Origin: Cyanidioschyzon merolae | Lineage: Eukaryota | Direction: 5' to 3' (one strand) | Length of the DNA: 64,000 nucleotides | NCBI GenBank assembly: GCA_000091205.1 | Contig: AP006490.2 | Shown: positions 1 to 64,000 of the stretch, in pieces | Layout: each line of letters opens with the position of its first letter | Position numbering within the stretch: position 1 is the stretch's first letter | Translations under genes and position numbers: made by a program | The notes under the pieces: generated by a model | Told to the model about the DNA's origin: nothing | What the model saw: only the letters and a program-made list of their open reading frames with translations | Databases searched by the model: none

Positions 1-2
1 TT

Positions 3-515
3 ATGGAGGGTTATGTGGCCGGTGAGGCCTCAAAGGGAAACCCACTCTTCAAACCTTTCGTGAACACGGGCCTGGAACGCGGTCAGGCGCTGGCCTCTGA
101 CATTGCCTGGTTCCGCGACGAACTCGGCTATCAAGTACCCGAGCCGACCGAGGCAGCGCAGCGTTACATAGACTATTTGCGAGGTCTCTTCGAACGCAGT
201 CCAGAGGCCGTGCTCTGCCACTGGTACAATTATTACTTCGCACACACCGCTGGTGGTCGAATGATTGGACGGAACATGGAGAATATGCTGTTTGGCGACG
301 GGCCCAATGCAAAGCGCTTCGAGTTCTACAAATGGGAGCGAGACGTCAAACAGATCTTGGATGAGGTACGTGAGCGAATTGATGAAGTAGCCAAGGATTG
401 GCCCCGGGAAGTCAAGGATGCATGCTTGAACGAGACCGGCCTCGCTTTCGCGTACAGTGGAACCATTCTAAATAATCTCGCGAAACGCGCCGAGGAGCCG
501 GCACCAGCATCGTGA
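3..515 (+). CDS. Heme oxygenase, plant/algal HY1-type, C-terminal portion; the N-terminus lies upstream of the window
   Basis: ORF translation LCHWYNYYFAHTAGGRMIGR...KRFEFYKWERDVKQILDEVRERIDEVAKDW...ETGLAFAYSGTIL matches the conserved C-terminal block of plant HO1/HY1 (xHFYNxYFAHSAGGRMIGR...ELEFYKW...). The ORF runs from the window edge and ends with TGA at 513-515. Confidence 0.55.
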   Translation: MEGYVAGEASKGNPLFKPFVNTGLERGQALASDIAWFRDELGYQVPEPTEAAQRYIDYLRGLFERSPEAVLCHWYNYYFAHTAGGRMIGRNMENMLFGDGPNAKRFEFYKWERDVKQILDEVRERIDEVAKDWPREVKDACLNETGLAFAYSGTILNNLAKRAEEPAPAS

Positions 516-1355
516 AAGTTTATCGAACCTGTTTGTGCGTAAAACGTAGTTTTTGTATGTATGGTCGCTGTTTGGCATCCGGGTCCCTCACAAAGTCTCG
601 GAGCGGTCGCGTATGATGCACCGCCAGCGCCGTGAACCCGCTCGTTGCCCGGCTGCGGACAGCGCGTCGGCACTGCTTGCCGCATGCACGCCAGCAAGAC
701 GAGCTCGACGGGCGCCTGCGAGACAACTCCGTAAAAGCGCGCTCTGCACTATGAGAGACAAGCGCACGACGTCCATGACACCAAATATGATCTGGTACGC
801 GGGGATCGAGTTTCGTCGCTGACCACGAACGAAGCATTCCCGGTGCGATCTGTAAATGGAACAGCTAGGAGATGCCCGCAGACGCTCCGTTGACGAAGAC
901 GCGTATATTAAAGAAGACCATGCGATCCTGCTGGTCATCGTGATCGTGCGTTCTGTGCTTCTGGTAGTGACGAGCACAGCAGGCGCAACGCCTCCGCTCA
1001 GCTAGTTTTCCATCGTTCCAGTGCGGCAGCATCGTATATGGCATCTTCGCTACTGGCGCTGCACACACGCCTGCGATCTGCTCTACTGAAGAGTCCGCGA
1101 GACGAACGAAGCAATCGCGGGATATGCGATGCCTGTCAGCATTCAGTTAATCGACGACCGCTGCACATCAGACTTCGTACGTGCCGAGAACCCGGGGCAA
1201 GACTTGCCTTCGTGGATCACGATGCAGCGCGGGAGCGCTCCTGAGGCACGGCACGCGGGACATCCGCGAACGCATCCATGGTGTTGTAGGGGGCAGCCAA
1301 CCGCCATGCGGTATCGAGGATACCGCTGCGCCGATGGACAAGTCCAAGCGAACGT

Positions 1356-2792
1356 TTACACAGAACCGTTGAATGCCGGGGTCTCCTGCGAGCCTGCCTT
1401 GGCCATGCGCCAGACGTCGTCGCCTCGAGCGAGCAACTCTATCAGGTGCAGGCCGCTGGGCGTCTCCACGATGCCACTCAGTTGGCCGGGTTCCAGGTTG
1501 CGAACGGCTCGTTCGAATTCTGCATGCATCTCACCGGGCCCAAAAGGACGTATCCGACCGCCGTATCGGCTGCTTTTGCAATCGCTATGCTGCAAGGCCA
1601 GCTGTTCAAACGAGACGAGTCCGCTTTGTATCGTTTTCTGGAACTTGGACAGAAGGGCCCGCGCTTCCGCTTTACTACGCACAATGGGGTGGCCCTTCAG
1701 GTCGCTAGGGTTTCGTGATCCGGTATGCTTCAACAATATGTGACGAACATAAAAGACATCGTCCGGTGCCCGAGTCGCGTTCGACTGGGTCGCATCTGTG
1801 TCGCCACCGGTGATGCCGCTCGCGGGTGATGCCTGCTGCTCCGGACAGCGGCGACCGAGCAGCTGAATCAGATGGAAGCCAGACGAGGTCTCCACAACGT
1901 CGCTGATATCGCCGGTATGTTTCAGCTCCAGAAACGCCACTCGGGCAAATGGCTCCTGCATGGTTGTGTAGTCAAACCAGCCCAGGTCGCCACCTCGTTT
2001 GTAAGAATTACAGTCTGATTCGATTCGAGCGACCTCCTCAAAGCTTGCTTCCCCGCTGAGAATGTGTTGCCTCAGAGACTCAATCACAGCGCGTGCCTCA
2101 TCTCGGCTAATGCTCACTGGTTGTCCGGTGCGCTTGGATACCGGGTTCCGCACGTCGCGATGTTTGATAAGGATATGGCGAGCGCGCACCTGTCCAGGAA
2201 CTGGAGCCGCCGCAGTGCTCTCCGCAGGCGATTGACGCTCTGGAGCGCCACCAAGCCGAAGCCTCACGTATTGGGAGCTAGACCCGAACTCTATACGCGA
2301 GCCTTCAGCGATTACAAGTGGCTTAAGCGGCTCAACTTGTTGTCCACGTACTCGCGTGGCCCCAGCGCCCAAGTCGATCAGATAAAACTTTCGATGTTCG
2401 CGGTGAAATGCGACGGCAGCGTGGAGCGCTCCAACGTCAGACGCGTCCGCGAGAACAATGTCAACTGCAGTGGCCTTTCCTTGGCCGTTTCCAACAAGCA
2501 GGTAGCCCCGATTCGCCGGAAAAGGAACTTTGCGGACCCGCTCGTTGCTCTTTTGAGTGTAAACGTCTAGACGTGCGCCAGACGGTGCAGCCCCTAGCCA
2601 ACGTGGTTCTTTAAAGGTAGGTTGGGCTTTTACACCAGAAGCTTTGCGAGCAGCTTCCATAGTCTTTCCGTGCGACTTACCTCCCTGAGCGAGCGCGGTT
2701 TCGCCAGCGCTTTGTTTCCCTCTGTAGTAGACACGACCCACCGGTTTGATAAAGTATACCGCTTCTTTGCTCCCAAAGGTTTCCACGAACAA
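1356..2792 (-). CDS. FHA-domain protein with two tandem parvulin-type (PpiC/rotamase) peptidyl-prolyl isomerase domains
   Basis: 478-aa ORF. N-terminal region has an FHA-like block (GYLLVGNGQGKATAVDIVLADASDV...FYLIDLGAGATRVRGQQVEP...RIEFG). Two rotamase domains (ARHILIKHRDVRNP...GDLGWFDYTTMQEPFARVAF...SSGFHLIQLL and VRHILLKHTGSRNP...SGLHLIELLAR) resemble Pin1/Par14-type PPIase cores. TAA stop. Confidence 0.7.
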   Translation of the reverse strand: MFVETFGSKEAVYFIKPVGRVYYRGKQSAGETALAQGGKSHGKTMEAARKASGVKAQPTFKEPRWLGAAPSGARLDVYTQKSNERVRKVPFPANRGYLLVGNGQGKATAVDIVLADASDVGALHAAVAFHREHRKFYLIDLGAGATRVRGQQVEPLKPLVIAEGSRIEFGSSSQYVRLRLGGAPERQSPAESTAAAPVPGQVRARHILIKHRDVRNPVSKRTGQPVSISRDEARAVIESLRQHILSGEASFEEVARIESDCNSYKRGGDLGWFDYTTMQEPFARVAFLELKHTGDISDVVETSSGFHLIQLLGRRCPEQQASPASGITGGDTDATQSNATRAPDDVFYVRHILLKHTGSRNPSDLKGHPIVRSKAEARALLSKFQKTIQSGLVSFEQLALQHSDCKSSRYGGRIRPFGPGEMHAEFERAVRNLEPGQLSGIVETPSGLHLIELLARGDDVWRMAKAGSQETPAFNGSV

Positions 2793-5154
2793 CTAGAACG
2801 CTGTAGTCTCTACAAATGCGCCCTTGAATATGGAACCTTTCATTGCTACTGAAGTCAGACAGCCGAGCTTTTGGTGCCACAGCTCGAGACGGCTGCGTGC
2901 ACCCCTCTGTAACGCAGGCGTCGTGCCGCCGAACGCTACCCCAGCGAAGTGCGAGCTCGTGCGCACGGCTTTAGCGCCTTTTGCGGCAAACTAGGTGCGC
3001 TGGTCTCGACGCTCACCTTGGGCTACGTCGACATTCGAACGATATTCATCCTTACTGCCGCTGCTGCCGTCATCGGTTTCCTGGCGACGTTCATCTTCCT
3101 TCCGGATGCAACCGGGTTGGATCTGCGCGAACATGACTGGGAATGGGACCTGACTCTTCGTAACCACGCTGAGCTGTACGGCGGCGAGGCCGCCAATCTA
3201 CGACATCTGTCGCTCTGCGAACGCTGGCAAGGCAGAGGCAAACGCTACACGCCGCACTGGCGAGCCCAGTTGCGCAAAGAGGAACGTTCAAGTGATGCAG
3301 CGGCAACCAAGCTAGCAACACCGCCGATCGCGGCGAGCACCCTCATACCGTCTACTGCTCCTGACAATCGCTGAGCATCGAGCGAACGATCCGGTACGAT
3401 GATACGGAGTATGGATGCCGTGCGCGTTGTAAAGGATCAAGTGATATCTATTGACGCTGAGCGAAAGCGTGAGCGACGTACAACTTGACACTTGGGCGCA
3501 GCAGCGCGACGACACGAGCCATGTTCCCGTTTCGAAACGCGAGCACAGCACGAAGGTATCAGCAGTACCAGCGGGTGACTGCGGTAGAACGAGCACTCGC
3601 GCTGCCTGGCAGCGTCTCGCGCATCGCATGGAACTGGAACTCGTGCGTTGCGTTTACGACGAAAGCGCTACACCTGGATCCACCTAAAATGGAATAGGTC
3701 TCATAATTTGGACGCGCTCTCTAAAGCTCGAGACTGTTTCCACTGCCGCCAACACTAGTGTGTGCGGGGATTTTCTGCAACAGCGCCCGTTTGCTCTCTC
3801 TTATTTCAGATTTTAGATACGCCCGTCTCTCCTTTCTTTGCGGCTCCGATGTCAGCAGTGAAAGCACGATGGCGGTAGCGTCAGCATCCCGATTCGGACG
3901 CTTCTGGTTGTTTGCGACGCATTGCGTTCACGGACGGGAGATGCAATCTACGGTTCGCTTGCCATTTCGAGCCTCTTGGTATGCAACTTCTGTGCAAACT
4001 CTCTAGCTGTGGCACTTGGTTGTGGTCAGGCCCTCCCGAATGCATGTGTCAGACCTGCCCGTGCTCCGAGCGCTGCTGTGTCGCGCGTCCAGGCTCGCTG
4101 CGTCGCTCTGTTCATACCCCTTCGGATCCAGAAGGCTCCATTGGATGCTGTTCTCGTTTTCAACGCTCAGTGCTGCATCCAACGATCTGGGGCTTCTTCT
4201 GAGTGATGTCCTCCGGGAGTATTCTGTCTGGTGCACGGGCGGTTGCAGGCTATTCCCGCTGACCGAGGATGTATGGAACGTGATGAATTCCATCATAAAT
4301 CGAATACCAAAAACAAAATCCAGGCTGGAGATCATAAGCACAAGTGTCTGCCCGTCACCGTTCCCATTGTGCAAAGCGATGAAGACGCTCTCCGCTGGAC
4401 CCAGTGGATGCGATGACTCAATTCCGAAGACAAGAGCCTTTTCGATGCAAACAGAAGATACGGAAGCGTTTGGGAGCGTGTCACCCGAAATGCAGCATGC
4501 CGGTGCTGTCGAATGCAGTTGTGTCACTGGTCACAGCCACAGGAGGGTTTGTCTTTCGAACGCAATCGAATATTTGGGTGAGAAACTCAGGGACTTTTCG
4601 GCTTGAGCTGGCGAAGAACGCATCCTGGAATGACGCCCCGTTTTTTGATTCCCCTTCAATCCCACATCGCCTATAACGTTCCTTAGCGAGAGATCCATAA
4701 AATTAAAGCACGCGCGATTTGAACATCCTGCACATAAGGAACGGAGAAGACCGGAGGCTTATCCATATGGACTGACGATTGATATCCTTTGTTTCACGAA
4801 AACTAGTTCGAAGGAGGCGTGAAACGTCCTCATTCCGGCCACGTACCGAATTCCAGCGGCAAAGCGTCGAAAGAGCCACGTCGAACAGCGTGACATGAAT
4901 CCTGAGGCTACTTGTATGCGTCCGTAAGCTGTTACTTTTTGCACGTCGAAAACCGACTTTGCACATCTAAATTTTCGTTCGAAAAATACTCCGAGATGTA
5001 GGAACAAAGCACAGCATCCCGTGGTGCACTTCACTCGGATACGTATGAAGCGTATGCCGCTCTTCGACGAACGCTAGCTCAGCTTGTCTGCTGCTTGCTG
5101 ACCTCGAGGCGACCAGTGAGCGCCTCGAAGCACTCGAGTTGTCACGCCTAGGGT

Positions 5155-5796
5155 ATGGGAAGCACGCAGGATGTGCTTTTGATGAAACGTGAACTTCGAA
5201 AGCGCATGCGGGAGCTGCTTCGGCAGGTGTCAAGGAACGATTTGCGAGAGCGTTCCGCGGAAGCCTGCCGACAGCTCACCAACTCGGAGGTGTTTCGGTC
5301 TGCACGAACTGTAGCGGCATTCTGCCACATGCCGACTAGCGAAGTGGAGACGACTGATTTGCTTGCCGCCTGTTTTGCTGAAGGGAAACGCGTTTTTCTG
5401 CCCCGTGTGGATGAAGGATCAGTGCGAAAGATGTTGTTTTTGGAGGCCCACGGTCTGCAGGACGTCGAGAGCTGGCCCCTGAACGCCATGGGTATTCGGG
5501 AGCCGCCTTCTACGTGGAACGGACAAGTCAGAAGAGAAGTGCGCACGCTGGTTGAGCGAGAGCGAAAACCTCTCGACCTCATTGTCGTGCCCGGACTCGC
5601 CTTTGACACGTTCGGTCGTCGACTGGGTCGCGGCAAGGGCTACTACGACACCTTTCTGGCGACGTGTGAGCATTTGCATCACGAGATGCAGCTTCCTCCG
5701 CCTCGAAGAGTTGGTCTTGCGCTTTCATGCCAGATGGTCACCGAGGTGCCGGTATCAGCACATGATCAGGTCGTGGAGGCAGTCTTTTACGCTTGA
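5155..5796 (+). CDS. 5-formyltetrahydrofolate cyclo-ligase (MTHFS family)
   Basis: ORF contains KRELRKRMRELL... and LIVVPGLAFDTFGRRLGRGKGYYDTFLA, the C-terminal signature of 5-FTHF cyclo-ligases. TGA stop. True start may be an internal Met (MKRELRKR at about 5185). Confidence 0.75.
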   Translation: MGSTQDVLLMKRELRKRMRELLRQVSRNDLRERSAEACRQLTNSEVFRSARTVAAFCHMPTSEVETTDLLAACFAEGKRVFLPRVDEGSVRKMLFLEAHGLQDVESWPLNAMGIREPPSTWNGQVRREVRTLVERERKPLDLIVVPGLAFDTFGRRLGRGKGYYDTFLATCEHLHHEMQLPPPRRVGLALSCQMVTEVPVSAHDQVVEAVFYA

Positions 5797-6726
5797 GGTG
5801 TCCGGCCATACCATGGAACGCTATGGCAAACGGGCACGCAGCTATAGCCATAGACGCTCGTACGCGCGCAAGCTTGACGATGAACGATAGCCCCGGGAAG
5901 CGCGAGCGTAAAAGCACTGACTCGGCACCGTGCACGATACAGATACCGCTGAACCTATTCATCACTGCATCGAAGCCGCAAGGCGAACTTTATCCGATCA
6001 AAACGATTGCTGAAGACTGCATGCACGACTAGAGGAGCTAGATGAAGGAACCTCTTCTGCAGGTGCATGCTCGCACTGCGTCCTATGCTGAAAAGCAGAT
6101 CCACCAACAATTCATGGGGAAGCGTACATTGCCACTGAGCACTTCACTATCCGAAAGCATCCTTCGGATGGAGTCCTTTGCCAAAACCGCGACACGACAG
6201 AGCGCTGATGGCAATCATTTCAGAAGCGTGATTATTTGACGTATGTGCGTTGCCGCGACAATAGAGCCGGCTAGGTTCGGGGATCTGGTATCATCGTAAA
6301 GAACGCAGTGCAATTCTGTGTCTTCGCGCATTGTTTTGCCCCGGTGGCATTGCACAAAGAAGTCCCTGCGTCTGAGGCAAGGCCTCGGGGTACACGCTGC
6401 ACCCGGGTCTCTGATGCCAGTAATGCTGGAGTGCTGCACTGCAGCGCACACAGGCTCACCCCTGGATGCAAAAGGCGCGTGTTCCTCGCAGCGTTTATGA
6501 TGCGTTTTCCCAAACCATGCGACAGTTTATCAAGGCCGCATCCAGAGGGCATGCACAGTCTGCGTTCCTTCAAGTATCGGGATTCTGCTGGCATAGACAC
6601 AACCACGCATCCGTGCGTACAGAGCTGGTGGTGCGATCGGTATTCGCCCAGGTGCCTCAGAGGCTGTGCAAGGCTCTCCCGCGCTCAACCATTCCACCAC
6701 CTGCCATCGTTGCGCCATCGGACTCA

Positions 6727-8100
6727 TTACAGCGCCCAGTCCTCTTCATCCAAATCAGATTCATCATCTTCTTCCTGGTCTAGTGATGCGATATCGATTT
6801 GGTATCGCAGAATACCTCCAATGCCACCAAAACCTTTCACGAACTGACTGCCCTCTGCGGTTCGATCTGTCACCAAGTCCAGATGTGCTCCGAATCGCTT
6901 GTAGTTTTGCGCGAGCCAGTCCACCAGGGACTCTGACTCTTTGATTTCCATGTCTGGTCCGCCGTCCTTGGCCGTATCACTCGCCAACTGATCCAGCTTC
7001 TCCTTCTGAACGATCCGCACAGTCTCTTCGCCCGACTGTGGGTTCATCAAGACAACACGGTCATACTCGAGGTTCTCCCAGACAATTAATTTCTCTACTG
7101 CGCCCATTTCCAGCGCCTTCATGGTATCGTCGACCCCGTAGCAATATTACCCAGTATCCAGTGCGATCTGGTCATAAAATTCCTTCAAAAGCCGCTTCTC
7201 ACGTACATATTTCACGTTTGACAGACTGTCAGCAGCCAGTTCAATCGCTTGATTGAGACCAACCTCACCGCCCTAGCTGATATCTACGACCGCGATCACT
7301 TTGGCCTGTAGACGGGGGTCGAACAGGTCGCTGCGTGCGAGCTCATTCTTAAAGTCCGCGGAACCAGCCAGCACGATGCCGCTCACATTAACTTTGTCGC
7401 CATCGGGAATAAAGAGCCGCACCGCATCTTCGCCAACACGTCGTAGATAGTTATGCCGTTTTTCCATGCGGAGACGCGCAAAACGGAGCGCGGACTGACC
7501 ACCTCGACCATGCTTCTTCGGCAAATCGACCGTGAAACGATGCAGAATCTCGCGCGTATTCCCCGAAAGTACAGCGGAAAGCGCCCCATTCCCGTCGATG
7601 ATGATGAACCCGAACTTTTCATCACCTTCAAGCAGATTCATCAGTGGTTCTACGTGGAACCGCGAGTCGCAATAATACAACGACGTGTTGATCGGCTTGT
7701 GTGCCTCGAAGTCGATGGTCACTTGTTTCTCGCCCTTGTCCGTTAGAACAGTCCCACAGTAAATTGCTAGACCGTTCGGTGGAACTTTGTTGTAGAGCTT
7801 AAGGCGCTGTTGCGTAGATGTGATAGCAGACAACACGGAAAGTCGGTTGACACGGGACTTGATGTTGGGGGCTGTTCCCGCTTCGTCTGCGAGAAGTTTC
7901 CCAACCTTTGCAACTTGGTCGCCCGGTGGAATCAGTAACGAAATCATGGACGTGCCGTTACCACGTGCTGCCTCCAAGCCTTTGAGCAGTTTTTTAATGC
8001 GGAACATGGTTACCGCCCGATCCTCATCGTCCTATTCGTGGTTGTTCGACGGCAGTGCGGCGCCCACGGCAGCAGCAGCTACCGTCGTGATGGATGCCAT
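6727..8100 (-). CDS. eRF1: Eukaryotic peptide chain release factor 1 (eRF1/ETF1/Sup45 homolog). The single continuous frame is interrupted by in-frame TAG (8032-8034, N-terminal extension), TAG (7273-7275) and TAA (7147-7149)
   Basis: ORFs 7273..8007 and 6727..7122 are in the same frame, and the 150 nt between them also translate in that frame into eRF1 sequence ([41 protein letters not shown][TAA]YCYGVDDT). NIKS (TAPNIKS), YxCxxxF (YYCDSRFH) and GGQ ([15 protein letters not shown]) motifs are present. The C-terminal domain and acidic tail are conserved. Terminal TAA is immediately followed by TGA. Confidence 0.85.
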
Positions 8101-8607
8101 GCTTAGCGGGAAAGCACACGAACGCGACTCTCTGAACGCGTAAAAAGTAATCTCTATGCGATGAAGGCTTTTTGCTCTGCCTAAGAGTCACCCTGGTTTT
8201 AACGCAACAGCACCACCAGTGCTAGACAACGCGTAGCCGAACACTGCTGCCACCCGGTGAGAAGACCCTGGGTCGAGCGCGCATTGTGGCAGCCTTCGCC
8301 GGCGCGCCGCATCATCACAACGTCTTGGGAGAAGAGCGCTTTTCACACAGTGCTTCAGGATGTTGTTCGGTATAGCAGAGACCTGATTGCGGTAGGGAAT
8401 CGAAACAGGTTTCCAAGCGACAGCTTGAACGGCACGGTTCTAGTTCGACAGTTGCACGCAGCCTGCTGCGTTAAAAGCGGAGGAAAGCGCTTTTTCGCTT
8501 GGAGCAGGATTTGCTGCCTGTTGCAGCGAAAGAAGATTCGCTGAAAACGACGCTTTGGGCTAGCGTTCTATCGCCGAACTGGTGTTGTTGCAACGAGTAA
8601 ACTCAGC

Positions 8608-9651
8608 ATGCGGCTATTGTTGCAGCGTTGGAGCCAAACGATGCGGCACGGGAGCCGCAACGCGCTCGGGATCGTGAGGCTGCGATCCTTTCCTGGTTGC
8701 CTCTCTGGGTCGGAAAGTCGATCACACTGGAGGCCAGTCACGGTATGGAGCACGTGTGCAGCCGTCATCGCGGCGAGCTTAGCGAGCGTTCAACGCCCGG
8801 AATGGCGACCGTGGCTCTGCTACGCTGAGGCGTCCACCTCGCTAGAAAGTACACACAACTTCACGGCTGCTACGGAAAAAGTTGCACCCTTGAGCGATGC
8901 AGCGGAACCGGCAACAATACTGTGGAAACAACTGCCTGACTCGCTTGCAGAGCTGCGCAAGGCCGACATCGTGCTTTACCAATATGAAACATGTCCATTC
9001 TGCAATAAACTCCGGGCCTATCTGGACTATTGGCGAATACCGTACAAGGTTGTCGAGGTGAATCCAGTAGGCAAGAAGGAGCTAAAATTCAGCTCCTATC
9101 GCAAAGTACCCATTCTGGTGGTGAACGGCACACAACTCAACGACTCTGCTGCTATTATCAAAGCACTGGCGCGCATCACGGACCCGGACCGTGCGTTAAA
9201 CACGCAATGGTTCGACTGGATCGACTCCTGGTTTGTGCACACCTTACCACCAAATATATACCGCACCCGTCATGAGGCGCTGGAAACGTTTGACTACATC
9301 ACGGAAAAGGAGAAATTCTCGCCGTGGCAGCGCTTCACGATTCGCTACGTGGGTGCTGCGGCCATGTATTTTGTGAGTCGCCGCCTCAAGAAGAAGTATC
9401 ATATCGTCGATGAGCGCCAAGCACTCTATGATGCATGTCGTGACTGGCTCCAGGCTGTCGGTTGGCCAGAACGTCGTTTTCTGGGAGGTGCACGACCATG
9501 TGCTGCAGACCTGGCCATGTTTGGCGTCCTTCGCAGCATCGAGGGTTTCACAGCGTTTCATGAGCTCGCGGCCAATGTGCCGGAGATCGTTCAATGGTAT
9601 CGGATCATGAAGGACCAGGTGGGTCCGTCTGCGCGCATTGATTCGATGTAG
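8608..9651 (+). CDS. Prostaglandin E synthase 2-like protein (glutaredoxin/GST-fold, PTGES2 family), probably mitochondrial
   Basis: LYQYETCPFCNKLRAYLDYWRIPYKVVEVNPVGKKELKFSSYRKVPILV...LNDSAAIIKAL and C-terminal FLGGARPCAADLAMFGVLRSIEGFTAF align closely with human PTGES2 ([32 protein letters not shown]...FSSYRKVPIL...[24 protein letters not shown]). TAG stop. Confidence 0.75.
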   Translation: MRLLLQRWSQTMRHGSRNALGIVRLRSFPGCLSGSESRSHWRPVTVWSTCAAVIAASLASVQRPEWRPWLCYAEASTSLESTHNFTAATEKVAPLSDAAEPATILWKQLPDSLAELRKADIVLYQYETCPFCNKLRAYLDYWRIPYKVVEVNPVGKKELKFSSYRKVPILVVNGTQLNDSAAIIKALARITDPDRALNTQWFDWIDSWFVHTLPPNIYRTRHEALETFDYITEKEKFSPWQRFTIRYVGAAAMYFVSRRLKKKYHIVDERQALYDACRDWLQAVGWPERRFLGGARPCAADLAMFGVLRSIEGFTAFHELAANVPEIVQWYRIMKDQVGPSARIDSM

Positions 9652-10375
9652 AAAAGTTGCCGAATTTTCTGGTGAACTGATTACCTGCAGAACGCAAAGA
9701 ATGGAATTTTTTATCTATTTTGATGGATTGAGGATCGAAAACAATGCAGTGTTGCGTGTTGAACGCGAACGGCACAAAGAATGCAACGTTATCGATCTGG
9801 ATTGATTGTGGGTCTGGGCTGCGCAGAACGGTCTGGAAGATAGACGAGTCACCTGTGAGCACCCTCCATATCCTGAGCAAAGTACTTCGTCATCCGTGGC
9901 GAATCGTGTGCATATCTTGGATTTGTCATATGGGCAATTTTGATTGGTAGCCTGGTGCATTGCTGGTACACGTCATCCACCGAGATGCTTTGACTGTCTC
10001 ATACCAACAACCCATTCGCAAGAACGCACACGGCATCGTGTTTTGTTCCCGTAGCGGGAACTTCCGGTAGTAACCTCAACTGAGGAAGGAGCCGCTCGCT
10101 CGTGCTGCGCCCAAACCTCCAGCTGGGCATCATCATTTTTCATATCTCTGTTCAGTGCGACGAGCATGTAAAGGCAAAACTCATCAGAGATAGGCAGACG
10201 AACTAGGCACTTCCCTAGTAGCGAGGACTCTCGTTTAAGACGCCGAGTTGCCGGTGCGTCCTGCAACGTGCACCAGCGCTGTTCTCTATCGCCATCCGCT
10301 GGCTCACGCGGTACACCCAAACCTAGTCTGCGGGAAACTTACGCAAAGTTTCCAGGATCATAGCTTTGGGGCTCC

Positions 10376-10693
10376 TCACTCCCGAGTCGCGCTGTGCGTG
10401 ACCTCTTTTCGCTGGGTTGGCATCCCCAGCGACCGAACGAGGACGACGTTTTCGCCTTTGAGGAGGATCGTCCCTAGAGCAACCGTCCGCCGCTTATGCT
10501 TTGCAGTACTTCCCCACTGCTCCACGGTGTCGACCAGAACTAGATTGGTGTGTTCGTCGAAGCCGCGCAAGGTGCCTTCCAGAGAGTATCTGGTGTTTTC
10601 GAATAACCAGACCTCAACGCGGGCTTGTTGGCGCGCCAGCGTTGCTAACAACTGCTCTGGAACTATCCGTCTGTCCAGAGCGTCCTTCGGCAT
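10376..10693 (-). CDS. Sm-like (LSm) small nuclear ribonucleoprotein family protein
   Basis: 105-aa ORF with an Sm fold pattern (VEVWLFENTRYSLEGTLRGFDEHTNLVLVDTVEQ...LGTILLKGENVVLV). TGA stop. The C-terminal tail is slightly longer than typical. Confidence 0.55.
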   Translation of the reverse strand: MPKDALDRRIVPEQLLATLARQQARVEVWLFENTRYSLEGTLRGFDEHTNLVLVDTVEQWGSTAKHKRRTVALGTILLKGENVVLVRSLGMPTQRKEVTHSATRE

Positions 10694-10949
10694 CTATGTT
10701 CACCACTTAAGTTGGCTGCAGGCGTGCAACCAGGGGATTTTGCCTGCTTTTCACGGTTTGCTCGGGAGCAGATAACAGCGCGAATGCCGAAGCGAACAAC
10801 GTTACGTCAGCGCAGCAAACCCGTTTCGCCACAATATCGTGTACATGAATATCCACCCGCAGACGTGTCTCAGCCTTTTCTTACAGGGTTCTGGTATCGG
10901 TTTCAGTTTCTCCATATACACTCCGACGCTGTGAGGCTGCCCAACAAAG

Positions 10950-11600
10950 TTAGCTTGCCGCAGCGCTGCGTGCCTCGCATTCAGCACAAGCATCTCCTGA
11001 TATTGATACCAGCGTTGAGGTCTCGGTTCATGGACTCCATGCGTTTGTTGCCGCTGGTTGATCTCACCAATGATAGGAGACCAGAACTCGTGTACGCTGT
11101 GCCATTGGGTGCTCTGTCAGCTCTTCGTGCTGATTTGTCGACGAAATGCTCCGCTGGCCTCGCTCCAACTCAACGTCCTAGGGTGTATATTCCAGCTCAT
11201 CCCTTCGATTTTTCGAAAATGAACGCATTTGCTTATAGCCTGAGATGAGAACCTTCCCGCATCGAGCAGCACATGCGGAATAAAGACCAAATGTGCCCCG
11301 GTTGGTCACCATGTGCTGAACGCTTCATCAATTCGCCCGGTGGAGCGATCGTGACGATTCAGGACCCCAAACTCTCCTTCTATGGGGATGAACCACGGGT
11401 GACAAGAAGGAATGAAACCAGCTCTACCCCTCGATAGAATTGGCAAGTGCTCGAACTGAAGCAGAACGGCTGAATACCACTGTGTCCAATAGAAGGACCT
11501 TACCAGACGTTTGGGACAAGTCTTCAATGACTCGACAAAAAGAGGGCGCTGCTGCATGAGTGTTCTCTTCAGCGGAACTGAGGCAGCCAAATGAATCCAC
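10950..11600 (-). mobile_element. Degraded fragment (copy 4) of the TnpB/Fanzor-like element family, minus strand, frameshifted
   Basis: The minus-strand translation gives VELERGQRSISSTNQHEELTEHPMAQRTRVLVSYH and, after a frameshift, GNKRMESMNRDLNAGINIRRC. These match copy 1 ([39 protein letters not shown]...[21 protein letters not shown]). The plus-strand ORF 10712..11248 is the mirror image of the same region. Confidence 0.5.
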
Positions 11601-11633
11601 CGCAGCTAGAACAGATGATGATGTCGACGTTCT

Positions 11634-12173
11634 CTACGATTTCGAGCGTACGAGCAACGGGCTCCCGCTCAGCAAGTATTCATCTGCGCTGCGATTGTCT
11701 CGTTTGAAGCAAGTCTCATCGAGTGAGAAAATAAACTGATGTTCCTGTGCTTCATACCGATCGCGACGTTCCAGGAACGCCGTGCCTGCGATTTCGGTGG
11801 AAGCTGGCCGTGAATGAACTAGCACTTTATTGCGATTGGATCCCGGTGTTTTCAGGATCACGCGAATAAGCTGTTGAGAAACAGAGACGCCCGTGGTGGC
11901 TACTATGGACGCATTTGCTTCCCGTAAATTGATCAACTGGTCGTTTTCTATCACTGAGTGCAGGCAGGCTTTGAGAATATCAGGTTTCGGCCCGGAGCGC
12001 ATATACTTGTTTCTTTCAGTGCTCGTCAAGCATCTGCGTATAGTGGTATGATTGACATCGAGGAGCAACGCAATTATCATTGCATTGTTCAGTGAAGAAT
12101 ACATATGCCGTATGCAATTCCTCCACAATCTATACAGAACATTACCTAGTGATTTCAACCTCCTCCTACACAC
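11634..12173 (-). mobile_element. Tc1/mariner-like transposase N-terminal fragment (paired-like HTH plus start of the DDE domain), truncated
   Basis: ORF aligns with Tc1 transposase N-terminus: TGVSVSQQLIRVILKTPG versus TKVSISTVKRVLYRHNLKG, and FIFSLDETCF versus VLWSDETKIELF (first D of the DDE triad). It lies directly upstream of, and on the same strand as, Fanzor-like copy 4. Confidence 0.45.
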
Positions 12174-12712
12174 CGCAGCCGCGATGAAAGAAAATTGAGT
12201 TGAAAGACTATCAACCGAAGCGCCTTTACGTCGTAACAGCGTCTGGTACTCGAAATTCTAACGCAGCCACGTACCAGCAGCGGATCGAGACGGTGAACGG
12301 ACGCACCAGCGTATACCTCTATGTACGGTATTCGCCTCTACCAGATACGCAGCATGCCTGCGATCAATGCGAACAGGCATCGAAGTGCCCTTGGTACCCA
12401 AGTTTTGCCGTCCGAGCATGCCTTCCTCGAAGACGCACCTTGCATCTATCCTCAGATCGTCGAAAACGACACCAAACATGCTTCTGCACAGCGTCCTGTC
12501 GTACAAGCGCGCCAAGTAGGCGTTTGTTTTCAGCACGGTGCTGTCTGACGCTTGGACTGCACGAGTGTAGATGCTACCGATCCCGACCAGGTCCACGGCA
12601 CCTGATAGCTGACGAGCAGGTTCCGCTGCGACTCCAAGCCCGGCAATTGGCAAGCACACGAGTCGCGCTCAACTTGCAGAGCGCTGTGTCGATCGCCGAT
12701 GCTGCCCTTGGT

Positions 12713-14599
12713 CTAACGATTCAGAGTGGCAATGTTGACAGCAGGCACGCGCCGCTGACGCACAGCTTGAGGATCGCTTCGATTCGAGACCACGGCGACA
12801 ATACGCGACCATTTCAGCGCACCGAATGCGACTTCTCCGTCACTGGCCTGCAGCTCAACTAGGCGTCGTGCAACGCGCATCTTAGCTTCCAGGACCTCGA
12901 GGGAAGCGTCCGTCGGGTCGCAGAGCCAATCCACAAAGCCCGCCATACTAGCCAACGCGACAACTCCGATTCTCGACAGACCTAGCGCAGCGAATACCGC
13001 CGCAGCAGCGAGCCGCTCTTCTTCCGAAGGATGCCGTGCACAGTCCAGGACAATGGGCAGTGCATTCGTGAACGCCTTGACGGGATCCGCATCCCTGATC
13101 GCATCAGTGAACAGATGCAGCACCCTTTGCTGCCGAAATTCGAGGTCGGATTCGGCGGCTCCGTACCCTGAGACGGCTGCTGATGAAAGCGGCTCGTCGA
13201 GACCTGCCAGGAACACACTCAAAGCACGCAAGGAGGCCACTCGAATATCGCACACGCTCGCCGTTTGAATGAAACGAAGCGTTAGTTTCAAGGTGTCAAC
13301 GTCCGCAAGCAGCACGTCCATGCCGCGTTCACAGAGCCCCAGAGCGCCAACCGCGGAGATCAGATGCACCAGCAGTGTCGTCCGACGAACTTGATCAAGT
13401 CGTACGGACCAGTGTGCTGTCTCAGTCTCGCCATCTACCACGTGAAGCAAGAGAAAGCGCCCAAGAATCTCTACGAGATTGGCGTTCATCCAAGCGTGGA
13501 AGGCGCAACGACTGGACCCGGCACTGGTGCGCACGAACCTCAGAATCCCACACATCCAAATAAACCAGCGTTCCGCCAAGTCGCTCGAGGCAGGCTCGTC
13601 TGGCGCCAACAAATGGGCAAGGTGTTGGCGTAGCAGCACATCGAATACCGAAATTTGGTCGAGCAACTCGGCTGCTATTGCACTGCGTTGCATAAAAGCC
13701 CCAAGCACATCCAGCAAGTTCAAGCGGAGTAGCAAGTCCTCATCCAAACGAACAGGAGCTGCGATTTTGGCTACAAGCACGGTTGGCAACAGCCGACGTG
13801 CGGCAATCTCTGCAACAGACGAGTAGTCGCAGATCTCAAGCAGGAAGCTCAAGGCTCGGATATGCGCGACCGCACCCGCTGCACCCGAGAGCATCTCCTG
13901 TACGAGGATTTGCGCGCCTCGTGCTTCGCTGAAGAGCACAACTGCGCCGCGGAACGGCTTCAGCTGTACCAGGTTCTTCAGGATTTTTTCACAAAGTCCC
14001 GCAGCTTCGGTGGATGGATCATCACGGAAGCTCAGCAGCACCAGTGACAGGATATCGCTGGCGTGCTGTGCAGTTGTGCTGGGAGCGTCCACTTCTGGAC
14101 CTGGCGCTTGTGCGGCCTCTATCTCCGGACGAAGCTCGTTCGTACTTTCAAAACGTTCGATAATGGTGTCTGCAACTTGCTGACAAAACGCTTCAGGCAA
14201 GTCATTCCGTTCAAGAAGGAGACAAAGCAGACGGAGCGCAGCTGTGCGTACCAGCGGGTACCGGCTGCTCAGACCGAGCTGGATGAGCTGGAGCACCTGC
14301 TCTGTAGGTACGACGTGACGAACTCGGGCACTTGTTGCAGAGAGCTTGACCAGTTTCTCCATTGTTTTCGTTAATACCCGGATGGAATCAAATATGTTGT
14401 CGGATGGTACCGCGTCGCTGTCTGAAGCCTCGAGCGACGCCCGCACCGCGTACTCCTCCAGTGTCCAGCCCAGCAGCGGTAACGGCAAACGCTCCAGCAA
14501 GTCCAGTGCCGCACACTCCGACAGTGCTCCAGCGTCTACATATTCCCTCACTGTATCCAATACTTTATCGGGAGTCCAGTCATTGTGGTGAGCGTTCAT
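12713..14599 (-). CDS. Hypothetical HEAT/ARM-repeat-like helical protein (628 aa), function unknown
   Basis: Long uninterrupted ORF with Leu-rich amphipathic helical repeats. No specific family recognised by eye. TAG stop. Confidence 0.4.
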   Translation of the reverse strand: MNAHHNDWTPDKVLDTVREYVDAGALSECAALDLLERLPLPLLGWTLEEYAVRASLEASDSDAVPSDNIFDSIRVLTKTMEKLVKLSATSARVRHVVPTEQVLQLIQLGLSSRYPLVRTAALRLLCLLLERNDLPEAFCQQVADTIIERFESTNELRPEIEAAQAPGPEVDAPSTTAQHASDILSLVLLSFRDDPSTEAAGLCEKILKNLVQLKPFRGAVVLFSEARGAQILVQEMLSGAAGAVAHIRALSFLLEICDYSSVAEIAARRLLPTVLVAKIAAPVRLDEDLLLRLNLLDVLGAFMQRSAIAAELLDQISVFDVLLRQHLAHLLAPDEPASSDLAERWFIWMCGILRFVRTSAGSSRCAFHAWMNANLVEILGRFLLLHVVDGETETAHWSVRLDQVRRTTLLVHLISAVGALGLCERGMDVLLADVDTLKLTLRFIQTASVCDIRVASLRALSVFLAGLDEPLSSAAVSGYGAAESDLEFRQQRVLHLFTDAIRDADPVKAFTNALPIVLDCARHPSEEERLAAAAVFAALGLSRIGVVALASMAGFVDWLCDPTDASLEVLEAKMRVARRLVELQASDGEVAFGALKWSRIVAVVSNRSDPQAVRQRRVPAVNIATLNR

Positions 14600-15355
14600 T
14601 CAGCAACAGGTTATCACGCTTTGAGATAGACATATCCAGAAGCAATCTCCTGATCGGCGGCGGGGCGCAGGACAGCCGCTGCGCGTGCACGCGCACCTGG
14701 CAGATCCGGCGGGCACGAGACACGACGCTCTGGTCGCTCCTGAGGGGAACAGTGATCCTGATCATTGGCGTGCTATTCTACTGTAAAAGTTGTATTCGCG
14801 TTGAGGTCGTAGCAAAGTATAGGTTTTCTGTTCCATCCTATTCCGACCCTCAATTGAGTATATTCAAGTGTTTTTTCGAAGTAAATAACAGAAGCGTTCA
14901 AAGAGCGTTCGTTTTCATAAAAAATTAAAAGGAAAGGCATGGAAATGGAAGTGGAGGATCCCGGAGGGCCGATATCGCCGGCTCTCGGAAAAGAAGGATA
15001 AACATGGCGGAGCAAAGAGGAACAGGAAGTGATGAAGAATCAAAAGGGGGCGAGGTTCTACGTCGAAGGCGGCAAGAAAGGCAACTGTACGGCGATATTG
15101 TAGTGAAAGCCTGTGTTCTTAAATATATCAAGGATCCGTAGAAGGAAAAGTTGCCGGACGCCATCAAAAACCGTCTCGAGTCGTACTCCATGAGTATGAT
15201 AAAGGCTTCTTCAGGACCGACGCATTTGGTGAGGGAGATGTATCGCTACGTGACGAACATGGAAACGGTCGAGATTCCGGACGAGTTTTTCGACAACACA
15301 TTTTTTCGTCACTTGATGCTTGGCACAGGGGAAGAGCGGAAGGATATAAGAGCTA

Positions 15356-17506
15356 GTGCATGCCCCTCACGAACAACATCCCTTTTGCAGGTTCGAGGGT
15401 AATCGAAACAAGGGGGACTGGGGTATTTACGACTATGGGGCGATGAAGTACATCACGAACCTGAAGAACCATTTGAAAACGAACCTCGAACGTTTCATGA
15501 TACGCGCCGTGTTTGCACTCTACCGGGGCCTGTCTCGCAAAGGAATATGGGCGATTATCAATGGCATCACGAACGATCGAAACTATGGAAATGAGGTCGA
15601 ATTCGTTGACAAGAAGGAGTCAAACCAGAGCACGAATGAGAATTCCGTCATCCGTGCGGTTATCGAAGAGCATCGTGCGGTACTGGGGCTGGCGAATCCA
15701 ACAGACAAGATATCAGAGTTGAAAAAAGATAGGGAAAGATACGATCGCCTCGTTCTGCGCTATTTTGTGTTTCTGGACCGAGAGCTCGAACGCAAAGCGG
15801 AGATGAAGCTGAGTGAAGAGACAAATGAAGAGTGGGAGAGACGGAAGGCTTTCCTAATGGGTAAGCGCTTCGACGTGGTTCCAATGTGCAAGATCAAGTC
15901 ACATTTTATGACTATCGACTCCGGCGTCCTTTACGGCATCATGAGGGAGATCTGTCCGGAGTTCGATGTAAGGAAGACAGAGTTCCCCGGTGAAAACCGT
16001 GAGACGTACTGGAAGAATATCTTCGATTTCAAACGTCGCAAAGTCAGCAAACAAAAGGTATTCACTGGGTTGATCGAAACCGAAAGAGTAGCCTTGTGTA
16101 TACACTATCGGAGGTTGAAGAAAGATCGGCCAGTCCCTCCCTCGGCTGCGTCCGTCACGAAAAATGAAGAAAAGGAGGAGGCTGGTCCTGCGAAGCAGGA
16201 GGTAGAGGATAACGACCTTGTCGTTCACGCGGCGAAGAATGAAGAAAAGAAGGAGGCGGGTCCTGCGACGCAGGAAGTGGAGGGTAACGACCTTGTCGTT
16301 GACGTGACGAAGGATGAAGAAAAGAAGGATGCGGATCCTGCGACGCAGGAGGTAGAGAATAACAGCTTCATCGTTAACGCGACGAAGCATGAAGAAAAGA
16401 AGGAGGCGGGTCCTGCGATGCAGGAGGTGCATGAGAAGGACCTTCTCGTTGGCGCGGCGAAGGATGAAGATGAGAAGGATGCGGATCCTGCGACGCAGGA
16501 GGTAGAGAATAACGACTTTATGGTTGACGTGACGAAGCATGAAGAAAATGAGGATGCGGGTCCTGCGACCCAGAAAGTGCAAGATAACGACTTTGTCGTT
16601 GGCGCGGACCCTGGGAATACGAATATCATCACCATTGCAGCACCGAAGCGTGCGGAAGATCGTACTGACGGCAACTTGCGTCAGAAAGACATGCGTCTTT
16701 TGAGGTTCTCGAGAGCGAGATACTATCGAGAATCGGGAATCATGAATGCGAGGAAGAAAATCGAGACTTGGAATTCAGGAATGAAAGAGCACCTGGAAGC
16801 TGTGAGCGAGGTAACGAGCCGAGGAGCGGACTTTGAAGCTTTTCGGAAATTCATGGAAGTTCGTGTTGCGCATTGGGATGCTCTGTGGGAGGAGTATACC
16901 AAGCCCCGGTGGGCTCGACTGCGTATGAATCTATACGGTGGGAGGCAGCGCGCATTCCCAAATTTTTTCAATCAGTTGAGTGCCCTGAAGGAGGATGAAA
17001 GTCAGAGGCTCGTAGTAGCGTACGCAGCAGGGCGCTGGAAGACCCAAAAAGGGACTACTCCGGCCCCAACGACAAGAACGTTCAAGGAGTGCGCAAGGCG
17101 TTTCGTTACGATACCTGTAGATGAGTTCCGAACGTCGTATACGCACCATGAACTGGGGTGTACACTCCAGAGGGTGGAGATGGAAAAGTGCCAGCGGAGC
17201 CCTGAGGACACAGCAAAGCACGGACTGCTGACGGAGGAGCAAATGGAAAGGATGGCAAAAGTTCGTGGACTGCTTGCATTAGTGAGTACAACCAGTGATG
17301 GTAAGAAACGTATGGAATTCGTGAACCGTGACTTTAACGCCGCTATCAATATACGGAAATGTGCGGTGCTGGAGAAGAGACCTCCAGAATTGACAGGAGA
17401 GAATTTCGTTGGACAACCTCTCAAAGTCGAACTATATGAGAAAAAGTTGGAGGCAGTTGTAGGCGGCCGGTCGAGAAAGGCTGGGAGGCGTCTGCACGTC
17501 AGGTAA
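15356..17506 (+). CDS. TnpB/Fanzor-like RuvC-fold nuclease protein (transposon-encoded, IS605-OrfB/Cas12-related family)
   Basis: RuvC-I-like [15 protein letters not shown]. TnpB-like linker [26 protein letters not shown]. Zn-finger-like segment [11 protein letters not shown]...EKCQRS. Diagnostic RuvC-III motif [18 protein letters not shown] near the C-terminus. TAA stop. Confidence 0.7.
16160..16609 (+). repeat. In-frame 75-bp (25-aa) tandem repeat x6 inside the Fanzor-like ORF
   Basis: Units [150 protein letters not shown]. The last unit runs into the RuvC-I strand. Copy 2 has a single unit. Confidence 0.85.
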
Positions 17507-17824
17507 AGAGTTTTGTCTAAGGCGCCGGTCGTCTCAACTGTACACTGGCACCATCGCCGGTGCATTCGACAGATGGTGTCCATGTTGTACTGAATTTACC
17601 AGTCTCCGGCGTCGTGCAGCCGCGGCCCCGCTGCAGCACTGGCAGTGTCGCCACCGCCGTCCTTTCGTTCGCTCATCGGGTATCGTCTCCAGTCCGACTT
17701 GCTAGTGGCCCGCCTTCCCTGTAGAGGAAACAGGGACTGGACTGTTCGTGACCTCGCTACCGAGTTCCGGTCGCTGTTTGAGTTCTCTTGCAGTTGCGGT
17801 TTCCGCTAACTACTTGTCTTTCGC

Positions 17825-18598
17825 ATGGCGCGTGGCCCAAAGAAGCATCTGAAGCGCCTGGCAGCGCCAAGGCACTGGATGCTCGCTAAACTTGGCGGCA
17901 TCTGGGCCCCTCGACCTTCAGCTGGCCCACATAAGCTTCGAGAATGTTTACCTCTGATCATCATTCTGCGAAACCGGTTGAAGTACGCGCTCACTGGGCG
18001 AGAGGCTATGCAGATCCTCATGCAGCGGCTGGTTCGTGTGGACGGGAAAGTTCGCACAGACCGCACTTTTCCCGCTGGCTTCATGGATGTTATCCATATC
18101 GAAAAAACCAATGAGACATTTCGTTTACTCTACGACACAAAGGGGCGTTTTGTGCTCCATCGAATCACACCCGAGGAGGGCAAGTACAAACTGTGCCGCA
18201 TCAAGCGTCAACAACTGGGTGCCCGTGGCATCCCGTACATCGTGACACACGACGGGCGCACCATTCGGTATCCAGATCCATTGATCAAAGTGCACGACAC
18301 CGTCGTCCTTGATATCGAGACCGGGAAGATCACGGACTTTGTCAAATTCGACATCGGCGCGCTCTGCATGATCACCGGAGGCCACAATATTGGTCGCGTT
18401 GGTGTCGTACAGCACCGCGAGAGACACCCGGGTGCGACTGAAATTGTGCACTTGAAGGACGCTGCAGGGCGAGAGTTTGCGACACAGATCAGTAACGTGT
18501 TCGTTATTGGTCGAGAAAAGTCGCTCGTCTCGCTACCGCGTGGCAAGGGAGTGAAGCTCTCCGTCGTTGAGGAGCGCGAGCGGCGAGGCCTGCTCTAG
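17825..18598 (+). CDS. RPS4: 40S ribosomal protein S4 (eS4)
   Basis: [44 protein letters not shown]... is near-identical to eukaryotic RPS4 along the full length (257 aa). TAG stop. Confidence 0.95.
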
Positions 18599-18949
18599 AC
18601 ACACACATGCAGCGCGCTTGGCAACATACGCCGTTGGTTGACGTGAATCAAAGCGGATTGGGAGCCTTCCAGTGTCTCGTAAAGACGGAGAACCGTTTGC
18701 GGGAACTGTTCGAGGAACATCGGTTGGGACACCTCCCGTGAGGAGGCGGGACGCTCTGCCTCCATGGATATTCCCTCAACGCAGCACCCGTGTCAGATAA
18801 AAATGGAATACTGTACTACTCGCCATGTGACTGTTTCTCGATTTTTTACGAATCTTATCAGATGTACGGCATCGGCATTCGAAACGCAGCGGTGAGAGCT
18901 TACAGGGTCATGAATTGCTTCAGGATCCCTGACCGTATGTTCGTTCGGA

Positions 18950-19560
18950 GTAGCTCCATCGATGTTTCGCGTCTGGGAGTCGTTATATCACCGGAATCAA
19001 GATGATTCGCGACGCGGTCGAACAGGGGTTCGGAAAATAACCAATCTCATTATCGGAGTCATGCCTATAGGCTTCCAGACTTCTCATTTGCTTACGTGCA
19101 GCACGCACGAATCACGAAGTTTTCACGTTTTCGAGTTTCAGTTTCGAGGCAACTCGTGCGCGCAGCGATCCGCATCTGTTGACGGATGCGGAAAAGTGTC
19201 GACGACGTCCGTCGACGACTTGTTCAAAAGCTCATTCCGGAAGTTCACTGACTATTCTACCTCGAATCATCGATTCCGTTAGGAAAACAAATCCCACTTT
19301 CTTTGGTGCGATCGACAACACCGCACTCTACGTCAGCATGGTAACACCCAGGGTAGATGCCCTGGAAGGATCCCGCCTCTTCTGTCTGCGTGGACAAGGG
19401 TCCTGGAATCGGACTTGCCAAGTCGCAGTAACGTTGTCTCACTCTAGAGTGTATCGTATACTCGCACAAAAGGACGCGGAGACGGATCGAAATTTCTCGA
19501 CTTGTTCTCCATCATGAATTTTTTTCCTACGGCACTTGTTTCATCATGGACAGCATCGTG
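18950..19560. repeat. Dispersed repeat family, copy A (about 610 bp), unclassified non-autonomous element
   Basis: Shares blocks with 54241..54920 and 32010..32160. Shared blocks are atcgatgtttcgcg, gatgattcgcgacgc, cgacgacttgttcaaaagctcat, aagggtcctggaatcggacttgc, gtgtatcgtata, ggatcgaaatt and cttgtttcatcatggacagcatcg. No coding capacity. Confidence 0.55.
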
Positions 19561-20578
19561 CTTCGCCAATCCTTTATCGGATGCAACGTTGTGCGCTTAC
19601 GTGTGCTTCGGATGAAGTCCTCGCCGGGCGGAGTTCCCCCAGAAGCAGCTCACGATCATAGGGTCTAGAACCGGGCACAGCAACGGAGGCACGCGTCTAC
19701 GGAAGAGCCTTCTTCGCTCGTCGAGGACGTGAACCGAGCGATGAACCGAGTGTGCACGCGCCAAAGTATCGCCCTCCGAGTTCTAGCGGGATGAGCGGGG
19801 GCAGGTGCAGGCGATACGGTACACATTCCCTAACACATGACGACAGCGAAACGTTATCGCTACGACGGGCGCATCGAGGCCTCATCCAAAGAACACGAGC
19901 ACGGCAAGCGAAGCGTAGACGGCAACGTTTGCTTGGACATGAACAATGTTGACAACAGCCAGAAGCGTCGATATCGGAATGCCAACGCTACCACCAACAC
20001 CATTCGACTGCTGAAAACGGAGCTTGATAGACACGATTGACCGACGGACTTTAAAGCCGCAGATGTTCTAGAGGAAAAGAAAGCAGTCACAGAAAAAATC
20101 CGAAAATGCTGGTGCTGATTACCGAGGGAAGCGATCCAGAGTGTGGCGTGCACGCCCGAGTCACAGGGCACGCTCCATTACATGCTGACACGGGTTCCGT
20201 GCCAACATCCAAGGACGTTGCTTCCAAGGATATCGTTCGGATCCAGACCCCGTGAACACGCTACCCGAATATGAAACGTACTTTCTGAGGCGCGCTACTG
20301 CACCTTTTTCCACTTCAGGGGCGATGACCGAAGCGTGCGCAGCAGTAGCATCGCAGCGGTCGTGCAGCGGCGTCCGCGGAGACAACTCCAGCGTGCCCAG
20401 CGCGAGCCGCGCGCCGTGCACCTGGCAGGTACTCTGGAAGGCACGAAAGCTGCGGAACGTGTGCTTCTTGTCATGCTTTGTAGCAGGTACCTGTGAACGT
20501 GCCATTCCGGTGCCCAACGGCTCTTCTTGCTGATGCGATGTTTTAACGCAACTTGCAGTAGACGGTCACTGAGCACAC

Positions 20579-23500
20579 TTGTCGAGCAACCTTTGCGTGG
20601 CTAGAAGCGTTGCGCGTTCGAGACGCTACTGGGCGAGCAGGCATCTGGAGGGCTTTTTTTTTCGGAAAGCAGACGGCTCTCGGCCGCGTATGCGGACGAC
20701 GCGCCCTTCACGCAGATCAAAGGATGCAACTGAAAACTCCGAAGAGGCCGTTAGGGCAACGCTGCAGTTTGTTGAGCGGCTGCTCAGTCGGATCGACAAG
20801 GACGCGCTTCTCTTTCCAGCAGGGACGTTTTACGGCCCAGGCGGAGTTCGAGCGGACCCGCTTGCTCTGGAAAGACACTCACCGACCGCACGCACGGTGG
20901 CAGCGGTCCCAAGTCGGGAAGCACCGGCGCTTGCACGGCCCTGCAAACTGGAAAACTGCACTGACTCGAAACTGAAGAAGAGCCTGGTCCTGTATTTTGA
21001 AACGCACGCTACCATTGCCGTTAGACTATGGTTCTTATACCGCAGTCTCACCGAGGCGGAGCGCTGGCAGTATGCGGAGCCGTCAACAACGGAGGCGTTC
21101 GAACAAGCTGCTGCAGCGCCCGCTGCGCAGATGAGCCATCCACCAGCCGCCACGAACGAGGCAGAAATTCGAAAAATACCCGAGCCTTTTGTGAGCAAAG
21201 AAAGCTCCCAGCCAAACGAAGCTACCCAAAGGCGCAGCACCTCTGGTCCATGCGATGTGCACCAGTTGGCGCGGCTATATGAAATAGCCCAGTGCTGGAG
21301 CGCGGTTTGCCCGAGACTCTACGTCCTTTCAACCGTAGCCGGTGCTCTGATTGCATGTCACCCTTCTCGAAGGGATGAAATCGCTCAGGATTTGCTTGAA
21401 ATGCTGGCTGGCGTTCAGCACCCGCTGCTGAGTCTGCCGCTGCGTACCTTTGTCGCCAAGCTGCTTGTGGATGCCTGGAAGCCACAAGAAGGGGCAACGG
21501 ATCTCGAAACAGAGCATCTTGTGGACCATCTCATGGACAATTGGGAGAACATGGTGGACGCGTTGATGCGCGTACCCAGCTACGGTTTCGAGCTGCGTCC
21601 GCTCTCGTCGAGTTCAGCTCGAAACGATCTCGCTGCATGTCGCTGGGTGCTGGCAGAGCAGCTCAGTATTCTGCTTGGTTCACAGTTTACAGTGCTAGCG
21701 AGGACTGCATTCGTGAAGGGTGCCATATTCCGCGAAAAAATGCTTCCTATGCTATCGCAGCGCATTCTTCGCATCGCTGAAGCGCCCCTTCAAGAATACC
21801 TGCTCGAATGCTTGATCCAGGCGTTTCCAGAGGAATTCCTCGCTTTCGCCGCCCAGCACTACCTTGACATGATTCAGCGTACTCGGGTCGGGGTTCGTCA
21901 CGCACGTCTCCTGGCTCGTTTCTGGGAACGTCTTCATCGCTGGTTGCAGCGGTCACCGGCGTGGACGCAAGCTGTCCAGGACCTGCCGCTGGTTGTTTGC
22001 GGCATCGAGGCATTGACCTGGGCGTCGCCCGTTCGGACTCCATTCGAATCCGTTGACCGTCTGGACGCATGCGAGATGCTCATAGAACTCGCCCTGAAAA
22101 TGGGTGGTATTCATCATACGAGCTTGAACGAGCTCCTGACACTCTATCTTCGGGCCTGGAAACGTGCATATGCCGACTTGTGTCCGAAGAGTCCAGTCTC
22201 TGCGAGATATCTGGTGCCTCCGACAACAACGACTTTGGTGTCGCTTCCGGGAGCGAGGTCTGCATGTGAGCTGACGCCGTCGCAGTGCCCCTGCGAACTT
22301 CATTCGCCATGTTCACCGGATATGGAAGAGCGCGTGGATCTGGGGGGAATATTCGCGCCCTGTGCCCGTTCGACAGAGGCAAGCTCGTGCACCACTGAAC
22401 AAGCTTATCTGGGCGCCGCGAGACTCGTGCGGCTCTGCAAACGTCTCGTGCGTGCCGCTGGGTGCTGGTCAGACTTGCTCATGGTGCCAGCGTTCAACGA
22501 TTTGTTGACGCTATTGCCGATGGATGATCGGCGTCGCCTCGCTCGCCAGCTTGCGCTTTGGATCGTTCTGGATCGGCCATCGTCAGCCACGGTGTTGCGT
22601 CCTGAGCTTTGCCTTCGCCGCACGAATGCAGAGGCGCTGAAGATTTCACGGCACTATGCATCGATTCTGATATGGCTTGATGCACTTGTGCGCGGGGCAA
22701 AAGCACTGGAAACCGATGAGGAAATCGGGTACCAAGAGGCTAGTCAACACTCAACGAAAGCAGCGCGACAGCAAACCGCGCACGACCTTGACGTTGACGC
22801 CGCCGGTTGTCTGCGAAGCATGCCCGAACCGACCACCGATGATGCTCTCTATGATGTCATGCTCTGCAGCTGTGTGGTGGGAAAATTCACCTGGAACGAC
22901 ATACCCCTTCTTGACCAGCTCATGAACTGGGTCCTGGGGACACCAGCTGCTGCGAGACGCCAACTGCTACCAACCTGCGCAAGTACAGTCATGAGGCTGC
23001 TCGCGGAGCAGGCATCCGCGTCAGAATTCTTACGCACCCAGCTATGGGAACGAATGCACGCGATGCTTGCAAATCTGGCACAGATTGAAAGCGCACAAGC
23101 TGCAGTGCTATCGATAGATGCAGCACTACTGGCTGATCAGGTGGCAGTGGATTCACCGGCACTCGTGAGAAACCTCCTCGTCCAAGCGCTGGTGATACTG
23201 GAAGAGGACCGCTTAAGTGCCCGCGCCTATCGCACGATTCTCCTCCGCGTCATCGATGCGTTGCGCGTTCTCGAGCGGCTCGAGTACGATGCGCTTCTGC
23301 GACTCGCCAGCCAGGTAGCGCATCAGGCAGAGTCGTGCTGGGTACCCGTCGATCGTTGTCAGGCGCTCTGTGCGGTTGCGAATCTCTACGCCTGCATCGC
23401 TGCAGCGCACGAACAATCGACAAGTGCACCCATGCTGCAAGCGGGTACGCAAGCACTTCAGTGCTGGAAACGTGCGCTCGTCATCGCTATGGAAGCGTGC

Positions 23501-23746
23501 GGCGTTTCTGAACGTGCGCATTTGTTGCTCGATGTTTACCGTGCTGGTCGACAATTAACTGTAACGGTTTGCGCGTCTGGTTTTCCTGACTCGTTCCGGG
23601 ATGAACTAGACGCGACATGTTTCGAATGCGTAGCCAGCGTGCAACAGATCATTCGGCAGTTCGGTTGGAGCCACCACGCGGAGCATTTGCATCTCGCGTG
23701 GGCCCGACTTGTTCGACTTGCCGCGTCTCGTGAGGTCCCTCGTTAA
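20579..23746 (+). CDS. Large hypothetical alpha-helical protein (1055 aa), function unknown. True start probably an internal Met
   Basis: Uninterrupted 3.2-kb ORF, Leu/Ala-rich helical repeats. No family recognisable by eye. TAA stop. Confidence 0.4.
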   Translation: MSSNLCVARSVARSRRYWASRHLEGFFFRKADGSRPRMRTTRPSRRSKDATENSEEAVRATLQFVERLLSRIDKDALLFPAGTFYGPGGVRADPLALERHSPTARTVAAVPSREAPALARPCKLENCTDSKLKKSLVLYFETHATIAVRLWFLYRSLTEAERWQYAEPSTTEAFEQAAAAPAAQMSHPPAATNEAEIRKIPEPFVSKESSQPNEATQRRSTSGPCDVHQLARLYEIAQCWSAVCPRLYVLSTVAGALIACHPSRRDEIAQDLLEMLAGVQHPLLSLPLRTFVAKLLVDAWKPQEGATDLETEHLVDHLMDNWENMVDALMRVPSYGFELRPLSSSSARNDLAACRWVLAEQLSILLGSQFTVLARTAFVKGAIFREKMLPMLSQRILRIAEAPLQEYLLECLIQAFPEEFLAFAAQHYLDMIQRTRVGVRHARLLARFWERLHRWLQRSPAWTQAVQDLPLVVCGIEALTWASPVRTPFESVDRLDACEMLIELALKMGGIHHTSLNELLTLYLRAWKRAYADLCPKSPVSARYLVPPTTTTLVSLPGARSACELTPSQCPCELHSPCSPDMEERVDLGGIFAPCARSTEASSCTTEQAYLGAARLVRLCKRLVRAAGCWSDLLMVPAFNDLLTLLPMDDRRRLARQLALWIVLDRPSSATVLRPELCLRRTNAEALKISRHYASILIWLDALVRGAKALETDEEIGYQEASQHSTKAARQQTAHDLDVDAAGCLRSMPEPTTDDALYDVMLCSCVVGKFTWNDIPLLDQLMNWVLGTPAAARRQLLPTCASTVMRLLAEQASASEFLRTQLWERMHAMLANLAQIESAQAAVLSIDAALLADQVAVDSPALVRNLLVQALVILEEDRLSARAYRTILLRVIDALRVLERLEYDALLRLASQVAHQAESCWVPVDRCQALCAVANLYACIAAAHEQSTSAPMLQAGTQALQCWKRALVIAMEACGVSERAHLLLDVYRAGRQLTVTVCASGFPDSFRDELDATCFECVASVQQIIRQFGWSHHAEHLHLAWARLVRLAASREVPR

Positions 23747-24767
23747 AACTTATTTTCACAGCACAAGCCAGCTACGCAGGAACACATCAGCTCCAATCAG
23801 AATCGCTCGGGTGTTTTTCGTGGCCAACCTGGAACGGTAGCGGGAACAATGCAAGCGCACCAGTTTTGTCGTTTGGGGTTCGGGCATGTTGCAGCCGATT
23901 GATAGCCCATGTGATGGGGTATGCAACAGTATCCTGCAGTCAAATGGAGTCATCACGCGCTGGTGCAAGCGTCTTTGTGAATGCGTCGTACGGCAGCGTG
24001 CTGACGACATGTTCGGGCACATAGATGCGCTGTTGCGAGGCATGTGTACTGGGTTCTGCTCAGCGCCTCTGTGCCTAACACGAGCACCTTGAGCCGATGC
24101 ATTTTCGCAGGTGCAGCAACGCCGACCGAGGTCCGCAGTGACGCTCTAGGTACTGTTGGCGGGGGTACTCTGGGCAGGCACTTGGCACCCAGAGGAGGAT
24201 CTTTTCAATGCAACGTGATCCTCAAAGGCAAGTCGAGGTGGTGGTTACAGCGCTTGCTTCTGAAACATAGAGGCAGGGCTTGCAAGAATAATAATAATGG
24301 TAATGATGACGACGGACGCTTCCCGCCCCCTGTATCGATGCCCGTCGCGCACTTTGGTATCGCCTGGTCATTCAAAAGTCCTGATAATCCAACACGAACA
24401 TCTGCGGAGCACCAGCAGCACCAGCATCGATCTGGCACTGAAAAGTGTGCCCTGCAATAGACGCGACGATGGGTGTACGACTCCTGCAATACAGACGCAT
24501 TTGTCGCCTGTCTTGACATTGTTTCTCTTCAAGATACGAGGCAACTGCCACAAAGCACTTGCGCGTGTCCGTGTGAACAAGTGTTGACGTCAGTGAGACA
24601 CAGTGAGCTTGCGCGCGAAGAAGGGATCCGCACTGCACCGCACTGCACTTTTCGTGGAACTTGCTTGATTCAGCGACACCGCGAAGCGACACAGTGCAGT
24701 CTCTCGTTGCGTAACGCTGCTCGAGCGACGCGATCGTCCCACGTCAGACTGGTTGGATACGACGAAC

Positions 24768-25328
24768 ATGTTTAAAAAGTTCGATGCAGATGAGCAAGTC
24801 AGTGGACAGGCCCAGCTCAAGTCGTCGGCGACACGGGCCCTGCGCACAGCGGTCTGCACCCAGATGCCTCGGTTTGAGCCCTATGTCGACGACGTGGTTC
24901 CAAAGAAGGCCCGCATTTTTCAAGTACGCTTACATAACCACTACCAACTTCTTTGTGACGAAGCGGGGCGTGTTCTGTTTCTCCAAGACCGCGACGGACG
25001 GCTCTATCCGACATTGCGTCTCCTGCACGCGTACCCGTTTATGCTGCCGTGGGTGCAGGTCGATCGAGGCGCGATTCGTCACGTCCTCCGGGGTGCGAAT
25101 GTTATGTGTCCCGGCTTGACGAGCCCTGGAGGCTACGTACCTCCAGAACTTGCCGCTGATCAAGTGGTGGCCGTCATGGCAGAAGGAAAGGCCCGAGCCC
25201 TCGCCGTCGGTAGGATGCTGCTCTCTGTTGCACAGGTTCTGCAACAGAATCAGGGCGTGGCCATCGAAAACGTGCACGTACTTGGCGATGAAATATGGAA
25301 ACGAGAACGATGGAGTGCGTCCGGGTAG
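24768..25328 (+). CDS. MCTS1: MCTS1 / MCT-1 homolog (DUF1947 plus PUA domain translation re-initiation factor)
   Basis: [21 protein letters not shown]...[43 protein letters not shown]...[14 protein letters not shown] aligns with human MCTS1 (MFKKFDEKENVS...[43 protein letters not shown]...AIMAEGKQHALCVG). The ORF track starts 15 nt earlier at 24753. Confidence 0.85.
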   Translation: [186 protein letters not shown]

Positions 25329-26009
25329 ACAGGTCACCTGCGTTTCGCCAGAGGGCCACAGGATGCGCTTTGCGCAGCGTCACAGTCTCATATTCTTGTT
25401 CTTGTGGAAAAGGCGATTGAAGCGTCTGTCGGGGCGACGTCTGTTTCGCGTTCCGCATCGGCAGGTGAATGCGTCGACGGCTCGCAAAGTCTTGTGGTAC
25501 GGAGCGAGTGAGCTATCTCGATACATAGCAACCCACACGGCGATAGAGGCGCCTCGTCAAACAAAGCGTCTACCTGGCTAAGGCCATTTGTCTCTTCGAG
25601 AGCAAGCCCTTTTGTGCACAAGGTGCCTTACGTAGCAACGCACAACCGAATGCTGTAGCCGGAAAAGAGGTGCCTGCAGATTGACGCTTTCTTCAGCAGC
25701 AAGGCGTACCGCGCCAGCGACGGTGAAGCGTCCAGCCGGTTATCGAGCAATGCATGTGACTCTATCACTGAACGCAACGTTGTACACCGGCAGACACCAG
25801 AGACGTCTCCGTGGTGCCACATACTTGTTCTTGAACGGAGCGTTCAATTTGAAGGCAAGCCTCTGGGCCGTGGCGCGTCCTCGCTAGCCATTCACAGCGC
25901 CAAGAGACCGTGCGGACTCTCAGGCGGTGCGTGGCCCGCTGCTTGATTCGAACCACCATACAGCACTGTAAACAGGTGTCCTTGCTTTTGGAGTCGTCGA
26001 TACGCCTCC

Positions 26010-27032
26010 CTAATATGGCGTGGTTCGAGCGGAGTCAGCAGCGCTCCATCCGGTCCAATTGGGGGAAGCGTGCACCGCTTCCCCACGGGTGGCGATTTCC
26101 CGATTTCGATCCCATTCGCACTTGATCTGGACCGCGGTCTCTACCAGGTCGCCAACGAACATCTTGCCAAGACCCTGTAGCGCAATGAGGAACGGATGAC
26201 CCGGTGCGTACCCGCTTGCACCACCAACGAGGGCATTGACAAAGCGTCGCAAGTTCTGCGGTCGTAGGGCGGCGCGTCGGAACTCAACATAGCGCTCCTT
26301 CTGGGCCTCTGTCAGCATCTCAAACTGCTCATTGGTCAGCTCCCGGAACGACCGGAACTCGTGCTCGGAACGCTCTGGTTTTGCGAGCGGATTGCTCAGA
26401 ATAGCACTGTATTCCGGAAAGATTTGCGCGTCGATACCATCAAGCAGGTCCGAGTCCATGCTGGTATCGAGATCTGCTGCGTCAGGTTTGAGATCGCCCA
26501 GGACTTGTTCCGCATCATCCCCGAGCAGCACAAACTGAGACAATGAACCTTGTTCTGGGGCGCGCTCCTCCGAATCCTTGTCGAGGGCGGTCTCTGCTCG
26601 GTAACCGCTTCCGGGTGCAGGGGCTGCGGTGCGTCCGCCCCGGGCGTGCCGCTGTGCTCCGGCAGTGCGACCACCACGGCCTCTTGGCCTGCGGTACGCA
26701 GCCTCGCTTTGAGGTCCTTCCAGCTCACCGGTTTCAGTTATACGCGACCTGCGACCTCTGCCTCGTCCCCGCGGGGTCGTTGTACGTTTCTGGGTAGCTT
26801 TTGCTTCCACCGGTGCACCAGCGCCAGCAGCAGTGTCATCCTTTCCGGACACAGCCTGCTCATTCGAGTCAGTGCGTTTTCGGTTGCCATCCGAGCGTCG
26901 GCGTTTCGGTTTGGGCGACGCACTACTCTCAGGTGCGGCTGCTGGCCCGGATTGCGTTGCAACCGACTCAGGGGCGTCACCAACACCCAGCGCGAAACGA
27001 ATGCTGGCTCCACGCGCTTCTTGGGTAGTCAT
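26010..27032 (-). CDS. TAF11-like histone-fold protein (TFIID subunit 11 family) with a long disordered R/G/A-rich N-terminal region
   Basis: C-terminal LTNEQFEMLTEAQKERYVEFRRAALRPQNLRRFVNALVGG...LIALQGLGKMFVGDLVETAVQIKCEW matches the TAF11 histone-fold block (FSEEQLNRYEMYRRSAF.K..IKRLIQ...[21 protein letters not shown]). Confidence 0.5.
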   Translation of the reverse strand: MTTQEARGASIRFALGVGDAPESVATQSGPAAAPESSASPKPKRRRSDGNRKRTDSNEQAVSGKDDTAAGAGAPVEAKATQKRTTTPRGRGRGRRSRITETGELEGPQSEAAYRRPRGRGGRTAGAQRHARGGRTAAPAPGSGYRAETALDKDSEERAPEQGSLSQFVLLGDDAEQVLGDLKPDAADLDTSMDSDLLDGIDAQIFPEYSAILSNPLAKPERSEHEFRSFRELTNEQFEMLTEAQKERYVEFRRAALRPQNLRRFVNALVGGASGYAPGHPFLIALQGLGKMFVGDLVETAVQIKCEWDRNREIATRGEAVHASPNWTGWSAADSARTTPY

Positions 27033-29999
27033 GTTGCCCGTCTAAAATCTGGAGCCAATCGATTGCCGCCGCGACCGCTGATGCTATAACAAGAAAGGAC
27101 TTTTACCAGTCGCCCATGTGCACGTACAGAGAGATGTATGGTATTTTCGACTGGTTGAGCTGCTGGGGCGAAGCGCAGGCGACCCTGTTCGAACGCATTG
27201 CATCGTTTCTGAGTCTGTATCTAAATAGATATTTATATACATTATAGGTATGAAAGGACATCAGATACGTGTCCGATTTCCAATGGAGCCGGCCATACGC
27301 TGTCGAATGCACCCACAAGTATGCAGGATGGAGGAGCGAGGTGCACCACGAGTTTGCTGCGAAACGGCATTGTTTCACAGACCGAATATCATTGACGGAA
27401 CAGATTCAAACTCTGGGTCTCCTGGGCGACGGAAATTGTCGGCAATTCCAGTCTCCCAAGTCGCTGTGATCCATTTGTAATGAACACGAGTTTCGCTTCT
27501 GTTCGGGACAAGGTCTTGTGCGTTGACAGCATATGCAAATGTAACGGAAGCTTTAGGCTGTAAGGGTGTTTTTTCTGTGAGGTGGTTCCGGTGTAGTGGT
27601 GTGTGCCTGCTTCGTGCACAAGCCGGAGTATATCGCAAACAGCACCTGGTTATCGATACGAGCTGCGAGCCAGCTTATCCACATGCGTTCTGTTCCGAGC
27701 GGACGCCTGCCAAGGCGTTAAATCGCCGTTCTGTATCCGAACGGCATCCGCAGCGGCGCCCAAGTCGCTGTGGCAGGTTTGCACGGCGGACTCAACACCT
27801 AGGGTATCGTTTCAACGGATCATGATCCCGAAGAGGAGACGCATCCGTGGCTATTGGATGTGTCGGGTCCAGAATGTCGCCGTGGTCGCTTGCCGTGTTG
27901 CCGGCTTTTAGCATCTGCGCATCTCCCGTGGCCCGTGCTTAAGCTTATCCATGATGCACCATAAAAAATAGGATTATTCATGCGATACTGGTACGGTGTC
28001 TTTCTCCGATCCCCGTGGCAATCGAAGCAAAAGGCAATGCTACCTTCAATCCGAGCATTCGCGGTGCAAACAAGCTATCATGGAAACTTCAGTAGCCAGC
28101 ACGCAGTCGAACTAGTCCGTTTGCATTCAACACAGGAGAGGTATATTGTTTCGATACACACGATCGTATTCAGCGCAGATTTTGCGCCTGTCTCTGGAGG
28201 CTCTCAAACGTTTCCTGGAAATGCGTCGCTCTCTGGGGAGCTCAAAAAGCAACAAGCTCGATGTCGATGTTCCAGTAGCCTTCTAGAATGCCCCAGGGTT
28301 TCATTCACGAGTCGCCGTAAACAACGCTTTGCCGATTGGCCAGATATCCCTCCACAACGTTGCCCCTGACAAGACCGAGCGGATCCAGGTGCGGTGTCAA
28401 GATCCGTGTGCAATCGGCACGCTGCACGTCGTCCAGCGACACGACATGGTCCGGTCCGTGGACGGATTTCGTTGGAAAGCGGCATGCGGGTGCCGGTGAA
28501 TCAGCATCAAGGCAAACGCGCATCGGACTCGAACTGGACCAGATTGTTGGATGCACACACAGTGTCGACAAGTGCATGCAGAAACCCAGCTCCGGTCCAG
28601 CCTGGGTATTATTCCGTTCCTTAGCACGCGCTGGGCCCGTCCTACGCAATTCTGTGTACGGGAGAGATCACGAGTTCATGGAACGCTCTACGGGTCTGAG
28701 GTTCGTGCGCGCAGCTCGTCGGTAAACTGCTTATGGGGCATGTCGCACCGCGCACCGAAGTATCGCTTCCACATTGCTTCATAGAAATATATTCTCTCCC
28801 TGAAGCGGACTCAGCAAGTGACGCGTTTCGCAAATGTCACCACTACCCTGGCACTGGCCGTATTGCGGCAGCAATTTACAGTCCTCGTGCGCGTCTTTCG
28901 CAACCAAGATCATAGAAGCGTGTCGGCGAACTCGCTCTCACTGGTCACCTCCGTCGCTAAGACATTACTCGGACGGTAAGGAGTCCACGTCGCAGAACGT
29001 TATCCGCAAGCCCATCGCAAAGATAGTCCCCCGCTATCCCCAATGCACTGTCATCGCTCGTGTCCACACTCAAGCAAAGAAAGCTGCTTATGCACTCGCG
29101 TCGTACTGCAGCTTCGGCGGCACTCGGAATGAAGCTCTTTAGAGCCGCCGACGCCTGCGTGCTTTCGCGTGTCCACTGGGGCCAACGCCCACAACGCTGC
29201 AACATCGCCTGTGGAGCAGAGGTGCCAAGCGGTGCAGCACAATGCCAACGATAGTGGAAGAGGGCGCGTATCTGCTGTCTCCTTTTATCCATGCACTTGC
29301 ATGTTCAAGGCGGCGAAGCATCTTACGATGTTGCAGCAAGAGCCTATGAACTAGCCCGCGTTTTCCTGCACCTCAAACCAAGCAAGGTATAGCCGCTTGG
29401 CTCGCTTGTTCGAATCCAAGTCGACGACACTGCCGAGGACTGACCCTTTTCTCTTGAGACCCAAGTTCACCGGTACTCCGGGTTTGTACGGGACTCGACA
29501 GATGCGATGCTCCTCAAGCGTTGTTGTTCGCGTTGGCGATCAGGCCGTTCCACCCGGTATACGAGCGGACCTAGAACACCAAAGGTTCCCAGTGCAACGC
29601 TCAGGACAAGCACCGGCTGCTGCTGCCAGGCAGTTTCAAGGAAACTCAAACACCGTCTCCACATAAGCAAACAAACTCCAGAGAACGCAAGTCAACACGC
29701 CAGACGCCTCTGGACTAAAGCACAGGTATCCAATTCGCTGTTTCAAAGCGAGACTCCGCCGCCACTACGTTGTGGTCCGGCTGCGCAGTAGCAACAGCGC
29801 GCAGTCGGCGCAGCACTAGAAACACCCCGCTAAAGCCCTCTCCATACACTTTTTGGTCTCGTTGGACGCAAGTCTGCGGCGAGGGTTGTTGTCTTTTTGC
29901 TTTTCGAGAGAAGCAGCTCGATTGCAGCGGAAGCCGGTCTCATGTGCCTGTAGCTCGAAAACTTGAGAAAATTTTGAGCTGGAGCACAGGTAGAACACT

Positions 30000-30680
30000 A
30001 TGGGACGCGGCTCGCTCTATACAGCTCGGTTTGCTGCCATCAAACGCATCGTTGAAGAAGATCGCTGTTGGCGTCTTTTTGATGCTCGGGATCAAGTACT
30101 GGGACGGCTGGCTAGCCGCGTGGCTTGCATCCTTCTGGGGAAGCATAAACCTTACGCTTTGCCGTACGTGAACCCTCAACCTGGCGACGGGGTTATCGTT
30201 ATCAACGCGCGACACGTAGGCCTCACTGGAAAGAAACTAGATCAAAAGCTCTACCGTCACCACACAGGGTACCCTGGTGGCCTCAAATCGGAACTTGCTC
30301 GGAGCCTACTGGCTCGAAAACCGGAGCGCGTCATAGAGCTCGCTGTTCGGAGAATGCTGCCGCCAGATCGTCGACGACGCAACCTCGTCCGAGACTTGCT
30401 ACGAGTTTATCCGGATGAGAAGCATCCTTTTCCGGAGGAACAGCTTGTGCACATGGGTCTTGTTTGGCGTCGAGTTGGTGAAGGCGGGATCGCAGACGAC
30501 ACGGATGAGGAGCGGTACCGTGCCCAATTCGAGTTCGAGTGGAATCGTCTTGTTCTGCTGGCGTCTCCTGAGCGGGTGCGAGAAATTCTCCGGGAGGAGT
30601 TTGCAGCAAGCCGAGTCATCGAAAGAAAAGAGGTTGCAGAGCAGTCCAATGAACGGGATGAAGACGCTTTCAGTTCGTAG
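30000..30680 (+). CDS. Mitochondrial ribosomal protein uL13m (bacterial-type L13) with C-terminal extension
   Basis: RLFDARDQVLGRLASRVACILLGKHKPYALPYVNPQPGDGVIVINARHVGLTGKK...YRHHTGYPGGLK is the uL13 core. TAG stop. Confidence 0.75.
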   Translation: MGRGSLYTARFAAIKRIVEEDRCWRLFDARDQVLGRLASRVACILLGKHKPYALPYVNPQPGDGVIVINARHVGLTGKKLDQKLYRHHTGYPGGLKSELARSLLARKPERVIELAVRRMLPPDRRRRNLVRDLLRVYPDEKHPFPEEQLVHMGLVWRRVGEGGIADDTDEERYRAQFEFEWNRLVLLASPERVREILREEFAASRVIERKEVAEQSNERDEDAFSS

Positions 30681-32009
30681 CCGGCCCCTGATTGCGCGTC
30701 ATGGTGGCGCGCTGTCCGCGAGGCACGCGCGCGCGATGAGGCGCCTTCGTGGCGAACAGCATGGACTCGCGTGTCCCTCGGTATCAGAGGGATATACCGG
30801 AGCATCCTCAGACGCGAGGACATTGACTCGAAGCAGCACCCAAAGCGATGCAAACTGCCCCCGATGTTGGACGGATACGCGGAGACACTGGCAGCTGCGA
30901 ACGCCGCCACCATGAGCCAGACGAGCAGAGGCGTCAACGAACATTTGAAAGGTTTCCGCGCATCTGTGGCGCGATTGCTCGATGCGCACATACTCTGGTG
31001 TAGGGCTCAAGCGCATCGGATCCGTGCTAGGGCGTGCGCAAAACCTCTAGAACAAAAACACGTAGCAGAGCAGTATGACGGGAACGCTTGCTGCTTCCGA
31101 ACGAGCCTCGCAGCCAGCGTGACGTTCTATCGGCTGCGTGGGCCCCCATCCAGAGCGCACCGTATCTAGGCGCGAAGCGGCTCTGCACGGCGAAGACGCT
31201 GCATAGCACCTATGTCGTTCGCTCAAGCGCGTGACGCAAGTCTGCAGCGTGCGACAGGCCAGAAACCGCGTTTTATTTGATAGACGACGATTCTCACTGG
31301 AATACGCATCGCTGTGAACGCGCGGTTGCGAGAGCAACCCGCGATGCAGGTCGCGAGTGCCCAGGGCACGAACGCGCGCCCTGTCCGTTTCTATGTGTCG
31401 CATGCGTAGCCGGTACTCGCTGATGTCTATTGCCTGCGCTAGCGTTTATATAGGATTAAAATCAAAGCCTGAACTACTCGCTCTGTCCCTGGAATGCGAG
31501 TGCTTCCGAACTCGTTTAGATACGCAGTTTCGATGTTCCAAGTACAGCAACAAGGGTGTGCTCGTCTAAACGTAGTTCAGGGTTGGCTGGTCGGTTATTC
31601 GGGGTGGCGCATTCTGCTTTTCGGCGCTAGAACTCATGACGGTATCGGAAACAGGATGATTGAGATGTGCTGGAACAAGTGCGCAAACAATATCGGTTAT
31701 TGATTTTCTGATTCGTACGTAGCAGCATATATTCATTCCGCTTCCTGACGTGCTGCATGCGTCAAGTTTTCGATCCCGCTTCGATGCGGTAACTCGCAGG
31801 CGCGGCGAGTGGCGCTTCTGGACTGGAGACGAAACAATGCCGATCTCGTGCCCGGATGGCTCGTTCAGAGGCTCTTGTCGAGCGTTTACTGATATTCTCA
31901 CGTAAACGAATAATAGAATACGTCCGAAAGCCAAATGCTTATCTCATTGTGGTTATTGGCGAAACGGCACTCGAGACGAACAAGACGCTTTTCACGGGGA
32001 ATGCCCCCA

Positions 32010-32160
32010 GAGGCTCCCTTCTCTCCTGTTTGCATGAACAAGGGTCTTGGAATCGGACTTGCAACATCGCAGCAGCGCCGTCTCAGTCGAAAGTGTATCG
32101 TATATTCGCAGGCAAGGAAGCGTACACGGATCGAAATTGCTCGTCTTGTTTTCCAGCCGG
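32010..32160. repeat. Dispersed repeat family, partial copy B (3' half only)
   Basis: aagggtcttggaatcggacttgcaacatcgcag...gtgtatcgtatattcgcaggcaaggaagcgtacacggatcgaaattgctcg is homologous to 19385-19500 of copy A. Confidence 0.45.
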
Positions 32161-33184
32161 GATTCCGCTTTCGTTGCCTAATTCACTTTTGACAGCGTTG
32201 AGATCCACAATCCTCAATCGAATGGGAAAGCGCTCGCTTCCACGTGCAGCCGACTGAGAACTCGTCGAGCGGGTCGACCAGAGCAAGCCGGTGATCTTCG
32301 GGTATGGCACCTCAGCCGGCATCGGACGACGGCATGGAAGCAAGGCTTCTGTGCCCGTCACCAGCATGTATCGATCGATGAATCATGCGTTTATGCGTCA
32401 TAGGGCAACCACTGGAATCGGAGGCGGTGGCATCGATACATGGGAGTACCGAACCACAGTAACGTGTCACCACGACGAAGAGCACACTCAGGCCGTATAC
32501 AACGTAGACGATGACAAAAATTGGATCATCGATCGCGAAAACCTTCTCTCTATCAAGTGCGTAGACAACAGCAGGAAGTCGCGAAATACCAACCTTTCAC
32601 GCTGCTATCAAAACCCTTCGACTACTGACAACGGGGCTAGATGGACAGGAGTGACCGACGCACTGAAAGCCGGAGATAAGAGAGACAATAAGGAACGAGT
32701 CGTAGAAAAAAGTCTGCGAAAGCTAGTCGTGATGACGATCGAAAGAGACCCAGATTTCAGAACGGTCGCTTGAGTTTGGTGACTGTGTAGACCCCCGTGC
32801 CATGCGCTGCACGCAGGGGAAGGACGGCCCTGGACCGGCACCAGCGCGATCGGTGGAGCCAACCTGTGTCTGCAAAATCCCTAAAGGTTCAGTTTCAGTA
32901 GCAACGGCGCGTCGCCAGCGGGCACCATGCCGTGCACGATGCCGTCGACCGCATCAGGCTTCTTCATAGAAACTGTAACTAACTGGAATAAAAGGACAGC
33001 TTGCGGCGGGCTCGTCGCCAGCCGCCGTCGCACTACGACGGTCTCTCCCTGACCCAGAAACGTCTCTGGACTTGCGCGTTACCGACTGGGTCGACGTCGA
33101 AACGAACTCGTTTCCGTTGCTAGTACTGACCTCCACATACGCGCATCGTAACGCATCGAACAACACACATACGTTCCGAAAAAA

Positions 33185-34537
33185 ATGGGTAAGGAAAAGA
33201 CGCACGTTTCCGTGGTGGTTATCGGTCACGTGGACTCGGGCAAGTCGACTACGACGGGTCACTTGATCTACAAGTGCGGCGGCATCGACAAGCGAACGAT
33301 CGAAAAGTTTGAGAAAGAGGCGAACGAAATGGGAAAAGGTTCGTTCAAGTACGCGTGGGTGCTGGATAAACTAAAGGCGGAACGGGAGCGAGGGATCACG
33401 ATCGATATCGCGCTGTGGAAGTTCGAGACGGACAAGTACTACTTCACGATCATCGACGCTCCTGGGCATCGTGACTTTATCAAGAACATGATCACGGGTA
33501 CGTCTCAGGCGGACCTTGCGATCTTGGTGGTTGCGTCTCCTCCTGGAGAGTTTGAGGCTGGTATCTCGTCGAACGGACAAACTCGTGAACACGCGCTGCT
33601 CGCGTACACGCTCGGTGTGAAGCAGATGATTGTGGCGGTGAACAAGATGGACGATAAGAACGTGAACTGGTCTCAGTCGCGTTATGATGAAATCACCAAA
33701 GAGTTGAACTTGTATTTGAAGAAGGTTGGCTACAACCCGGACAAGGTTCCCAAGGTACCAATCTCGGGCTGGACTGGCGACAACCTGTTCGAGCGAGTGC
33801 CATCGGACCATCCGCTTGCCAAGTGGTACAAGGGACCAGCCCTGCTGGAGGCGCTTGATGCCATCGAGCCTCCGAAGCGCCCCACCGAGAAGCCACTGCG
33901 TCTGCCCCTGCAGGATGTGTACAAGATCGGCGGTATTGGCACGGTGCCCGTCGGTCGGGTAGAGACGGGTATCCTGCGGCCAGGCATGGTGGTTACCTTC
34001 GCGCCCACTGGTCTGACGACTGAAGTCAAGTCAGTTGAAATGCATCACGAGTCACTCCCCGAGGCTGGGCCAGGTGACAACGTTGGCTTCAACGTCAAGA
34101 ACGTGAGTGTCAAGGAACTGAAGCGCGGCTTTGTATGCGGAGACAGCAAGAACGACCCACCCAAGGCCGCGGAGGACTTCAAGGCACAGGTCATCATTCT
34201 GAATCATCCGGGCGAGATCCGGGCCGGGTACGCGCCCGTTGTTGATTGCCATACTGCCCATATCGCCTGTCGGTTTGCGGAGCTCTTAGAGAAAATCGAT
34301 CGCCGCACCGGCAAGAAGATCGAAGAGAACCCTGAAAAGGTGAAAGCCGGCGATGCCTGCATGGTTCGAATGATTCCGTCCAAACCCATGTGTGTGGAAA
34401 CGTTTAGCGAGTATCCACCACTAGGGCGGTTTGCCGTTCGTGATATGCGCCAGACGGTGGCCGTAGGCGTCATCAAGGAGGTCAACAAGAAAGAGGCGGA
34501 AGGCAAAGTAACGAAAGCAGCAGCGAAGAAGGCATGA
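33185..34537 (+). CDS. EEF1A: Translation elongation factor 1-alpha (eEF1A)
   Basis: [46 protein letters not shown]... with GTP-binding motifs and the full eEF1A body (450 aa), single exon. TGA stop. Confidence 0.97.
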
Positions 34538-34597
34538 TCATGATACATAAAGGAATCTGAGAAGTGTATGCACAATGTGCCCATGTCCTCAGCACAT

Positions 34598-34619
34598 GTA
34601 AGTAGTAGTAGTAGTAGTA
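34598..34619. repeat. (AGT)7 trinucleotide microsatellite
   Basis: gtaagtagtagtagtagtagtac read directly just downstream of the eEF1A stop. Confidence 0.8.
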
Positions 34620-37439
34620 CGCCAGGAGAAATACGGAAATGTTCGCACCCTACTCCCGTTTCAGCTTACAACGGACCGAGTTCACGAACGGTGTCATACG
34701 CGCTAACGTCTGGGCATCCTGCTACGGGGCATCAACAGGGGCCTTTATTTGCTGTTTCTGCGTCGGCCCCGTGTCGTATTCCTCTCATCTCCTGCCTTTG
34801 AACGTGCTGGTCGCTCCGTTTTCTCCGGCTCTGTTGGGCACAGTCGAGGGCGGCTAATGGCAGCGTTCAGGTTCCGATATCGCCGCTTTCGGCTGTTGTC
34901 GACGCAGTTCACCTAGAGGCAGGCGTAGCGATCTACGCCTGGGTGCTCAGGTTCGCCATCTTTGTATACAGTCTAGGTGTGCTCTTCGCAACGGTAACAC
35001 TCGACACTAGTCAGATCATCCCATTTGTGTCCACTGCAACGCATCCGCCTCTATACGCCATCTGGTGGCGCTTGACGGCTTGCTTCGTCGCTCTGTACTT
35101 GCCCGTAAGGTATACAGAAGGCACCACTCGATATCCTGACGGTTTCCGCGCCCGATACGCTATGCCACGATCAAAGGTTTTCGCTGGGCGATGCATTCGG
35201 CGAGTCCGCAGTTGGCTGCACGCGCAAGAGCATGCTGTACCATTCGATGGCGGATTTGTGGAACTTGATTCTGTTGATGAGGAAGCAGGTACGGGAAGGA
35301 GTATCCGGGCTGGAGAACACGTCGAGACATTTCAATTCGTCTATGCTTCTTTTTTCGCCTCTGTGGCGCACGCTCTACTTGAAGCGATCGATGCAATGAC
35401 GCAAATCGAATTCCAGAACCCTTTTCCATGCAACCAGGAGAGTCGGGGGCCCTTCCGTCGACGTCCACAAAGAGAGATGCCTTTGTCTTTCCAACCGAAT
35501 TGATTACTAGACATGACAAGTTCAGTGAGCACACATGACGAACTTGTGAACAGCTCGCCGAGGGACGGAGTCGAATCATTTTCGTCGTGAAAACCGGCGG
35601 CGCTGATGGCTGCCCCTATTCGTTGGCTTGAAAACTAGAGTCCGAAATCAAGATACATGCTTGATTCGAGCTTGCTGCACGTCACGAAAGGACAAGTACG
35701 GAGGATTGTACGTATGCATTGGATGGTGATATCTGGTATTTTGCGCACCCTTGATCAAGATCTTTGCGAATCATCTCGACTCCAATGACGTAACGGAGTC
35801 CAGCAGCAACTCGTCGAATGAATCACTCCGGGAAATCCACCAAGCATCTTAACAATGCCTATGAAACCGTAACCCCATGTTGCTGTCCAGCGACTATCGA
35901 GACTGTCCATCGAAACCAATCTCGGAATAAAACGTCGTGCGGGGACAGGGCGTGCGCTTCAGGTTTCCATTGTAAGCTGACACGTGTTCCGGCATTTGTA
36001 TCCGAAACCAGGCAGCAGGGCGTTGACGTGTACCAAGCACCTCAGTTGCAAACCCCGAACCTGTGCAGCTACTGCCCATGATGACCATGATCCCCGCACC
36101 CACTTAAATATTGCGTTCTGACTCTGGTATCTCGACGCCACTGGCGCGCTCGTCCAGGTCGAATGGCTATCAGGTCGCTACGGAACCACAAGTCGTTACC
36201 GCGCTTTGGTCATGCCTATATCAGGCCGCACGGAGATAACGCGGCATCTCCTCAGCCGACACCGCTCCAGCGCCCCCCGTCGCAGTGCATTTGTAAACGC
36301 TGGAGCACGGGTGTCTGCATACGCGTCGCGGTTACCCATTGATACCAACCGAGCGTGCACTACCGCGTAGAATATTCGGAATCGGAACGCCACATTTACA
36401 ACAAGTCCTTCACCACAAGCCGTACCGCAAGTATCTAGAATCTCTAATGAGCAAAAGGGTATCTGATTGGGCCCTAGGACGACTCAGGATGACGCTGGGT
36501 GTACGAACCTGCCTTGCAGAGAGCCGCACCTGCCTCCGTGGCATCGTTGTGCTGTGACTACTGCTCGTGCAGTGCGCGATCGCACCGAAGAGGCCCACAC
36601 GATAGCTGCAGCCTCCATATATCCACGTGCTTCTGTGCATATCTCCTTGCACAGTGCAGCGTCAATTTGCAGGTGTGCATAGCGAGCAATTAGCGGAGAG
36701 TGTCTGTGCAGTGCAGCACGCCAAACGACTTGCCAACGAGTGATCGAGCGCTTCACGATCGGGATAGAGTGTGTTGAGGTGTCGTGCGTTGCTCGCGATG
36801 GGTATCGTGCTTCATCGAGCTGCGCAACGCGCACTGGCATACACATCGCATGGTTTGGTATTGGGCAGCATGCGACACATCCCCTGCATACGTTTGGCGC
36901 TAGTTTCTTCTGCAATACACGTTCGCTGCATGGCGGATATGCTTCGCAAAGCGGTGGCGGCGTCCAAAGATCGTTTGCGGTGCCGTTCCACCGCCAGCTC
37001 CCTTGGCGAAACCTTCTGGCGCGTTTGACGATATCGCAGCCGAAACAGTATCCGCAGCAGTCACGGTGCTCGTATCGGTACTGTTGATGCCTCCAGATCA
37101 GCTGCAATGATGACACCAGGCCGATGCGCGACTGTGTTGACTGCGGCGGCACTGGAGCAGGTCAAGCGACAGCGGACGCGGGGAGCCTCACGGCGACGCG
37201 TGCTCGTCGTCATTGCCACACGCGAAGGTCCATGATTTCACTCGTTGCCGCTCAGCTTCACTGCAACAGACCTGCCCGCTACGCGCTGTCTCTCGGTCGA
37301 CTGAATGCTGGGACGAATTCCCGGGCCTCTGCGTTCACCGTACAGTCCATGTCGGGCTTTGCATGCCGCGCTGTCGCTGTGTACAGCGAGCTCGTGCATA
37401 TGAGCAGTGCGTTCGCACTGCGCGGATGTCGGGAAAGCA

Positions 37440-38171
37440 TCAGGAATTACCGTTGCCAACCAGGCGTCGTCCGCTGAAGCTGAACGCCTGAGCACCATCA
37501 TCCAGCGCATTGCGTTCCTCGTCGTCACTGTCACTCAGCGACTCGAGTTCACTTGCACTACCATTGGATGCCGCCCTGGTCGTATCGTGCGCCGAATCAG
37601 CGGCAGCGTTCGCAGTCGCACCCTTAGATGAAGAGGCCAGGGAGGATGTGCTCGGTTGGGCACTCCGGCTCTGCTGATGGCGACGCAGCGCCTGCGTTCT
37701 TGACGCCACTGGATAGTCCTCCTCGCGTGCATATCGATTCACGAATTCTCTCACTTTCTGTTGGAAACGCTGTGGCTCACGAAGATGCAGTGCCGCCGCT
37801 TCGCCGTTCAGAGGGTCCTGGCTGTTCGGATACGTGAGCAGCTGCGGTAGGAAAACCTCGAAAACGTTCAAAAGATCGAAGAGCGGCGACCAGGTCTGGT
37901 TAATCACATCCAAGCACACAGACCCACTCATCTGGTCGATGTTCGGATGATAGATAGCGTTCACGAAGCCGATACTTGGAGACTTGTATGGGTAGGCCTC
38001 GGGGAGCTCCACGTGTACCTTCCAGACACCGCCTTCGTAGGGCGTGTCCTTGGGACCCCGAAACTTCACGTAAAACTCCGCGTTGGAGTCCTCGTTCGCC
38101 ATTTCCACCTCGTAGTCCGCCATGACCAACTTCATTATGTCCATTTCGCGACGTCTTCCCGGAGACGACAT
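37440..38171 (-). CDS. Ubiquitin-conjugating enzyme E2, UBE2H-like
   Basis: [22 protein letters not shown]...[87 protein letters not shown] is a near-colinear match to human UBE2H from its MSSPGKRR start. The ORF track extends to 38255, but the homology-supported ATG is at 38169-38171. TGA stop. Confidence 0.85.
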
Positions 38172-38264
38172 GCTCGTGACAACGCAGAAAGTACTGGGCT
38201 TTCGCAAGTCCGTGCGCACTGGCCAACCTTTTTTTAGTTCTCCAAGCAGTTTCACCTATGCACC

Positions 38265-40330
38265 CTGAAAATAAACGTCTTTCTAAGGAAAAACGCTGCC
38301 ACCGGCGGGCGCAATACAGTCTTGGCGAGAAACCCGCCCTGGACAAGACTTCTCCAACTGACGTGCAGACGCCTGCCAGCCTTTCTGGAACGGGCACCCA
38401 CTACTGCTTCCAATTCTTTCTCATATAGTTCCATTTTGAGAGGCTGTCCGACAAAATGCTCTCTTGTCTACGCTGAAGGTCTGTTCTCCATCACCGCACA
38501 TCGCCTTCAATGGATAGCGGTATTTACGTCCCGGTTCTCAAACTCCATACGTTTCTTGTTATTGATCGTACTTACTGATGCAAGTTGTCCACGAACTTTT
38601 GCCATCCTTTCCATTTGCTCTTCCGTTAGCTGTTCGTACTTTTTTATATCTTCAGGGCTCCGCTCGCACTTTTTCATCTCAACTCTCTGGCGTGTACAAC
38701 CCAGTTCGTGGTTTGTATACGATGCCCGGAACTCATCGATGGGTATCGTAACGAAACGCCTTGCGCACTCTCTGAATGTTCTTGTCGTTGGAGCTGGCCT
38801 AGTCCCTTTTTGGGTCTTCCAGCGCCCTGCTCGGTACACTACTAAAAGCCTCTGACTGTCCTCCTCCTTCAAGGCGCTCAACCCATTGAAAAAGTTTGCG
38901 AACGCCCGCTGCATCCCCCAGTACAATTTCATAATGAAAAGAGAACACCGGGGCTTTGTATATTCTTTCCACAGCGCCTCCCAATGGGCAACACGAACTT
39001 CCATGAATTTCCGAAAAGCTTCCTAGGCCGCTCCGCGGCTCGTCACCTCGCTCAAAGCTTCCAGGTGATCATTCATTCCTGCATTCTACGTCTCGATTTT
39101 CTTGCTTGCATTCATGATTCCCGATTCTCGATGGTATCTCGCTCTCGAGAATCTCAACAGACGCATGTCTTTCTGAGGCAAGTTACCGTCAATGCCATCT
39201 TCCGCACGCTTGGGTACTGCGATGGTTACGATATTCGTGTTCCCGGGGTCCGCGCCAACGACAAGGTCGTTATCCTGGGGATTATACATTTCAGGGCCCA
39301 CCTCCATCTTATCTTCATGCTTCGTCACGGGCGAAGCGCAAGGCGCGATGGGACGATCCACCTTCAACCTCCGATACTGTACACACATGGCTACTCCATC
39401 GGTTTCGATCATCCCAGCGAATACCTTTTATTTGCTCACTTTGGGACGTTTGAAATCGAAGATATTCTTCCAGTACGTCTCACGGTTTTCACCGGGGAAC
39501 TCTGTCTTCCTTACATCGAACTCCGGACAGATCTCCCTCATGATGCCTTGAAGGACTCTGGAGCCGATGGTCACACAGTGTGACTCGATGTTGTTCAACG
39601 GAACGACGTTAAATTGCTTCCCCATTAGGAAAGCCTTTCGTATCTCCGACGCTTCATTTTTCTCCTCACTCAGCTTCATCTATGCCTCGCGTTCCAGTCC
39701 TCGGTCCAGGAACACGAAATAGCGCAGGATGAGGCGATCGTATCTTTTCTTATCTTTTTTTTCATCTCTGATAACTTTTCTGTTCGGTTCGCCAGCCCCA
39801 GTACCGCACGATGCTCTTGTATAACCCAACGGATTACAGGAGCTTCATTCTTTCTCCTGCGTGATGTCTTCTTGTCGAAGAATTCGATCTCCTGTTCATT
39901 CTGGCAATCCTTCGTGATGCCATTGATAATCGCCCATATTCCTTTGCGAGCGATGCCCGGGTAGAGTGCATAGACGGAGCGTTTCATGAAGCGTTCGAGG
40001 TTCATCGTCAAATGGTTCTTCAGGTCCGTATGGTACTTGATCGTCCCGTAGGTTTAAAGATCCGAATCACCCCTGTATCGTGTACCCTCAGGGCGGTACT
40101 CGGCGTGATTCTCGTGGAGGGCATGAACCCGCTCATTTCCCCTCCGCGTTTCCCCTGTGCCAAGCATCAGGCGACAAATCAAGGTCCTGTCGAAAACGCT
40201 TTCGAAATCTCGACTGGTTTGATGTCCGTCACTGCTGCTGTGCCAGGGAAACTTCGTGCGCCTGATCGCACGCTGGAATGTGTTGTCGACGGGGCGCACT
40301 TCGGTGCAATGGATGGAACGTTGCGGAGCG
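38265..40330 (-). mobile_element. TnpB/Fanzor-like element, copy 2 (inverted, frameshifted/degraded, single repeat unit). Boundaries are approximate
   Basis: Minus-strand ORF pieces 40054..40299, 39676..40011, 39428..39679, 39086..39412, 38507..39004 and 38252..38434 are colinear with copy 1 protein (LMLGTGE..., [11 protein letters not shown]..., [69 protein letters not shown]..., [23 protein letters not shown]). Conserved 3' tail is present. Confidence 0.65.
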
Positions 40331-40533
40331 GAACGCTGACAACATCTCCGTTCGGGCGCACAGGAACGACGCGATGCTTGGCAATGACCGCTGTCTGTTT
40401 CGACTTATCGGTCTGCGTAAGCGGATGTAACCAAACGGCACCGAAAATGATACAGGAGCGAGCGCACGATCCGCTCGCGCCCTGCGGGGGTCCGTTGCTC
40501 CCCTGCGATGCCCTCTAGCGATGCCCGTTGTCT

Positions 40534-42717
40534 TTACGCTGCATTCCCCGATTCTCTTTTCGCGAAAAGCTCGTACTCAACCTCTAGACTATCGTTTGTG
40601 GGATAGTCGGCTACAACCCGCTCGTACAAGTAGAGCGCATTCTCGTTCGTGACACTCTCGTCGATGTAGGCGCGTGCCTCGCGCAGCAGACGTGCGCTAT
40701 CTCGAGACAGACCCCACAGATGCAGCCGAATACCATAGCTCCTATACTGACGGGCTAGGGAGTCTAGCGCCTCTAGCGCTGTCGCGTCCCAGATGCGGCT
40801 ACCAGAGAAGTCGATGATCACGTGCTCATGGCCTTCGGCACGATCCCGTGCTGGGTCGAACAGACGACTGAAGCGCTCCGCCGTGCCAAAGAACAGCGGA
40901 CCGTCAATCCGGTATCCCCGCCATCCGCGCGTTTGCTCGTCCTCCGAAATAAAGCTCTGGGCGGTAATGCGTCGCGACGCTTTATAGGCAAAGACCAGCG
41001 CCGAGAATACCACACCAAACAGGACCGCCAGGGCGACGTTGCGCGTTGCTACAGTCATCAGGGCAACGCTCACAATGGTCAGCGAATCAGCGAGAGGTAT
41101 GGCACGAAACAAGCGCAGCGATGCCCATTCGAATGAGCCCAGCGCCACCAGCACCATAAGGCTTGCAATGGCTGGGACGGGAATCCGAATCATCAGTCCG
41201 CTCGGATTTCTCGCCAACACGAGAAGACACAGCGCCGCAGTCAGTCCAGAGAGACGCCCGCGTCCCCCTGATTTCGTGTTCAGAAGCGACTGGCCCAGGA
41301 GGCCGCAGCCGCCCACGCCACCGAATAAGCCCGCGGCGATATTCCCTGCCCCAAGCGCTAGACACTCCCGACGCGTGCTACCCCGCGATTCCGTGACTTC
41401 GTCTACCAAAGTCATGGTTAAAAGAGATTCCAAAAGACCGATGAATGCGAGACCAAGCGCGGTGCTCAGAATGGCCATCCATGCCAGCGGTGTTGACGGC
41501 AGGGCTGCCCAGGATACGCCAATGGCCCCTGACTGTGCCAGCGTGTCGCGCAAAAAGTCGCCAAGCCGCCGCACAGGCGCTTGCGTCACCTCCGCATAAA
41601 TGGATGCCACGAGGATGCCCGCTAGTGGGCTTGGGAGCCAACGCAACAGCTCAGCGAGGCGGTGCTGCCACCGATGGGTACTATCGGGGCGCCGGCGCTC
41701 TAGTCGCTGAATGATCAAGGGCCATACATGGGCGACTCCAGCGGCGAGCGCTGCGACGATCAACGCTGCACGCAACATGTTACCCTGGAGCCAGGGTGCG
41801 CCCGGGCTCAGCCCGGTTCCCGCTGGAAGCTGAAACGCATAGACCTGACTTGTCGCCGTCAAGATGGCGATGCCGCTGATGAATCCCAGAAAGGTAGGGT
41901 ACGATATCAGCCGCACAAACTTTCCCAAACGATAGATCCCGAAGAAAAGCTGGAGTATACCGCTGAGCACCACGGCGGCAGCGACCGCTGCTGCGCCGTA
42001 CTGTTGATAGAGAGGCGCTTGCAGAATAATGAGCGCTGCAGATGTTCCCGAGATCATGCCAGGGCGTCCTCCCAGTGCGGCAGTTATCGCACACAGGAGA
42101 CCAGTCGAGACGATTCCAGCGAGCGGCGGCACGCCCGTGGCCAACGCGCAAGACGCCGCCGCAGGCAGCAGCGCCATCGCCACCGTAATGCCCGCCAGCA
42201 CTTCCTCTACCGTCGAGCGTAGCGGATAGCGCGCTGTGCGTTCGTCCAAAATCCGACGCTCTCCAACGAAATAGCGCCCGATATCCTCACGTGGTGCAAC
42301 GAGCGGGAAGAGCCCTCGCTCACCAGGCTTGGGACGGTGCCTCGCTTCGGCGTCGGGGGTACCCCCTGGCGCCGAACCTGTCCCCCGTACGCGAGCAAGT
42401 GCTCCGCAGCGCGTACGCCGCCTCGCGCGGAACCCAGGCACCACCAGCGAGTTGCACTGGCTCCGGTTCCGTACGACGAAACGTACGCCGCTACCGCTGA
42501 AGGTATTCGTTACTATGAAACCGCCTAAAGCATTCTCAACGCCCATGTTCCGACGAAAGTACCTTGCGTGTCCAGTGAACAGGCAGTGCACAACAAGGCG
42601 CTCGTGCATTGCCGATGCTTCCGACGCGAGCGCTGAGATCCGTACATGCAATCTCGGATGGCGGGCAGTTTGATCTCCGCATGAATCTATAATGTGGGGA
42701 GTATCGGGCATTCGCAA
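40534..42717 (-). CDS. SulP-family sulfate/anion transporter. The about 150-aa N-terminal part of the ORF is probably upstream non-coding read-through, with the true start at an internal Met
   Basis: Multi-TM core (TVEEVLAGITVAMALLPAAASCALATGVPPLAGIVSTG...GGRPGMISGTSAALIIL...) plus C-terminal STAS-like region (YRIDGPLFFGTAERF...VIIDFSGSRIWDATALEALDSLARQY). TAA stop. Confidence 0.8.
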   Translation of the reverse strand: MRMPDTPHIIDSCGDQTARHPRLHVRISALASEASAMHERLVVHCLFTGHARYFRRNMGVENALGGFIVTNTFSGSGVRFVVRNRSQCNSLVVPGFRARRRTRCGALARVRGTGSAPGGTPDAEARHRPKPGERGLFPLVAPREDIGRYFVGERRILDERTARYPLRSTVEEVLAGITVAMALLPAAASCALATGVPPLAGIVSTGLLCAITAALGGRPGMISGTSAALIILQAPLYQQYGAAAVAAAVVLSGILQLFFGIYRLGKFVRLISYPTFLGFISGIAILTATSQVYAFQLPAGTGLSPGAPWLQGNMLRAALIVAALAAGVAHVWPLIIQRLERRRPDSTHRWQHRLAELLRWLPSPLAGILVASIYAEVTQAPVRRLGDFLRDTLAQSGAIGVSWAALPSTPLAWMAILSTALGLAFIGLLESLLTMTLVDEVTESRGSTRRECLALGAGNIAAGLFGGVGGCGLLGQSLLNTKSGGRGRLSGLTAALCLLVLARNPSGLMIRIPVPAIASLMVLVALGSFEWASLRLFRAIPLADSLTIVSVALMTVATRNVALAVLFGVVFSALVFAYKASRRITAQSFISEDEQTRGWRGYRIDGPLFFGTAERFSRLFDPARDRAEGHEHVIIDFSGSRIWDATALEALDSLARQYRSYGIRLHLWGLSRDSARLLREARAYIDESVTNENALYLYERVVADYPTNDSLEVEYELFAKRESGNAA

Positions 42718-43345
42718 TTTTTTTTTCAGTGAGTTGAGTGCCTTGAAGGAGGATGAAAGTCAAAGGCTCGTAGTAGCGTACGAAGCAAGGCGCTGGACGA
42801 CCCAACAAGGGTGTACACCAGATCCCACGACGAGAACGTATACGGAGTGCGCAAGGCGTTTTGTTATAATACCGGTAGATGGATTTCGAGCATTGTATAC
42901 ACACCATGAACTGGGCTGTACACTTCAGAGGGTCGAGATGGAAAAGTGCCAGCGGGGACCTGAGGATATAAAAAAAGTACGGACCGCTGACAGAAGAGCA
43001 AATGGAAAGGATAGCGAAAGTTCGAGGATTGCTTGCGTTAGTAAGTACAATCAACGGCAAGAAACGTATGGAGTTTGTGAACCGAGACTTTAACGCCGCA
43101 ATCAATATAAGGAAATGTGCGGTGAGAGAGGAAAGACCTCTCGGGTCGACGAGAGAGAATTTTGGAGGAAAACCGCTCAAAGTTAAACTATATGAGAAAA
43201 AGTTTGAAGCAGTAGTAGGTGGCCGGTCCAAAAAGACGGGCAGGCTTCTGCACATCAGTCGGAGACATTTCTTCTAGGGCGGCCCGGTCGCCACTACTGT
43301 ACACCGCTGGCGTCGTTCGCCTCCTGAACAGCGTTCGGTGTCGGC
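42715..43345 (+). mobile_element. TnpB/Fanzor-like element, copy 3. A 5'-truncated 3' fragment that begins at a poly-T tract
   Basis: About 90% nucleotide identity to copy 1 positions about 16962-17590. Encodes [20 protein letters not shown]... and [19 protein letters not shown] with frameshifts. Conserved post-stop tail is present. Confidence 0.65.
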
Positions 43346-43375
43346 GATGGCGATGGCGATGGCTTTCCAGGCTCC

Positions 43376-44950
43376 CTAAAACAATTTGTTGAACACCTGC
43401 AAACCTAATTCGATAGCGATGAGCGCTACAATTGCTCTTTCAACGCGATGGGTGGTAGAGGTCGCCAGTTCACTATTCAGCAGCGCTAAAGAATCCTGTA
43501 CAATATCCATGCGCTTATCCAAAAGTCGTGCTCGCTTCTGTAGATCAACAACCTGAACACTCTGATTATAAACAGTTTCACTGCTGGGGTACTCCCAGAA
43601 AATCTCCGGGGTATCCAGGATATCTGAGAGCAGTGCGACCGAGTATTTGGCGGTGAGAAGCTGACCGATGCGTCGACGAAGATCGTCTTGGGCCACTGTG
43701 CGGAAGCGCCCGTATTTCGCGAGCTCTTCCGGCAGGCGTCGCGTCTCTTCCACCAGTCGATCAATGCTCAGCTCAAATACGAGCAATTTAACGCTCTGTG
43801 CGAGCCCAAAAGAGATCGCGAGCATACTCAAAGCGTCCGCATAATCATGCAGAAAAATACGGTCGTTGCGGAACTGAGTCAGCGAGTTGGGTATGCGCTC
43901 TTGATTTCGAGACAGCGGCGCCTGCAGCGCTGGACGAAGCTTCGCACGACCAAGGGCAGACGGCATCGGCAGTGCATGCTCAGCGGTCGCCAATCGATTC
44001 GGGGAGGCTGGCGCTGCGCTCGCCGCAAGTGCGGCACCCCCAGAGGGCGAAGTTCCATCCGGTGCATCGCTTAGAGTGTCGGTGCTGGACTGTGCGCTGT
44101 CCATGAGGTATGAAAATTCAAACTCATGGTCGAACTCCTCGAAGGTGACATTGGAATTGTAGCCGGGTTGTATGTCGCATCGACGTGCCAAGCGCAGCAA
44201 CTCCCGCCGCGTCTCCTCGTCCACATCCCAGAACACTGCTGCGCCTGACTCGAAGAAAAACACATGACCATCGGCATGTGGCATTCGGACCTGCTCCTGA
44301 CGAGTCGCAGGCCGCACCCGACAATGCAGTACGTCCCGGGAAAGGGTACTCGCATCCACGGTGGTGACCAGTGGGACCGAGCGAAGCAGGTCGCGCAGTT
44401 CTTCCAAGCGATACCCCGAAGCGAGGCAGTAAGCAGCACATATGCGTACTGCCTCGCCAGACGACCCGGAACGGGCCTTTGTTTTCCGCTGTTTATGAAC
44501 CCGCAGTGTGCTAGGCGAGCTTGGCGGTGGAGGCGGCGGCGGCGGTGGTGCAGCGGGCGTCGAGATGCCACCAACATCGACAACACTCGCCGTCGCCAGC
44601 GCTGCAACCTGTAAAGCAGTGCCGTGCGACTGCATCGCTGCAGTGCACGGCGTGTCGGCAGGCACATGGACACGCAACCACCACTGCGTGTGTTTTCTAA
44701 GGTAACTGGACAGCGTCCGCTTCTGAAGCGAATCCGTCCATGTTCGCCGGAATCCATTGGACGGGTAACCTAGATCTGAAGAGAAGCGAGCTTGCAGCTG
44801 CAAGATCCAGTTAATTCCCCCCTGTCGTCTGCACGCTTCACCAGAGCTGGTGGTCGAACACGTTCCAGCCCAGCGCCCGAGCCGCTGGTGCCGCAGTATC
44901 GCGCAGCAGCGCCCCGCAGTTCGTACAGCGCCTATTAATGCAGAGTTCAT
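43376..44950 (-). CDS. RMND1/DUF155-family protein (required for meiotic nuclear division 1 / Sif2-like, mitochondrial)
   Basis: Pattern ICAAYCLASGYRLEELRDLL...HVFFFESGAAVFWDVDEE... and a C-terminal amphipathic/TM tail are typical of DUF155. A poly-Pro tract is encoded by the GGC repeat at 44520-44545. Identification is by remembered family pattern only. Confidence 0.5.
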   Translation of the reverse strand: MNSALIGAVRTAGRCCAILRHQRLGRWAGTCSTTSSGEACRRQGGINWILQLQARFSSDLGYPSNGFRRTWTDSLQKRTLSSYLRKHTQWWLRVHVPADTPCTAAMQSHGTALQVAALATASVVDVGGISTPAAPPPPPPPPPSSPSTLRVHKQRKTKARSGSSGEAVRICAAYCLASGYRLEELRDLLRSVPLVTTVDASTLSRDVLHCRVRPATRQEQVRMPHADGHVFFFESGAAVFWDVDEETRRELLRLARRCDIQPGYNSNVTFEEFDHEFEFSYLMDSAQSSTDTLSDAPDGTSPSGGAALAASAAPASPNRLATAEHALPMPSALGRAKLRPALQAPLSRNQERIPNSLTQFRNDRIFLHDYADALSMLAISFGLAQSVKLLVFELSIDRLVEETRRLPEELAKYGRFRTVAQDDLRRRIGQLLTAKYSVALLSDILDTPEIFWEYPSSETVYNQSVQVVDLQKRARLLDKRMDIVQDSLALLNSELATSTTHRVERAIVALIAIELGLQVFNKLF

Positions 44951-46473
44951 GCTGCGCTGTTCCCATTCACGAAAACTAGAGCGAAAGCTTCACAGGTACC
45001 TTCGCTGGTCGGGAGCGTCCAGACCCGCACTCGCAAGCGGGCAGCACAGCAACTACCCAGGCGAAGGCCCTTCTGGGTACCGCTGTGGTATACGCGCGCG
45101 TACGCCGCGCACAGGCGACGCCTTCGTCGACAACCAGTATCACGACCTTCTTAGACGCCCTGGTTGCACGGCAGCTGTTTTTTTGGGCGCGGCTTCACGA
45201 CAAACTGCTTCGCTGTTTTACGGATTGAGTCTACTGCTAAACTTTGTTATAGCTGTACAGTGCTATCGTCGTTTTCGCTCCAGCTGTGTGTGTGTGTGTT
45301 TTTGGTGTTAGCGGTGTTGCATTCAGTGTAACGGTTTCGAGTGCACGAACACTATGGGGTATTCGAAAAAGTCTAGTCTCAACGGTTTCATCGACACGCC
45401 GACAGTCTAGCTGCTGGTAAGTATTTCCAATTGAAAGGGGCACCTGTGCGTTTTCATGGCTTTTGGCTCGAGAACGCTTAACCCGCCTTGACGACTGCAG
45501 TTTGTGTGCCATGTCTCTCAAAAAAGTTCAATGGAGGCACAGTCGACTGATACTTTTGTATTGCGTGGACGGTCAGGGACCCCGCGTACAAGGACGCTAC
45601 CGTAGCTACCGACACTGCCGTTTTCCAACATCGAAGCATGCGCTGGTTGTCTGATGTGCACAGGCAAGGGTGCAGTGCAAGCACAAAGTGGCGAGCGTTC
45701 TATTCGCGGATCTGTAGAGAGCTTTACAGAACCTGCAATGTATAAAGCGTTTTTTCACATCATTTTATTCGCATTCTAGCTTCCAGGGCGATTTCAGGGC
45801 GAGTACCTGCATCTGAACGTTCATGAGTCCATGAGAACGTTCTCGCATCCGACTACTGGATGCGAAGCATGCGATGCGCAGTCTCACCAGCGCCGGACTT
45901 CGACCAGTTTCAGGACGAAGATGTATACGAATCCAAGACTGGATGTTGCCGCAACGTGTTCCGCTTCCAAGTTCGCATGCGACTCGCAGTGACTGGCAAG
46001 CATCATGCGGCCGGTGACGGTCGGCAATCGTTCCTTGAGCGTGTGCATTTCCGGTGAATCCTCCAGCGCCATTCATGGCGATGTTCCGACTCGCATCATC
46101 CGCAAATTATAGGTTCTGAACCTAAATAAACATGCATCGATGCGGAATGAAGCGCGTGAGAACTGCAAGCATCCAACGTGACTGCCACACCTGCGTACCG
46201 ATACCTCTCTAGGCCCTCTATACTTGAATCAGGACATGCCTGGTTCCAAGATGTCGATGCTTCAACCAAACCCGTTGCTAAAACTCAGAAAACACACAAA
46301 ACAACGTCTCCCAAATGCTCGGCACGACATGACGACTTTCTGGACCATAAGCACCAATGTTAGGATGGACACGTTCAGTGCCCTGAGCTGCTCACGAGTA
46401 TTGCTGCCGGGATCAGAGCCGGCATCATCGCCGTCTAGGAACATGCGTCACCAAGCGCATTCTCAGTAGAGCT

Positions 46474-48948
46474 CTAATCCACGAGCGCATAGATATCACC
46501 GCGCTGCGTGCCGTAAACGATACCCTGCACAAGCTGGGGGTAATTCGCAGAATACATCGGCAGAAACAGGGCGCAGTTAATCCCATCCACTTCCTCGAAA
46601 GATCTCCAGTCAAGAGCAGTCGAGGCATCTCCGGGTGCAATGCCAGCATGTGGCCTCGCTGCCGGGATCGATCGGAGGCAGTGCATGGACCCCGTGCGCA
46701 GGTCCGCTTCAAACAAGTCCAAAATAGGTCTCATTTCAGCTGCTTCCAGCGTTTCCGAGTGTGTCATACTCTCCCGATAACTGTAACCCGCTAGAAAATA
46801 GATTCGATCCCTGTCGGGCGATACCTTCCCGAACCCAGTATTCGGGGATGGTACAAACCGTAGATTCGTCAACGCCCTCGTATGACATGCATCCAGGGGC
46901 ATACGAGCCCGTTCTCGAAGCTCAACTGAAGAAACCGCACCATCGATACTGGTTAAAAAACACGAATCAAGGACAGGAGATTTTCGCGCTTGTCCCGATA
47001 CCGCAGAAACAGGTAGGATCTCATAGATAACGATGTGCGCGACAAAGGTTGAGGCACCACCACTGGGAACACGTTCCTGGGCAGCACGTACCCAAACGTT
47101 CCGCGACTCCAAGCCTGCTGGGGCATGTGCGGTATCAGGTACTGGGGAGCGCACTGCGCTTCGAGGTACGCCGGCTCCATGCGAGCGAGGCGCGCTGCGC
47201 TCGGTGCCACTGTGGAGGCTGCTCGCGTGGCTATCGCTCGGACAGTGGGGCGGTGGTCGGCGTAGCTGTGACTGCAGGATGCAGACGAGCAGATACCGAC
47301 CATCCGTGGATACGCTGATACCCGCCTCGTTGTATGCGACGACCTGAGGTATTTTGCCGATCAAGACTCCAGGGCACAATGTATTGCACACGGGCGTGCT
47401 GCGGCTTCTCTGGAAGCCGTAGCCGCTGCCACCAACGTCACCATTACTACTACTGTTGGGAGCGCTGTCGATATATCTCAGCGGCTCTTCTCTCAGCTGG
47501 TACAGCTGAATATCAAGGGTGAATGGAGCGGCCGCCACACGGAAAAGTTCCGCTTCCTGTTCCGTGGAGAGCACCGGTGAACGCGTCCCAACAAGCAGGA
47601 TGGAGGCCCCTGCGAGTGCATTCACCAAATGAATTGGTACGCCTAGGTAATAGCAGGCAGAGCGCTGCTGCGAGTCCTCTACCAGGGTTTCGTCGGTGGA
47701 TTCAGCGGGATGCCGCTCAGGCCGCCCCGCAGTTACTCGCTGCATGTCCATAGGGTGCTGCGCGCTGAGGTCAGCTTCATCTGCGTTTTCGTTCGAACGT
47801 GCATTCTGAATCTGCCGGCTAGCGTGGCGTGCTCGCCGAGTTCCCACGATCCCTGCCACTGAACTGGACCCAACGGCTTGCCGTTGTCGCTCTCGGTCCG
47901 GAGGCCAGGGAAAGCGTGAAGCGCTCCCCAGGGAAGTCTGGAAGCTTGCAGCGTCACCAGCGAGCGCCCCTGAACGACCAGCGCCGATCGTATCGAAAGA
48001 TGCAGCGGTGTCGAGCGTGCTCGCTGTGGCAACGCTCGAGGCGCGCGTATCTCCCCGAGTCACTCGATCCTCCAGAGCAGTGCGCGTATGGATATGAGCT
48101 TCACGACCCGCACTGTAAGTCGACGCTCCCACGAGCACTCTGTTCGTATTGGTCGTTTGCCCAGCAGCTGCAGACCGACGCCCTCGATCTCCGTACAAAG
48201 CATGACGCGGAGAGGGCTCTCGTGTGGCCGCAGTACCCGCTCCAATCATCGGTCTTGTCATCGTTCGAAGAAGTGTTCGCGACCAGAGCGTCCGCCGCCA
48301 TTGCCAGAAAAAGAGCGACCGTCGCGCAGCAATGATGACGACTTCCCCAGACGGATCAAAAACCACACAACTGATGCTGGATGGTCCATATTCCGGGAAG
48401 AAGGCAAAGTTCTCCGGGTGCTGTTCACTTACAGTGTATCGCGCTACACATTGATCACGATACCAGACGTAACAGTGACCTCCGAGGCAACCGCTCACCA
48501 TGAGGTCGGAGTCACGCGGGTGAAAATGCACACTCCACGGAGTACGCGGATGACCGTACAATTCAGCGCTTAATTCGAGTGAGAACGAGCAGCCAGTATC
48601 CTGGCACAGTTCACGTACTTGCGAGGATTCCGGGCGCGCATTCTCCGTTTCTCCTCGACGTATTCGATAGGTCCGCACTACATGGTCACCATGCGTCGAT
48701 GCGAGCCTGGTTCCATCGGCAGAAAGACTCAGCGCGATGGTGCTACGAACGTGCTCAGCTCCGTGGCGGTTCGTCGCGATTCGAATGCGGCGCTGTAATC
48801 GCTTTTGCAAGAGAAAGCGCTCCCAGTTCAGCGCGTGTTCCCGGGTATCAGGAGCAGCTTTTGATGGAGGTGTGAGGTGCAGCTCATTGCAGACCCTCTT
48901 TGCGGGTCGGAATTCCACTTCTCGGTGTTCTGTCCAGGTCGTCAACAT
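46474..48948 (-). CDS. WD40-repeat protein, AMBRA1/DCAF3-like
   Basis: LASTHGDHVVRTYRI...GHPRTPWSVHFHPRDSDLMVSGCLGGHCYVWY matches the AMBRA1 N-terminal WD blades (LASTHVNHNIYIT...[31 protein letters not shown]). Long low-complexity middle. TAG stop. Confidence 0.5.
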   Translation of the reverse strand: MLTTWTEHREVEFRPAKRVCNELHLTPPSKAAPDTREHALNWERFLLQKRLQRRIRIATNRHGAEHVRSTIALSLSADGTRLASTHGDHVVRTYRIRRGETENARPESSQVRELCQDTGCSFSLELSAELYGHPRTPWSVHFHPRDSDLMVSGCLGGHCYVWYRDQCVARYTVSEQHPENFAFFPEYGPSSISCVVFDPSGEVVIIAARRSLFFWQWRRTLWSRTLLRTMTRPMIGAGTAATREPSPRHALYGDRGRRSAAAGQTTNTNRVLVGASTYSAGREAHIHTRTALEDRVTRGDTRASSVATASTLDTAASFDTIGAGRSGALAGDAASFQTSLGSASRFPWPPDRERQRQAVGSSSVAGIVGTRRARHASRQIQNARSNENADEADLSAQHPMDMQRVTAGRPERHPAESTDETLVEDSQQRSACYYLGVPIHLVNALAGASILLVGTRSPVLSTEQEAELFRVAAAPFTLDIQLYQLREEPLRYIDSAPNSSSNGDVGGSGYGFQRSRSTPVCNTLCPGVLIGKIPQVVAYNEAGISVSTDGRYLLVCILQSQLRRPPPHCPSDSHASSLHSGTERSAPRSHGAGVPRSAVRSPVPDTAHAPAGLESRNVWVRAAQERVPSGGASTFVAHIVIYEILPVSAVSGQARKSPVLDSCFLTSIDGAVSSVELRERARMPLDACHTRALTNLRFVPSPNTGFGKVSPDRDRIYFLAGYSYRESMTHSETLEAAEMRPILDLFEADLRTGSMHCLRSIPAARPHAGIAPGDASTALDWRSFEEVDGINCALFLPMYSANYPQLVQGIVYGTQRGDIYALVD

Positions 48949-49607
48949 GTCGCAGGTGCGCGTACGTCAGAACTAGAATGTGCGCACCAGGCTGCGCGTA
49001 AACTGCAACCCACTAGTTCCCCAGTATGACCTGTTATCGCAGAATATAGAGAGCGCAGCGCTACACAAGGAGCTTCTAGCCTTTACGTCCCGGTCGACGG
49101 CGAGCAACGCGTCGTACGTGGCTTCTGCACCGAGGCCAGAACGAGTCCCCAAATGGAAAGACTGGGCGCTTTGGAAAAAGGTGCTTGGCTTAAGATTCCC
49201 AGTAAACTGTAGAACGCAGCAGACAAGTTCGAATCAGTATACACACAGTTGGAAACAGCAGCGTTGCTAGAATCGCGCCGCTGGAACACCAGCAGCCGCG
49301 AATGCCACTAGCGCCACCACCAGCTATACCCACTCTGGCCAGGAAGCCACGCGATGGACACCACTCCCCGAGCAGGTACACCTACCAGCACGAACTTGAA
49401 GCGTCCCGTGGTGCCTATTGAAAACGACTGATCTCCGGGACGCCCACCAGCAAGTCGCTGTACGATGTTTATCGCAGACGTGTTTTAGAGCGCAGGGTCG
49501 CACCGGGATCACCCGCTTCGCTTCACCGGGAGGCTCGAAGCGTACCTCTCACCACGAGAAGGCCATCGTAGCCGACTGTGCGTTAAATCTATATCGAGTT
49601 CGTGTCT

Positions 49608-49648
49608 GCTACTACTACTACTGCTGCTGCTACTGCTCCAGTTGCGGC
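49608..49648. repeat. Trinucleotide microsatellite (TAC)n(TGC)n
   Basis: gctactactactactgctgctgctactgctcc read directly. Confidence 0.75.
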
Positions 49649-50036
49649 GAGCCCCGCACACCCTAGATAAATGCTATCCCCGTTGACGCAGCGGGTGCTT
49701 GCCAGGGCTGCGCACCAGCGATACGGCGCTTTCGGCCACAAGTTCGGCGTTGCATTGGTGCGTTACTGCAGCTCAACTACTTGAACACGAACCTGAGGTG
49801 TTTGGGCGCCGACGTGCTTGTCGTACGACGCGTCAAGGCCTTGATATTCTTGGGAACTTGAGGGCTGTTTGAGAGCAAGAGCGTCTTTCCGGAAGCGTGC
49901 CTTGGGAAACGAACGCTGCACCCTGCTGCGATTGCAGTTGAAAAAAAGGTGAGTGCGTCGGCACGTATCGGAGTTTTAACGCATCCCTGGCGGTATTCAT
50001 TAGATCTCGGAAGAAGCGCTATTCTTTTGGGCAGTC

Positions 50037-50828
50037 ATGGCGCACCAGACAGCGGAAGTTCTTCGTCGCGTGCCGACAGAGGAACTCCTCAAGGAACTGG
50101 AACGAAGGGAGGCAACACGAGGAACCAACAAGCAGCAGCAGCAGCGACTTGTGCTGATTGGACCTCCTGGAAGCGGCAAGGGGACGCAAGCCTCTTTCTT
50201 GAGGGAGCGACTCTGCTTATGTCAGTTGGCAACCGGTGACCTTTTGCGGAATGCTGTTGCTCAAGGCACAGAGCTCGGAAAGGAAGCGAAGAAAGTTATG
50301 GAGGCAGGTGGCCTCGTAAGCGATCAAATCGTGCTGGGACTGGTTCGTGAGAACCTCCGCAGACCAGAGTGTAAGAACGGTTTCATCCTAGATGGATTTC
50401 CGAGAACACTGGAGCAGGCTCGGAAGCTGGATGAACTGCTTGCCACTGACGGTATCGGACCCTTGAGCGCTGTGCTGAACTTCGCCGTTCCAGATGAACT
50501 GCTGAAGCGTCGGATTCTTGGGCGATGGGTCCATCCGGCGAGTGGACGGACGTATCATGAAGAGTTTCACCCGCCAAAGGTGCCCATGCGAGACGATGAA
50601 ACTGGTGAACCGCTGGTGCAACGCTCTGACGATCAGCCGGATGTGCTCGTGAAGAGACTAGCGGCCTTCCACGCCAGCACGAAACCGGTGCTCGATTACT
50701 ACGAAAAACGAGGTATTCTGCATCAGATCGATGCGAGCAAAAGTATACCGCAAGTACGCCAGCAGCTTAGTGAAGTCCTGAGCGTTGATCTATCCGATAA
50801 CACGGAACGCGCAGAGGCCAATGGCTGA
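50037..50828 (+). CDS. Adenylate kinase (AK2-like, long-lid type)
   Basis: P-loop LVLIGPPGSGKGTQA, NGFILDGFPRTLEQA, lid RWVHPASGRTYHEEFHPP and DDQPDVLVKRLAAFH. TGA stop. Confidence 0.9.
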   Translation: MAHQTAEVLRRVPTEELLKELERREATRGTNKQQQQRLVLIGPPGSGKGTQASFLRERLCLCQLATGDLLRNAVAQGTELGKEAKKVMEAGGLVSDQIVLGLVRENLRRPECKNGFILDGFPRTLEQARKLDELLATDGIGPLSAVLNFAVPDELLKRRILGRWVHPASGRTYHEEFHPPKVPMRDDETGEPLVQRSDDQPDVLVKRLAAFHASTKPVLDYYEKRGILHQIDASKSIPQVRQQLSEVLSVDLSDNTERAEANG

Positions 50829-51211
50829 GCGCCTGAATGGCGCAATGCCGAGCTGCACGATGTTGCACTGACTAGGATAGGTCGAGAAACTCATAAAGCG
50901 TACCCAAAGCGTACCAACCGAAAGGAGTAATGTCAAGCTGCATGACGTTGTGCGAATGAGAATGTATCGGGACATGCATCAAAAGCGCTGAATTGGCCGC
51001 AACGACATTGAAAGTTCCACGGCCTGAGGGAAGCTCACGAAAACTCAACCCAATGCATGCATGCTAATAGCAACGTGCTTTCAGTCTGAACAAGTTTGCG
51101 AAGCTGCTCGTATCGTTGGCTGATTTATGCATCATCTGCATTCACTCTTGTAGCGTGAACGACCAAGCGAAGCACACAGGATGCTGCACACCAATCCAAT
51201 GCGAATCGTTT

Positions 51212-51372
51212 AACCGATCGTTTATGCTCAGCATCAATGTTCATTTTATGGGCGTATACATTCCAAGCGTACGGGATGTGTCTCCGTGGATACCGATCGT
51301 TTATGCTCAGCATCAATGTCAATTTGATGGGCATATACATTCCCAGCAAAAGGGGTGTGTTTCCGTGGACTC
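51212..51372. repeat. Tandem duplication of a roughly 79-bp unit (2 copies)
   Basis: accgatcgtttatgctcagcatcaatgt[t/c][c/a]att[tt/tg]atgggc[g/a]tatacattcc...gtgt[c/t]tccgtgga occurs twice head-to-tail. Confidence 0.6.
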
Positions 51373-51879
51373 GACTATCTAAGGTAATGTTGGTATCAAA
51401 GCGCAGATGATTCCTCTCCCCACCAAAGAAAGACCTGTGCACGTGCATGCGTTCCCGGAACCGCATCGATAGCATCACTGCACACCAGGGGATCCTATCG
51501 GCGCCACGGAACCGGCATTATCCCGCTGGTGCCAATACTCGCCAAGAAGAAAACCCATCCTCATAGAGCGCTCCACCTATAATCGATCCGACTTTGTCGC
51601 GATGGACCAGGATGCTCTCGTCTCATGGGCGTTCCCTACTGGTAGTCGAATGCGAATCGACTTGGTCATGCTCAGCCACAGAGCTCCAGTGATTAACGTG
51701 ATGCCACTAATGTGTGTGTATGCCAATCAGCCTCGCCTGCAAACGCGCAACTGGAGCGCTTCGAATCCCTGGTGCGATGCCACCAGAGTGAGCATACGCA
51801 ATTGCATGCACAACTCTTGGACTCCGTCCTTCCAGCAAAGCGCCAGCTTCCTCCTATCGTGTCGTACTGGCGGTGAATT

Positions 51880-53487
51880 TCAGGGTAGAGCCTCACACCA
51901 AGCAATGCCTCGATATGAGACGATACCCTGCTCGATATCTTCGACGCAGGCTAGAGTCGCACGCTTTTTCGTGGCAACGCCTAAACGACCTGCGCTAATG
52001 ATATCTCGCGGGCGTAGTATGTCGTTTTTGTTGAGGACGATCACGCAGAGACCCGCATGAAAAAGACATGGATCATGCGCATATGCTAGAAAATCCGCAC
52101 CAAACTTGTGTCCGCTGGTTAGGTAGAATCCTCGGCGCCAAAGATCGCGGAAAACGAGGAAACGAGGTGAGCGCGTGATGCTGCGCCAGAATTCATGCCC
52201 GTAAACATTGGTATGATCAAGCAATACCGTTTCCGCCGTGTCTGCATTGAGGACTTCAAAAGGCGCCCTCTCGGTATGGATTCGAATTCGATACGGTCGT
52301 ACGCGCTTTGAATCCGCTGCGCTCTGAAGCGTCGCCTCTCCCTGGGGTTTGGATGAACGCGCATGTTGTACTGCACTCGCTGGAACTGTTTCCCAGTCGC
52401 GTGACTCAGAGCGATAGCGCTGACTCAAAACGCTGGATGTGAGCACGTACGCAGTACTCTGCCAACAAGCTCTCGAGGCGAGCCAAACCCGCCGAAAGAC
52501 TCCGAGCAGAGATTCCATGTGGACGTGCGAGAGCAAGCGCGCAGCTGTTCGAATGGGATCCACGTTTTGCAAGAAGCGTGGTCGCTTTCTCGGAGGTGAA
52601 GGCTGGCCAGCATCTTCACACAGCGGCACGTCTTGAGCAGTTGCGGAGCCCTCGCATAACTCGTCGGCCGCCTGGTAATGTCCATGGACGATGCATTCAC
52701 CGGAATGAGGCCGCTTTCTTGCTGCTGTTTGGCCGAAGCGTTTACGCTCGCGTGCGATTCTCCACTCTTCGGCAGCCATGAACTGTAGCCTTCTCTGTTC
52801 TGCAAGCTTCGCTTCGGCGGCCAATTGCTCTAGCCGACTCGTCTCCCGTTCGCTTTCAAACGCCTGACGCAGCTCAGGCGTACAGCCGCGATACCGCGTC
52901 CAGGGAGCCTCCTCGAGGGTAATAAAGCCCTCGGTCAATCCGAGTGCCACCTCAACTACATCCAGCGCCAGAGGTAAACCGAGAAACTGGTTTTGTCCGA
53001 CGTGATTCGCTGCACAGCCGACCAATTCGCCGATAATTCGGTGAACAGAGCGCAGCTGCTCGGCTTCGCGAATGGACCAGACGAAGAACGCCCCAGGCCC
53101 ACTAGAGACGACGCGAACGCTTTGAGAACTTGTTCGTATTCTAGTATCTGCCTCAGAAGTTTCCAAACTCTGGACACTTGGATACATCACACGCTCCGTA
53201 AGCAAGCTCCCAGCACCCTTCGCACTGTAGAGGTCAAGCACGGCGTCCTGGTGCTTTGCCTCGAGATCCACGCGATCACGATCTTTATTCAAGTGCCGAG
53301 TAGATACCCTAATATATCCCAAAACACGCAGTGTTTGCGCACGATAGAGCTTAGGCCTGTTCCAAGCCGTCGTAATAGCTCCACCCACAAGCACAGACCA
53401 AAGCTCTGGATATAGACGCGCTGGTCTGCGTCTTGACGGATGGGTTGCACCCCGCCGCACTGGGACGCTAGCACTCGACGACATCAA
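51880..53487 (-). CDS. tRNA-splicing endonuclease catalytic-subunit-like protein (Sen2/Sen34 family C-terminal domain) with a long N-terminal extension
   Basis: C-terminus SGHKFGADFLAYAHDPCLFHAGLCVIVLNKN carries the Tyr-His-Lys catalytic arrangement and the GxKFGxDFLxY signature of eukaryotic tRNA intron endonuclease subunits. TGA stop. Confidence 0.5.
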   Translation of the reverse strand: MMSSSASVPVRRGATHPSRRRPARLYPELWSVLVGGAITTAWNRPKLYRAQTLRVLGYIRVSTRHLNKDRDRVDLEAKHQDAVLDLYSAKGAGSLLTERVMYPSVQSLETSEADTRIRTSSQSVRVVSSGPGAFFVWSIREAEQLRSVHRIIGELVGCAANHVGQNQFLGLPLALDVVEVALGLTEGFITLEEAPWTRYRGCTPELRQAFESERETSRLEQLAAEAKLAEQRRLQFMAAEEWRIARERKRFGQTAARKRPHSGECIVHGHYQAADELCEGSATAQDVPLCEDAGQPSPPRKRPRFLQNVDPIRTAARLLSHVHMESLLGVFRRVWLASRACWQSTAYVLTSSVLSQRYRSESRDWETVPASAVQHARSSKPQGEATLQSAADSKRVRPYRIRIHTERAPFEVLNADTAETVLLDHTNVYGHEFWRSITRSPRFLVFRDLWRRGFYLTSGHKFGADFLAYAHDPCLFHAGLCVIVLNKNDILRPRDIISAGRLGVATKKRATLACVEDIEQGIVSYRGIAWCEALP

Positions 53488-54240
53488 TCAGCTGGCATCT
53501 ATTTCCTGTCTGAGGACGCCCCTCGGGGTCGTTCTTTACGTCGTTTGTGTCGCTTGAAACGGTATGGAGGCATTCCCAAATGAAAACAGACAGGTTCCAG
53601 CCCGTTCGCTCATCCATGGAGCGGCATCGCTACATAGTAGCGACTCAGTGCGAGGAGCAGTCGGGCCTCCTGAGATTGACTCCGAATCCGCAACCGGTCT
53701 CTGGCGGGACAGAGCGGCATCCTCAGCAGCGGAGACGTCTGTGGAGGCATTGCTGGCAGCTCAGAACGCACTCGCAATGCGCGAGCTTAGCATCCGCAGG
53801 ACCTACATCGCTGGATTGACCTATCGTATATCCCATTAAGCATTCGTGTGCTGGAGGTCGTAGACCGTGCAAGCGTCCATAAGTAAAATGTTGCTGAGGC
53901 CCCGCAGACGGATAGAGATTCCTTTTTGCAGCAAAGTCTATTCAAAGTTATGCAGCCGGTGCCATAGCAGGGTCCAATGGTTTCTGCTCCGAGTGCAAAA
54001 GGAAGTCAGGCATTGGGAGAATTCTGGATTCATGCATCGACCGTCGACCAAATCAAGGCTGGCGAAGGCATGCACTAGACCCGTGTCAGATTAGAAGGAA
54101 ACACTGGGCTAGTAGCTCGGTTCTCGGCTTGAGATTTTTCTAGATTGTTTAGATTGCACGTCTCGAGGTTCGAACGGCAGCTAGAGGGCCTAACGGATTC
54201 ATACGTAGTTTCAGGATTCTCGCTTGTCTTTTCAGAGTGG

Positions 54241-54920
54241 CTCTATCGATGTTTGGCGGCTCGCATCCGTTCCATGAGAGGAATCAGGATGATTCGCGAC
54301 GCCACTGAACATGGGTTCCTAAATTAACAGATATCTTTATCGAGTCCTTTGGTGCAGGTCTGCAGTCTTCTCTTTTTCCTCCCTGTAGCATGTTCAAATC
54401 ACACATTCATCATGTCCTCGATCTTTATGTTTTTGAAGGTAACTCGTGGGCACTGATGTTCGCGCCTCTGGATTGGCGATGAGAAATGCTGGACGTCGTC
54501 CCGTGACGACTTGTTCACAAGCTCATACAGAAGGCGTACTGAACTTGTCACGTCGAATGATTCATGCCCTTCTAAAGACAAATTATGTTCCCTTTTGTGG
54601 CCTGCGACGAATGGTATTCCAGAGCAACCGCATGATACGTGACACTGGATACGCTACCAGAGGCACCCGTGTCCTCTGAAAGGAATCCAGAGCAACAGCA
54701 CGATACCTGACACCGGATGCGCTACCAGAGGCACCCGTGTCCTCTGTTACCGTGGAAAAGGGTCCTGGACCCCGACTTGCATCAACGTCGCAATTACTCC
54801 CAGTGGGGAGTGCACCAACGCTTTGGGCGAAGGGAGCGTAAAAGGGTCGAAATCGCTCGAATTGCTTTCTAGCCTGAGTTTCCCTCCTGGTGCTTGTTTC
54901 ATCATGGACAACATCGGGTT
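54241..54920. repeat. Dispersed repeat family, copy C (about 680 bp) with an internal 60-bp tandem duplication at 54617-54740
   Basis: Colinear shared blocks with copy A (see 18950..19560). Internal unit ccagagcaacNgcaNgataccNgacacNggatNcgctaccagaggcacccgtgtcctctg is repeated twice. Confidence 0.55.
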
Positions 54921-55518
54921 CCACGAATCCTCTGTCGAATGGAACATCCTGCGACTGCGCCTTCAGCGGACTGAGAACTCACCTGGTGAACAGCGCAGAA
55001 AACGTCACTGCTGGTATTATAGGGTATCGGGCTCGGCAGCCGAATAGATGCAGCGAGCGGAGCCTTCTTTTCCCGTCAGGGCATGTACAGGACGATGACG
55101 CAAGTGTTCACGCCCCAGAGGGCAGCGCTCGGAGGAAGGTTCGTGGTGGGCATATGGGAACACCTGATAAGAGCAACTAGTCACCACTACGACGGGTGCA
55201 TCTAGATTGCATACAAAAAGGATGAACAGGACAACCGCAGATCGCAGCAATCGCCCGTATATGAAATGCATCGACAACAACCGGAATCGGCGAAATCGGA
55301 ACTTGATCGCTGCGATCAACATCCATCGACTGCTTGCAACGGAACCGGAAGAGGCAGGAGAGACCAGCATGTTCGAAGTCGCGACATAAGCGAGAGGAAA
55401 AGGAAGCAGTTCCAGAAACTGTCTACCAAGGCTCGTGTTCATGATAGTGGAAGAGAATCCCACCGTAGAAAGTACTTGCGTATGATCCAGCTGGACCCGT
55501 TCTATTTTGGTGTTATGT

Positions 55519-55670
55519 GAGCATTGAGCTCACCAGCCTATGAATTAATAGGCGTTCACAGCGGATCATGAGCGTTGAGCTCGGCAGCCTGTGAATTGAT
55601 TGGCATTCACAGCGGATCATGAGCGTTGAGCTCGGCAGCCTATCGATGGATTGGCGAATAGCGCTTCAAT
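55519..55670 (+). repeat. Tandem repeat, 51-bp unit x about 3, overlapping the start of the TSUP gene ORF
   Basis: gagcgttgagctcggcagcctgtgaattgattggcattcacagcggatcat repeated. Each unit carries an ATG (atcATGagcgttgagctcggcagcct). Confidence 0.75.
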
Positions 55671-57568
55671 TGGCGCATTCGACGCTGCACACATTGCGTC
55701 CGTTGATCCCCAGTGAGGCGATAGCAGGTAAACCTGCGGTGTCTTGTCTCAAGCGCCCGTTGAAAAACTCTCGGTGTCTCCGCTTGTCGTGCAAAAAGCA
55801 CGTGTTCTCTAACACCGTTTTTTACAGTCACATGTACTCATGCTCGAAGCTGTTGCGCTTCTTGCTCGTAGTGATCGCTACCGGACTCAGTCCCGGCGGT
55901 ATGGCGCTAGCGAAAGACGTGTGCCCGTACTGTGCAGACCTCGGCCGAGCTTGTCAGGTTCAGAGCCAGCGCTGTGTGCCGTGCACCAGCTCTGCGAACT
56001 GCTCCTCGCTCCAGAGCTGTAACATCAACACGGGCTACTGCGATCCAAAGTCGCTCTTTCATCCCTTCGTATGGAACGATGGGATCATGGTGCCGCTTAT
56101 GTTCATTTCATCCGCAGTTCACAACGCTGCTGGTACTGGAGGCGGTACCAGTTACATCGCTTTGTTTGTGCTTGTTCTTGGCTTTCGAGTTGCAACCGCT
56201 AGCGCCAACTCCCACGCTTTCATCTTTGCTGGCATGATCGCGAATGTGCTGGTGAACCTGTGGGCACGCCATCCTTTCCGTGATATGCCTCGGATCGACT
56301 GGAACCTGGTTGCAACATCAGTGCCGCTCTTCTTGGCAGGCTCCAGTATCGGCGTATTTTTGAATCAGTTGTTCCCAAATTATTTTTTGTCACTTCTCCT
56401 GGCTTTCTTGATGCTGCTTCTCACGATGCTCGTCGTCTGGCTTGGTGTTCGTCTGACCTGGCGCGAGATGAAGCGACATCCTCTGGAGTCGAACAGAGAT
56501 CCATGCCCAGGCGATGTCCTCGCTGAACAGGACTCCCTGACTTGCGGACCAGAAACCTCGAAGGCACACACTAAGACCGCCATCGCCACAGACCTGAGCA
56601 TGGAAGACAAAACATTGCTGGAGCGCTCGAGAACGTCGACAACCGGTTCATTGGAGGCGTCGTCATGGACAGCTTCCACCGCGAAATCCATGGAAGCGTC
56701 GACTGCAGTTGCATCGCCAGGAGAATCTACACCGATCCCGCGCCTCGAGGGCGGAACCCTGCCAGGTATATGGCTACCGCGATGGCTGGACCCGCTGTTA
56801 CATTCGCGGACGCTCGACGAGATGATGCAATTTGAACGACCCTGGTTTCAATGGCGATATTGGTTGTTTCTCGCCTCATGCTGGAGCGTTCTTTTTGTTG
56901 CGCGATATCTTTCGGGATCTCGTGAAGCACGATCGCCCGTGGGCATGCCCCTTTGTGGCGTTGTTTTCTGGGTTGTTTTCGCTCTACAGGAGGCGTTTCT
57001 TGTAATAGCGGCCTTGGTTATGTGCCTACGGAACATTCGTCTGCGCCGACTAAGGGAATTACTTGGTTTTCCGAGGTATGTCGACGCGAACGACATGGGA
57101 GATTTCCCGCTCCACAGCGGATTTCTCGTCCCGTATATGAGTTTCACTTTTTTGGCTGGCATCCTCGATACGTGGATCGGAGTCAGCGGGAGTGCGCTGC
57201 TCGTTCCCTATCTCTACGTCCTGGGGCGCGTTGAACCTTTCACAGTGCAGAGCTCTGTTTCGGCGGTCATTTTCGTGACGTCATCTGCGGGTGCAGTTCA
57301 GTTCCTTGTCTACGGCAAGCTGATCATCAGCTACGCACTGTTCTATGGCCTCTGGTCACTGTTAGGATCACTGTTCGGTGTAGTTCTGGTTTACTACATT
57401 GCCCTAAGGTATCGAATGAAAGCCATCTTTCTGCTTGCACTAGCGGCTGCATGTGCATTTAGTTTCGGTACATTGGTCTACGTAGGTATTCGGAATGTTG
57501 TGCATGTAGCAGCTGCCGATGCGGGCTGGGTCTTTAACAGCATATGCTCGGCTGCCAGCAGGGCGTGA
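55619..57568 (+). CDS. TSUP-family membrane permease (TauE/SafE sulfite-exporter-like, DUF81) with a large hydrophilic central insert. True start may be the internal Met near 55832 preceding a signal/TM segment
   Basis: Two halves each carry the family glycine motif (AAGTGGGTSYIALFVLVLG and GVSGSALLVPYLYVLG) flanked by hydrophobic helices. About 130-aa Ser/Thr/Glu-rich loop between the halves. Confidence 0.6.
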   Translation: MSVELGSLSMDWRIALQLAHSTLHTLRPLIPSEAIAGKPAVSCLKRPLKNSRCLRLSCKKHVFSNTVFYSHMYSCSKLLRFLLVVIATGLSPGGMALAKDVCPYCADLGRACQVQSQRCVPCTSSANCSSLQSCNINTGYCDPKSLFHPFVWNDGIMVPLMFISSAVHNAAGTGGGTSYIALFVLVLGFRVATASANSHAFIFAGMIANVLVNLWARHPFRDMPRIDWNLVATSVPLFLAGSSIGVFLNQLFPNYFLSLLLAFLMLLLTMLVVWLGVRLTWREMKRHPLESNRDPCPGDVLAEQDSLTCGPETSKAHTKTAIATDLSMEDKTLLERSRTSTTGSLEASSWTASTAKSMEASTAVASPGESTPIPRLEGGTLPGIWLPRWLDPLLHSRTLDEMMQFERPWFQWRYWLFLASCWSVLFVARYLSGSREARSPVGMPLCGVVFWVVFALQEAFLVIAALVMCLRNIRLRRLRELLGFPRYVDANDMGDFPLHSGFLVPYMSFTFLAGILDTWIGVSGSALLVPYLYVLGRVEPFTVQSSVSAVIFVTSSAGAVQFLVYGKLIISYALFYGLWSLLGSLFGVVLVYYIALRYRMKAIFLLALAAACAFSFGTLVYVGIRNVVHVAAADAGWVFNSICSAASRA

Positions 57569-59533
57569 ATGAAGGACGCACCCAACGCGCTGAAGCGTCG
57601 GTGCGCCTGGAAGCCCATGCGTAGAGTTCCGGTTTCTTCTACCGTGAAGTGACGCTCCTTGTACGTGAAAACGATCAAGAGGGTGCCCTCAGGCGTTGAT
57701 AGAGCCACACATGAGCATGGCTGATTCCATGGAAGCCCGAGATTCGCCATGATTAGGGTATCGAAGAGAAGTTCACTGCAGGGATCTACGCCGCTCCGAA
57801 GTCGCCGTTGCGCATCGTAAAGCCAGCCGCAGCATCCGATCAATCGATGTGTTTCATGGGGTACGGACGACTTGTGGCGAGTCTGGCGCACCTGCGGCTC
57901 GCCAGGGTCCGGTAAGGAATATCGACCGAGCGGCGAACTTTCAGTGCAGTGACGTGACGACGCAAGTACTGTGGGAATCTCTCGCTTTCGTTGCGCAGCG
58001 TGACCTTGCTTTCGCACACGCTGCATGGCGCAAATGCTTGTAATGTGAAGTCATGGTAGACAGGTACCTGACGCGTACAACAGCACTGTAGCATTCTGAA
58101 TAGAACCTTTAAACTGTGTAGCAAACATTGGCCATTGGCAAAAAAATCCAACTGCCTGAACTGCCACTCGGTTGTTTAGCAGAGCCTGTGCGTCAAAGCA
58201 GCACCCATTGCAATCGTGCGAGTGCAAACCGCAGCGGCCGCGCACAAGGTATGCGACGAAAGTTTGTTTTCTCTGGACCGTCACGAAAAGCGGTTGTGGA
58301 CGCTCTCACAGATACCAGACTCCAGTATCTCATTGAAAGGTACTCACAGCTTCCGCGCACGTCTCATTTAAGAAGAACCGCTTCTGTTAGTTCAGCATCA
58401 TGGGAGCGCCTCTTTTATTCCTCAAGAGTTCGAGCACCATCGCGCTATTCTCGCGTTCTCCATGACCTGGTCTCCCGTCACCTGGTTTCCCGATGTTCGG
58501 CGTGACGGTACCTGTGGGGCTCTCTTTGCAGTGCAGTTGTGGGTACAGAGCCAACTTGCTCTTGCCTCATATCAAATCGATGAGTCTGTTGAGGTTCTCG
58601 AAGACGCGCTTCCATCGCCTGTAATCAGTGACAAGACCGCAGTTCCGCCACTGACGCTTTGCAGTTGTGCCAGCTACTCGCCACTGTGCCCGTCCGGATT
58701 GTAGGATGGACTGGTGCAGCAAACCTGTAGCTAATGTTTCTGTCGCGGTCGCTGCTCGGAGGTACAACCGATATGGTGTACCCGTGCGGTGCCTTTCTCG
58801 AAACACTAGTGCAACGGCGCTCTGGACTCGTAGACACTTTCTTGTACAGAATGCCAGCTCGCCGAACCTAGACCAGTGCCCCTGGACGCATGACTTGGAC
58901 CGGGAATCAGGGCGGAATCCACCATTCCTTTCAAAACGTTTCCACACACTGAACAAGCTTCAACCGTGTTTTCCCGTCCAGCACGCACACGAGATCCGTT
59001 CAAAAGCCATTCGCATACCAACTCGACTGTCAACGTTTGCTGCGTTTCTGGGTGAAGCACAACTGCCGTCAGCGCTGCGCAGTCTGCTCGAGATCAGAAG
59101 AGCGCGCCTCCGGGCCTCGTGCCGCTCCCGTTGCCTGCACTGGAGCGCCCCAGACGCGAGCGTTGCTGCATCCCGGCAATCATAGACACCGATCAGAGAA
59201 CTTCGCACTCTTCTCGTAGTTTTCGATGGGATCGAAGCGATACACGCAATCGAGGTCCCAGAAGAGATCCAGTTGTCTGTGAATCGATCGTGCGCATCGC
59301 AGCGATCGTTACTTCAAACGGCAACACAAAACGCTATCAGCCAGCATGGGCATCAACGCGATCGTGTGAAAATCACGTCACGTTGGCGAACGTGCGGTGG
59401 CGGCGCTGGTATGCGATGACGATCGAATCACAGCGCTGCCTGCTGCTGCGCTGGTACCCGTGCGGTGAAGCGCTGCCACAGGCGCAGCGGATAGACCAGG
59501 TGTGGTCTCGTCTGTACTCCACCAGCTTCGGTA

Positions 59534-62500
59534 TTGTCACCTGCACCTCACGAATACAGGAAAGCGGAGTGTGCGCGCTTTGAAGCTCTGATAATGGAGG
59601 CGGGTATAGGTTCGGAGCGGGCTGCTTACGTAGCGGGTACGGGGCGCGCGGAAACGGCAGTTGAAACGGTGCACGGACCGCCTCTAGTTCCCGAGCACGC
59701 TGACGTTCGTGACCCACACGGGCTTCGTGACTTGCGGCCAAGCACCCGGGGTCTGCGTTCTGCTCAGTTTCGAGCGCTTCTCATCAAAACGTACCATTAT
59801 CAGCGTCGCCAATGGTGCGACTCTGTCTGCATCTTTCTCATGCCCTTCGTTTTCCTACTTGCGGCGTTTATTCTCGGGAAGATCGTGAACTCCTCTATCA
59901 CACACAAACAAGTAACTGCTGCAGAGCAGAATCCGCGAGGCGGATTCGCACCGACTTTCTTTGACCCTAACCTCTGCGCCGAATACGGCTCCTTGGGTTG
60001 CGAGCTTGGGCCTTTTCTGCCCGCAATCGACATTGCAGTCGGCGGGGTTTCCGTGGACGTCCCACTGGTGTTCCCGTACGCGGGGCCAGCGAGCTCTGCG
60101 ACCAACCTCGGCCGCGTGAACTATGCTATTTGCAATCCCCTGTTTTCGACTTCTGCTTGCGAAGCGCTTGCTGCAGCCGGACCGTCTGTCCGAGAGGGAC
60201 TCTTCGGGAACTTTACGCTGCTCCCCTTTCTGTACAACGGCTCAGATATCTACAACGTCAACGATCTGTTGCTCAAGGTGTTTAGTAACGATACGTCCAA
60301 CAAGCGCTACCAAGCCCTGGTCAATTCCTCAAAGGCATCGCCCTCGTATCTGAACAACATCTATGGACTGAGTGTGGAGAGCTTTGGCGATGGATCCAGT
60401 GGCCGGGAGGCGCTTCTCCGCCAGCTGTACAATGTCTTCTACACCAGCGATCGTTACGCATTTCCGCAGTATTTCGGTGCTTACGTAATCTCCGATACGA
60501 GCTCGTTCCCGAATATCTCTGCGACCGTCTACTACAACAATACCAATCTGAATCTACCGTATCAGTCGCTTCCGTTGACAGTGCCTGCCAATGAGTTTTG
60601 CTATCCAGACGGCAACTGCCAGCTTATCGCGGGAGTCAGTCACCTGTACGACGTTGTCGCCAAGGCGAACGGCAAACTCGGAGTCGAGAATTTGCTGCGT
60701 ATTGTGCCCAAGGTCAAGGGTATTCAGTCCAATTTCAATTTTGTACAACTCGTGACCGCAGTGCTGATTGGCATTCTCCTGCATTTCATGATACCCTCAA
60801 TCCTACGGAATCTGGTGATGGAGCGTGAGAGCGGCATCCGCCAAAACATGCTCATCATGGGCTTGCGACTCCCGACCTACTACGTGGTGACGTACCTCGG
60901 TTTTCTGTTGATGTACCTTTTGGTCATGATCAGCACGGTCATCTTCGGCTTAGCATTCCGTATTCCTTTCTTTACGCTGAATACACCGCTTCTGTACTTT
61001 GCAACGTTCCTGCTCTGGGGACTAGCGATGATATCCTTCTGCATGTTCTTGGCGCCGTTTTTCTGGGAACCGTCCACTGCGCTGATCCTGGGCTGGACCT
61101 ATGTCGTCGTCATCAACTTTATTGGCGGCCAGTATATAGGGAACCTATTTACTTACGGAGCGTCGTCGGCGACGTTCTTGGCCACATTCCTGCTGCCGTC
61201 GTTCAGTTTCTTCTATTCAGTCTACTACGCCGGTGGCGTCAACGTTGCCGGTGTTGGCATCCATGTCAGATCCGATAACACCACCGTTCCAGGGGTCAAT
61301 CTGGGCATGTGTGCTGGAAATTCACTCATTTGCTACTCATATTTATACCTGGCTGTTGAGGCAATCGTTCTGCTGCTCATTGGTCTCTACTTGGACCAGG
61401 TTATCCCGCATCGGTTCCAGGTTCGAAAGCATCCGTTGTTCTTCCTCGGTTTCAAGCGCCGCGTAGCGTCAAAAGTTGTCATCGATGAAGAGAAGGCGAA
61501 CACGCTCACATCCAAGGCGGCTATCGACAGTAGCGTGCAGGCCGAGGAAGAGGCTGCTGCTGCAGCGCTTGCCGTTCCGTACGATGAGAATGCACCGAGC
61601 GTCTGCATTCATAGGCTTTCAGTCGCTTATCCCGGCAGGCCACCGTTCCACGCGGTTCGGGGCCTCTCGCTTGCATTGCGACGCGATGAGACTTTCGCAA
61701 TTATCGGCCAGAACGGTAGTGGCAAATCCACGACCATGAATTGCCTTACCGGCCTGCTTGATATCACGTCGGGCGATGTGCGTATCCTTGGTCTCGAGGT
61801 CCCAGGCGATCTCAATGAAATCCAACTACAAATGGGTGTGTGTCCGCAGTTTGACGTGCTTTGGAGTGATCTCACCGGAGAGGAGCACCTCTACTTCTAC
61901 GCCAGGCTGAAAAATGTCCCGCGGGCAAAAATCCGCTACGCTGTCCAGGACGCTCTGGAAAGCGTGCGGCTGGATGCGCCCCATGTACGGCACCGTTTGG
62001 CGCGAAAGTACTCCGGTGGGATGCGTCGACGACTCTCTGTGGCGATTGCCTTGATCGGGGGCAGCAAGCTGGTCATTCTCGATGAACCATCCACGGGTCT
62101 TGACCCCCAGTCGCGGTACGATTTGTGGGCCTGTATTCAGCAGCACCGTGCCGGGCGGACGATTCTGCTGACAACCCACTCGATGGAGGAGACGGAACGT
62201 CTCGCCGACCGTGTTGGCATCATGTGTATGGGTCAGATGCGAGCCATTGGAAGGCCGAATGAATTGCGTTTGCGTCTGGGCCAGGGCTATCGACTGGTAC
62301 TGCAGACAACACTCTCGCGAGCAGTGGTTGCACACGAACGCATTCTGGAAAAACTGAGTAGCAGGGCGGTTTTAGAAGCAACTGTTGGTGGTCAGTTCGT
62401 GTACATGCTTCCACGGGAAGACTTGCAGCTCTCGCAGGTGTTTGATGTGATGAACGCCATGCAGCTATCAGGCATCGTTACGGACTGGAGTGTTTCACAG

Positions 62501-62584
62501 GCCACCCTGGAGGATGTTTTTCTGCGTGTAACCCGCGAGGCAGAGCGCGAAGCCGAAGAGCATCGTGACAAGTGGGGCCTCTGA
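59534..62584 (+). CDS. ABC transporter, ABCA-subfamily half-transporter (one TMD plus one NBD). The first roughly 60 codons of the ORF are probably 5'UTR
   Basis: ABCA-type N-terminus (FRALLIKTYHYQRRQWCDSVCIFLMPFVFLL), large extracellular domain, 6-TM block, NBD with Walker A GQNGSGKSTTMNCL, signature YSGGMRRRLSVAIAL, Walker B LVILDEPSTGLD. TGA stop. Confidence 0.85.
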   Translation: MSPAPHEYRKAECARFEALIMEAGIGSERAAYVAGTGRAETAVETVHGPPLVPEHADVRDPHGLRDLRPSTRGLRSAQFRALLIKTYHYQRRQWCDSVCIFLMPFVFLLAAFILGKIVNSSITHKQVTAAEQNPRGGFAPTFFDPNLCAEYGSLGCELGPFLPAIDIAVGGVSVDVPLVFPYAGPASSATNLGRVNYAICNPLFSTSACEALAAAGPSVREGLFGNFTLLPFLYNGSDIYNVNDLLLKVFSNDTSNKRYQALVNSSKASPSYLNNIYGLSVESFGDGSSGREALLRQLYNVFYTSDRYAFPQYFGAYVISDTSSFPNISATVYYNNTNLNLPYQSLPLTVPANEFCYPDGNCQLIAGVSHLYDVVAKANGKLGVENLLRIVPKVKGIQSNFNFVQLVTAVLIGILLHFMIPSILRNLVMERESGIRQNMLIMGLRLPTYYVVTYLGFLLMYLLVMISTVIFGLAFRIPFFTLNTPLLYFATFLLWGLAMISFCMFLAPFFWEPSTALILGWTYVVVINFIGGQYIGNLFTYGASSATFLATFLLPSFSFFYSVYYAGGVNVAGVGIHVRSDNTTVPGVNLGMCAGNSLICYSYLYLAVEAIVLLLIGLYLDQVIPHRFQVRKHPLFFLGFKRRVASKVVIDEEKANTLTSKAAIDSSVQAEEEAAAAALAVPYDENAPSVCIHRLSVAYPGRPPFHAVRGLSLALRRDETFAIIGQNGSGKSTTMNCLTGLLDITSGDVRILGLEVPGDLNEIQLQMGVCPQFDVLWSDLTGEEHLYFYARLKNVPRAKIRYAVQDALESVRLDAPHVRHRLARKYSGGMRRRLSVAIALIGGSKLVILDEPSTGLDPQSRYDLWACIQQHRAGRTILLTTHSMEETERLADRVGIMCMGQMRAIGRPNELRLRLGQGYRLVLQTTLSRAVVAHERILEKLSSRAVLEATVGGQFVYMLPREDLQLSQVFDVMNAMQLSGIVTDWSVSQATLEDVFLRVTREAEREAEEHRDKWGL

Positions 62585-63535
62585 GCGCCTCTGTTTTTTT
62601 CCGCTTGGTCGAAGCTGCAGCGCATATCTCGAGTGACGTACCTGGTCTGCGTCAGATCGATGCTGTTTGCACTGGGACACGGGAGGAATGCACCGCGCTT
62701 CCCCGCGGATCCGTGGACGCTACAAATCATAACGCTTTCGGTGCGCTAGCTGCTACTGAAGCTATTCCGCCATCGCGCCACAGAGAAAGCGCCTCAGCAT
62801 CTGTTCAAAGGCATGGTGATGGATGCAAGACTCAGCCGCCGTATCCTGCACCGAATGCAGACGCAACGTCGCCTCATGACAAAGAAGCTGACACCAGCCA
62901 AGTCGCACGTCGGGGCGGGAACTCCAAATGCCTGTCTGTGTGTGTTTATTTTTACCGAAACGCGTACGATGAACATTGTTGAGCGTTTGCGTTTACGCTC
63001 ACCAGTATGCGCTTGTGTGAACGTCTCTGTTTGTATTTGTGTTTGCACATATCCCGCGCACTTGCCTAGAATTGTAACCATGTTCGTTCGTAAAACTGTG
63101 CAGCGTCCACACGATTCAGTCTGGATACCCGTTTGCCCAAATTACGACCTGGATCCCGTTTCCAGGAACATCTCACTTGTTGTTCAGTGGTTTCGTTCAG
63201 TTACGCTCGCATTCAGCGAGATCCCCTAGTCGTGCATGATGTGTACGGGTGTCAAGTTCAAGTGAGCGTGCTCTCAACATCGCCAGTTCTCCGGCAGCTG
63301 GCGCGTCCCAGAAGCCCTCCACCAAGCATGGAATTTGAGGTCAGGTACACGCTGGAGCGCTCTCCGGGTGCTGATCACATCCTCGCTTGAATTTATAGCA
63401 GTACCCTCAGTACAGTTCAAATCTTGATCAGCAGCATATGTTGGGAGCGGTTCTGTTCCATTCGGGGCGATCGATGTACTTTCTACTGCGCGACGGGCGC
63501 TTCGAACTAGGGCGCCAAGCGTATAACCCGCGACT

Positions 63536-64000
63536 CTAAAACGGACTCAAAGAGCGGAGCGTTCGCCTCCATTCTCTACCACTCGGAAGGCACTTGGCTT
63601 CGTATTCGGGTAAGACCTCAGGTAGCCATCGAATGATCGCAGCAACGCGATCCTCATCAGCTGGATGGGTGGAGAGATAGCTCGGCGGTGAGCGATGTCC
63701 GCGCATAAGCTTTTCACGCAGCGCTTTCATCCTTTCGAACATGGGCGCCATCGCTTGTGGATCGAAACATGCTGCAGCCATCAGATGCAAGCCGATATAA
63801 TCCGCTTCACTCTCCATGCGTCGACTGAACGGCAAGGTCAGTAGCAACTGCATCAGCAAGTTCGTCAGGAGACGCGTATCGATGAACTGATTGATCACAA
63901 TCTGCAGTAGCAGGAGGATTTTGGCAAAGGCCAGCTTCTCCGCGCCGTGTCGTGCGACTGCATGGGCAATCTCATGCGCTAAAACTGCTGCAACCGAGTT
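63536..64000 (-). CDS. M48-family zinc metallopeptidase, OMA1-like (partial, N-terminus beyond window end)
   Basis: The minus-strand frame continues to the window edge: AVLAHEIAHAVARHGAEK (HExxH) ... SRRMESEADYIGLHLMAAACFDP ... YLSTHPADEDRV. This is colinear with OMA1 (HEIAHAV..H..E / SRKLEAEADKIGL / LSTHPS). Confidence 0.7.
   Translation of the reverse strand, partial: NSVAAVLAHEIAHAVARHGAEKLAFAKILLLLQIVINQFIDTRLLTNLLMQLLLTLPFSRRMESEADYIGLHLMAAACFDPQAMAPMFERMKALREKLMRGHRSPPSYLSTHPADEDRVAAIIRWLPEVLPEYEAKCLPSGREWRRTLRSLSPF

Follow-up and report, generated by a model that had tools for sequence, protein, structure and literature searches.

Release factor genes with premature stops and the chromosome 8 locus

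Premature stop codons in the gene for the release factor eRF1 are known from the yeast Saccharomyces cerevisiae, where sup45 nonsense alleles can be viable, as termination is reduced and eRF1 can in this way partly rescue its own premature stops. In yeast the amino acids inserted at UAG and UAA by near-cognate decoding are Tyr, Gln and Lys. In lineages that have reassigned stop codons (ciliates, Mesodinium, Blastocrithidia and the rhizarian exLh) in-frame stops are found in many genes and the functional eRF1 itself is altered. Unprocessed, i.e., duplication-derived, pseudogenes are a further described system, in which neighboring genes and intergenic DNA are copied along with the gene, and an intact paralog is kept elsewhere.

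We analyzed a window of 64,000 nucleotides from Cyanidioschyzon merolae 10D, which is part of chromosome 8 (locus tags CMH) and carries an eRF1 frame with three in-frame stop codons. Like the sup45 nonsense alleles, this locus has its premature stops in a gene whose product recognizes stop codons. However, in yeast sup45 is the sole copy and readthrough is needed to survive, whereas here an intact second copy is present, three stops stand in series and there is no sign of readthrough. As in the stop-reassignment lineages, TAA and TAG occur in frame at conserved sense positions and a motif in the N-domain of eRF1 is altered, but here the in-frame stops are restricted to one redundant copy and the standard code is used in the other genes examined. 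With unprocessed pseudogenes, in which nonsense and missense changes accumulate at a roughly neutral ratio, the locus shares the copied neighborhood, the intact paralog and disabling alleles that are polymorphic in the species. It differs from the usual case in that eRF1 is an essential and highly conserved gene that normally has a single copy, in that the copy is very young, being about 1% diverged and without indels, and in that the host genome is noted for its low redundancy (PMC1955436).

The chromosome 8 eRF1 is most probably (about 90%) a young unprocessed pseudogene, derived from a recent inter-chromosomal duplication, with the functional copy on chromosome 13. As a duplicated pseudogene it would belong to a very well known kind of sequence and would not be conceptually new. 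The two chromosomes comprise 739,753 bp (chromosome 8) and 866,983 bp (chromosome 13; Table 1 of PMC1955436), and the genome as a whole is described as unusually compact (PMC1955436). Pseudogenes are not treated in the genome paper (PMC1955436), and a literature search gave no publication on a C. merolae eRF1 pseudogene or on this duplication.

The eRF1 frame and its intact paralog

An earlier note on this DNA, made from the letters alone, had described a 458-codon eRF1 frame with about 75% identity to human ETF1, in which a TAG and a TAA replace conserved Tyr and Lys codons without any frameshift. The central observation was confirmed, as all stops lie in one frame, coordinates and alignments are correct and no indel is present. 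The frame consists of 457 codons plus the terminal stop, and homology extends over all 457 codons from end to end, with 98% identity to the 10D paralog BAM80981.1, 90% to the related contig L001 and 65–66% to animal eRF1, so that the value given for the human protein was too high. A third TAG had been placed in an N-terminal extension upstream of the conserved MFRIKK start. Its position is right; however, translation truly begins further upstream, with the ATG at 8100 that corresponds to the start of the annotated paralog, and therefore this TAG is located inside the coding frame (Table 1).

Table 1. Coordinates of the duplicated block and of the eRF1 frame in the window (position 1 is the first letter of the 64,000-nucleotide stretch; L numbers are related contigs).
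Feature	Position	Strand	Remarks
Segmental duplication shared with chromosome 13	2919..10693		Minimum extent; right edge beyond 10693
Truncated sugar-transporter (MFS) 3' fragment	2925..3374	+	Last ~133 aa, still open; left edge of block
5-Formyltetrahydrofolate (5-FTHF) cyclo-ligase	5155..5796	+	Intact; BAM79867
eRF1 frame, probable pseudogene	6727..8100	-	One frame from ATG 8100 (MASITT...) to TAA
In-frame TAG, codon 23	8034-8032	-	CAG (Gln) in L003 and L006-L010; TAG in L011 and L012
S78P	7867..7869	-	TASNIKS to TAPNIKS, stop-codon-recognition motif; also in L006
P133A	7704-7702	-	Pro in all six other aligned eRF1s
D159G	7626-7624	-	Versus chromosome 13 copy
F175S	7578-7576	-	Aromatic in all six other aligned eRF1s
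In-frame TAG, codon 276 (245 from MFRIKK)	7275-7273	-	TAT (Tyr) in 8/8 related contigs
In-frame TAA, codon 318 (287 from MFRIKK)	7149-7147	-	AAA (Lys) in intact copies; TAA in L003, L011 and L012
Normal terminal stop TAA, then TGA	6727..6729	-	Same end in relatives (...DWVL, ...DWGL, ...DWEL)
Glutaredoxin/GST (prostaglandin-E-synthase-2-like)	8608..9651	+	Intact, ends with TAG; BAM79868
Sm protein E	10376..10693	-	Intact; BAM79869; chromosome 13 paralog BAM80979

In an alignment with PDB sequences codon 276 corresponds to Tyr and codon 318 to Lys of human eRF1. An alignment of seven sequences shows the same two residues in eRF1 from red algae, animals and fungi, where Gln stands for the Lys only in P0002 from the rotifer Adineta steineri. 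This 642-aa 'unnamed protein product' is an eRF1 in which the N and M domains are duplicated internally, which looks like a mis-assembly or a gene-model artefact and is unrelated to the window. The accessions on both sides of the eRF1 frame, BAM79867 and BAM79868, are consecutive and thus the frame itself has no deposited protein annotation. The exact 244-aa N-terminal fragment MFRIKK...VVDIS had no match in the databases looked up.

Strain 10D encodes an intact eRF1 of 457 aa on chromosome 13, BAM80981.1, which is known at the protein level and turned up among the proteins that cluster at 90% identity with the best eRF1 match. The search for a second paralog, proposed in the earlier note, was thereby answered within the same strain. 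The window copy is identical to BAM80981.1 in 448 of 457 positions, and the nine differences comprise three nonsense changes (Q23>TAG, Y276>TAG and K318>TAA) and the six replacements S78P, P133A, D159G, F175S, E347D and D453E. The absence of missense decay, which the note had also claimed, does therefore not apply. We infer that the intact chromosome 13 eRF1 supplies the termination activity.

A variant of the YxCxxxF region is common to all Cyanidioschyzon-like eRF1s (window, L001 and L002), including the intact ones. Near position 7700-7680 of the window a stretch of twelve residues replaces the usual YLCDNKFHTEAL, the form found in most eukaryotes. The clade with this variant still terminates at all three stop codons.

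The duplicated block and the stages of decay

On chromosome 13 the gene for BAM80981 follows directly after those for Sm-E (BAM80979) and the PGES2-like GST (BAM80980). Because paralogs of the same neighbors, BAM79869 and BAM79868, accompany the window copy, the block of Sm-E, GST and eRF1 is present twice in 10D and the window copy lies within a segmental duplication. The GST paralogs BAM79868 and BAM80980 are identical in 344 of 347 residues (99%). Sm-E and GST pairs on both chromosomes, together with the two genomic contexts seen in the environmental contigs L009 and L010, show that the flanking genes were duplicated along with eRF1, hence the copy is no retrocopy. On chromosome 8 the accessions run from the parvulin gene (BAM79866) through the 5-FTHF cyclo-ligase, GST and Sm-E genes of Table 1 to CMH216C (BAM79870), and the genes beside eRF1 in the duplicated block are all intact.

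In three other Cyanidiales species, represented by L001, L002 and L004/L005, the gene order is pyruvate kinase, Sm-E, GST, eRF1, 5-FTHF ligase and sugar transporter, where L001 stops short of the pyruvate kinase end. The eRF1 DNA of these species is 73–77% identical to the window. L009 and L010, both about 99% identical to the window, were obtained from a metagenome scan. L009 can be aligned to the window without interruption between 441 and 12080 and has the chromosome 8-type context, in which the transporter fragment connects the block to the parvulin gene. L010 is collinear with the window between 8281 and 2919, beyond which it runs into the 515 N-terminal residues that are missing from the transporter fragment; the block is thus joined to a full-length transporter as in the three other species. 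The left edge of the block was placed at about 2919-2925 because L010 leaves the window there for the full-length transporter. Two short metagenome contigs, L003 and L006, have their break at 3021, close to this edge. The fragment that remains in the window is 70% identical to the protein of a relative and lies directly next to the parvulin upstream region. Chromosome 13 probably represents the ancestral context, as judged for its flanks from L010 and from synteny.

For the origin of the probable pseudogene the following course can be proposed. A block of about 8 kb, containing the 3' end of the sugar transporter, the 5-FTHF cyclo-ligase, eRF1, the PGES2-like GST and Sm-E, would have been copied from the ancestral locus to the site beside the parvulin gene. 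As the chromosome 13 eRF1 would have sufficed, the chromosome 8 copy would have been redundant and free to drift. K318>TAA would then have come first, followed by Q23>TAG and, last and in the 10D lineage, by Y276>TAG, and the drifting copy may also have gained its replacements at conserved residues, including S78P in TASNIKS. We infer both this order of events and the lack of function of the chromosome 8 copy. Transcription of this copy is plausible, given that the upstream intergenic region was duplicated with it, but ribosomes are predicted to terminate at the stops, so that this copy would yield no full-length protein. Its transcripts would meet an NMD pathway that is described as heavily derived in C. 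merolae (PMC6173133).

The proposed order is based on a comparison of the eRF1 region across eight contigs that are about 99% identical to the window (L003 and L006-L012). No stops are present in L006-L010, which include the chromosome 8-type L009, only K318>TAA is found in L003, both Q23>TAG and K318>TAA occur in L011 and L012, and the window carries Q23>TAG, Y276>TAG and K318>TAA. Judged from these alleles, the stops are polymorphic within the species and appear to have been gained stepwise. The comparison with relatives that the earlier note had called for gave sense codons at all three positions in L001, L002, L004/L005 and L006-L010. Y276>TAG was seen so far in the window record only, with eight related contigs compared. 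Several gene-caller products are cut at ...LDTG (P0125, P0127, P0128, P0131 and P0134) and C-terminal fragments of 131 aa occur in many JGI contigs, from which it follows that the K318>TAA allele is widespread. Gene callers have cut decayed alleles into pieces of 286, 345 and 131 aa, which are listed in the databases as 'peptide chain release factor subunit 1'.

Compared to L009 the window eRF1 shows six non-synonymous changes, three of them nonsense, and five synonymous ones, which are small counts. The changes found only in the window are four non-synonymous to one synonymous, with a neutral expectation of 3.2:1 and again few counts. As far as such numbers go, they point in the direction of relaxed constraint. 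That an indel is missing from 1.4 kb is expected, since the region as a whole contains only 2 gaps against 131 mismatches over 11.6 kb, from which about 0.2 indels are predicted in eRF1. Nonsense changes are over-represented. Under a uniform mutation model 3.6% of the possible substitutions lead to a stop, which gives P of about 0.006 for 3 of 11, and after the first stop the excess is 2 of 10 with P of about 0.05; the excess is mild to moderate, and it is inflated as the locus itself was picked for its stops. Chance, this ascertainment, or selection that silences a harmful extra copy may account for it. The argument that a recent pseudogene with three nonsense hits but neither indels nor missense decay would be statistically odd is therefore weakened: missense changes are present, indels are not to be expected and the nonsense excess is moderate. 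A RIP-like mutation process was considered and rejected, as C>T occurs only in CAG>TAG, i.e., in one of three nonsense changes, the remaining two, T>G and A>T, being transversions.

The stop-free haplotypes show a pattern of their own. P133A and F175S, both at conserved sites, are also present in the stop-free L008, L009 and L010, of which L010 has the ancestral context with the full sugar transporter. Within the group of haplotypes that lack stops, synonymous and non-synonymous differences come in about equal numbers. The two loci may accordingly have exchanged sequence by gene conversion, or the copy that drifts may differ from strain to strain.

Further features were observed in the surroundings of the block. 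Just past its Sm-E end, a decayed ORF at 11328-12668 (-) contains in-frame TAGs and gives a weak match to the DDE_3 transposase (E=0.009, under the Pfam threshold); it could be related to the insertion of the block. CMH216C (12713-14599, -, 628 aa) has a paralog on chromosome 17, CMQ418C (BAM82258), with at least 90% identity, and for the sulfate permease at 40534-42711 (-, 725 aa, BAM79879) a paralog of 670 aa, BAM79957, is encoded on chromosome 9. With such paralogs on other chromosomes, this part of chromosome 8 looks like a mosaic of duplications between chromosomes. The telomere repeat AATGGGGGG is absent from the window. An interspersed repeat is present in three copies of about 78–83% identity at 15250-17545 (+), 38315-40232 (-) and 42675-43304. 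One copy contains an open ORF of 687 aa (15443-17506) with tandem acidic repeats, which is unannotated in 10D and has a ten-residue C-terminal motif that resembles TnpB/Fanzor RuvC motifs. Searches with this ORF against PDB and Pfam gave nothing significant, the sole hint being PF07282 (Cas12f1-like TNB) at E=1.5. The repeat may be the 253-copy 'WSV486-like' element (PMC1955436).

Genetic code, readthrough and silencing by selection

A change of the genetic code would be the most far-reaching explanation for in-frame stops in eRF1, and as their cause it is refuted. Fourteen ORFs of the window (nine of ten in a first set and five further ones), translated with the standard code, are exactly identical to 10D proteins in the range BAM79866-BAM79885 in an exact-sequence look-up, and these genes terminate with TAA, TAG or TGA. 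RPS4e, VPS35, EF-1alpha, parvulin and other window genes likewise end with TAG, TGA or TAA, and in Sm-E, glutaredoxin/GST and 5-FTHF cyclo-ligase no in-frame stop is found when they are aligned to relatives. The earlier note's own judgment, that a genome-wide code change is unlikely, is thus borne out. ORF lengths also led to the rejection of a variant code: when a code that stops at TGA alone was compared to the standard one, the long genes proved to be open with the latter already. That the organism decodes TAG and TAA as sense by any route, be it a variant code, a suppressor tRNA or mRNA editing, has practically no probability left. Such decoding might be suspected from the altered TASNIKS in the eRF1 pseudogene and from the clade's YYCDSRF where YLCDNKF stands elsewhere. 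However, YYCDSRF is common to relatives that use all three stops normally, the intact paralog BAM80981.1 has the canonical TASNIKS, the fourteen genes and the aligned neighbors speak for ordinary termination, and ARAGORN detected no tRNA gene, and hence no suppressor tRNA, within the 64-kb window. Errors of sequencing or assembly are highly improbable as well. Y276>TAG, being seen in the window alone, would fit an error, but Q23>TAG and K318>TAA recur in the independent JGI assemblies L003, L011 and L012, which confirms two of the three stops independently. In addition, one JGI product is exactly identical to the 131-aa fragment that follows K318>TAA in the window, the flanking genes match their deposited proteins exactly and the 10D sequence is finished and gap-free (PMC1955436). 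The note's option of sequencing errors is consequently not supported.

It is very unlikely that the chromosome 8 copy works via readthrough, either programmed or as an autoregulatory sensor in which low eRF1 activity would allow ribosomes past the stops and thereby lead to more eRF1. The frame without indels and the upstream intergenic region duplicated alongside would be in line with a working gene, and the rescue of sup45 nonsense alleles by eRF1 itself and the Tyr, Gln and Lys insertions in yeast would provide a precedent. Leaky contexts known from other systems are CARYYA and a C at position +4. The stops are followed by other sequences, TAG-GAC-GAT, TAG-GGC-GGT and TAA-TAT-TGC, which match neither of the two. 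The stops are moreover polymorphic, being absent from the chromosome 8-type L009 and from the three other Cyanidiales species, three of them in series would multiply an already low readthrough, and an intact paralog exists. As the stops are unconserved, not in leaky contexts and in series, and as TASNIKS (S78P) and other conserved residues are mutated, programmed readthrough or autoregulation is not to be expected; together with the intact paralog and the standard code this leaves the note's suggestions of readthrough, autoregulation, a suppressor tRNA or editing without support. Another explanation, which is unlikely, accepts the copy as a pseudogene and makes its stop-rich pattern adaptive: an extra, mutated or truncated eRF1 could be harmful and the duplicate silenced by selection. 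The protein truncated by K318>TAA would lack a part of the C-terminal eRF3-binding domain, and Q23>TAG and Y276>TAG would have been favored as they abolish a toxic product. The excess of nonsense changes (both P-values given above), the location of the later stops upstream of the first one and the intactness of the other three genes of the block are in agreement with this. However, the P-values come from a locus picked for its stops and the numbers are very small. With short genes and a divergence of only about 1% across the block, intactness of its other genes is expected under drift too. The broader idea that the chromosome 8 copy is not inert, with stops selected against a toxic extra factor or with a transcript that acts as a sensor of termination coupled to readthrough or NMD, is quite improbable.

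With the chromosome 8 copy read as a young unprocessed pseudogene, which is the option of the earlier note where a functional paralog exists at another site and the pseudogene is very young, the observations fit together, and this possibility is supported by the intact BAM80981.1 in a paralogous block of about 99% identity. A false alarm is thereby cleared, as stops in a release-factor gene here signal neither recoding nor autoregulation nor a code change. For practical work, read mapping, knock-out design and the counting of eRF1 genes in C. merolae have to reckon with two loci that are about 99% identical, and gene callers used on metagenomes split the decayed copy into 'release factor' pieces.

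For the organism, the locus means that a genome with a name for minimal redundancy has recently acquired a second, inter-chromosomal copy of an essential translation factor, and that environmental contigs keep the stages of its decay, in which none, one, two or all three of the stops are present within one species. If selection against a harmful extra eRF1 were true, natural strains would show a dosage-sensitive duplicate in the course of being silenced adaptively.

Follow-up and report, generated by a model that had tools for sequence, protein, structure and literature searches.

A decayed Tc1/mariner-type transposon in Cyanidioschyzon merolae is a probable relic of the transposase-Fanzor partnership

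Introduction

Composite transposons that join a Mariner/Tc1 element to a Fanzor1 gene have been described as PUl-1 and PUl-2 in Pythium ultimum and as PGv-1 in Phaeocystis globosa virus (Bao & Jurka 2013, Mob DNA 4:12, PMC3627910). Their layout comprises a Mariner-like DD34E transposase followed by Fanzor1 on the same strand, terminal inverted repeats (TIRs) of about 24-33 bp and TA duplications. The Fanzor1 family CMe-1A of Cyanidioschyzon merolae has a 3169-bp consensus and about 150 copies, lacks TIRs, and its classification was given as unknown (Bao & Jurka 2013, PMC3627910). The guide RNAs of Fanzors characterised so far come from the 3' region next to the right end or TIR, with a structure that can reach into the open reading frame (ORF) (PMC10530073).

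Here we analyse a locus of Cyanidioschyzon merolae 10D in which sequences of both kinds meet. Within the window, as we call the whole 64-kb stretch of DNA under study, positions ~12212-10803 on the minus strand are one degenerate DNA transposon copy of about 1.4 kb, a decayed Tc1/mariner-type transposon that once bore a Fanzor gene behind its transposase. Because Tc1/mariner-Fanzor1 composites have been known since 2013 and CMe-1A is published, the category is not new: the element is a relic of an already known partnership, and no new kind of system.

Results

Read along the minus strand, the element consists of a left TIR, a dead transposase pseudogene (12104-11306), a short spacer, a Fanzor1 tail (11200-10854) and the remnant of a right TIR. 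Its features, and the resident Fanzor copy used for comparison, are as follows.

12184..12212, minus: left TIR, GA followed by TAGTCTTTCAACTCAATTTTCTTTCAT, placed at the 5' homology boundary of the family (MAFFT, 14 copies)
11306..12104, minus: transposase pseudogene of the IS630/Tc1-mariner superfamily (DDE_3, DD34E), from Pfam DDE_3 and the PUl-1 alignment
11634..11636, minus: in-frame TAG cutting the transposase ORF short, with homology resuming beyond it in the same frame
11424..11435, minus: frameshift within the DDE domain, in the D2-E interval, where the frame switches from ...ANSIEG and a stop to RAGFIPSCHPWFIPIEGEF
11306..11308, minus: natural TGA stop of the transposase gene, conserved across copies
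11201..11305, minus: intergenic spacer, conserved among copies
10854..11200, minus: 3' end of a Fanzor1 gene, amounting to its final ~117 codons (CMe-1 aa ~598-715), from nhmmer, blastn and tblastn
10803..10830, minus: degenerate right TIR, GGCGAAACGGGTTTGCTGCGCTGA(CGTA), at the 3' boundary of the family, within about 5 nt
14689..17545, plus: near-full CMe-1A Fanzor1 element (copy A), matching CMe-1A consensus 658-3137 at 84-90%

The element fills an unannotated 1.4-kb intergenic stretch that runs from the Sm protein E gene to a PSMD5-like gene. A duplicate of the PGES2-Sm protein E block lies on the 866,983-bp chromosome (BAM80979/80980) and is a candidate empty site.

All peptides quoted in the original prediction were found on the minus strand (TGVSVSQQLIRVILKTPG, FSLDETCF, FIPIEGEF, VELERGQRS and NRDLNAGINIRRC), but their assignment to the two genes had to be redrawn. 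It described a Tc1-like N-terminus at 12173-11634 that then stops. A 179-aa ORF indeed runs from a mechanical start at 12173, with a plausible ATG at 12104, and closes at the TAG at 11636-11634; homology, however, continues to the TGA at 11308-11306, beginning past the TAG with AAVDSFG (11606-11586) in an unchanged frame. When the in-frame stop and the frameshift at ~11435-11424 were bridged, the reconstruction covered positions 4-138 of the 146-position Pfam DDE_3 profile and, with 32.1 bits (E=1.2e-7), exceeded its cut-off of 28.6; the 14-copy consensus matched it with E=9e-22 and 77.9 bits. The consensus is also 31% identical to the Mariner transposase of Pythium PUl-1 over the DDE core (E=2e-13). 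The first catalytic aspartate is that of FSLDE, within FSLDETCF (11729-11706), and the second that of LLLDT (11498-11481), an instance of the family motif LLLD(T/N). The glutamate belongs to the PIE inside FIPIEGEF (11392-11369); this peptide, previously read as Fanzor, aligns with NPVE of PUl-1 and represents the third motif (NPIE) of the catalytic triad of a DD34E enzyme; in the consensus, 34 residues separate D2 from E. Two further candidates were rejected: AAVDSFG as a catalytic aspartate, the true D2 being LLLD, and RIDEAFSTW as a possible Fanzor 'VDEFRTS' motif, since it sits in the transposase C-terminus before the conserved stop.

By these alignments, and contrary to the view that only an N-terminus survives, the whole transposase coding length of about 265 aa survives with all three catalytic residues, although in disrupted form: the triad is spread over two frames and split by the stop and the frameshift. 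An intact transposase ORF exists neither in the window copy, given the TAG at 11636-11634 and the frameshift at ~11435-11424, nor in any of the related copies (13/13 broken). The terminal stop occupies one alignment column in the window copy, L003, L001 and L004, and all inspected copies stop after ...STGRIAEAF... Towards the N-terminus, TGVSVSQQLIRVILKTPG (11894-11841, minus) is the candidate helix-turn-helix (HTH) block of the ORF; consensus residues 48-93, which include the VSVSQQL block, matched HTH_Tnp_Tc3_2 below its cut-off of 31.5 (E=3.8e-4, 21 bits) and HTH_33 with E=3.5e-3, and precomputed annotations assign PF01498 or PF13592 to several of the intact relatives. Queried as single sequences, the raw ORFs and the 716-aa Fanzor ORF matched nothing in Pfam or PDB; homology emerged only with reconstructions and profiles.

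Downstream of the transposase, the Fanzor-like region had been placed at 11590-10950. Its 11590-11300 portion, with FIPIEGEF, is not supported as Fanzor, and nhmmer, tblastn and blastn locate the Fanzor homology at 11200-10854 instead. The tail matches positions 2459-2816 of the Fanzor-element HMM (nhmmer, E=1.1e-29), the window's own Fanzor ORF in three collinear HSPs over aa 607-701 (tblastn, E=3e-13) and window positions 17148-17361 (blastn, E=8e-15); its 11200-10907 part is 68% identical to the published CMe-1A consensus at 2737-3032 (blastn, E=1e-22). In the family consensus, the tail is open over 133 codons in a single frame and, across 117 aa, shares 65% identity with the window Fanzor (E=1e-47), for which the 716-aa ORF of copy A (15356-17506, plus) served as reference. 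On this homology, 11200-10854 is genuine Fanzor1 C-terminal sequence, far beyond chance, and the reading of a Tc1/mariner remnant directly followed by a Fanzor 3' region stands. (D)VELERGQRS lies within the tail at 11177-11148, and NRDLNAGINIRRC at 11028-10990 represents the RuvC-III region with the motif NRDLNAGINI. The fragment carries two frameshifts and begins at a deletion junction (11200/11201); all Fanzor sequence N-terminal of CMe-1 aa ~598 is deleted. Of the complete split RuvC (D of motif I, E of motif II, RD of motif III), WED and REC, only RuvC-III is represented, and as judged from this domain content the tail cannot function as a nuclease. The last 25 nt or so of the spacer (~11227-11203) are homologous to the CMe-1A consensus at 869-897, just ahead of the Fanzor ATG. 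The two genes had been called fused; in the family consensus, three stops part their frames.

The window Fanzor ORF corresponds to the published CMe-1/CMe-1A. A profile of this family matched PDB structures of Fanzor1 (9cf0, E=2.5e-20; 8gkh, E=4e-14; 9cer, E=5e-10), among them those of PpFz, SpuFz and GtFz, and the top seven Foldseek matches of an AF2 model of the window Fanzor were Fanzor1 structures (E=9e-11 to 7e-7).

At the element's left end, the window TIR agrees with the family consensus TIR at 26 of 29 positions and with CMe-1A 786-813 at 24 of 29. Aligned without gaps, the family consensus left TIR matches the TIRs of intact composites (TACACTC-N14-AATwwTGTTACAC) at 17-18 of 29 positions, a score of 18 being reached in 31 of 100,000 shuffles (p about 3e-4). 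The 3' family consensus, read in reverse complement as T(ATGT)TCAGTGGAACGAAAATGTTTCAC, aligns to the left TIR of the intact element L050; the right TIR has almost vanished from the window copy and is barely recognisable there. An inverted-repeat search within 9000-14000 found no pair at the element's two ends, which are recognisable only through the family alignment and the intact relatives. TIRs, a feature of the ITm superfamily, are thus present at the level of the family (14-copy alignment and intact relatives) but not as a detectable pair in this copy. TA stands on both sides of the intact L050 and L054 elements and at the 5' side of the C. merolae family consensus. The window copy has GA at its 5' side and an ambiguous 3' flank, and neither a TA duplication nor TIR complementarity is demonstrable. 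Interrupted by an in-frame stop and by three or more frameshifts, with a decayed right TIR and lacking a recognisable TA duplication, the element is dead and without activity today.

A metagenome scan with the transposase returned 44 loci, 13 of them independent insertions in related metagenomic genomes with the same transposase-Fanzor-tail architecture. Every locus long enough carries only a C-terminal Fanzor piece, 50-400 nt downstream of the transposase. In seven independent copies at different genomic sites, termed type I, the junction falls identically at Fanzor-HMM position 2459. Type II, with five copies, has preserved the Fanzor 5'UTR and, from the ATG on, about 35-50 codons (E=1e-13 to 3e-4), and its tail begins only at ~2540-2582. 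As aligned, the copies form at least two deletion classes with complementary Fanzor pieces, and since types I and II are not derivable from each other by deletion, a longer progenitor existed. In the three deletion classes, right breakpoints fall within about 100 nt of one another, and ~250 nt or more of 3' Fanzor coding sequence is kept together with the TIR. Stops and frameshifts run through every copy. Copies differ pairwise by about 30% in the transposase part and by 33% in the tail, and a UPGMA tree of the transposase regions is star-shaped, with types I and II unresolved as clades; together, these results point to a burst followed by neutral decay. No copy combining the transposase with a full Fanzor was found among the Cyanidioschyzon-like loci of the metagenome scan and the 64-kb C. 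merolae window.

Such copies exist elsewhere. All five independent intact relatives of the transposase (L050, L051, L054, L056 and L057; 40-53% identity), which are metagenomic and uncharacterised, carry a full-length Fanzor1 30-90 nt downstream on the same strand, and this Fanzor1 belongs to the C. merolae Fanzor family (hmmsearch E=4e-242 to 6e-20; hhalign probability 100%). The 29-bp TIRs of the intact composites are flanked by TA and align with the C. merolae family ends. Intact partners of the kind sought by the original prediction thus occur in metagenomes (5/5) but not among Cyanidioschyzon-like loci. Far from never standing beside a Tc1-like gene, Fanzor1 adjoins it in all five intact relatives, in agreement with the proposed relic of a transposase-Fanzor association. 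Some of the intact metagenomic composites lie in virus-like gene neighbourhoods.

Besides the element, the window holds three copies of CMe-1A. CMe-1A positions 786-813, 846-862 and 869-897 are collinear with positions 17-44, 53-69 and 1001-1028 of the element's family consensus, with 90% identity across 29 nt for the last of these (E=9e-5); it is therefore exactly the transposase block that is missing from CMe-1A. From these alignments, CMe-1A looks like a reciprocal derivative that retains a left-TIR homologue and the full Fanzor without the transposase. Sequence common to its copies also extends about 785 nt upstream from the left-TIR homologue, TE-N2_CMe being part of it, and about 37 nt past the putative right end, and hence CMe-1A was not simply mobilised as a non-autonomous mariner-type element. 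The first 148 nt of the window CMe-1A 5' region, sought with nhmmer, were absent from the flanks of the element's family, so that the two families have no outer 5' sequence in common beyond the TIR homologue. As a member of CMe-1A the element itself fails, since only consensus 786-813, 846-862, 869-897 and 2737-3084 are represented in it and a transposase block of ~930 nt is absent from CMe-1A. By sequence comparison, its family is related to CMe-1A as a sister derivative, not as a member.

Discussion

Very probably, a composite transposon of the Tc1/mariner superfamily (IS630-like, DD34E) gave rise to the element, a dead copy with an internal deletion. The progenitor would have read TA, left TIR, transposase, a spacer of ~100 nt, a Fanzor1 of CMe-1 type running into the right TIR, and TA. 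It is inferred rather than observed, because none of the Cyanidioschyzon-like loci found holds the transposase together with a complete Fanzor. The transposase would have acted by cut-and-paste at TA sites. TnpB and Fanzor elsewhere favour retention of their elements through guide RNA-directed cutting, and by analogy the Fanzor1 passenger may have been directed by a guide RNA encoded close to the right end to cut sites that were vacated or empty, which would have favoured retention here as well. In the type I lineage, a single deletion, perhaps through abortive gap repair, would have removed Fanzor from its start codon to about codon 597. Because both TIRs and the transposase were kept, the resulting derivative of about 1.45 kb could have amplified in a burst, and all copies would then have decayed neutrally.

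The inferred progenitor shares with PUl-1, PUl-2 and PGv-1 a Mariner-like DD34E transposase and a following Fanzor1 on the same strand, TIRs of similar length and TA duplications, whereas the window copy is a pseudogene that lost about 84% of Fanzor by internal deletion. Its TIR sequences differ from those of PUl-1, and its closest intact relatives are the five metagenomic composites rather than the published ones. With CMe-1A it shares the tail (68%; 79% for the family consensus), the left TIR (24/29) and the spacer end (869-897); it has the transposase gene that CMe-1A lacks, and absent from it are Fanzor codons 1-~597, the 5' part from TE-N2_CMe and a 3' stretch of about 85 nt peculiar to CMe-1A. 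Internally deleted derivatives of cut-and-paste transposons are well known, such as Ds from Ac and deleted P and mariner elements. There too, the ends are kept and the interior is lost, with several deletion classes from one progenitor. In our case, however, the transposase was spared and the passenger nuclease removed, so that the type I derivative would have stayed autonomous. The prokaryotic IS200/IS605 and IS607 elements (tnpA and tnpB, with a right-end omega RNA) likewise combine a transposase with a TnpB-family nuclease whose 3' end lies at the right end. They differ in using a Y1 or serine recombinase, where the present element has a DDE enzyme of the IS630/Tc1-mariner superfamily and a eukaryotic host; its guide RNA is only putative.

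One could ask whether the tail was retained for a function, as a cis-acting module comprising a Fanzor guide-RNA gene, subterminal transposase-binding sites or both. Transposase-only elements would then exploit the Fanzor protein of CMe-1A in trans. The clustered right breakpoints of the three deletion classes and the constant retention of Fanzor 3' coding sequence and TIR are in line with this, as is the origin of characterised Fanzor guide RNAs at the right end (PMC10530073); because the C. merolae ORF runs into the TIR, any guide RNA would have to overlap the tail. Yet folding gave no significant signal (MFE z -0.8 to -1.4 for the tails of the element's family, at best -2.8 for CMe-1A 2950-3169), and an Rfam search matched no family. 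Covariation is uninformative here because dead copies decay neutrally. Moreover, divergence in the tail is no slower than in the transposase part (0.33 vs 0.30), and from only three breakpoints no constraint can be established. Both the retention of such a module and its use in trans we regard as unlikely. An extension of this idea, to which we also give little weight, is a split two-element system in C. merolae, in which the transposase derivatives kept the guide-RNA module, CMe-1A kept the nuclease and the two complemented each other in trans. If so, one family would receive the transposase and the other an RNA-guided homing nuclease in trans, and the unclassified CMe-1A would become a mariner-superfamily derivative.

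Alternatively, a transposase-only element that never bore a full Fanzor may have captured the Fanzor 3' end, and in type II also the 5' start, from CMe-1A, whether through recombination or a template switch. Template switching is known to produce chimeric DNA transposons, many chimeric Fanzor elements have been noted (Bao & Jurka 2013), and the full composite is absent from Cyanidioschyzon-like contigs. This scenario, however, needs at least two separate captures in the same orientation and with the same upstream junction (CMe-1A ~869), and the closest intact transposases elsewhere are all paired, in the same order, with the closest Fanzor1 relatives. Since 21% divergence separates the consensus of the tail from that of CMe-1A, the tail is not a recent CMe-1A copy. 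We therefore consider a secondary capture very improbable.

Two further readings are effectively refuted already. That two unrelated dead elements came together here by chance or through nested insertion, the latter raised by the original prediction, might be expected in a window rich in CMe-1A fragments, three other copies included, but has almost no probability left given the same junction in seven independent type I insertions, the tail in 13/13 copies, the lack of any second-element TIR or target-site duplication at the junction, and flanks that are the family's own TIRs. A C-terminal transposase-Fanzor fusion protein or domesticated host gene, for which the shared strand and the open consensus tail of 133 codons could be cited, is practically excluded by the conserved transposase stop, the three stops between the frames, the stops and frameshifts throughout every copy and a fragment without RuvC-I and RuvC-II.

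With the internally deleted composite as the preferred reading, the locus accounts for the unannotated stretch between the Sm protein E and PSMD5-like genes and supplies the transposase partner that the Fanzor lineage of C. merolae had been missing. The intact composites with their defined TIRs are possible experimental models for the cooperation of a DDE transposase and an RNA-guided nuclease in eukaryotes. For CMe-1A, so far unclassified, the locus suggests an origin: it is evidence that a single mariner-type composite gave rise, by reciprocal deletions, to the CMe-1A core and to the element.

The locus and its transposase pseudogene

The decayed element (minus strand, ~12212-10803) lies between the Sm protein E gene and a PSMD5-like gene, which are 2 kb apart. 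Seven ATG-start ORFs of the window are exact C. merolae 10D proteins encoded on a 739,753-bp chromosome, including three of the following.

Genes of the window
10376-10693, minus strand: Sm protein E gene (BAM79869, exact match)
12713-14599, minus strand: PSMD5-like gene
Window ORF: PGES2-like protein (BAM79868, exact match)
Window ORF: EF-1 alpha (BAM79877, exact match)

Beside the element, at 8608-10693, are the genes for the PGES2-like protein and Sm protein E. Both have near-identical paralogues (BAM80979/BAM80980) on the 866,983-bp chromosome, a segmental duplication that might allow empty and filled sites for the element to be compared.

All five peptides quoted in the original prediction occur in minus-strand frames, at positions equal or close to those given for them. 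The 179-aa ORF 12173-11634 (minus) closes with a TAG, and the transposase had been thought to stop at 11634. Inspection of the three minus-strand frames revealed, however, that homology runs on in the same frame (AAVDSFG..., VLLLDT...) and, past a frameshift near 11435-11424, as ...FIPSCHPWFIPIEGEFGVLNRH...GRIDEAFSTW, followed by a stop. With stop and frameshift bridged, the reconstruction covers positions 4-138 of the 146 in the Pfam DDE_3 profile (E=1.2e-7; 32.1 bits against a cut-off of 28.6), which makes FIPIEGEF, formerly read as Fanzor, the transposase NPIE motif. In the family consensus, the triad reads FSLDE / LLLD / PIE, with a D2-to-E spacing of 34 residues.

A Fanzor1 tail related to the CMe-1A family

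The tail behind the transposase is genuinely Fanzor, as had been proposed, by blastn, HMM, consensus and protein matches. Two of the peptides assigned to it, VELERGQRS and NRDLNAGINIRRC, retain that assignment, corresponding to VEMEKCQRS in Fanzor and to the RuvC-III motif, respectively, while FIPIEGEF does not. In a blastn search of the element against the window, 11200-10991 resembled three other sites, 17148-17361 (E=8e-15), 43048-43117 and 38558-38499, the first being the end of a 716-aa ORF (15356-17506). The tail (11200-10854) aligns with positions 2459-2816 of the Fanzor-element HMM (E=1.1e-29), with CMe-1A consensus 2737-3032 (68%, E=1e-22) and, in three collinear frames, with Fanzor residues 607-701.

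As a lone query, the 716-aa ORF had no Pfam or PDB match; it has 44 close homologues, and a profile search of the representative library gives 2337 relatives. The 44-sequence profile matched the Fanzor1 structures of Parasitella (9cf0, E=2.5e-20), Spizellomyces (8gkh, E=4e-14) and Guillardia (9cer, E=5e-10), and with an AlphaFold model (pLDDT 72) the top seven Foldseek matches were the same Fanzor1 structures, followed by Cas12 and TnpB. The family is the published CMe-1A/CMe-1 (Bao & Jurka 2013, PMC3627910), with three copies in the window.

Matches to the CMe-1A consensus
14689-17545: copy A
40232-38276, minus strand: copy B
42674-43312, plus strand: copy C

The apparently intact 716-aa ORF of copy A is not full length: the N-terminal ~130 CMe-1 residues (…SYSMSMIKASSGPTHLVREMYR…) lie in another frame, in ORF 15151-15402 (+), and there is thus at least one frameshift near 15356-15400. 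Upstream of it, a stop follows the ATG region, and copy A is probably a pseudogene too. Its Fanzor ORF also carries, at 16153-16607 (+), ~6 tandem copies of a 75-nt unit encoding 25 residues just N-terminal of RuvC-I (GADPGNTNI); this stretch (aa 263-403) has an AlphaFold pLDDT <40. The published consensus has one such unit, and an expansion of this kind is also seen in P0004/L049. In the composition profile, strong GC and AT skews at window 15001-17000 and 38001-40000 coincide with the coding strand of the CMe-1A Fanzor copies, which is purine-rich. Two 5'-truncated, mutually inverted CMe-1A copies bracket a 727-aa ORF (40534-42717), which by eye looked like a membrane transporter. Their truncated ends point at this gene, copy C starting at 42674, within the first codons of the mechanical ORF; the arrangement may be coincidence or rearrangement.

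Decayed copies and intact composites

In JGI metagenomes, one syntenic orthologue of the broken transposase is 95% identical to it, and two relatives at other loci are ~40-47% identical (38-47%). A scan with the transposase alignment yielded 44 loci on Cyanidioschyzon-like contigs; every sufficiently long one carries only the C-terminal ~60-130 Fanzor residues, 50-400 nt past the transposase, and none has a full Fanzor there. Stops and frameshifts run throughout all copies, with a common stop directly after ...STGRIAEAF... A majority consensus built from 14 copies, 13 of them independent, encodes a transposase of 267 aa (DDE_3 E=9e-22, with a weak Tc3-type HTH) and, in the tail, a single open frame (133 codons) that shares 65% identity with aa 599-715 of the window Fanzor (E=1e-47). 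Pairwise divergence among the copies is ~30%, their phylogeny is a star, and the tail diverges at the rate of the transposase, a pattern pointing to an old burst with neutral decay thereafter. At one locus (L033, ~5366-5850, minus), an inverted CMe-1A fragment (5' region plus C-terminal piece) lies directly upstream of a transposase element of type I, suggesting that these repeats cluster.

The copies fall into at least two deletion classes. In type I (seven copies, including the window's), the spacer is joined exactly to Fanzor-HMM 2459/2460. Type II (five copies) keeps the Fanzor 5'UTR, the ATG and ~35-50 codons (HMM ~215-350/406; E=1e-13 to 3e-4), and its tail resumes only at HMM ~2540-2582; at one further locus the tail begins at 2557 and the start piece is missing. 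Since each type keeps Fanzor sequence absent from the other, both derive from a longer form. Chimera consensus 17-44, 53-69, 1001-1028 and 1037-1381 correspond collinearly to CMe-1A 786-813, 846-862, 869-897 and 2737-3084, so that CMe-1A looks like the same backbone without the ~930-nt transposase block.

A search with the consensus transposase returned 76 proteins, many intact at ~295 aa. We inspected five independent loci (L050, L051/52/53, L054/55, L056 and L057/58), and all five carry a CMe-1-family Fanzor1 30-90 nt past the transposase on the same strand (hhalign probability 100%, E=9e-169; hmmsearch E=4e-242 to 6e-20). Intact family members were the test named in the original prediction, and the outcome favours a real association of the two genes. 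Composites L051, L054 and L057 have tightly packed neighbours (among them Peptidase_M11, ERCC4, RNase III, DNA methylases, DUF5767 and DUF5906) and flanks of 36-49% GC, resembling giant-virus or protist genomes; a red alga is a possible source of L056 (56% GC), which has the best transposase match (53%).

Element ends

The inverted repeats of L050 are 28 bp long (350-377 and 3401-3428; 82% complementary, TA-flanked), and the ends of L054 and L051 are of the same type, TA|CACTC-N14-AATwwTGTTACAC. At its 5' boundary, the C. merolae family reads TATAGTCTTTCAACTCAATTTTGTTTCAC, which agrees with these composite ends at 17-18 of 29 ungapped positions (18 was reached in 31 of 100,000 shuffles), and the reverse complement of its 3' boundary, ...TCAGTGGAACGAAAATGTTTCAC, aligns with them too. 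Of the flanking TIRs and TA duplication that the original prediction had suggested seeking, the window copy retains a recognisable left TIR (12212-12184, 26/29 to consensus), whereas little is left of its right TIR (10830-10803) and a TA duplication is not readable. L050 also has two tandem right-TIR-like copies (3351-3380 and 3401-3428, 50 nt apart), preceded by ~125-175 nt of non-coding sequence after the Fanzor stop, the expected guide RNA position.

Internally, CMe-1A (consensus 786-813, window ~14817-14845) contains a homologue of the left TIR shared by the transposase family and the intact composites, the 29-mer TATAGTTTTTCAGTTCAATTGTGTTTCAA, with a TA at its 5' side and ...CTACTG|TA near the family 3' end. 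The CMe-1A core may thus stem from a composite of mariner type that is embedded in other sequence (TE-N2_CMe). Such an origin does not account for what the CMe-1A copies have in common beyond the putative TIR-bounded core, TE-N2_CMe plus ~150 nt (5') and ~37 nt (3').

Discussion

Alongside the observed anatomy, homologies, deletion classes and intact composites, the progenitor is inferred to have moved by DDE cut-and-paste transposition at TA. Fanzor and a right-end guide RNA would have helped, by analogy with established TnpB and Fanzor biology (fRNA position as in PMC10530073), to retain the element, and the Fanzor deletions would have arisen during repair. A cis-acting role of the surviving tail is a minority hypothesis: its fold z-scores are unremarkable, an Rfam search of the window gave no match, and across copies it is no more conserved than the transposase part.

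Mariner-Fanzor1 composites (PUl-1, PUl-2, PGv-1) and a Fanzor-only derivative with Mariner TIRs (PUl-4) have been published, as has CMe-1A, there without TIRs and with "TE classification unknown" (PMC3627910). The DDE core of the PUl-1 transposase is 31% identical to that of C. merolae, and our literature search found no published description of a mariner-type transposase family in this alga. This kind of composite was already known; the modest gain from the locus is a candidate origin for CMe-1A.

Follow-up and report, generated by a model that had tools for sequence, protein, structure and literature searches.

The stretch of DNA analysed here (the window, 64,000 nucleotides) is nuclear DNA of Cyanidioschyzon merolae 10D, and its RPS4 gene (17825-18598) matches C. 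merolae 10D XP_005536157.1 at 100% identity. Between a proteasome-related HEAT-repeat gene (12713-14599) and RPS4 lies a mobile element, copy 1, with a 716-codon open frame that is real and uninterrupted, as the initial annotation had stated. The frame is, however, no complete gene: as listed it starts at a GTG, its first in-frame ATG (15443) gives 687 aa, and the homologous coding sequence starts at an ATG at 14939, with three stops and two frameshifts before 15350. Three further copies exist in the window, so that the earlier count of four, on both strands, holds; their coordinates needed correction, and copy 4 covers only 10907-11200 instead of 10950-11600 (Table 1).

Table 1. Features of the CMe-1A copies in the window.
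Feature	Position	Strand	Observation
Copy 1 (CMe-1A, Fanzor1 element)	~14680-17580	+	Consensus ~646-3137, plus diverged right end (end comparisons); blastn match to consensus 658-3137 at 84-90% identity
Copy 1, left-end GC-rich palindrome TGCGCGTGCACGCGCA	14680-14695	+	
Copy 1, degraded N-terminal coding part	14939-15349	+	5 lesions (comparison with Fanzor1 coding sequence)
Lesion 1, TAA	14999-15001	+	
Lesion 2, +2 insertion	15050-15051	+	
Lesion 3, TAG	15139-15141	+	
Lesion 4, +1 insertion	~15340	+	
Lesion 5, TAA	15347-15349	+	
716-codon open frame	15356-17506	+	CMe-1 consensus residues 139-728
Six tandem 75-bp units	16157-16606	+	25-aa acidic/lysine-rich repeat, directly upstream of RuvC-I
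Codon D418, RuvC-I, motif DPG	16607-16609	+	Invariant in 47/47 diverse relatives
Codon E590, RuvC-II, motif DEFRTS (VDEFRTS)	17123-17125	+	Invariant in 47/47 relatives; aligns with DEYKTS of SpuFz1
Codon D659, RuvC-III, motif NRDFNAAIN	17330-17332	+	D in 46/47 relatives; aligns with NRD of SpuFz1, PpFz and GtFz
Copy 1, 3' non-coding right-end module	17507-17580	+	Only part matches the family model
Copy 2	38270-40232	-	5'-truncated, consensus 1215-3169, 85% identity
Copy 2, complete right-end module	38270-38358	-	
Copy 3	42674-43343	+	5'-truncated, consensus 2507-3145, 84% identity, frameshifted
Copy 3, complete right-end module	43258-43343	+	
Copy 4, 294-bp fragment	10907-11200	-	Consensus 2737-3032, 68% identity

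The element belongs to CMe-1/CMe-1A, a Fanzor1 repeat family of this red alga described by Bao & Jurka (2013, Mobile DNA 4:12; PMC3627910), who reported ~150 copies in the genome, lacking TIRs and ~80-85% identical to the consensus. The CMe-1A consensus (3169 bp) and the CMe-1 protein were taken from the supplements of that paper. By blastn, the consensus aligns with all four window copies, in the case of copy 1 over most of its length, and the open frame is 91% identical to the CMe-1 protein in its C-terminal half and 76% in its N-terminal half. At least 446 family matches were confirmed in hot-spring metagenome contigs, and 52 independent insertion sites were resolved in related contigs; with these sites and the four window copies, the protein is encoded by a multi-copy repeat of a eukaryotic genome. 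The initial annotation, which read the locus as a TnpB/Fanzor-type RuvC nuclease in a multi-copy eukaryotic nuclear element, was right, and this work is a correct rediscovery of the C. merolae Fanzor1; since the family was published in 2013, the find is not new. The claim that such elements are rare in eukaryotic nuclear genomes is not supported: besides the ~150 copies in this genome, hundreds of Fanzor proteins have been recorded from eukaryotes (PMC10432273).

Searched as a single sequence against Pfam, NCBIfam and the PDB, the open frame matches nothing significantly, so that its assignment to Fanzor1 rests on a transitive profile and a predicted structure. A profile built from close relatives alone had as its best match an insignificant one to the RuvC-I of IscB. 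A profile of the open frame with 46 diverse relatives matches three solved Fanzor1 proteins (PpFz 9cf0, E=1.1e-21; SpuFz 8gkh, 2.1e-13; GtFz 9cer, 1.3e-7), with the RuvC-I, -II and -III motifs aligned. The AlphaFold model has a pLDDT of 73 and a pTM of 0.69, and its RuvC half (410-680) lies mostly above 90 per 10-residue block; an earlier model from 122 close relatives (pLDDT 44) was left out of the fold search. In a Foldseek search of the PDB, Fanzor1 structures take the first seven places, with E from 5e-11 to 9e-8, TM of 0.43-0.60 (on target length) and alignments of 705-839 columns, about the whole model length; Cas12, Fanzor2 and TnpB structures rank below them. Sequence profile and predicted fold thus give firm support to the open-frame protein being a Fanzor1. 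The initial annotation's statement that the N-terminal 260 aa have no recognisable homology has to be dropped in view of the near-whole-length Foldseek alignments and of the family profile, whose alignment with the Parasitella Fanzor1 chain takes in the region before RuvC.

The split RuvC domain carries a conserved D...E...D triad, intact in the open frame. Both motifs named earlier, RuvC-I and RuvC-III, are present with their conserved aspartates (Table 1), and D418 is aligned with DPN in SpuFz1, whose D383 is catalytic (PMC10432273). The region between RuvC-II and RuvC-III is less conventional. In the aligned profile, the cysteines of a CxxC...CxxC zinc ribbon are absent from the open frame and from the wider clade: SpuFz, PpFz and GtFz carry CPRC/CPKC/CPSC and a second Cys pair, where the aligned CMe-1 positions read SYTHHELGC...LLALVST. 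The proposed Zn-finger-like insert therefore sits where the ribbon of Fanzor1 and TnpB sits, but it lacks the canonical cysteines, and its H597, H598, C602 and C612 are not conserved beyond the C. merolae family; no Cys/His column is kept in the clade. Since homology and fold are clear, we treat the missing ribbon as a variant feature and no bar to membership. The 25-aa repeat, a region of predicted disorder, has one unit in the consensus, six in copy 1 and one to six in other copies.

All three of the other window copies are truncated at the 5' end. Copy 2, with one 25-aa unit, has its reading frame broken into ORFs of at most 165 aa, and copy 4 covers the RuvC-III region spread over three different frames. 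Copies 1 and 3 share 82-85% of their DNA and 79-80% of their protein sequence, so that copy 3 falls short of the ~90% identity reported for it, and the two are not near-identical; across the window, the copies are 68-90% identical in DNA, both among themselves and with the consensus. The four copies are old and defective, one near full length and three 5'-truncated, all with disabling lesions. With the divergence of copies 1 and 3 and the defects in 4/4 copies, the idea of a recently active family is not supported. In copy 1, at least four of the five lesions are common to the orthologous loci L002, L003 and L035, and the TAG reads TAC in L003. Because these lesions fall in the first 411 nt, the open frame lacks ~138 N-terminal residues and a natural start; the lost residues include a KKRK nuclear-localisation-like stretch of the CMe-1 consensus, and with this part destroyed copy 1 has probably lost nuclease activity. 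We conclude with high confidence that the open frame is the surviving open 3' five-sixths of a Fanzor1 gene in an old defective CMe-1A copy, a confidence that applies to the explanation as a whole: Fanzor1 remnant, old defective copy and the ancestral function proposed below.

Copies diverged mainly at synonymous sites, so that purifying selection acted on the protein during the diversification of the family: dN/dS is ~0.20 when copies are compared with the consensus and 0.23 when they are compared in pairs (copy 1, 0.10; copy 2, 0.31), in a sample biased by the choice of loci through protein similarity to the window open frame. It could be argued that selection still holds the N-terminally truncated frame (687 aa) itself, as an exapted or still-selfish short Fanzor. 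The five lesions crowd into 411 nt with none in the next 2150 nt, a distribution that a random fall over ~2570 nt of coding sequence would give with a chance of ~(0.16)^5, and four orthologues show zero indels over 2148 nt, including the 6x75-bp repeat. Their pN/pS of 0.4-0.7 would also fit, but it is unreadable as selection, L035 being a recombinant or chimeric contig and the L004 differences being clustered. Premature stops interrupt the frame in L004 (at 16049) and L035 (at 16808). The differences between orthologues are few and partly clustered, which suggests gene conversion or chimeric assembly: near 16750 the L035 sequence switches to that of a paralogue, and in L004 the differences reach 7% within a block at 17101-17300. 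Such events would import variation that looks selected, and the 3' half could have been renewed by them. Moreover, a protein starting at 15443 is without the nuclear-localisation-like stretch and a portion of its N-terminal domain (the first ~167 CMe-1 residues are absent), and no annotated NCBI protein of matching sequence was found. We regard a retained short gene as clearly unlikely.

An intact, recently active element, with the 716-aa frame as a working programmable nuclease, is very unlikely. The long frame, its intact triad and the dN/dS of 0.10 of the RuvC half against the consensus would all be expected of one, but the frame has no natural start, at least four of the five lesions ahead of it recur in orthologous loci of other strains, the window copies are diverged, copies 2-4 are truncated and broken, and among 59 ORF-spanning copies in related contigs only 3 have an ORF longer than 700 aa. 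A TnpB or Cas12 gene of prokaryotic origin, present by contamination or recent horizontal transfer, would share the RuvC core and could account for the weak fold matches to TnpB (8h1j, E=9e-3) and several Cas12, but has practically no chance, being refuted by the position between C. merolae host genes and by a ranking in which Fanzor1 is best in sequence and fold by many orders of magnitude, while the OrfB_IS605, OrfB_Zn_ribbon and NCBIfam TnpB models do not match the frame and the element has neither a TnpA gene nor a CRISPR array.

The left-end palindrome of copy 1 folds with weak z-scores (mean -0.9), so that we keep it as a sequence observation, statistically unsupported as a structure; GCGCTC-NNN-GAGCGC stands at its position in other copies. 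The 635-bp TE-N2_CMe-like module with which the published consensus begins is missing from copy 1. Most copies in related contigs begin near consensus 646-690, with the TE-N2-like part absent, direct or inverted, which suggests that the 3169-bp consensus is a composite. The 5' modules differ between copies. Solo right-end fragments lie upstream of some copies (L026, L030, L081); we rejected them as terminal direct repeats, since most of the copies that share the 5' module do not have them.

The right end is precisely conserved and common to 52 independent insertion sites, beyond which the sequences diverge. Its parts are a small GGCG/CGCC stem, the motif CACTACTGTACAC and a terminal hairpin of 10-12 bp. 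In copy 1, the usual hairpin is replaced by CACCATC...GATGGTG (17549-17555 / 17572-17578). Folded one by one, most of 33 ends are predicted to form a hairpin over the terminal inverted repeat (mean z -2.4). In a covariance-model alignment of 56 ends, a procedure that leans towards its model, all ten hairpin pairs show double changes, and none of the five measures observed is equalled by more than 2 of 500 shuffles. Support for the hairpin came only with these two approaches: RNAalifold on the 33 ends recovered the small GGCG/CGCC stem only, and in a fixed-register test on their MAFFT alignment covariation was not above shuffles. Rfam had no match in the window, and diversity at four-fold sites, examined for an overlapping RNA, is 0.21-0.25 at the 3' end of the open frame vs a mean of 0.29. 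No inverted pair joins 14680-14740 with 17520-17580 among the 25 longest of 79 listed, no target-site duplication was seen in the flanks of copy 1, no empty insertion site was found among the related loci compared, and no conserved TAM-like motif was callable directly 5' of the left end. The anatomy of the family is thereby sharpened to a ~2.5 kb core, a conserved 3' hairpin end and a separable TE-N2-like module.

Fanzor1 proteins were shown in 2023 to be RNA-guided nucleases, and SpuFz1, GtFz1 and two Fz2 proteins have been characterised (Saito 2023, PMC10432273); the literature that we searched reports no biochemical test of a C. merolae Fanzor protein. By homology with these relatives, with Fanzor1 of solved structure such as PpFz and with bacterial TnpB, the ancestral CMe-1 protein probably cut dsDNA under the guidance of an omegaRNA and served the spread of its element. 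Bound to and guided by an omegaRNA made from the right end of the element, with flanking sequence as the 3' tail of the RNA, an intact CMe-1 protein would cut matching dsDNA beside a short TAM through its RuvC site; by analogy with TnpB, the cut would help the element to be retained or copied through homologous recombination. The conserved structured right end may be taken as indirect support for guided cleavage, and the terminal hairpin could also be a transposition signal and not part of a guide RNA. No companion TnpA or other second gene was found in the element, TNB-domain matches in relatives of the open frame stayed below threshold (best E=0.0012), and a Helitron/HUH search found no Rep or Rep-helicase ORF in the element, with TT(N)G..GGTG-like sequence after the hairpin where CTRR was looked for. 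We think it improbable, as a bolder proposal, that CMe-1 represents a zinc-ribbon-less Fanzor1 lineage in a thermoacidophilic alga, with TIR-less, 3'-anchored, hairpin-ended and transposase-free elements that spread solely by omegaRNA-guided cleavage and homologous recombination, with the 687-aa frame kept by selection.

Long-term purifying selection on the coding sequence speaks for a role of the nuclease in the persistence of the element. C. merolae lives in hot acid springs, and for this reason an intact member of the CMe-1 family could be an interesting compact editor.

Several known systems resemble the one described here. The Helitron-borne Fanzor1 elements of Chlamydomonas (CRe-1/2/3; Bao & Jurka 2013) are, like CMe-1A, free of TIRs and of a clear TSD, with a fixed 3' hairpin end and variable or truncated 5' ends; in contrast to them, neither a Rep/helicase gene nor a CTRR terminus was seen in CMe-1A, and nothing observed points to rolling-circle transposition. 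The window protein has a relative in the volvocine alga Tetrabaena. The bacterial TnpB of IS200/IS605 (ISDra2, 8H1J) is alike in its RuvC core and in structured DNA near the element ends, and the logic of a right-end guide RNA is likely shared. Its fold match to the open frame is, however, much weaker (E=9e-3) and no Pfam or NCBIfam model matches; its solved chain of 362 residues is about half as long as the open-frame protein, and the CMe-1 element, in a eukaryotic host, has neither a TnpA tyrosine nor a serine recombinase. With SpuFz1 (8GKH, 9CEU-9CEZ), PpFz (9CF0-3) and GtFz (9CER-T), the protein agrees in predicted fold, in RuvC motifs and their spacing and in the pre-RuvC part, but just 12-14% of the residues are identical, the CxxC...CxxC ribbon of their NUC domain is missing from CMe-1 and its wider clade, and CMe-1 has a variable disordered repeat before RuvC-I. 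From the published CMe-1A, copy 1 differs in its five disabling lesions and diverged right end, in six 25-aa units against one in the consensus, and in the 635-bp TE-N2_CMe-like module that only the consensus carries. The two nevertheless belong to one family: copy 1 can be aligned with the consensus for 2.5 kb at 84-90% identity, the proteins are 76-91% identical, and both lack TIRs and a recognisable target-site duplication.

The copies in the window are degraded members of an already described Fanzor1 family. Fanzor1 and Fanzor2, the eukaryotic homologues of bacterial TnpB, were described in 2013 (Bao & Jurka, PMC3627910), and the single Fanzor1 family listed for C. merolae, CMe-1A, has ~150 copies, each ~80% identical to a consensus of ~3 kb, so that the rarity supposed in the initial annotation does not hold (PMC3627910). 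CMe-1A was reported to lack terminal inverted repeats (TIRs), to have undetermined target-site duplications and to share its 5′ 635 bp with a second repeat, TE-N2_CMe, at 95% identity (PMC3627910). We aligned the 3169-bp consensus and the encoded 734-aa protein, CMe-1, both from the supplementary files of PMC3627910, to the window. The 716-codon open frame (ORF) aligns with CMe-1 residues 139–728; its N-terminal 292 residues are 76% identical and its C-terminal 324 residues 91% identical. When the window was compared with itself and searched by tblastn with the ORF, three further places were confirmed to hold related sequence. RPS4 (17825–18598), which has no introns and is identical to XP_005536157.1, places the window in C. 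merolae 10D nuclear DNA.

Features of the Fanzor1 copies in the window
Feature	Position	Strand	Description
Copy 1	14689-17545	+	consensus 658-3137, 84-90% identity
Copy 2	40232-38276	-	consensus 1215-3169, 85% identity
Copy 3	42674-43312	+	consensus 2507-3145, 84% identity
Copy 4	11200-10907	-	consensus 2737-3032, 68% identity
Open frame, 716 codons	15356-17506	+	ORF listing
Copy 1 left-end palindrome	14680-14695	+	TGCGCGTGCACGCGCA
Copy 1 lesion 1, TAA	14999-15001	+	inside KKRK stretch
Copy 1 lesion 2, +2 insertion	15050-15051	+	alignment to consensus
Copy 1 lesion 3, TAG	15139-15141	+	alignment to consensus
Copy 1 lesion 4, +1 insertion	near 15340	+	alignment to consensus
Copy 1 lesion 5, TAA	15347-15349	+	alignment to consensus
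3′ end module, copy 1, partial	17510-17580	+	conserved right end
3′ end module, copy 2	38270-38358	-	conserved right end
3′ end module, copy 3	43258-43343	+	conserved right end

Given ~150 copies in the ~16.5-Mb C. merolae genome, the density of four copies in 64 kb lies well above average. Copies 2 (−) and 3 (+) lie with their truncated 5′ ends facing each other (38270–43343), and between them sits a host sulfate-permease gene (40534–42717, −; Pfam Sulfate_transp and STAS). Two dispersed repeat pairs (19357–19520/32001–32164 and 18944–19055/54231–54342; 76–78% identity) are unrelated to the Fanzor element.

The ORF alone had no match in Pfam, NCBIfam or the PDB. The sole precomputed label on its close relatives is Pfam DUF8286 (PF26935, carried by the metagenome-derived relatives P0001–P0131; the model is missing from the Pfam copy searched), and in public annotation these Fanzor1 proteins thus seem to be filed under a domain of unknown function. 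The family is large: with a cut-off of E ≤ 1e-3, an exhaustive profile search returned 2321 cluster representatives, most of them 600–700 aa long and one encoded by the green alga Tetrabaena socialis. When the ORF was combined with 46 relatives (47 sequences), the resulting profile matched three solved Fanzor1 proteins, Parasitella PpFz (E = 1.1e-21), Spizellomyces SpuFz (E = 2.1e-13) and Guillardia GtFz (E = 1.3e-7), aligning the DPG, DEFRT and NRD motifs with their catalytic motifs; the RuvC-I, -II and -III residues D418, E590 and D659 are fully or almost fully conserved in the 47 sequences. An AlphaFold model from the same alignment (pLDDT 73, pTM 0.69; RuvC half mostly >90; repeat residues 262–403 disordered) has only Fanzor1 structures as its top seven PDB matches (E 5e-11 to 9e-8, TM up to 0.60), followed by Cas12 variants, Fanzor2 and TnpB. 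The profile, fold and triad results thus decide in favour of the Fanzor identity and RuvC fold around D...E...D that the initial annotation had proposed, and the motif strings it quoted are present in the frame. Its view that the N-terminal region lacks homology was mistaken, as the profile match to PpFz takes in the part of that chain before RuvC, and the fold alignments span approximately the whole model. One Fanzor1 hallmark is absent: between RuvC-II and RuvC-III, solved Fanzor1 proteins carry a CxxC and another pair of cysteines, whereas CMe-1 reads SYTHHELGC...LLALVST at the aligned positions, and the clade shows no conserved Cys or His column in the 47-sequence alignment. The likeness of the “Zn-finger-like insert” is therefore positional only.

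Rather than at consensus position 1, most copies in the related contigs begin near 646–690, and a short GC-rich palindrome (GCGCTC-NNN-GAGCGC) lies at that later point. Some copies, including copy 1, lack the TE-N2_CMe-like 635 bp; others have it in direct orientation, or inverted and only a few bases upstream, and two further upstream modules are shared (5′ ends compared at the metagenome loci L010, L013, L015–L017, L030, L048, L050, L067, L070, L076 and L084 and at window 14680). Judged from these alignments, the published 3169-bp consensus therefore seems to be composite, joining a Fanzor core of ~2.5 kb to a repeat that can be separated from it. Since many copies, copies 2–4 among them, keep the 3′ end and are 5′ truncated, the family looks 3′-anchored with variable 5′ ends. 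No TIRs joining the ends of copy 1 were found among the 25 longest of 79 inverted pairs, and no empty site fixing the termini was found among the related loci. Right-end modules also stand alone (consensus ~3073–3168 only; L026 37–123, L030 277–365, L081 413–501), at 0.7–1.1 kb upstream of full copies; they probably arose by extreme 5′ truncation or as insertions nearby.

The central repeat of copy 1 comprises six tandem 75-bp units (16157–16606), each encoding a 25-aa acidic/lysine-rich repeat whose last part is a pseudo RuvC-I strand (..NDFVV..). The palindrome TCCTGCGACGCAGGA, 15 nt long, is present in most units, either exactly or with one base changed. Across 73 copies in the loci, one to six units occur in 16, 12, 14, 14, 4 and 13 copies, respectively. 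Seven loci (L037, L041, L044, L063, L071, L072, L073) hold partial copies joined head-to-head within this region: an inverted arm, which spans consensus 2110/2140 up to 3169 at the furthest, adjoins consensus 2093–3169.

A non-coding 3′ module of ~86 nt is conserved in copies 2 and 3, in part in copy 1, and in loci L001–L085. In 52 independent insertions, the stop codon is followed by a small GGCG-loop-CGCC stem with a variable loop, the almost invariant CACTACTGTACAC and a 10–12-bp terminal hairpin; the insertions diverge within ~10 nt past the hairpin, which sharply defines the 3′ end, and a weak TT(N)G..GGTG pattern lies beyond. The arms occur in two compensating versions, CGTCGTTCGA/TCGAACGGCG and ACGTTTTTC/GAAAGACGT, and for most of the 33 ends that were folded, the predicted structure has a hairpin across this inverted repeat (mean z −2.4). 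In a covariance-model alignment of 56 ends, double changes occur at 10/10 pairs and any of five covariation measures was matched by at most 2/500 shuffles; on a MAFFT alignment, a test for covariation in one register was negative. We hypothesize that this module would be the scaffold end of an omegaRNA. Alternatively, the terminal hairpin could be a transposition signal.

Copy 1 is no intact gene. Its coding sequence starts at ATG 14939 by alignment to the consensus, and the 716-codon frame opens right after the last stop, with the earliest ATG at 15443. At least four of the five lesions are common to the orthologous locus of other strains in hot-spring metagenomes and are therefore old. The frame of copy 2 is split, with no ORF exceeding 165 aa; by tblastn with the ORF, copy 3 is frameshifted and only a fragment is left of copy 4. 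Among 80 related contigs, only 3/59 copies spanning the whole ORF keep a frame >700 aa. The argument for recent activity thus fails: copies 1 and 3, taken as near-identical, share 82–85% DNA identity, and all four are diverged and defective. In 89 copies, a sample biased by its selection for protein similarity, the RuvC half has a dN/dS of ~0.20 when compared with the consensus and 0.23 between pairs of copies (dS ~0.33–0.45), so most divergence arose while the protein was under purifying selection, which fits the long-lasting coding capacity remarked by Bao & Jurka (PMC3627910).

The five lesions all fall within the first 411 nt of the coding sequence, the next ~2150 nt being clean. A comparison of window 14939–17503 with four orthologues (L002, L003, L004, L005) showed, for the 2148 nt after the lesions, no indel in any of them, no stop in three strains and orthologue pN/pS of 0.4–0.7. 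Retention of a truncated protein could produce such a pattern but is very improbable, because two related contigs have internal stops, the differences in L004 cluster in a block and L035 changes over to a paralogue near 16750; the pattern, including the better preservation of the 3′ half, is explained equally well by gene conversion or chimeric assembly. Compared with window 13701–18700, L035 (Ga0080006_1142693) is 98–99% identical until ~16750, inside the Fanzor copy, then 10–19% divergent with an unrelated 3′ flank; either paralogous copies have recombined or the metagenome assembly is chimeric at the repeat.

No experimental test of a C. merolae Fanzor1 protein was found in the literature searched. 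Two Fanzor1 and two Fanzor2 proteins are omegaRNA-guided, TAM-dependent dsDNA nucleases, whose omegaRNA is derived from the right end of the transposon, with the flanking sequence serving as guide (PMC10432273). By analogy, ancestral CMe-1 was most probably a nuclease of the same kind, with the 3′ module as scaffold end. On the model of bacterial TnpB, its activity would have helped the element to be retained or copied through recombination.

Follow-up and report, generated by a model that had tools for sequence, protein, structure and literature searches.

The window analysed here is a stretch of 64,000 nucleotides from the genome of Cyanidioschyzon merolae, and, as judged by sequence comparison, the gene that carries the tandem array described below is a copy of CMe-1A, a Fanzor1 transposon family of this organism. 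One Fanzor1 family, CMe-1/CMe-1A, has been described in C. merolae (Bao & Jurka 2013, Mobile DNA 4:12, PMC3627910): CMe-1A has ~150 genomic copies that are ~80% identical to a 3169-bp consensus, encodes a 734-residue protein and lacks terminal inverted repeats, and most of its copies are old and degraded (PMC3627910). We aligned the 3169-bp sequence of this consensus, as given in Additional file 2 of PMC3627910, to the window with blastn, and the 734-residue protein with tblastn. The copy with the array, hereafter copy 1, lies at 14689..17545 on the plus strand and corresponds to consensus positions 658-3137 by blastn, with 83.7% identity upstream of the array and 90.3% downstream; missing from it are the 5' 657 bp of the consensus, which form the TE-N2_CMe-like part, and ~32 bp at the 3' end. 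By tblastn, the identity to the consensus protein is 74% over residues 127-430 and 91% over residues 405-728, such that, at 84-90% for DNA and 74-91% for protein, copy 1 and the published CMe-1/CMe-1A are the same element. Its ORF (15356..17506, plus strand) has 716 codons when read from a table-11 GTG, with the first ATG at 15443, and, apart from five extra units, spans residues ~137-728 of the consensus; a degenerate N-terminal coding region at 14939..15360 on the same strand aligns to consensus residues 1-141 by tblastn.

The window holds further relatives of this element. Copy 2, on the minus strand at 38276..40232 (consensus 1215-3169), is 5'-truncated and contains seven stops and one frameshift, whereas copy 3 (42674..43312, plus strand; consensus 2507-3145) is a 3' fragment only and is without the array region. 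A fourth fragment, old and degenerate, lies at 10895..11282 on the minus strand; it corresponds to residues ~589-714 of the consensus, spread over three frames, and retains 68% DNA identity to the consensus. The mobile-element context is given by these four copies or fragments, and by 344 related stretches in metagenome contigs that have distinct flanks. The neighbouring ORF, at 17825-18598, encodes ribosomal protein S4e (RPS4) and is identical to BAM79871.1 of C. merolae 10D, which identifies the window as nuclear DNA from this red alga or from a strain very close to it.

A profile of family members was searched against the PDB, and a second, broader alignment was also used. The family profile matches the structure of SpuFz1 from Spizellomyces punctatus (PDB code: 8GKH; PMC10432273) with E = 7.8e-5, and the broader alignment does so with E = 2.7e-5. 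GADPG of CMe-1 is paired with VIDPN of SpuFz1, VDEFRTS with LDEYKTS, and a ten-residue RuvC-III segment with NRDMLSTCNM. The active-site residues of SpuFz1 are D383, N385, E541 and D606 (Saito et al. 2023, PMC10432273); taken with the profile alignment, these place the predicted RuvC-I catalytic position of copy 1 at the Asp encoded by 16607-16609 (residue 418), within the motif GADPGNT (16601..16621, plus strand). The RuvC-II motif, PVDEFRTS (17114..17137, plus strand), aligns to LLDEYKTS of SpuFz1, with Glu590 at 17123-17125, and the 11-residue RuvC-III motif (17321..17353, plus strand) aligns to NRDMLSTCNM, with Asp659 at 17330-17332. Upstream of these, a 20-residue segment at 16061..16120 (plus strand), containing the last strands before the linker, aligns to the region of SpuFz1 that is labelled WED.

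CMe-1 is, thus, like SpuFz1 in presenting WED-like strands, a linker, RuvC-I DP, RuvC-II DE-x-x-TS and RuvC-III NRD. The SpuFz1 linker, however, is ~40 residues long and non-repetitive, whereas that of CMe-1 is acidic and repeat-expanded. Moreover, SpuFz1 has the zinc-ribbon cysteines CxxC/CxxxxC (CPRC and CTNPNC), whereas CMe-1 has HH...C...C at those positions. Indeed, CxxC zinc-ribbon pairs are not present between RuvC-II and RuvC-III of copy 1, where the corresponding region is formed by segments of 22 and 12 residues; the HH...C...C residues might be putative metal ligands. Searched as a single protein, the copy 1 ORF gave neither a credible Pfam match nor a PDB match (phmmer), and Pfam searches with its relatives gave nothing credible: the Cas12f1-like_TNB domain reached no better than E = 0.23, on one relative, and PF26935/DUF8286 is a weak match seen in precomputed annotations only. 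With regard to a putative guide (omega) RNA at the 3' end of the element, an Rfam scan of the whole window produced no match, and the RNAalifold consensus of 22 CMe-1A 3' ends is weak (-9.1 kcal/mol); a short hairpin at the 3' terminus is conserved in 18 of the 22 copies, a terminus that copy 1 lacks.

The array itself immediately precedes the predicted catalytic Asp. TRF finds a 75-bp period with 6.0 copies at 16157-16606 (79% matches, 1% indels, score 541), and rows at periods of 150 and 225 across the same array (84% matches each); a separate repeat search (family D1) again recovered the 75-bp spacing. The array lies on the plus strand and is codon-aligned with the ORF at 15356-17506, unit 1 beginning with codon 268 at nt 16157, and its six units (16157-16231, 16232-16306, 16307-16381, 16382-16456, 16457-16531 and 16532-16606) each translate into 25 residues, the sixth being followed by DPGNT. 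The first-pass annotation had reported six in-frame 75-bp repeats at 16160-16609: TRF and the codon alignment confirm the repeats, and the array is the same, but those coordinates were off by 3 nt. A 75-bp unit encodes an acidic linker (KxEEKKEAxPATQEVxD) and the first half of the RuvC-I strand (NDfVVGA). In the register of the Asp, units 1-6 read HAA, DVT, NAT, GAA, DVT and GAD, respectively, the first five in exact agreement with the triplets originally listed. Unit 6 is continuous with GADPGNT, and residue 418 is the first codon 3' of the array; that the last unit leads into the RuvC-I strand, in line with the earlier proposal, is supported by the profile, which aligns vvGADPGnt to VVVIDPNKRD of SpuFz1 (8GKH). 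The pairwise identities among the six units are 76-88%, with units 3 and 5 being 88%, and units 4 and 6 being 84%, identical. Microhomology at the borders of the unit might have seeded the first duplication, but an inspection of the consensus for it gave no convincing direct repeat at the 75-bp offset.

Two ORFs on the minus strand run through the array, at 15899..16582 (227 aa) and 16225..16674 (149 aa). They had been put down as by-products of the repeat, and we concur: purines make up 67% of the array on the sense strand, the antisense frames across it contain no stops in one case, that of the ORF at 15899..16582, and a single stop in another, and neither ORF has a credible family match in Pfam.

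Copy 1 is a pseudogene, owing to stops and frameshifts in its N-terminal region. There are three in-frame stops here, at GKEG*TW, IKDP*KEK and GRI*ELV, and two frameshifts, with the tblastn HSPs falling in frames +2, +1 and +2. Neither the GTG-start nor the ATG-start version of the protein has an exact counterpart in public protein collections. The orthologous locus, recognized by its RPS4 and Vps35 flanks, is represented by short-read contigs from five independent metagenome assemblies of five samples (L001-L005). In two of these five (L001 and L004), there is a premature stop at codon 232 of the copy 1 ORF. Additionally, the near-invariant TDG of the family (D381) reads TER in the window strain only: none of the five orthologous assemblies shares the bases at 16084/16085, and P0003 has IETDGVALC. 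The difference between strains is ~1.7% in copy 1, is similar in intergenic DNA and is 0.26% in RPS4; copy 1 drifts at roughly the intergenic rate. Between orthologues, pN/pS in the post-array region of copy 1 is 0.17-0.32, which could suggest residual constraint, although a gene-conversion-like tract accounts for it at least in part. A pre-array tract of ~700 bp is 94-100% identical to L011, a short and possibly chimeric contig; as a test of the array as a recombination breakpoint that made copy 1 chimeric, the L011-like tract was found to end ~200 bp upstream of the array.

The survey of other family members was made in two ways. A protein search with the ORF as query, which favours repeat-rich matches, returned 44 clusters with between zero and six units in this biased set. 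For DNA, a one-unit consensus was used to query metagenome contigs, and the best 80 of 344 matches, together with the loci found earlier, gave 47 sequence-distinct copies; this is, therefore, a biased sample of the family. As L028 and L049 are a single locus, these copies represent about 46 insertion sites, and the flanks outside the element are unrelated among the other copies, with the exception of a shared alternative 5' end of the element. Among the 47 copies (best 80 of 344 matches), 20 have one unit, which is 63 or 75 bp long, 11 have two, 12 have three, one has four, two have five and one, copy 1, has six; in other words, 27 of the 47 carry two to six units. The array lengths in 85 sequences are all multiples of 3.

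The array had been described as specific to copy 1 on the grounds that copy 2 has a single unit. The latter is confirmed, with 25 residues encoded at 39251-39325 and a further 11 following, but the former does not hold, given the multi-unit arrays in 27 of 47 copies (best 80 of 344). Six units are also seen in two other protein clusters, P0033 and P0117, and in P0117 four of the six are about 90% identical. The nearly intact copy L088 (P0001) has four units within 752 uninterrupted codons, albeit lacking an ATG and with one stop 29 codons from its end; no fully intact family copy was found among those examined. Intact relatives at 42-43% identity, P0061 and P0063, have a short, non-repetitive linker and keep (N/D)DFV-x-x-x-DPG. 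The CMe-1 consensus protein has one 25-residue unit followed by DPGNT, as compared with two to six in 27 of the 47 sampled copies (best 80 of 344). Tandem repeats go unmentioned in the main text of Bao & Jurka ('tandem' occurs 0 times; PMC3627910), and a full-text search of the literature turned up no relevant paper on such repeats in Fanzor proteins. As the published account of the family is silent on the arrays, their description would carry a modest novelty.

When the units of multi-unit arrays are compared (best 80 of 344 matches), the best match lies in another copy for 67 of 79, and in the same array for 9 of 79. Last units have another last unit as their best match in 21 of 27 cases in the same sample, and last and non-last units are distinguished by diagnostic residues at positions 3 (H/D), 15 (K/E), 21 (F/L) and 24 (G/D). 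Unit 5 of copy 1 is 92% identical to unit 3 of L040, and its unit 6 is 92% identical to unit 5 of L032. In a neighbour-joining tree of the flanks, the basal lineages have one unit and the multi-unit copies cluster in a nested part, where the neighbours of copy 1 have three and five units. As units are closer between copies than within them and multi-unit copies cluster in the tree, it would appear that the arrays were already present while the elements were still mobile, and that the unit numbers have changed repeatedly since.

The substitution pattern of the units differs from that of their surroundings. Comparing paralogues gives a pN/pS of 0.32-0.36 over the 120 codons that follow the array and of 0.46 over the WED-like strands that precede it, as against 0.97 in codons 1-17 of the unit and 1.05 when units of one array are paired; purifying selection on the amino-acid sequence of the units was, thus, not found, in comparison with flanks at 0.32-0.46. 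For the strand-like codons, pN/pS is ~1.9 in non-last units (from small counts) and 0.54-0.79 in last units, and it looks as if the strand of the last unit is the only part of the array under constraint. The array contains 44 acidic and 17 basic residues, giving a net charge of -27, whereas the flanks are net basic, and its mean hydropathy of 0.367 falls clearly short of the Uversky boundary, which is 0.478; the earlier proposal of a charged, disordered linker fits this composition. The AlphaFold2 models of the window protein (from 45 sequences) and of P0061, an intact relative (from 44 sequences), have mean pLDDT values of 36.8 and 44.9, respectively, and are both unusable; in that of the window protein, the array has pLDDT ~20-24 and no secondary structure, although the entire model is unreliable. 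On the basis of its composition, poor conservation and neutral substitution, the array is probably a disordered linker between the WED and RuvC regions.

We consider it likely that the array is a coding minisatellite, old, inherited and neutral, that sits in a tolerant linker, poorly conserved, which joins the last WED-like strands to the first strand of RuvC. The best-surviving alternative, albeit an unlikely one, is that the acidic array is an adaptive module, with its unit number under selection: either an autoinhibitory or nucleic-acid-mimicking disordered region, or a tunable spacer between lobes. Transposing elements did carry arrays, which are present in the longest ORFs found (with three, four and six units), a net charge of -27 adjoins a basic nucleic-acid-binding protein, and every array length is in frame. 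However, a 75-bp unit preserves the frame automatically, and the pN/pS of the units is ~1 as against 0.32-0.46 in the flanks. Moreover, there is no preferred number between one and six units (best 80 of 344 matches), the basal lineages and the intact relatives (42-43% identity) are without the repeat, and a fully intact copy is absent among those examined. That two to six acidic modules upstream of RuvC-I tuned an active CMe-1 nuclease, for example through autoinhibition by a nucleic-acid-mimicking tail, is slightly less likely again; were it true, a eukaryotic RNA-guided nuclease would have in its unit number a heritable 'dial'.

The first-pass annotation favoured a recent expansion, private to copy 1, which might mark the decay of this copy. 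The orthologous locus speaks to this directly. The five assemblies are 98.3-98.8% identical to the window and have exactly 450 bp between the array flanks in all five cases; the unit count across strains, which had been proposed as a check, is, therefore, constant. No variation in unit number was seen among the six sequences of this locus, all of which have six units while differing by 1.2-1.7%. Likewise, no variation in array length was seen within groups of near-identical copies (best 80 of 344 matches). Unit number does differ at another locus of the family, represented in two samples by L086 and L087: the two share MFS transporter and DEAD_2 helicase flanks, with 99.1-99.3% identity, and have arrays of 225 and 372 bp, or three units versus five minus one codon. 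The extra units are near-identical to one another, and, as these are short-read contigs, an assembly error is possible in principle.

In favour of a private expansion, copy 1, with six, has more units than any other of the 47 DNA copies (best 80 of 344 matches), and the resemblance of units 3 and 5 (88%) and of units 4 and 6 (84%) hints at one two-unit duplication inside the array. At ~80% identity, 75-bp units hold little phylogenetic signal: the overall pattern is clear, but the exact history of the six units is not reconstructable from them. Copy 1 is also a pseudogene, as this explanation supposes, but it is decaying through its N-terminal stops and frameshifts rather than through the array; single-unit copy 2, with its seven stops and one frameshift, is more degraded, and the most intact copies found carry three, four and six units. 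Recency is contradicted by units that are only 76-88% identical and by the common length of 450 bp in all six locus sequences, and restriction to this copy by the 67 of 79 units that are closer to other copies (best 80 of 344), by the clustering of multi-unit copies in one part of the family tree and by P0033 and P0117, which have six units too. A private expansion is, accordingly, highly improbable, and the comparison of these sequences indicates an old and inherited copy 1 array, whose six-unit state has become fixed at this locus.

A further suggestion, to which we attach very little credence, is that the Asp-less strand-like segments (ND-L-V-V-x-A) act as decoys, competing with the true RuvC-I strand and thereby switching the nuclease off. 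The hydrophobic L/F-V/I-V pattern is kept in every unit, but it is accounted for by descent from a duplicated strand, and the strand codons of non-last units are unconstrained (pN/pS ~1.9, small counts), as against 0.54-0.79 in the last. Least credible of all is an assembly artefact in which the repeat was collapsed or inflated: tandem repeats are prone to assembly error and the comparison contigs are short-read, but five independent assemblies from five samples agree on 450 bp, and adjoining units differ at 12-24% of positions, so that reads place uniquely.

Returning to the coding minisatellite, the CMe-1A array resembles the minisatellites (VNTRs) found in the disordered regions of coding sequences, in that its units are arranged head-to-tail, have a length divisible by three and are neutral in sequence; its unit number likewise varies between copies and, at the L086/L087 locus, between samples. 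It is unlike VNTRs in residing within a multi-copy transposon gene, such that it has also been spread and diversified by transposition, and in that the array at the copy 1 locus is no longer variable (six units in 6/6 sequences). With pN/pS of 0.97-1.05, the units do not display the selection that would be expected of a structured or functional tandem-repeat domain, and the array would seem not to be one.

The following course of events may be envisaged. A first duplication would have taken place in the ancestor of one sublineage of the family, and the resulting arrays would then have been moved along by transposition. Units would have been gained and lost through unequal recombination or replication slippage between them, and slippage would be ongoing where the units are near-identical, as with the three and five units of L086 and L087; at the copy 1 locus, it would have been halted because the units have diverged by 12-24%. 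Each unit would add 25 acidic, low-hydrophobicity and probably disordered residues before the catalytic Asp, and the nuclease fold presumably tolerates this spacer, which would have no sequence-specific role.

The main worth of these observations is corrective: they reveal no new mechanism, and copy 1 is a dead gene. The only red-algal Fanzor1 family has been published with a one-unit consensus, which conceals the two to six units of most of the sampled copies. The linker before RuvC-I, moreover, appears to have naturally taken 25-125 extra residues in open frames, making it a candidate insertion site for reconstruction or engineering. Overall, the family would illustrate cleanly how a minisatellite can be dispersed by transposition and then become frozen once its units diverge.

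The number of 25-amino-acid (75-bp) units preceding the RuvC-I motif differs between samples at another genomic locus of the family: the short-read assemblies L086 (4469–4693) and L087 (4355–4726), which represent this locus in two hot-spring samples, carry three and five units (225 versus 372 bp), respectively, and the additional units are near-identical. Judged from the assembled sequences, this difference is apparently allelic. At the copy 1 locus, the window and its orthologue L002 differ from four other assemblies at 14 positions within 90 bp (window 17195–17284), whereas the remainder of the locus differs by only ∼1–2% among assemblies; the cluster looks like a short gene-conversion tract whose source would be another CMe-1 copy. 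A comparable cluster of differences is seen in L003, at 15014–15159. Furthermore, a ∼700-bp tract 5′ of the array (window 15100–15950) is 94–100% identical to the paralogous locus L011, compared with 80–90% identity outside it, which reflects either inter-copy gene conversion or a chimeric short contig.

The two ends of the element were also compared across copies. Many copies, including copy 1 (window 14689), L006, L007, L009, L014, L019 and L020, begin at consensus position ∼650–690 and lack the 5′ 635 bp of CMe-1A, a segment that Bao and Jurka equated with TE-N2_CMe (PMC3627910). Several of these 5′-short copies share an alternative upstream sequence (72–88% identity), suggesting a second 5′ module or subfamily. 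The 3′ end of CMe-1A bears a conserved hairpin, located at window 38272–38299 (minus strand) in copy 2 and at the equivalent site in L007–L082, and exists in two versions, namely, AACGTTTTTC-TTTT-GAAAGACGTT and CGTTCGA-CTT-TCGAACG; its folding beats that of nearly all shuffled sequences in 18 of 22 copies. Copy 1 is without the 3′ terminus bearing this hairpin. A second, small hairpin lies directly 3′ of the stop codon and has a GC-to-CG swap in eight copies. Either hairpin could act as a signal for transposition or belong to a guide RNA.

Elsewhere in the window are repeats unrelated to CMe-1A: dispersed repeats of 70–78% identity (18944–19628 with 54231–54986, and 19357–19520 with 32001–32164) and two short tandem duplications (51213–51369 and 54618–54746).

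Precomputed annotations (gene tables of L002, L003 and L086–L088) assign PF26935 (DUF8286), mostly graded ‘weak’, to P0001, the L088 protein, and to other relatives; the match was not reproduced in our local Pfam scan. This domain of unknown function appears to span part of the Fanzor1 protein.

Several of the longest ORFs, from different copies, have a near-identical start, at consensus residue ∼127–139, immediately 5′ of V(H/R)ALHE (window 15320–15360; L019, L021, L043 and L054; and the protein clusters P0002, P0004 and P0005). This near-common start may reflect a lesion passed down from a defective master copy; were this so, amplification of the copies would have proceeded without an intact Fanzor gene.

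Follow-up and report, generated by a model that had tools for sequence, protein, structure and literature searches.

Behind a nuclease-like gene in a 64,000-nucleotide stretch of nuclear DNA from the red alga Cyanidioschyzon merolae 10D (the window), a first-pass annotation had noticed a block shared by three repeat copies and proposed it as the scaffold of a guide (omega) RNA. The question raised by this locus is whether the tail of the gene encodes such an RNA and, if so, whether the copies at hand could still supply one. The tail forms the right-end module of CMe-1A, a Fanzor1 transposon. We consider it probable, though well short of certain, that this module encodes the omega-RNA scaffold of the CMe-1A nuclease; for the family as a whole, this explanation does better than any other considered. 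Transcription, processing, protein binding, guide use, and a TAM are ascribed to the CMe-1A tail by analogy with characterized systems. In the literature searched, no paper links a Fanzor guide RNA to C. merolae.

The Fanzor1 element and its copies in the window

The repeats in the window are copies of CMe-1A, a Fanzor1 family published from C. merolae with ~150 copies at ~80% identity to their consensus, a length of ~3 kb, no TIRs, no determined TSDs, and a 5′ 635 bp common to the repeat TE-N2_CMe (Bao & Jurka 2013, PMC3627910). The Repbase entry CMe-1A/TE-N2_CMe is identical to the element described here, but that account predates RNA guidance and includes no 3′ tail structure. Copy 1 occupies 14645..17590 (+ strand) with approximate ends, the left being the start of similarity to the family core and the right being set ~6 nt past the tail module; the resulting extent of ~3 kb agrees with the Bao & Jurka consensus length. 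Genes within the window include those for ribosomal protein S4 (RPS4; 17825–18598, an exact match to C. merolae 10D BAM79871) and EF-1alpha (33185–34537, an exact match to BAM79877). Hot-spring metagenome contigs with an identical RPS4 (L082–L091) carried the Fanzor insertion in 10/10 cases at the same 319-nt distance upstream, and none of the ten presented an empty site; this is therefore an old insertion that has become fixed in the populations sampled.

The Fanzor1 ORF of copy 1 (15356..17506, + strand) comprises 716 codons and retains the RuvC residues. Its N-terminal ~110 to 135 residues (ATG near 14939) have been split off by frameshifts and a stop; they are encoded in other frames upstream of the ORF (14900–15360) and are present in full-length relatives (e.g., P0001). 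What had appeared to be an intact nuclease of 716 residues is thus an N-terminally broken gene that starts at GTG. Copy 2 (~38262–40232, − strand) is a near full-length pseudogene, with ORF similarity over ~38335–40232, several in-frame stops, and 76% amino acid identity to the copy 1 ORF over residues 392 to 715 (tblastn). Copy 3 (42675–43346, + strand) is 5′-truncated and retains only residues ~522 to 715, encoded at 42675–43304, by tblastn. A fourth, divergent Fanzor 3′ fragment (10860..11200, − strand, with similarity over ~10895–11174) retains only a linker-like motif, AUGUACAC, and was not matched by the tail covariance model described below. Each of the four copies is pseudogenised or truncated, and an intact ORF was found in none of them. 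The window copies are decayed relics, which could at most serve intact copies at other genomic sites as a source of RNA in trans.

Sequence searches of Pfam and PDB with the copy 1 ORF returned nothing significant, and its relatives carried only a weak DUF8286 label, although a profile search reached 2,354 cluster representatives at E ≤ 0.001. Because Pfam and PDB gave no usable result at the sequence level, fold comparison was needed. An AlphaFold2 model of the ORF (pLDDT 73.9, pTM 0.70) was compared with PDB by Foldseek, and the seven best matches were all Fanzor1 proteins (SpuFz, PpFz, and GtFz; E from 1e-10 to 9e-8), with a probability of 1.0 for the top match and with TnpB and Cas12 ranking after Fanzor1. 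In an alignment of 59 relatives (24–80% identity), D418 (DPGNTN) and E590 (DEFRT) were invariant and D659 (RDFNAAINI) nearly so; all three RuvC catalytic motifs (GxDPG, DEFRT, and RDxNAAxNI) are present in copy 1. The TNB (NUC) zinc-finger region gave a weak match to Pfam Cas12f1-like_TNB (E = 1.6 for copy 1 and E = 0.0017 for one relative), and the segment between RuvC-II and RuvC-III reads HH-x3-C-x9-C, not two CxxC pairs. The copy 1 ORF is a Fanzor1, as fold match and RuvC residues indicate, and the Fanzor context proposed in the first pass is borne out, the family having been published as CMe-1A. The ORF also contains six tandem 75-nt (25-residue) repeats at 16157–16606, within predicted disordered residues 259 to 403, and the number of these repeats ranges from ~1 to 6 among relatives.

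Extent and layout of the tail module

The three tail strings quoted in the first-pass annotation are real (copy 1, 17521–17562; copy 2, 38296–38339 on the − strand; copy 3, 43277–43321), and they lie directly 3′ of homologous coding sequence as delimited by tblastn (residues 392 to 715 in copy 2 and 522 to 715 in copy 3). Their similarity far exceeds chance, as 0/100 shuffles matched either string. In copy 1 coordinates, pairwise identity among the three copies is 79 to 82% over the last 107 nt of coding sequence, 59 to 74% over 17507–17530, and 43 to 60% over 17531–17560, and past 17561 it is at most 36%, which is background. Alignments of copy 1 with the other window copies by blastn end at 17524 and 17545. 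A shared block does exist, but since identity is at background past 17561, it extends ~50 to 55 nt past the copy 1 stop in primary sequence and not the 70 to 90 nt first estimated; a structure-aware model alone extends the shared module to 17482–17584, i.e., 78 nt past that stop. The placement right after the stop codon in all copies also needs qualification: the tails do follow the coding sequence, but the copy 1 stop is private and copy 2 reads through. The copy 1 TAA (17504–17506) is a premature stop, changed from TGG, beside a 1-nt deletion. The family consensus stop is a TAG or TAA within GTCTAGGGCG, equivalent to 17518–20 in copy 1; it is used by copy 3, and in copy 2 a CAG at this position results in readthrough.

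JGI metagenomes were scanned for related loci; 351 were confirmed, the majority of them from a few samples, and 80 were retrieved. With the end of the ORF as anchor, 52 non-redundant tails were obtained, and a covariance model (R1) was built from 23 type-A tails with a hand-named structure. The model identified 89 modules among the loci, and its matches in the window numbered exactly three (E = 7e-22, 3e-14, and 4e-10). In the 73 distinct related tails, which come from hot-spring metagenomes, the layout is fixed in the order H0, stop, H1, linker, H2, and end. In its family form, H0 is a weak stem across the last ~14 codons in which GGCGUCU pairs with AGACGUU. H1 is a short GC hairpin (GGCG...CGCC) after the consensus stop, with four nearly invariant outer pairs. 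A near-invariant linker, ACUACUGUACAC, separates it from H2, a long hairpin of 17 to 22 pairs with many G·U. Two subfamilies of H2 were distinguished, type A (CGUUCGA-cuu-UCGAACG) and type B (CGUUUUUC-uuuu-GAAAGGCG), which are set apart by five substitutions and a register shift of 3 nt and place a long hairpin at the same position. The distance from the consensus stop to the model end is 62 to 69 nt, with length differences that are not multiples of three.

The copy 1 tail module, a candidate omega-RNA scaffold, spans 17482..17584 (+ strand) and was matched over the full model length at 42.7 bits (E = 3.8e-10), the weakest and most degenerate of the three window matches. A remnant of H0 lies across the ORF end at 17485..17514 (+), where GAGGCGUCU is paired with AGA-GUUUU and the stem is damaged by the TGG-to-TAA change and the 1-nt deletion. 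H1 (17521..17533, +) consists of GGCG, loop ccggu, and CGUC with one G·U pair. It is followed by the linker (17534..17545, +), which reads ucaACUGUACAC as compared to the family consensus CACUACUGUACAC, the most conserved segment of the tail, and by H2 (17546..17584, +; GGCACCAUC ... GAUGGUG-U-CC), in which the sequence is rearranged relative to the family consensus. The self-complementary stretches on which the structural proposal originally drew, ggcgccgg...ccggtg, are not the conserved partners: in the family model GGCG pairs with CGUC in H1, and CCGGUG lies within the loop of H2. The unique flank 3′ of the module (17585..17600, +) would be a candidate guide, by analogy with SpuFz1, if the module is an omega RNA. 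The copy 2 module (38262..38378, − strand; model match 38296–38378, 57.9 bits) has a type B H2, AGCGUUUUUC-cuua-GAAAGACGUU, and a 7-nt insertion after the linker. The copy 3 module (43238..43346, + strand; model match 43238–43342, 85.7 bits) has a degenerate type A H2.

The right end of the element is sharp. The tail consensus holds at 70 to 99% through ...GAAAGGCGTT and then falls to background; the consensus segments run in the order ...GGCGTCTGCACGTCAGTTGGAGACGTTTTGTCTAG GGCGCGNNNNNCGCC ACTACTGTACAC CGNNGGCGTCGTTCGACTTTCGAACGGCGTT and then collapse. Among 65 distinct flanks, information content is 0.08 to 0.42 bits at +1 to +6 and ~0 from +7, which indicates that the element ends there and that each copy continues into unique sequence. 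The module therefore reaches from the last ~14 codons to ~6 nt short of the loss of all similarity. From family 5′ alignments no left end, TSD, or TAM was definable; the left end is not fixable because the 5′ regions form several (at least four) repeated types, and type-specific 5′ alignments were dominated by orthologous loci.

The 5′ core shared by the family starts near a palindrome with the consensus GCGCTCggtGAGCGC, which in copy 1 is GCGCGTGCACGCGC at 14681–14694. Upstream of this core lie at least four unrelated, individually repeated types, as fits the 5′ 635 bp that Bao & Jurka assigned to TE-N2_CMe. Copies truncated at the 5′ side with a complete 3′ tail are frequent (window 42675–43346 and 10860–11200 (−), L025/L026:486–994, and L023:6519–6866), and their frequency suggests that copying or insertion is anchored at the 3′ end. 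Five “solo tails” are full-length model matches with no upstream Fanzor coding similarity (L053:419–523, L038:1519–1618, L005:921–1001, L063:1232–1333, and L051:676–780). All five lie a few hundred nucleotides upstream of the “alpha” subtype of the element 5′ region, and four (all but that in L005) then share GGGCTCGATGTACGGGTTAGGCTCT. They may be analogues of the ghost loci of S. punctatus, in which a scaffold occurs without a nuclease gene (PMC10432273), or remnants of nested insertions.

Folding and covariation of the hairpins

In the 73 distinct model-aligned tails, standard pairs were found in 77.7% of cells, as compared to 40 to 54% when the 3′ partners were slid by 1 to 3 columns. Counts of G·U versus A·C were 149:18 in H0, 38:9 in H1, and 213:64 in H2; such an excess is expected of a sense-strand RNA and not of a DNA hairpin or an antisense transcript. 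Alignment-free folding of H2 against dinucleotide shuffles gave a mean z of −2.1 for the sense strand, with 44% of segments below −2. By the same measure, antisense H2 gave −0.83, coding controls +0.47, and flank controls +0.11. The difference between sense and antisense was significant for H2 (Wilcoxon p = 2.5e-8) and not significant for H0 plus H1 (p = 0.088). Well-kept members of the two subfamilies fold into H0-H1-H2 in both the MFE and the centroid structure, with z = −3.47 for L008 (type A) and −4.69 for L047 (type B) and 0/200 shuffles as good; their antisense strands are 15 to 22 kcal/mol weaker, and 7 of the 19 pairs in the L008 H2 are G·U. RNAalifold run on H2-only alignments of each subfamily recovered the hairpin in type A and in type B. 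On full alignments H2 was never recovered by RNAalifold (40 MAFFT tails, 4 pairs; 89 model-aligned matches, 0 pairs; 23 type-A seeds, 15 pairs). We read H2 as a genuine sense-strand hairpin of RNA type, probably preserved in those lineages of the family that are active. The structure of H1 is plausible but almost invariant and thus uninformative, and that of H0 is weakly supported.

The strand asymmetry also bears on a different account of the hairpins, in which they would be DNA-level right-end signals for a transposase acting in trans, in the style of IS200/IS605, IS91, or Helitrons, and not RNA. CMe-1A has no inverted repeats, which leaves room for a hairpin as an additional or alternative end signal at the DNA level, and such a role could coexist with an omega RNA, as it does in IS200/IS605. 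The absence of TIRs and TSDs from the family, the closure of H2 within ~6 nt of the element boundary, and the palindrome near the start of the common 5′ core would all suit such a signal, and the many 5′-truncated copies that keep a full 3′ end, together with the existence of solo tails, fit a 3′-anchored process. However, G·U exceeds A·C 3- to 8-fold in the stems family-wide, and each such pair would be a G·T mismatch in DNA; the antisense strand folds clearly worse, and the element encodes no transposase. Judged as a DNA terminal hairpin of the HUH/rolling-circle kind, H2 is subterminal but not Watson-Crick stable, given its 213 G·U versus 64 A·C. With so many G·U pairs, a role of the hairpin in DNA alone is disfavored, and we regard that explanation as unlikely.

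Formal tests of covariation do not decide the matter, since the shuffles were also beaten by a structure that was wrong by design. For the broad set, 0/500 shuffles were as good as the observed covariation, and a decoy model in which every 3′ partner was displaced by 2 columns likewise gave 0/500 in the shuffle control; this result was accordingly rejected as covariation support. As the decoy equals the real structure in this test, the excess reflects relatedness and model fitting, not selection, and the equality of decoy-model and true-model bit scores indicates that model scores reflect sequence and not structure. In the decoy alignment only 53.2% of cells were paired; when it was slid by −2, into the real register, pairing was best at 70.6%. 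The conserved structure anticipated for the tail is suggested for H2, which beats shuffles, antisense strand, and controls by folding, but the alignment-based shuffle test is also passed by the decoy.

These results have to be set against the reading that the tail is decaying transposon sequence and its hairpins ancestral or products of chance in GC-rich DNA, especially in the window copies. Sequence conservation of the tail is not above that of third codon positions (pairwise identity 0.69–0.72 versus 0.68–0.79), as decay would predict. In type A alone, pairing equals that of shuffles (77.5% versus 76.9%) and 172/500 shuffles reach the observed covariation score, and in the broad set the decoy control shows the shuffle test to be unspecific. 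The window copies, all of them pseudogenes or truncated, fold only marginally better than shuffles (z = −1.5, −2.1, and −0.8), and the pairing of H2 differs between copy 1 and its 96%-identical ortholog in L002. Several features speak against decay as the whole explanation: H2 folds in excess of shuffles, which coding and flank controls taken from these loci do not; the type A and type B hairpins have both been kept despite five substitutions and a register shift; the real register is best even in an alignment fitted to the decoy; and the linker is nearly invariant. Decay alone therefore seems to us improbable for the family. Tail integrity did not correlate with ORF length (rho = 0.18, p = 0.11) in a set that consists almost entirely of pseudogenes and was scored by crude frame tracking.

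Comparison with known guide RNAs and remaining readings

In position, size, and architecture the CMe-1A tail is the same as known guide RNAs, as it offers 62 to 69 nt, two hairpins with a linker, a possible overlap of 14 codons, and a unique flank. In SpuFz1, a ~80-nt region from the Fanzor1 stop to the right-end repeat yields an RNA of 88 to 90 nt (PMC10432273), composed of a 75-nt scaffold (stem-loop 1, a 6-nt linker, and stem 2) and a variable 3′ guide of 14 to 15 nt (Saito et al. 2023, PMC10432273). The CMe-1A tail lies at the same position and has ~75 to 80 nt, two stem-loops, and a short conserved linker; its variable flank, here a candidate guide, corresponds to the 14- to 15-nt guide of SpuFz1, the solo tails may be compared with the ghost copies, and the fold of that protein is the best structural match to the predicted model of the copy 1 ORF. 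The two are without sequence similarity, SpuFz1 has 30-nt inverted repeats whereas CMe-1A has none, and the C. merolae module, as predicted from sequence and folding, may start inside the ORF (H0) and has a longer, G·U-rich H2. The GtFz1 omega RNA of Guillardia theta overlaps 17 codons of C-terminal coding sequence, reminiscent of the ~14 codons of H0, although H0 is a weakly supported stem and the sequences are unrelated. Other Fanzor guide RNAs likewise abut the right end.

More distant systems share parts of this design. The omega RNA (reRNA) of ISDra2 TnpB, in the IS200/IS605 group, is also formed from the 3′ end of the nuclease gene and the right end, with the flank as guide, and its right end also has a DNA hairpin, so a dual role is possible. 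That system differs in being prokaryotic, in its TnpA Y1 transposase partner, in a larger ORF overlap, and in having a defined target motif and left end. Helitrons similarly carry a 3′ subterminal hairpin a few nucleotides from the end and lack TIRs and TSDs, and in other algae they act as carriers of Fanzor1 genes. In contrast, the stems of CMe-1A depend on G·U, and neither a CTRR terminus nor a RepHel gene was seen in the element.

On the omega-RNA reading, and by analogy with SpuFz1 and GtFz1, the 3′ end of a Fanzor transcript would be processed to an RNA of ~80 to 105 nt. Such an RNA would comprise an optional H0 overlapping the last ~14 codons, H1, the conserved single-stranded linker, and the G·U-rich H2, and would continue 15 to 20 nt beyond the transposon end so that the unique flank serves as guide. 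An intact Fanzor1 protein would then bind the RNA and cut matching DNA beside a TAM. The scaffold proposed in the first pass is thus supported in part, by the position, size, and layout of the tail, its sharp end, and the sense-strand folding of H2, but not by covariation, which is unspecific, or by RNAalifold on full alignments.

A location directly after the stop, on the sense strand and with G·U pairing of RNA type, would equally suit an mRNA 3′-UTR element of the Fanzor transcript that acts in 3′-end formation, stability, or translation and not as a guide scaffold. However, no such element was matched in Rfam 15, where window 14600–18000 and L008:5000–5400 gave chance-level matches only (E ≥ 1.4, far under gathering scores). 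Every characterized Fanzor with RNA data gives a guide RNA from this region, and that the module coincides so sharply with the end of the transposon is in keeping with a scaffold followed by a guide. We hold a 3′-UTR role to be very unlikely. Readthrough of the consensus stop in copy 2 and in the relatives P0006, P0008, and L075, in frames that give similar peptides (e.g., GGFLA(K/T)TV), could point to the remnant of a longer C-terminal extension conserved as protein, but this was rejected as extremely improbable on the stop-codon statistics (TAG or TAA at the consensus stop in 47/73 distinct tails) and on variation of tail length in steps that are not multiples of three, and the last 32 residues of the ORF are predicted by AlphaFold to be disordered and are not conserved in the wider family.

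If the omega-RNA reading is confirmed, the tail would provide the first omega-RNA scaffold for a red-algal Fanzor1, a compact one of ~80 to 105 nt, and would help to explain how a “non-autonomous” family remained active until it reached ~150 copies in one of the smallest eukaryotic genomes. C. merolae lives at roughly 42 to 45 °C and pH 2, so a nuclease-RNA pair from this organism could, once confirmed, interest those seeking heat-tolerant genome editors. Conceptually nothing is new here, as Fanzor1 elements are known to encode a guide RNA there; such a tail is to be expected in a transposon family known since 2013, of a system class described in 2023. In a bolder version, the tail would function as a very compact omega RNA in a thermoacidophilic alga, with truncated copies and solo tails as ghost guide loci that program a few intact nucleases and with the G·U-rich hairpin doubling as the terminus signal of a 3′-anchored transposition without TIRs or TSDs. 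We offer this as speculation that has little chance of holding in full. Some of the solo tails are embedded at a fixed place upstream of the 5′ region of one subfamily.

Two pairs of loci suggest exchange and decay among copies. Between L005:4198–4620 and L003:4848–5270, identity is 100% over the final 300 nt of coding sequence, and the tails (H1 loop and H2) and the remaining ORF differ, a pattern that indicates mosaicism or gene conversion among copies. L023:4379–4500 and L079:1583–1700 are 98% identical upstream, and their H2 3′ arms differ mostly by G-to-A and C-to-T changes, several of them at CpG, which hints at decay of some copies by transitions of the cytosine-deamination type.
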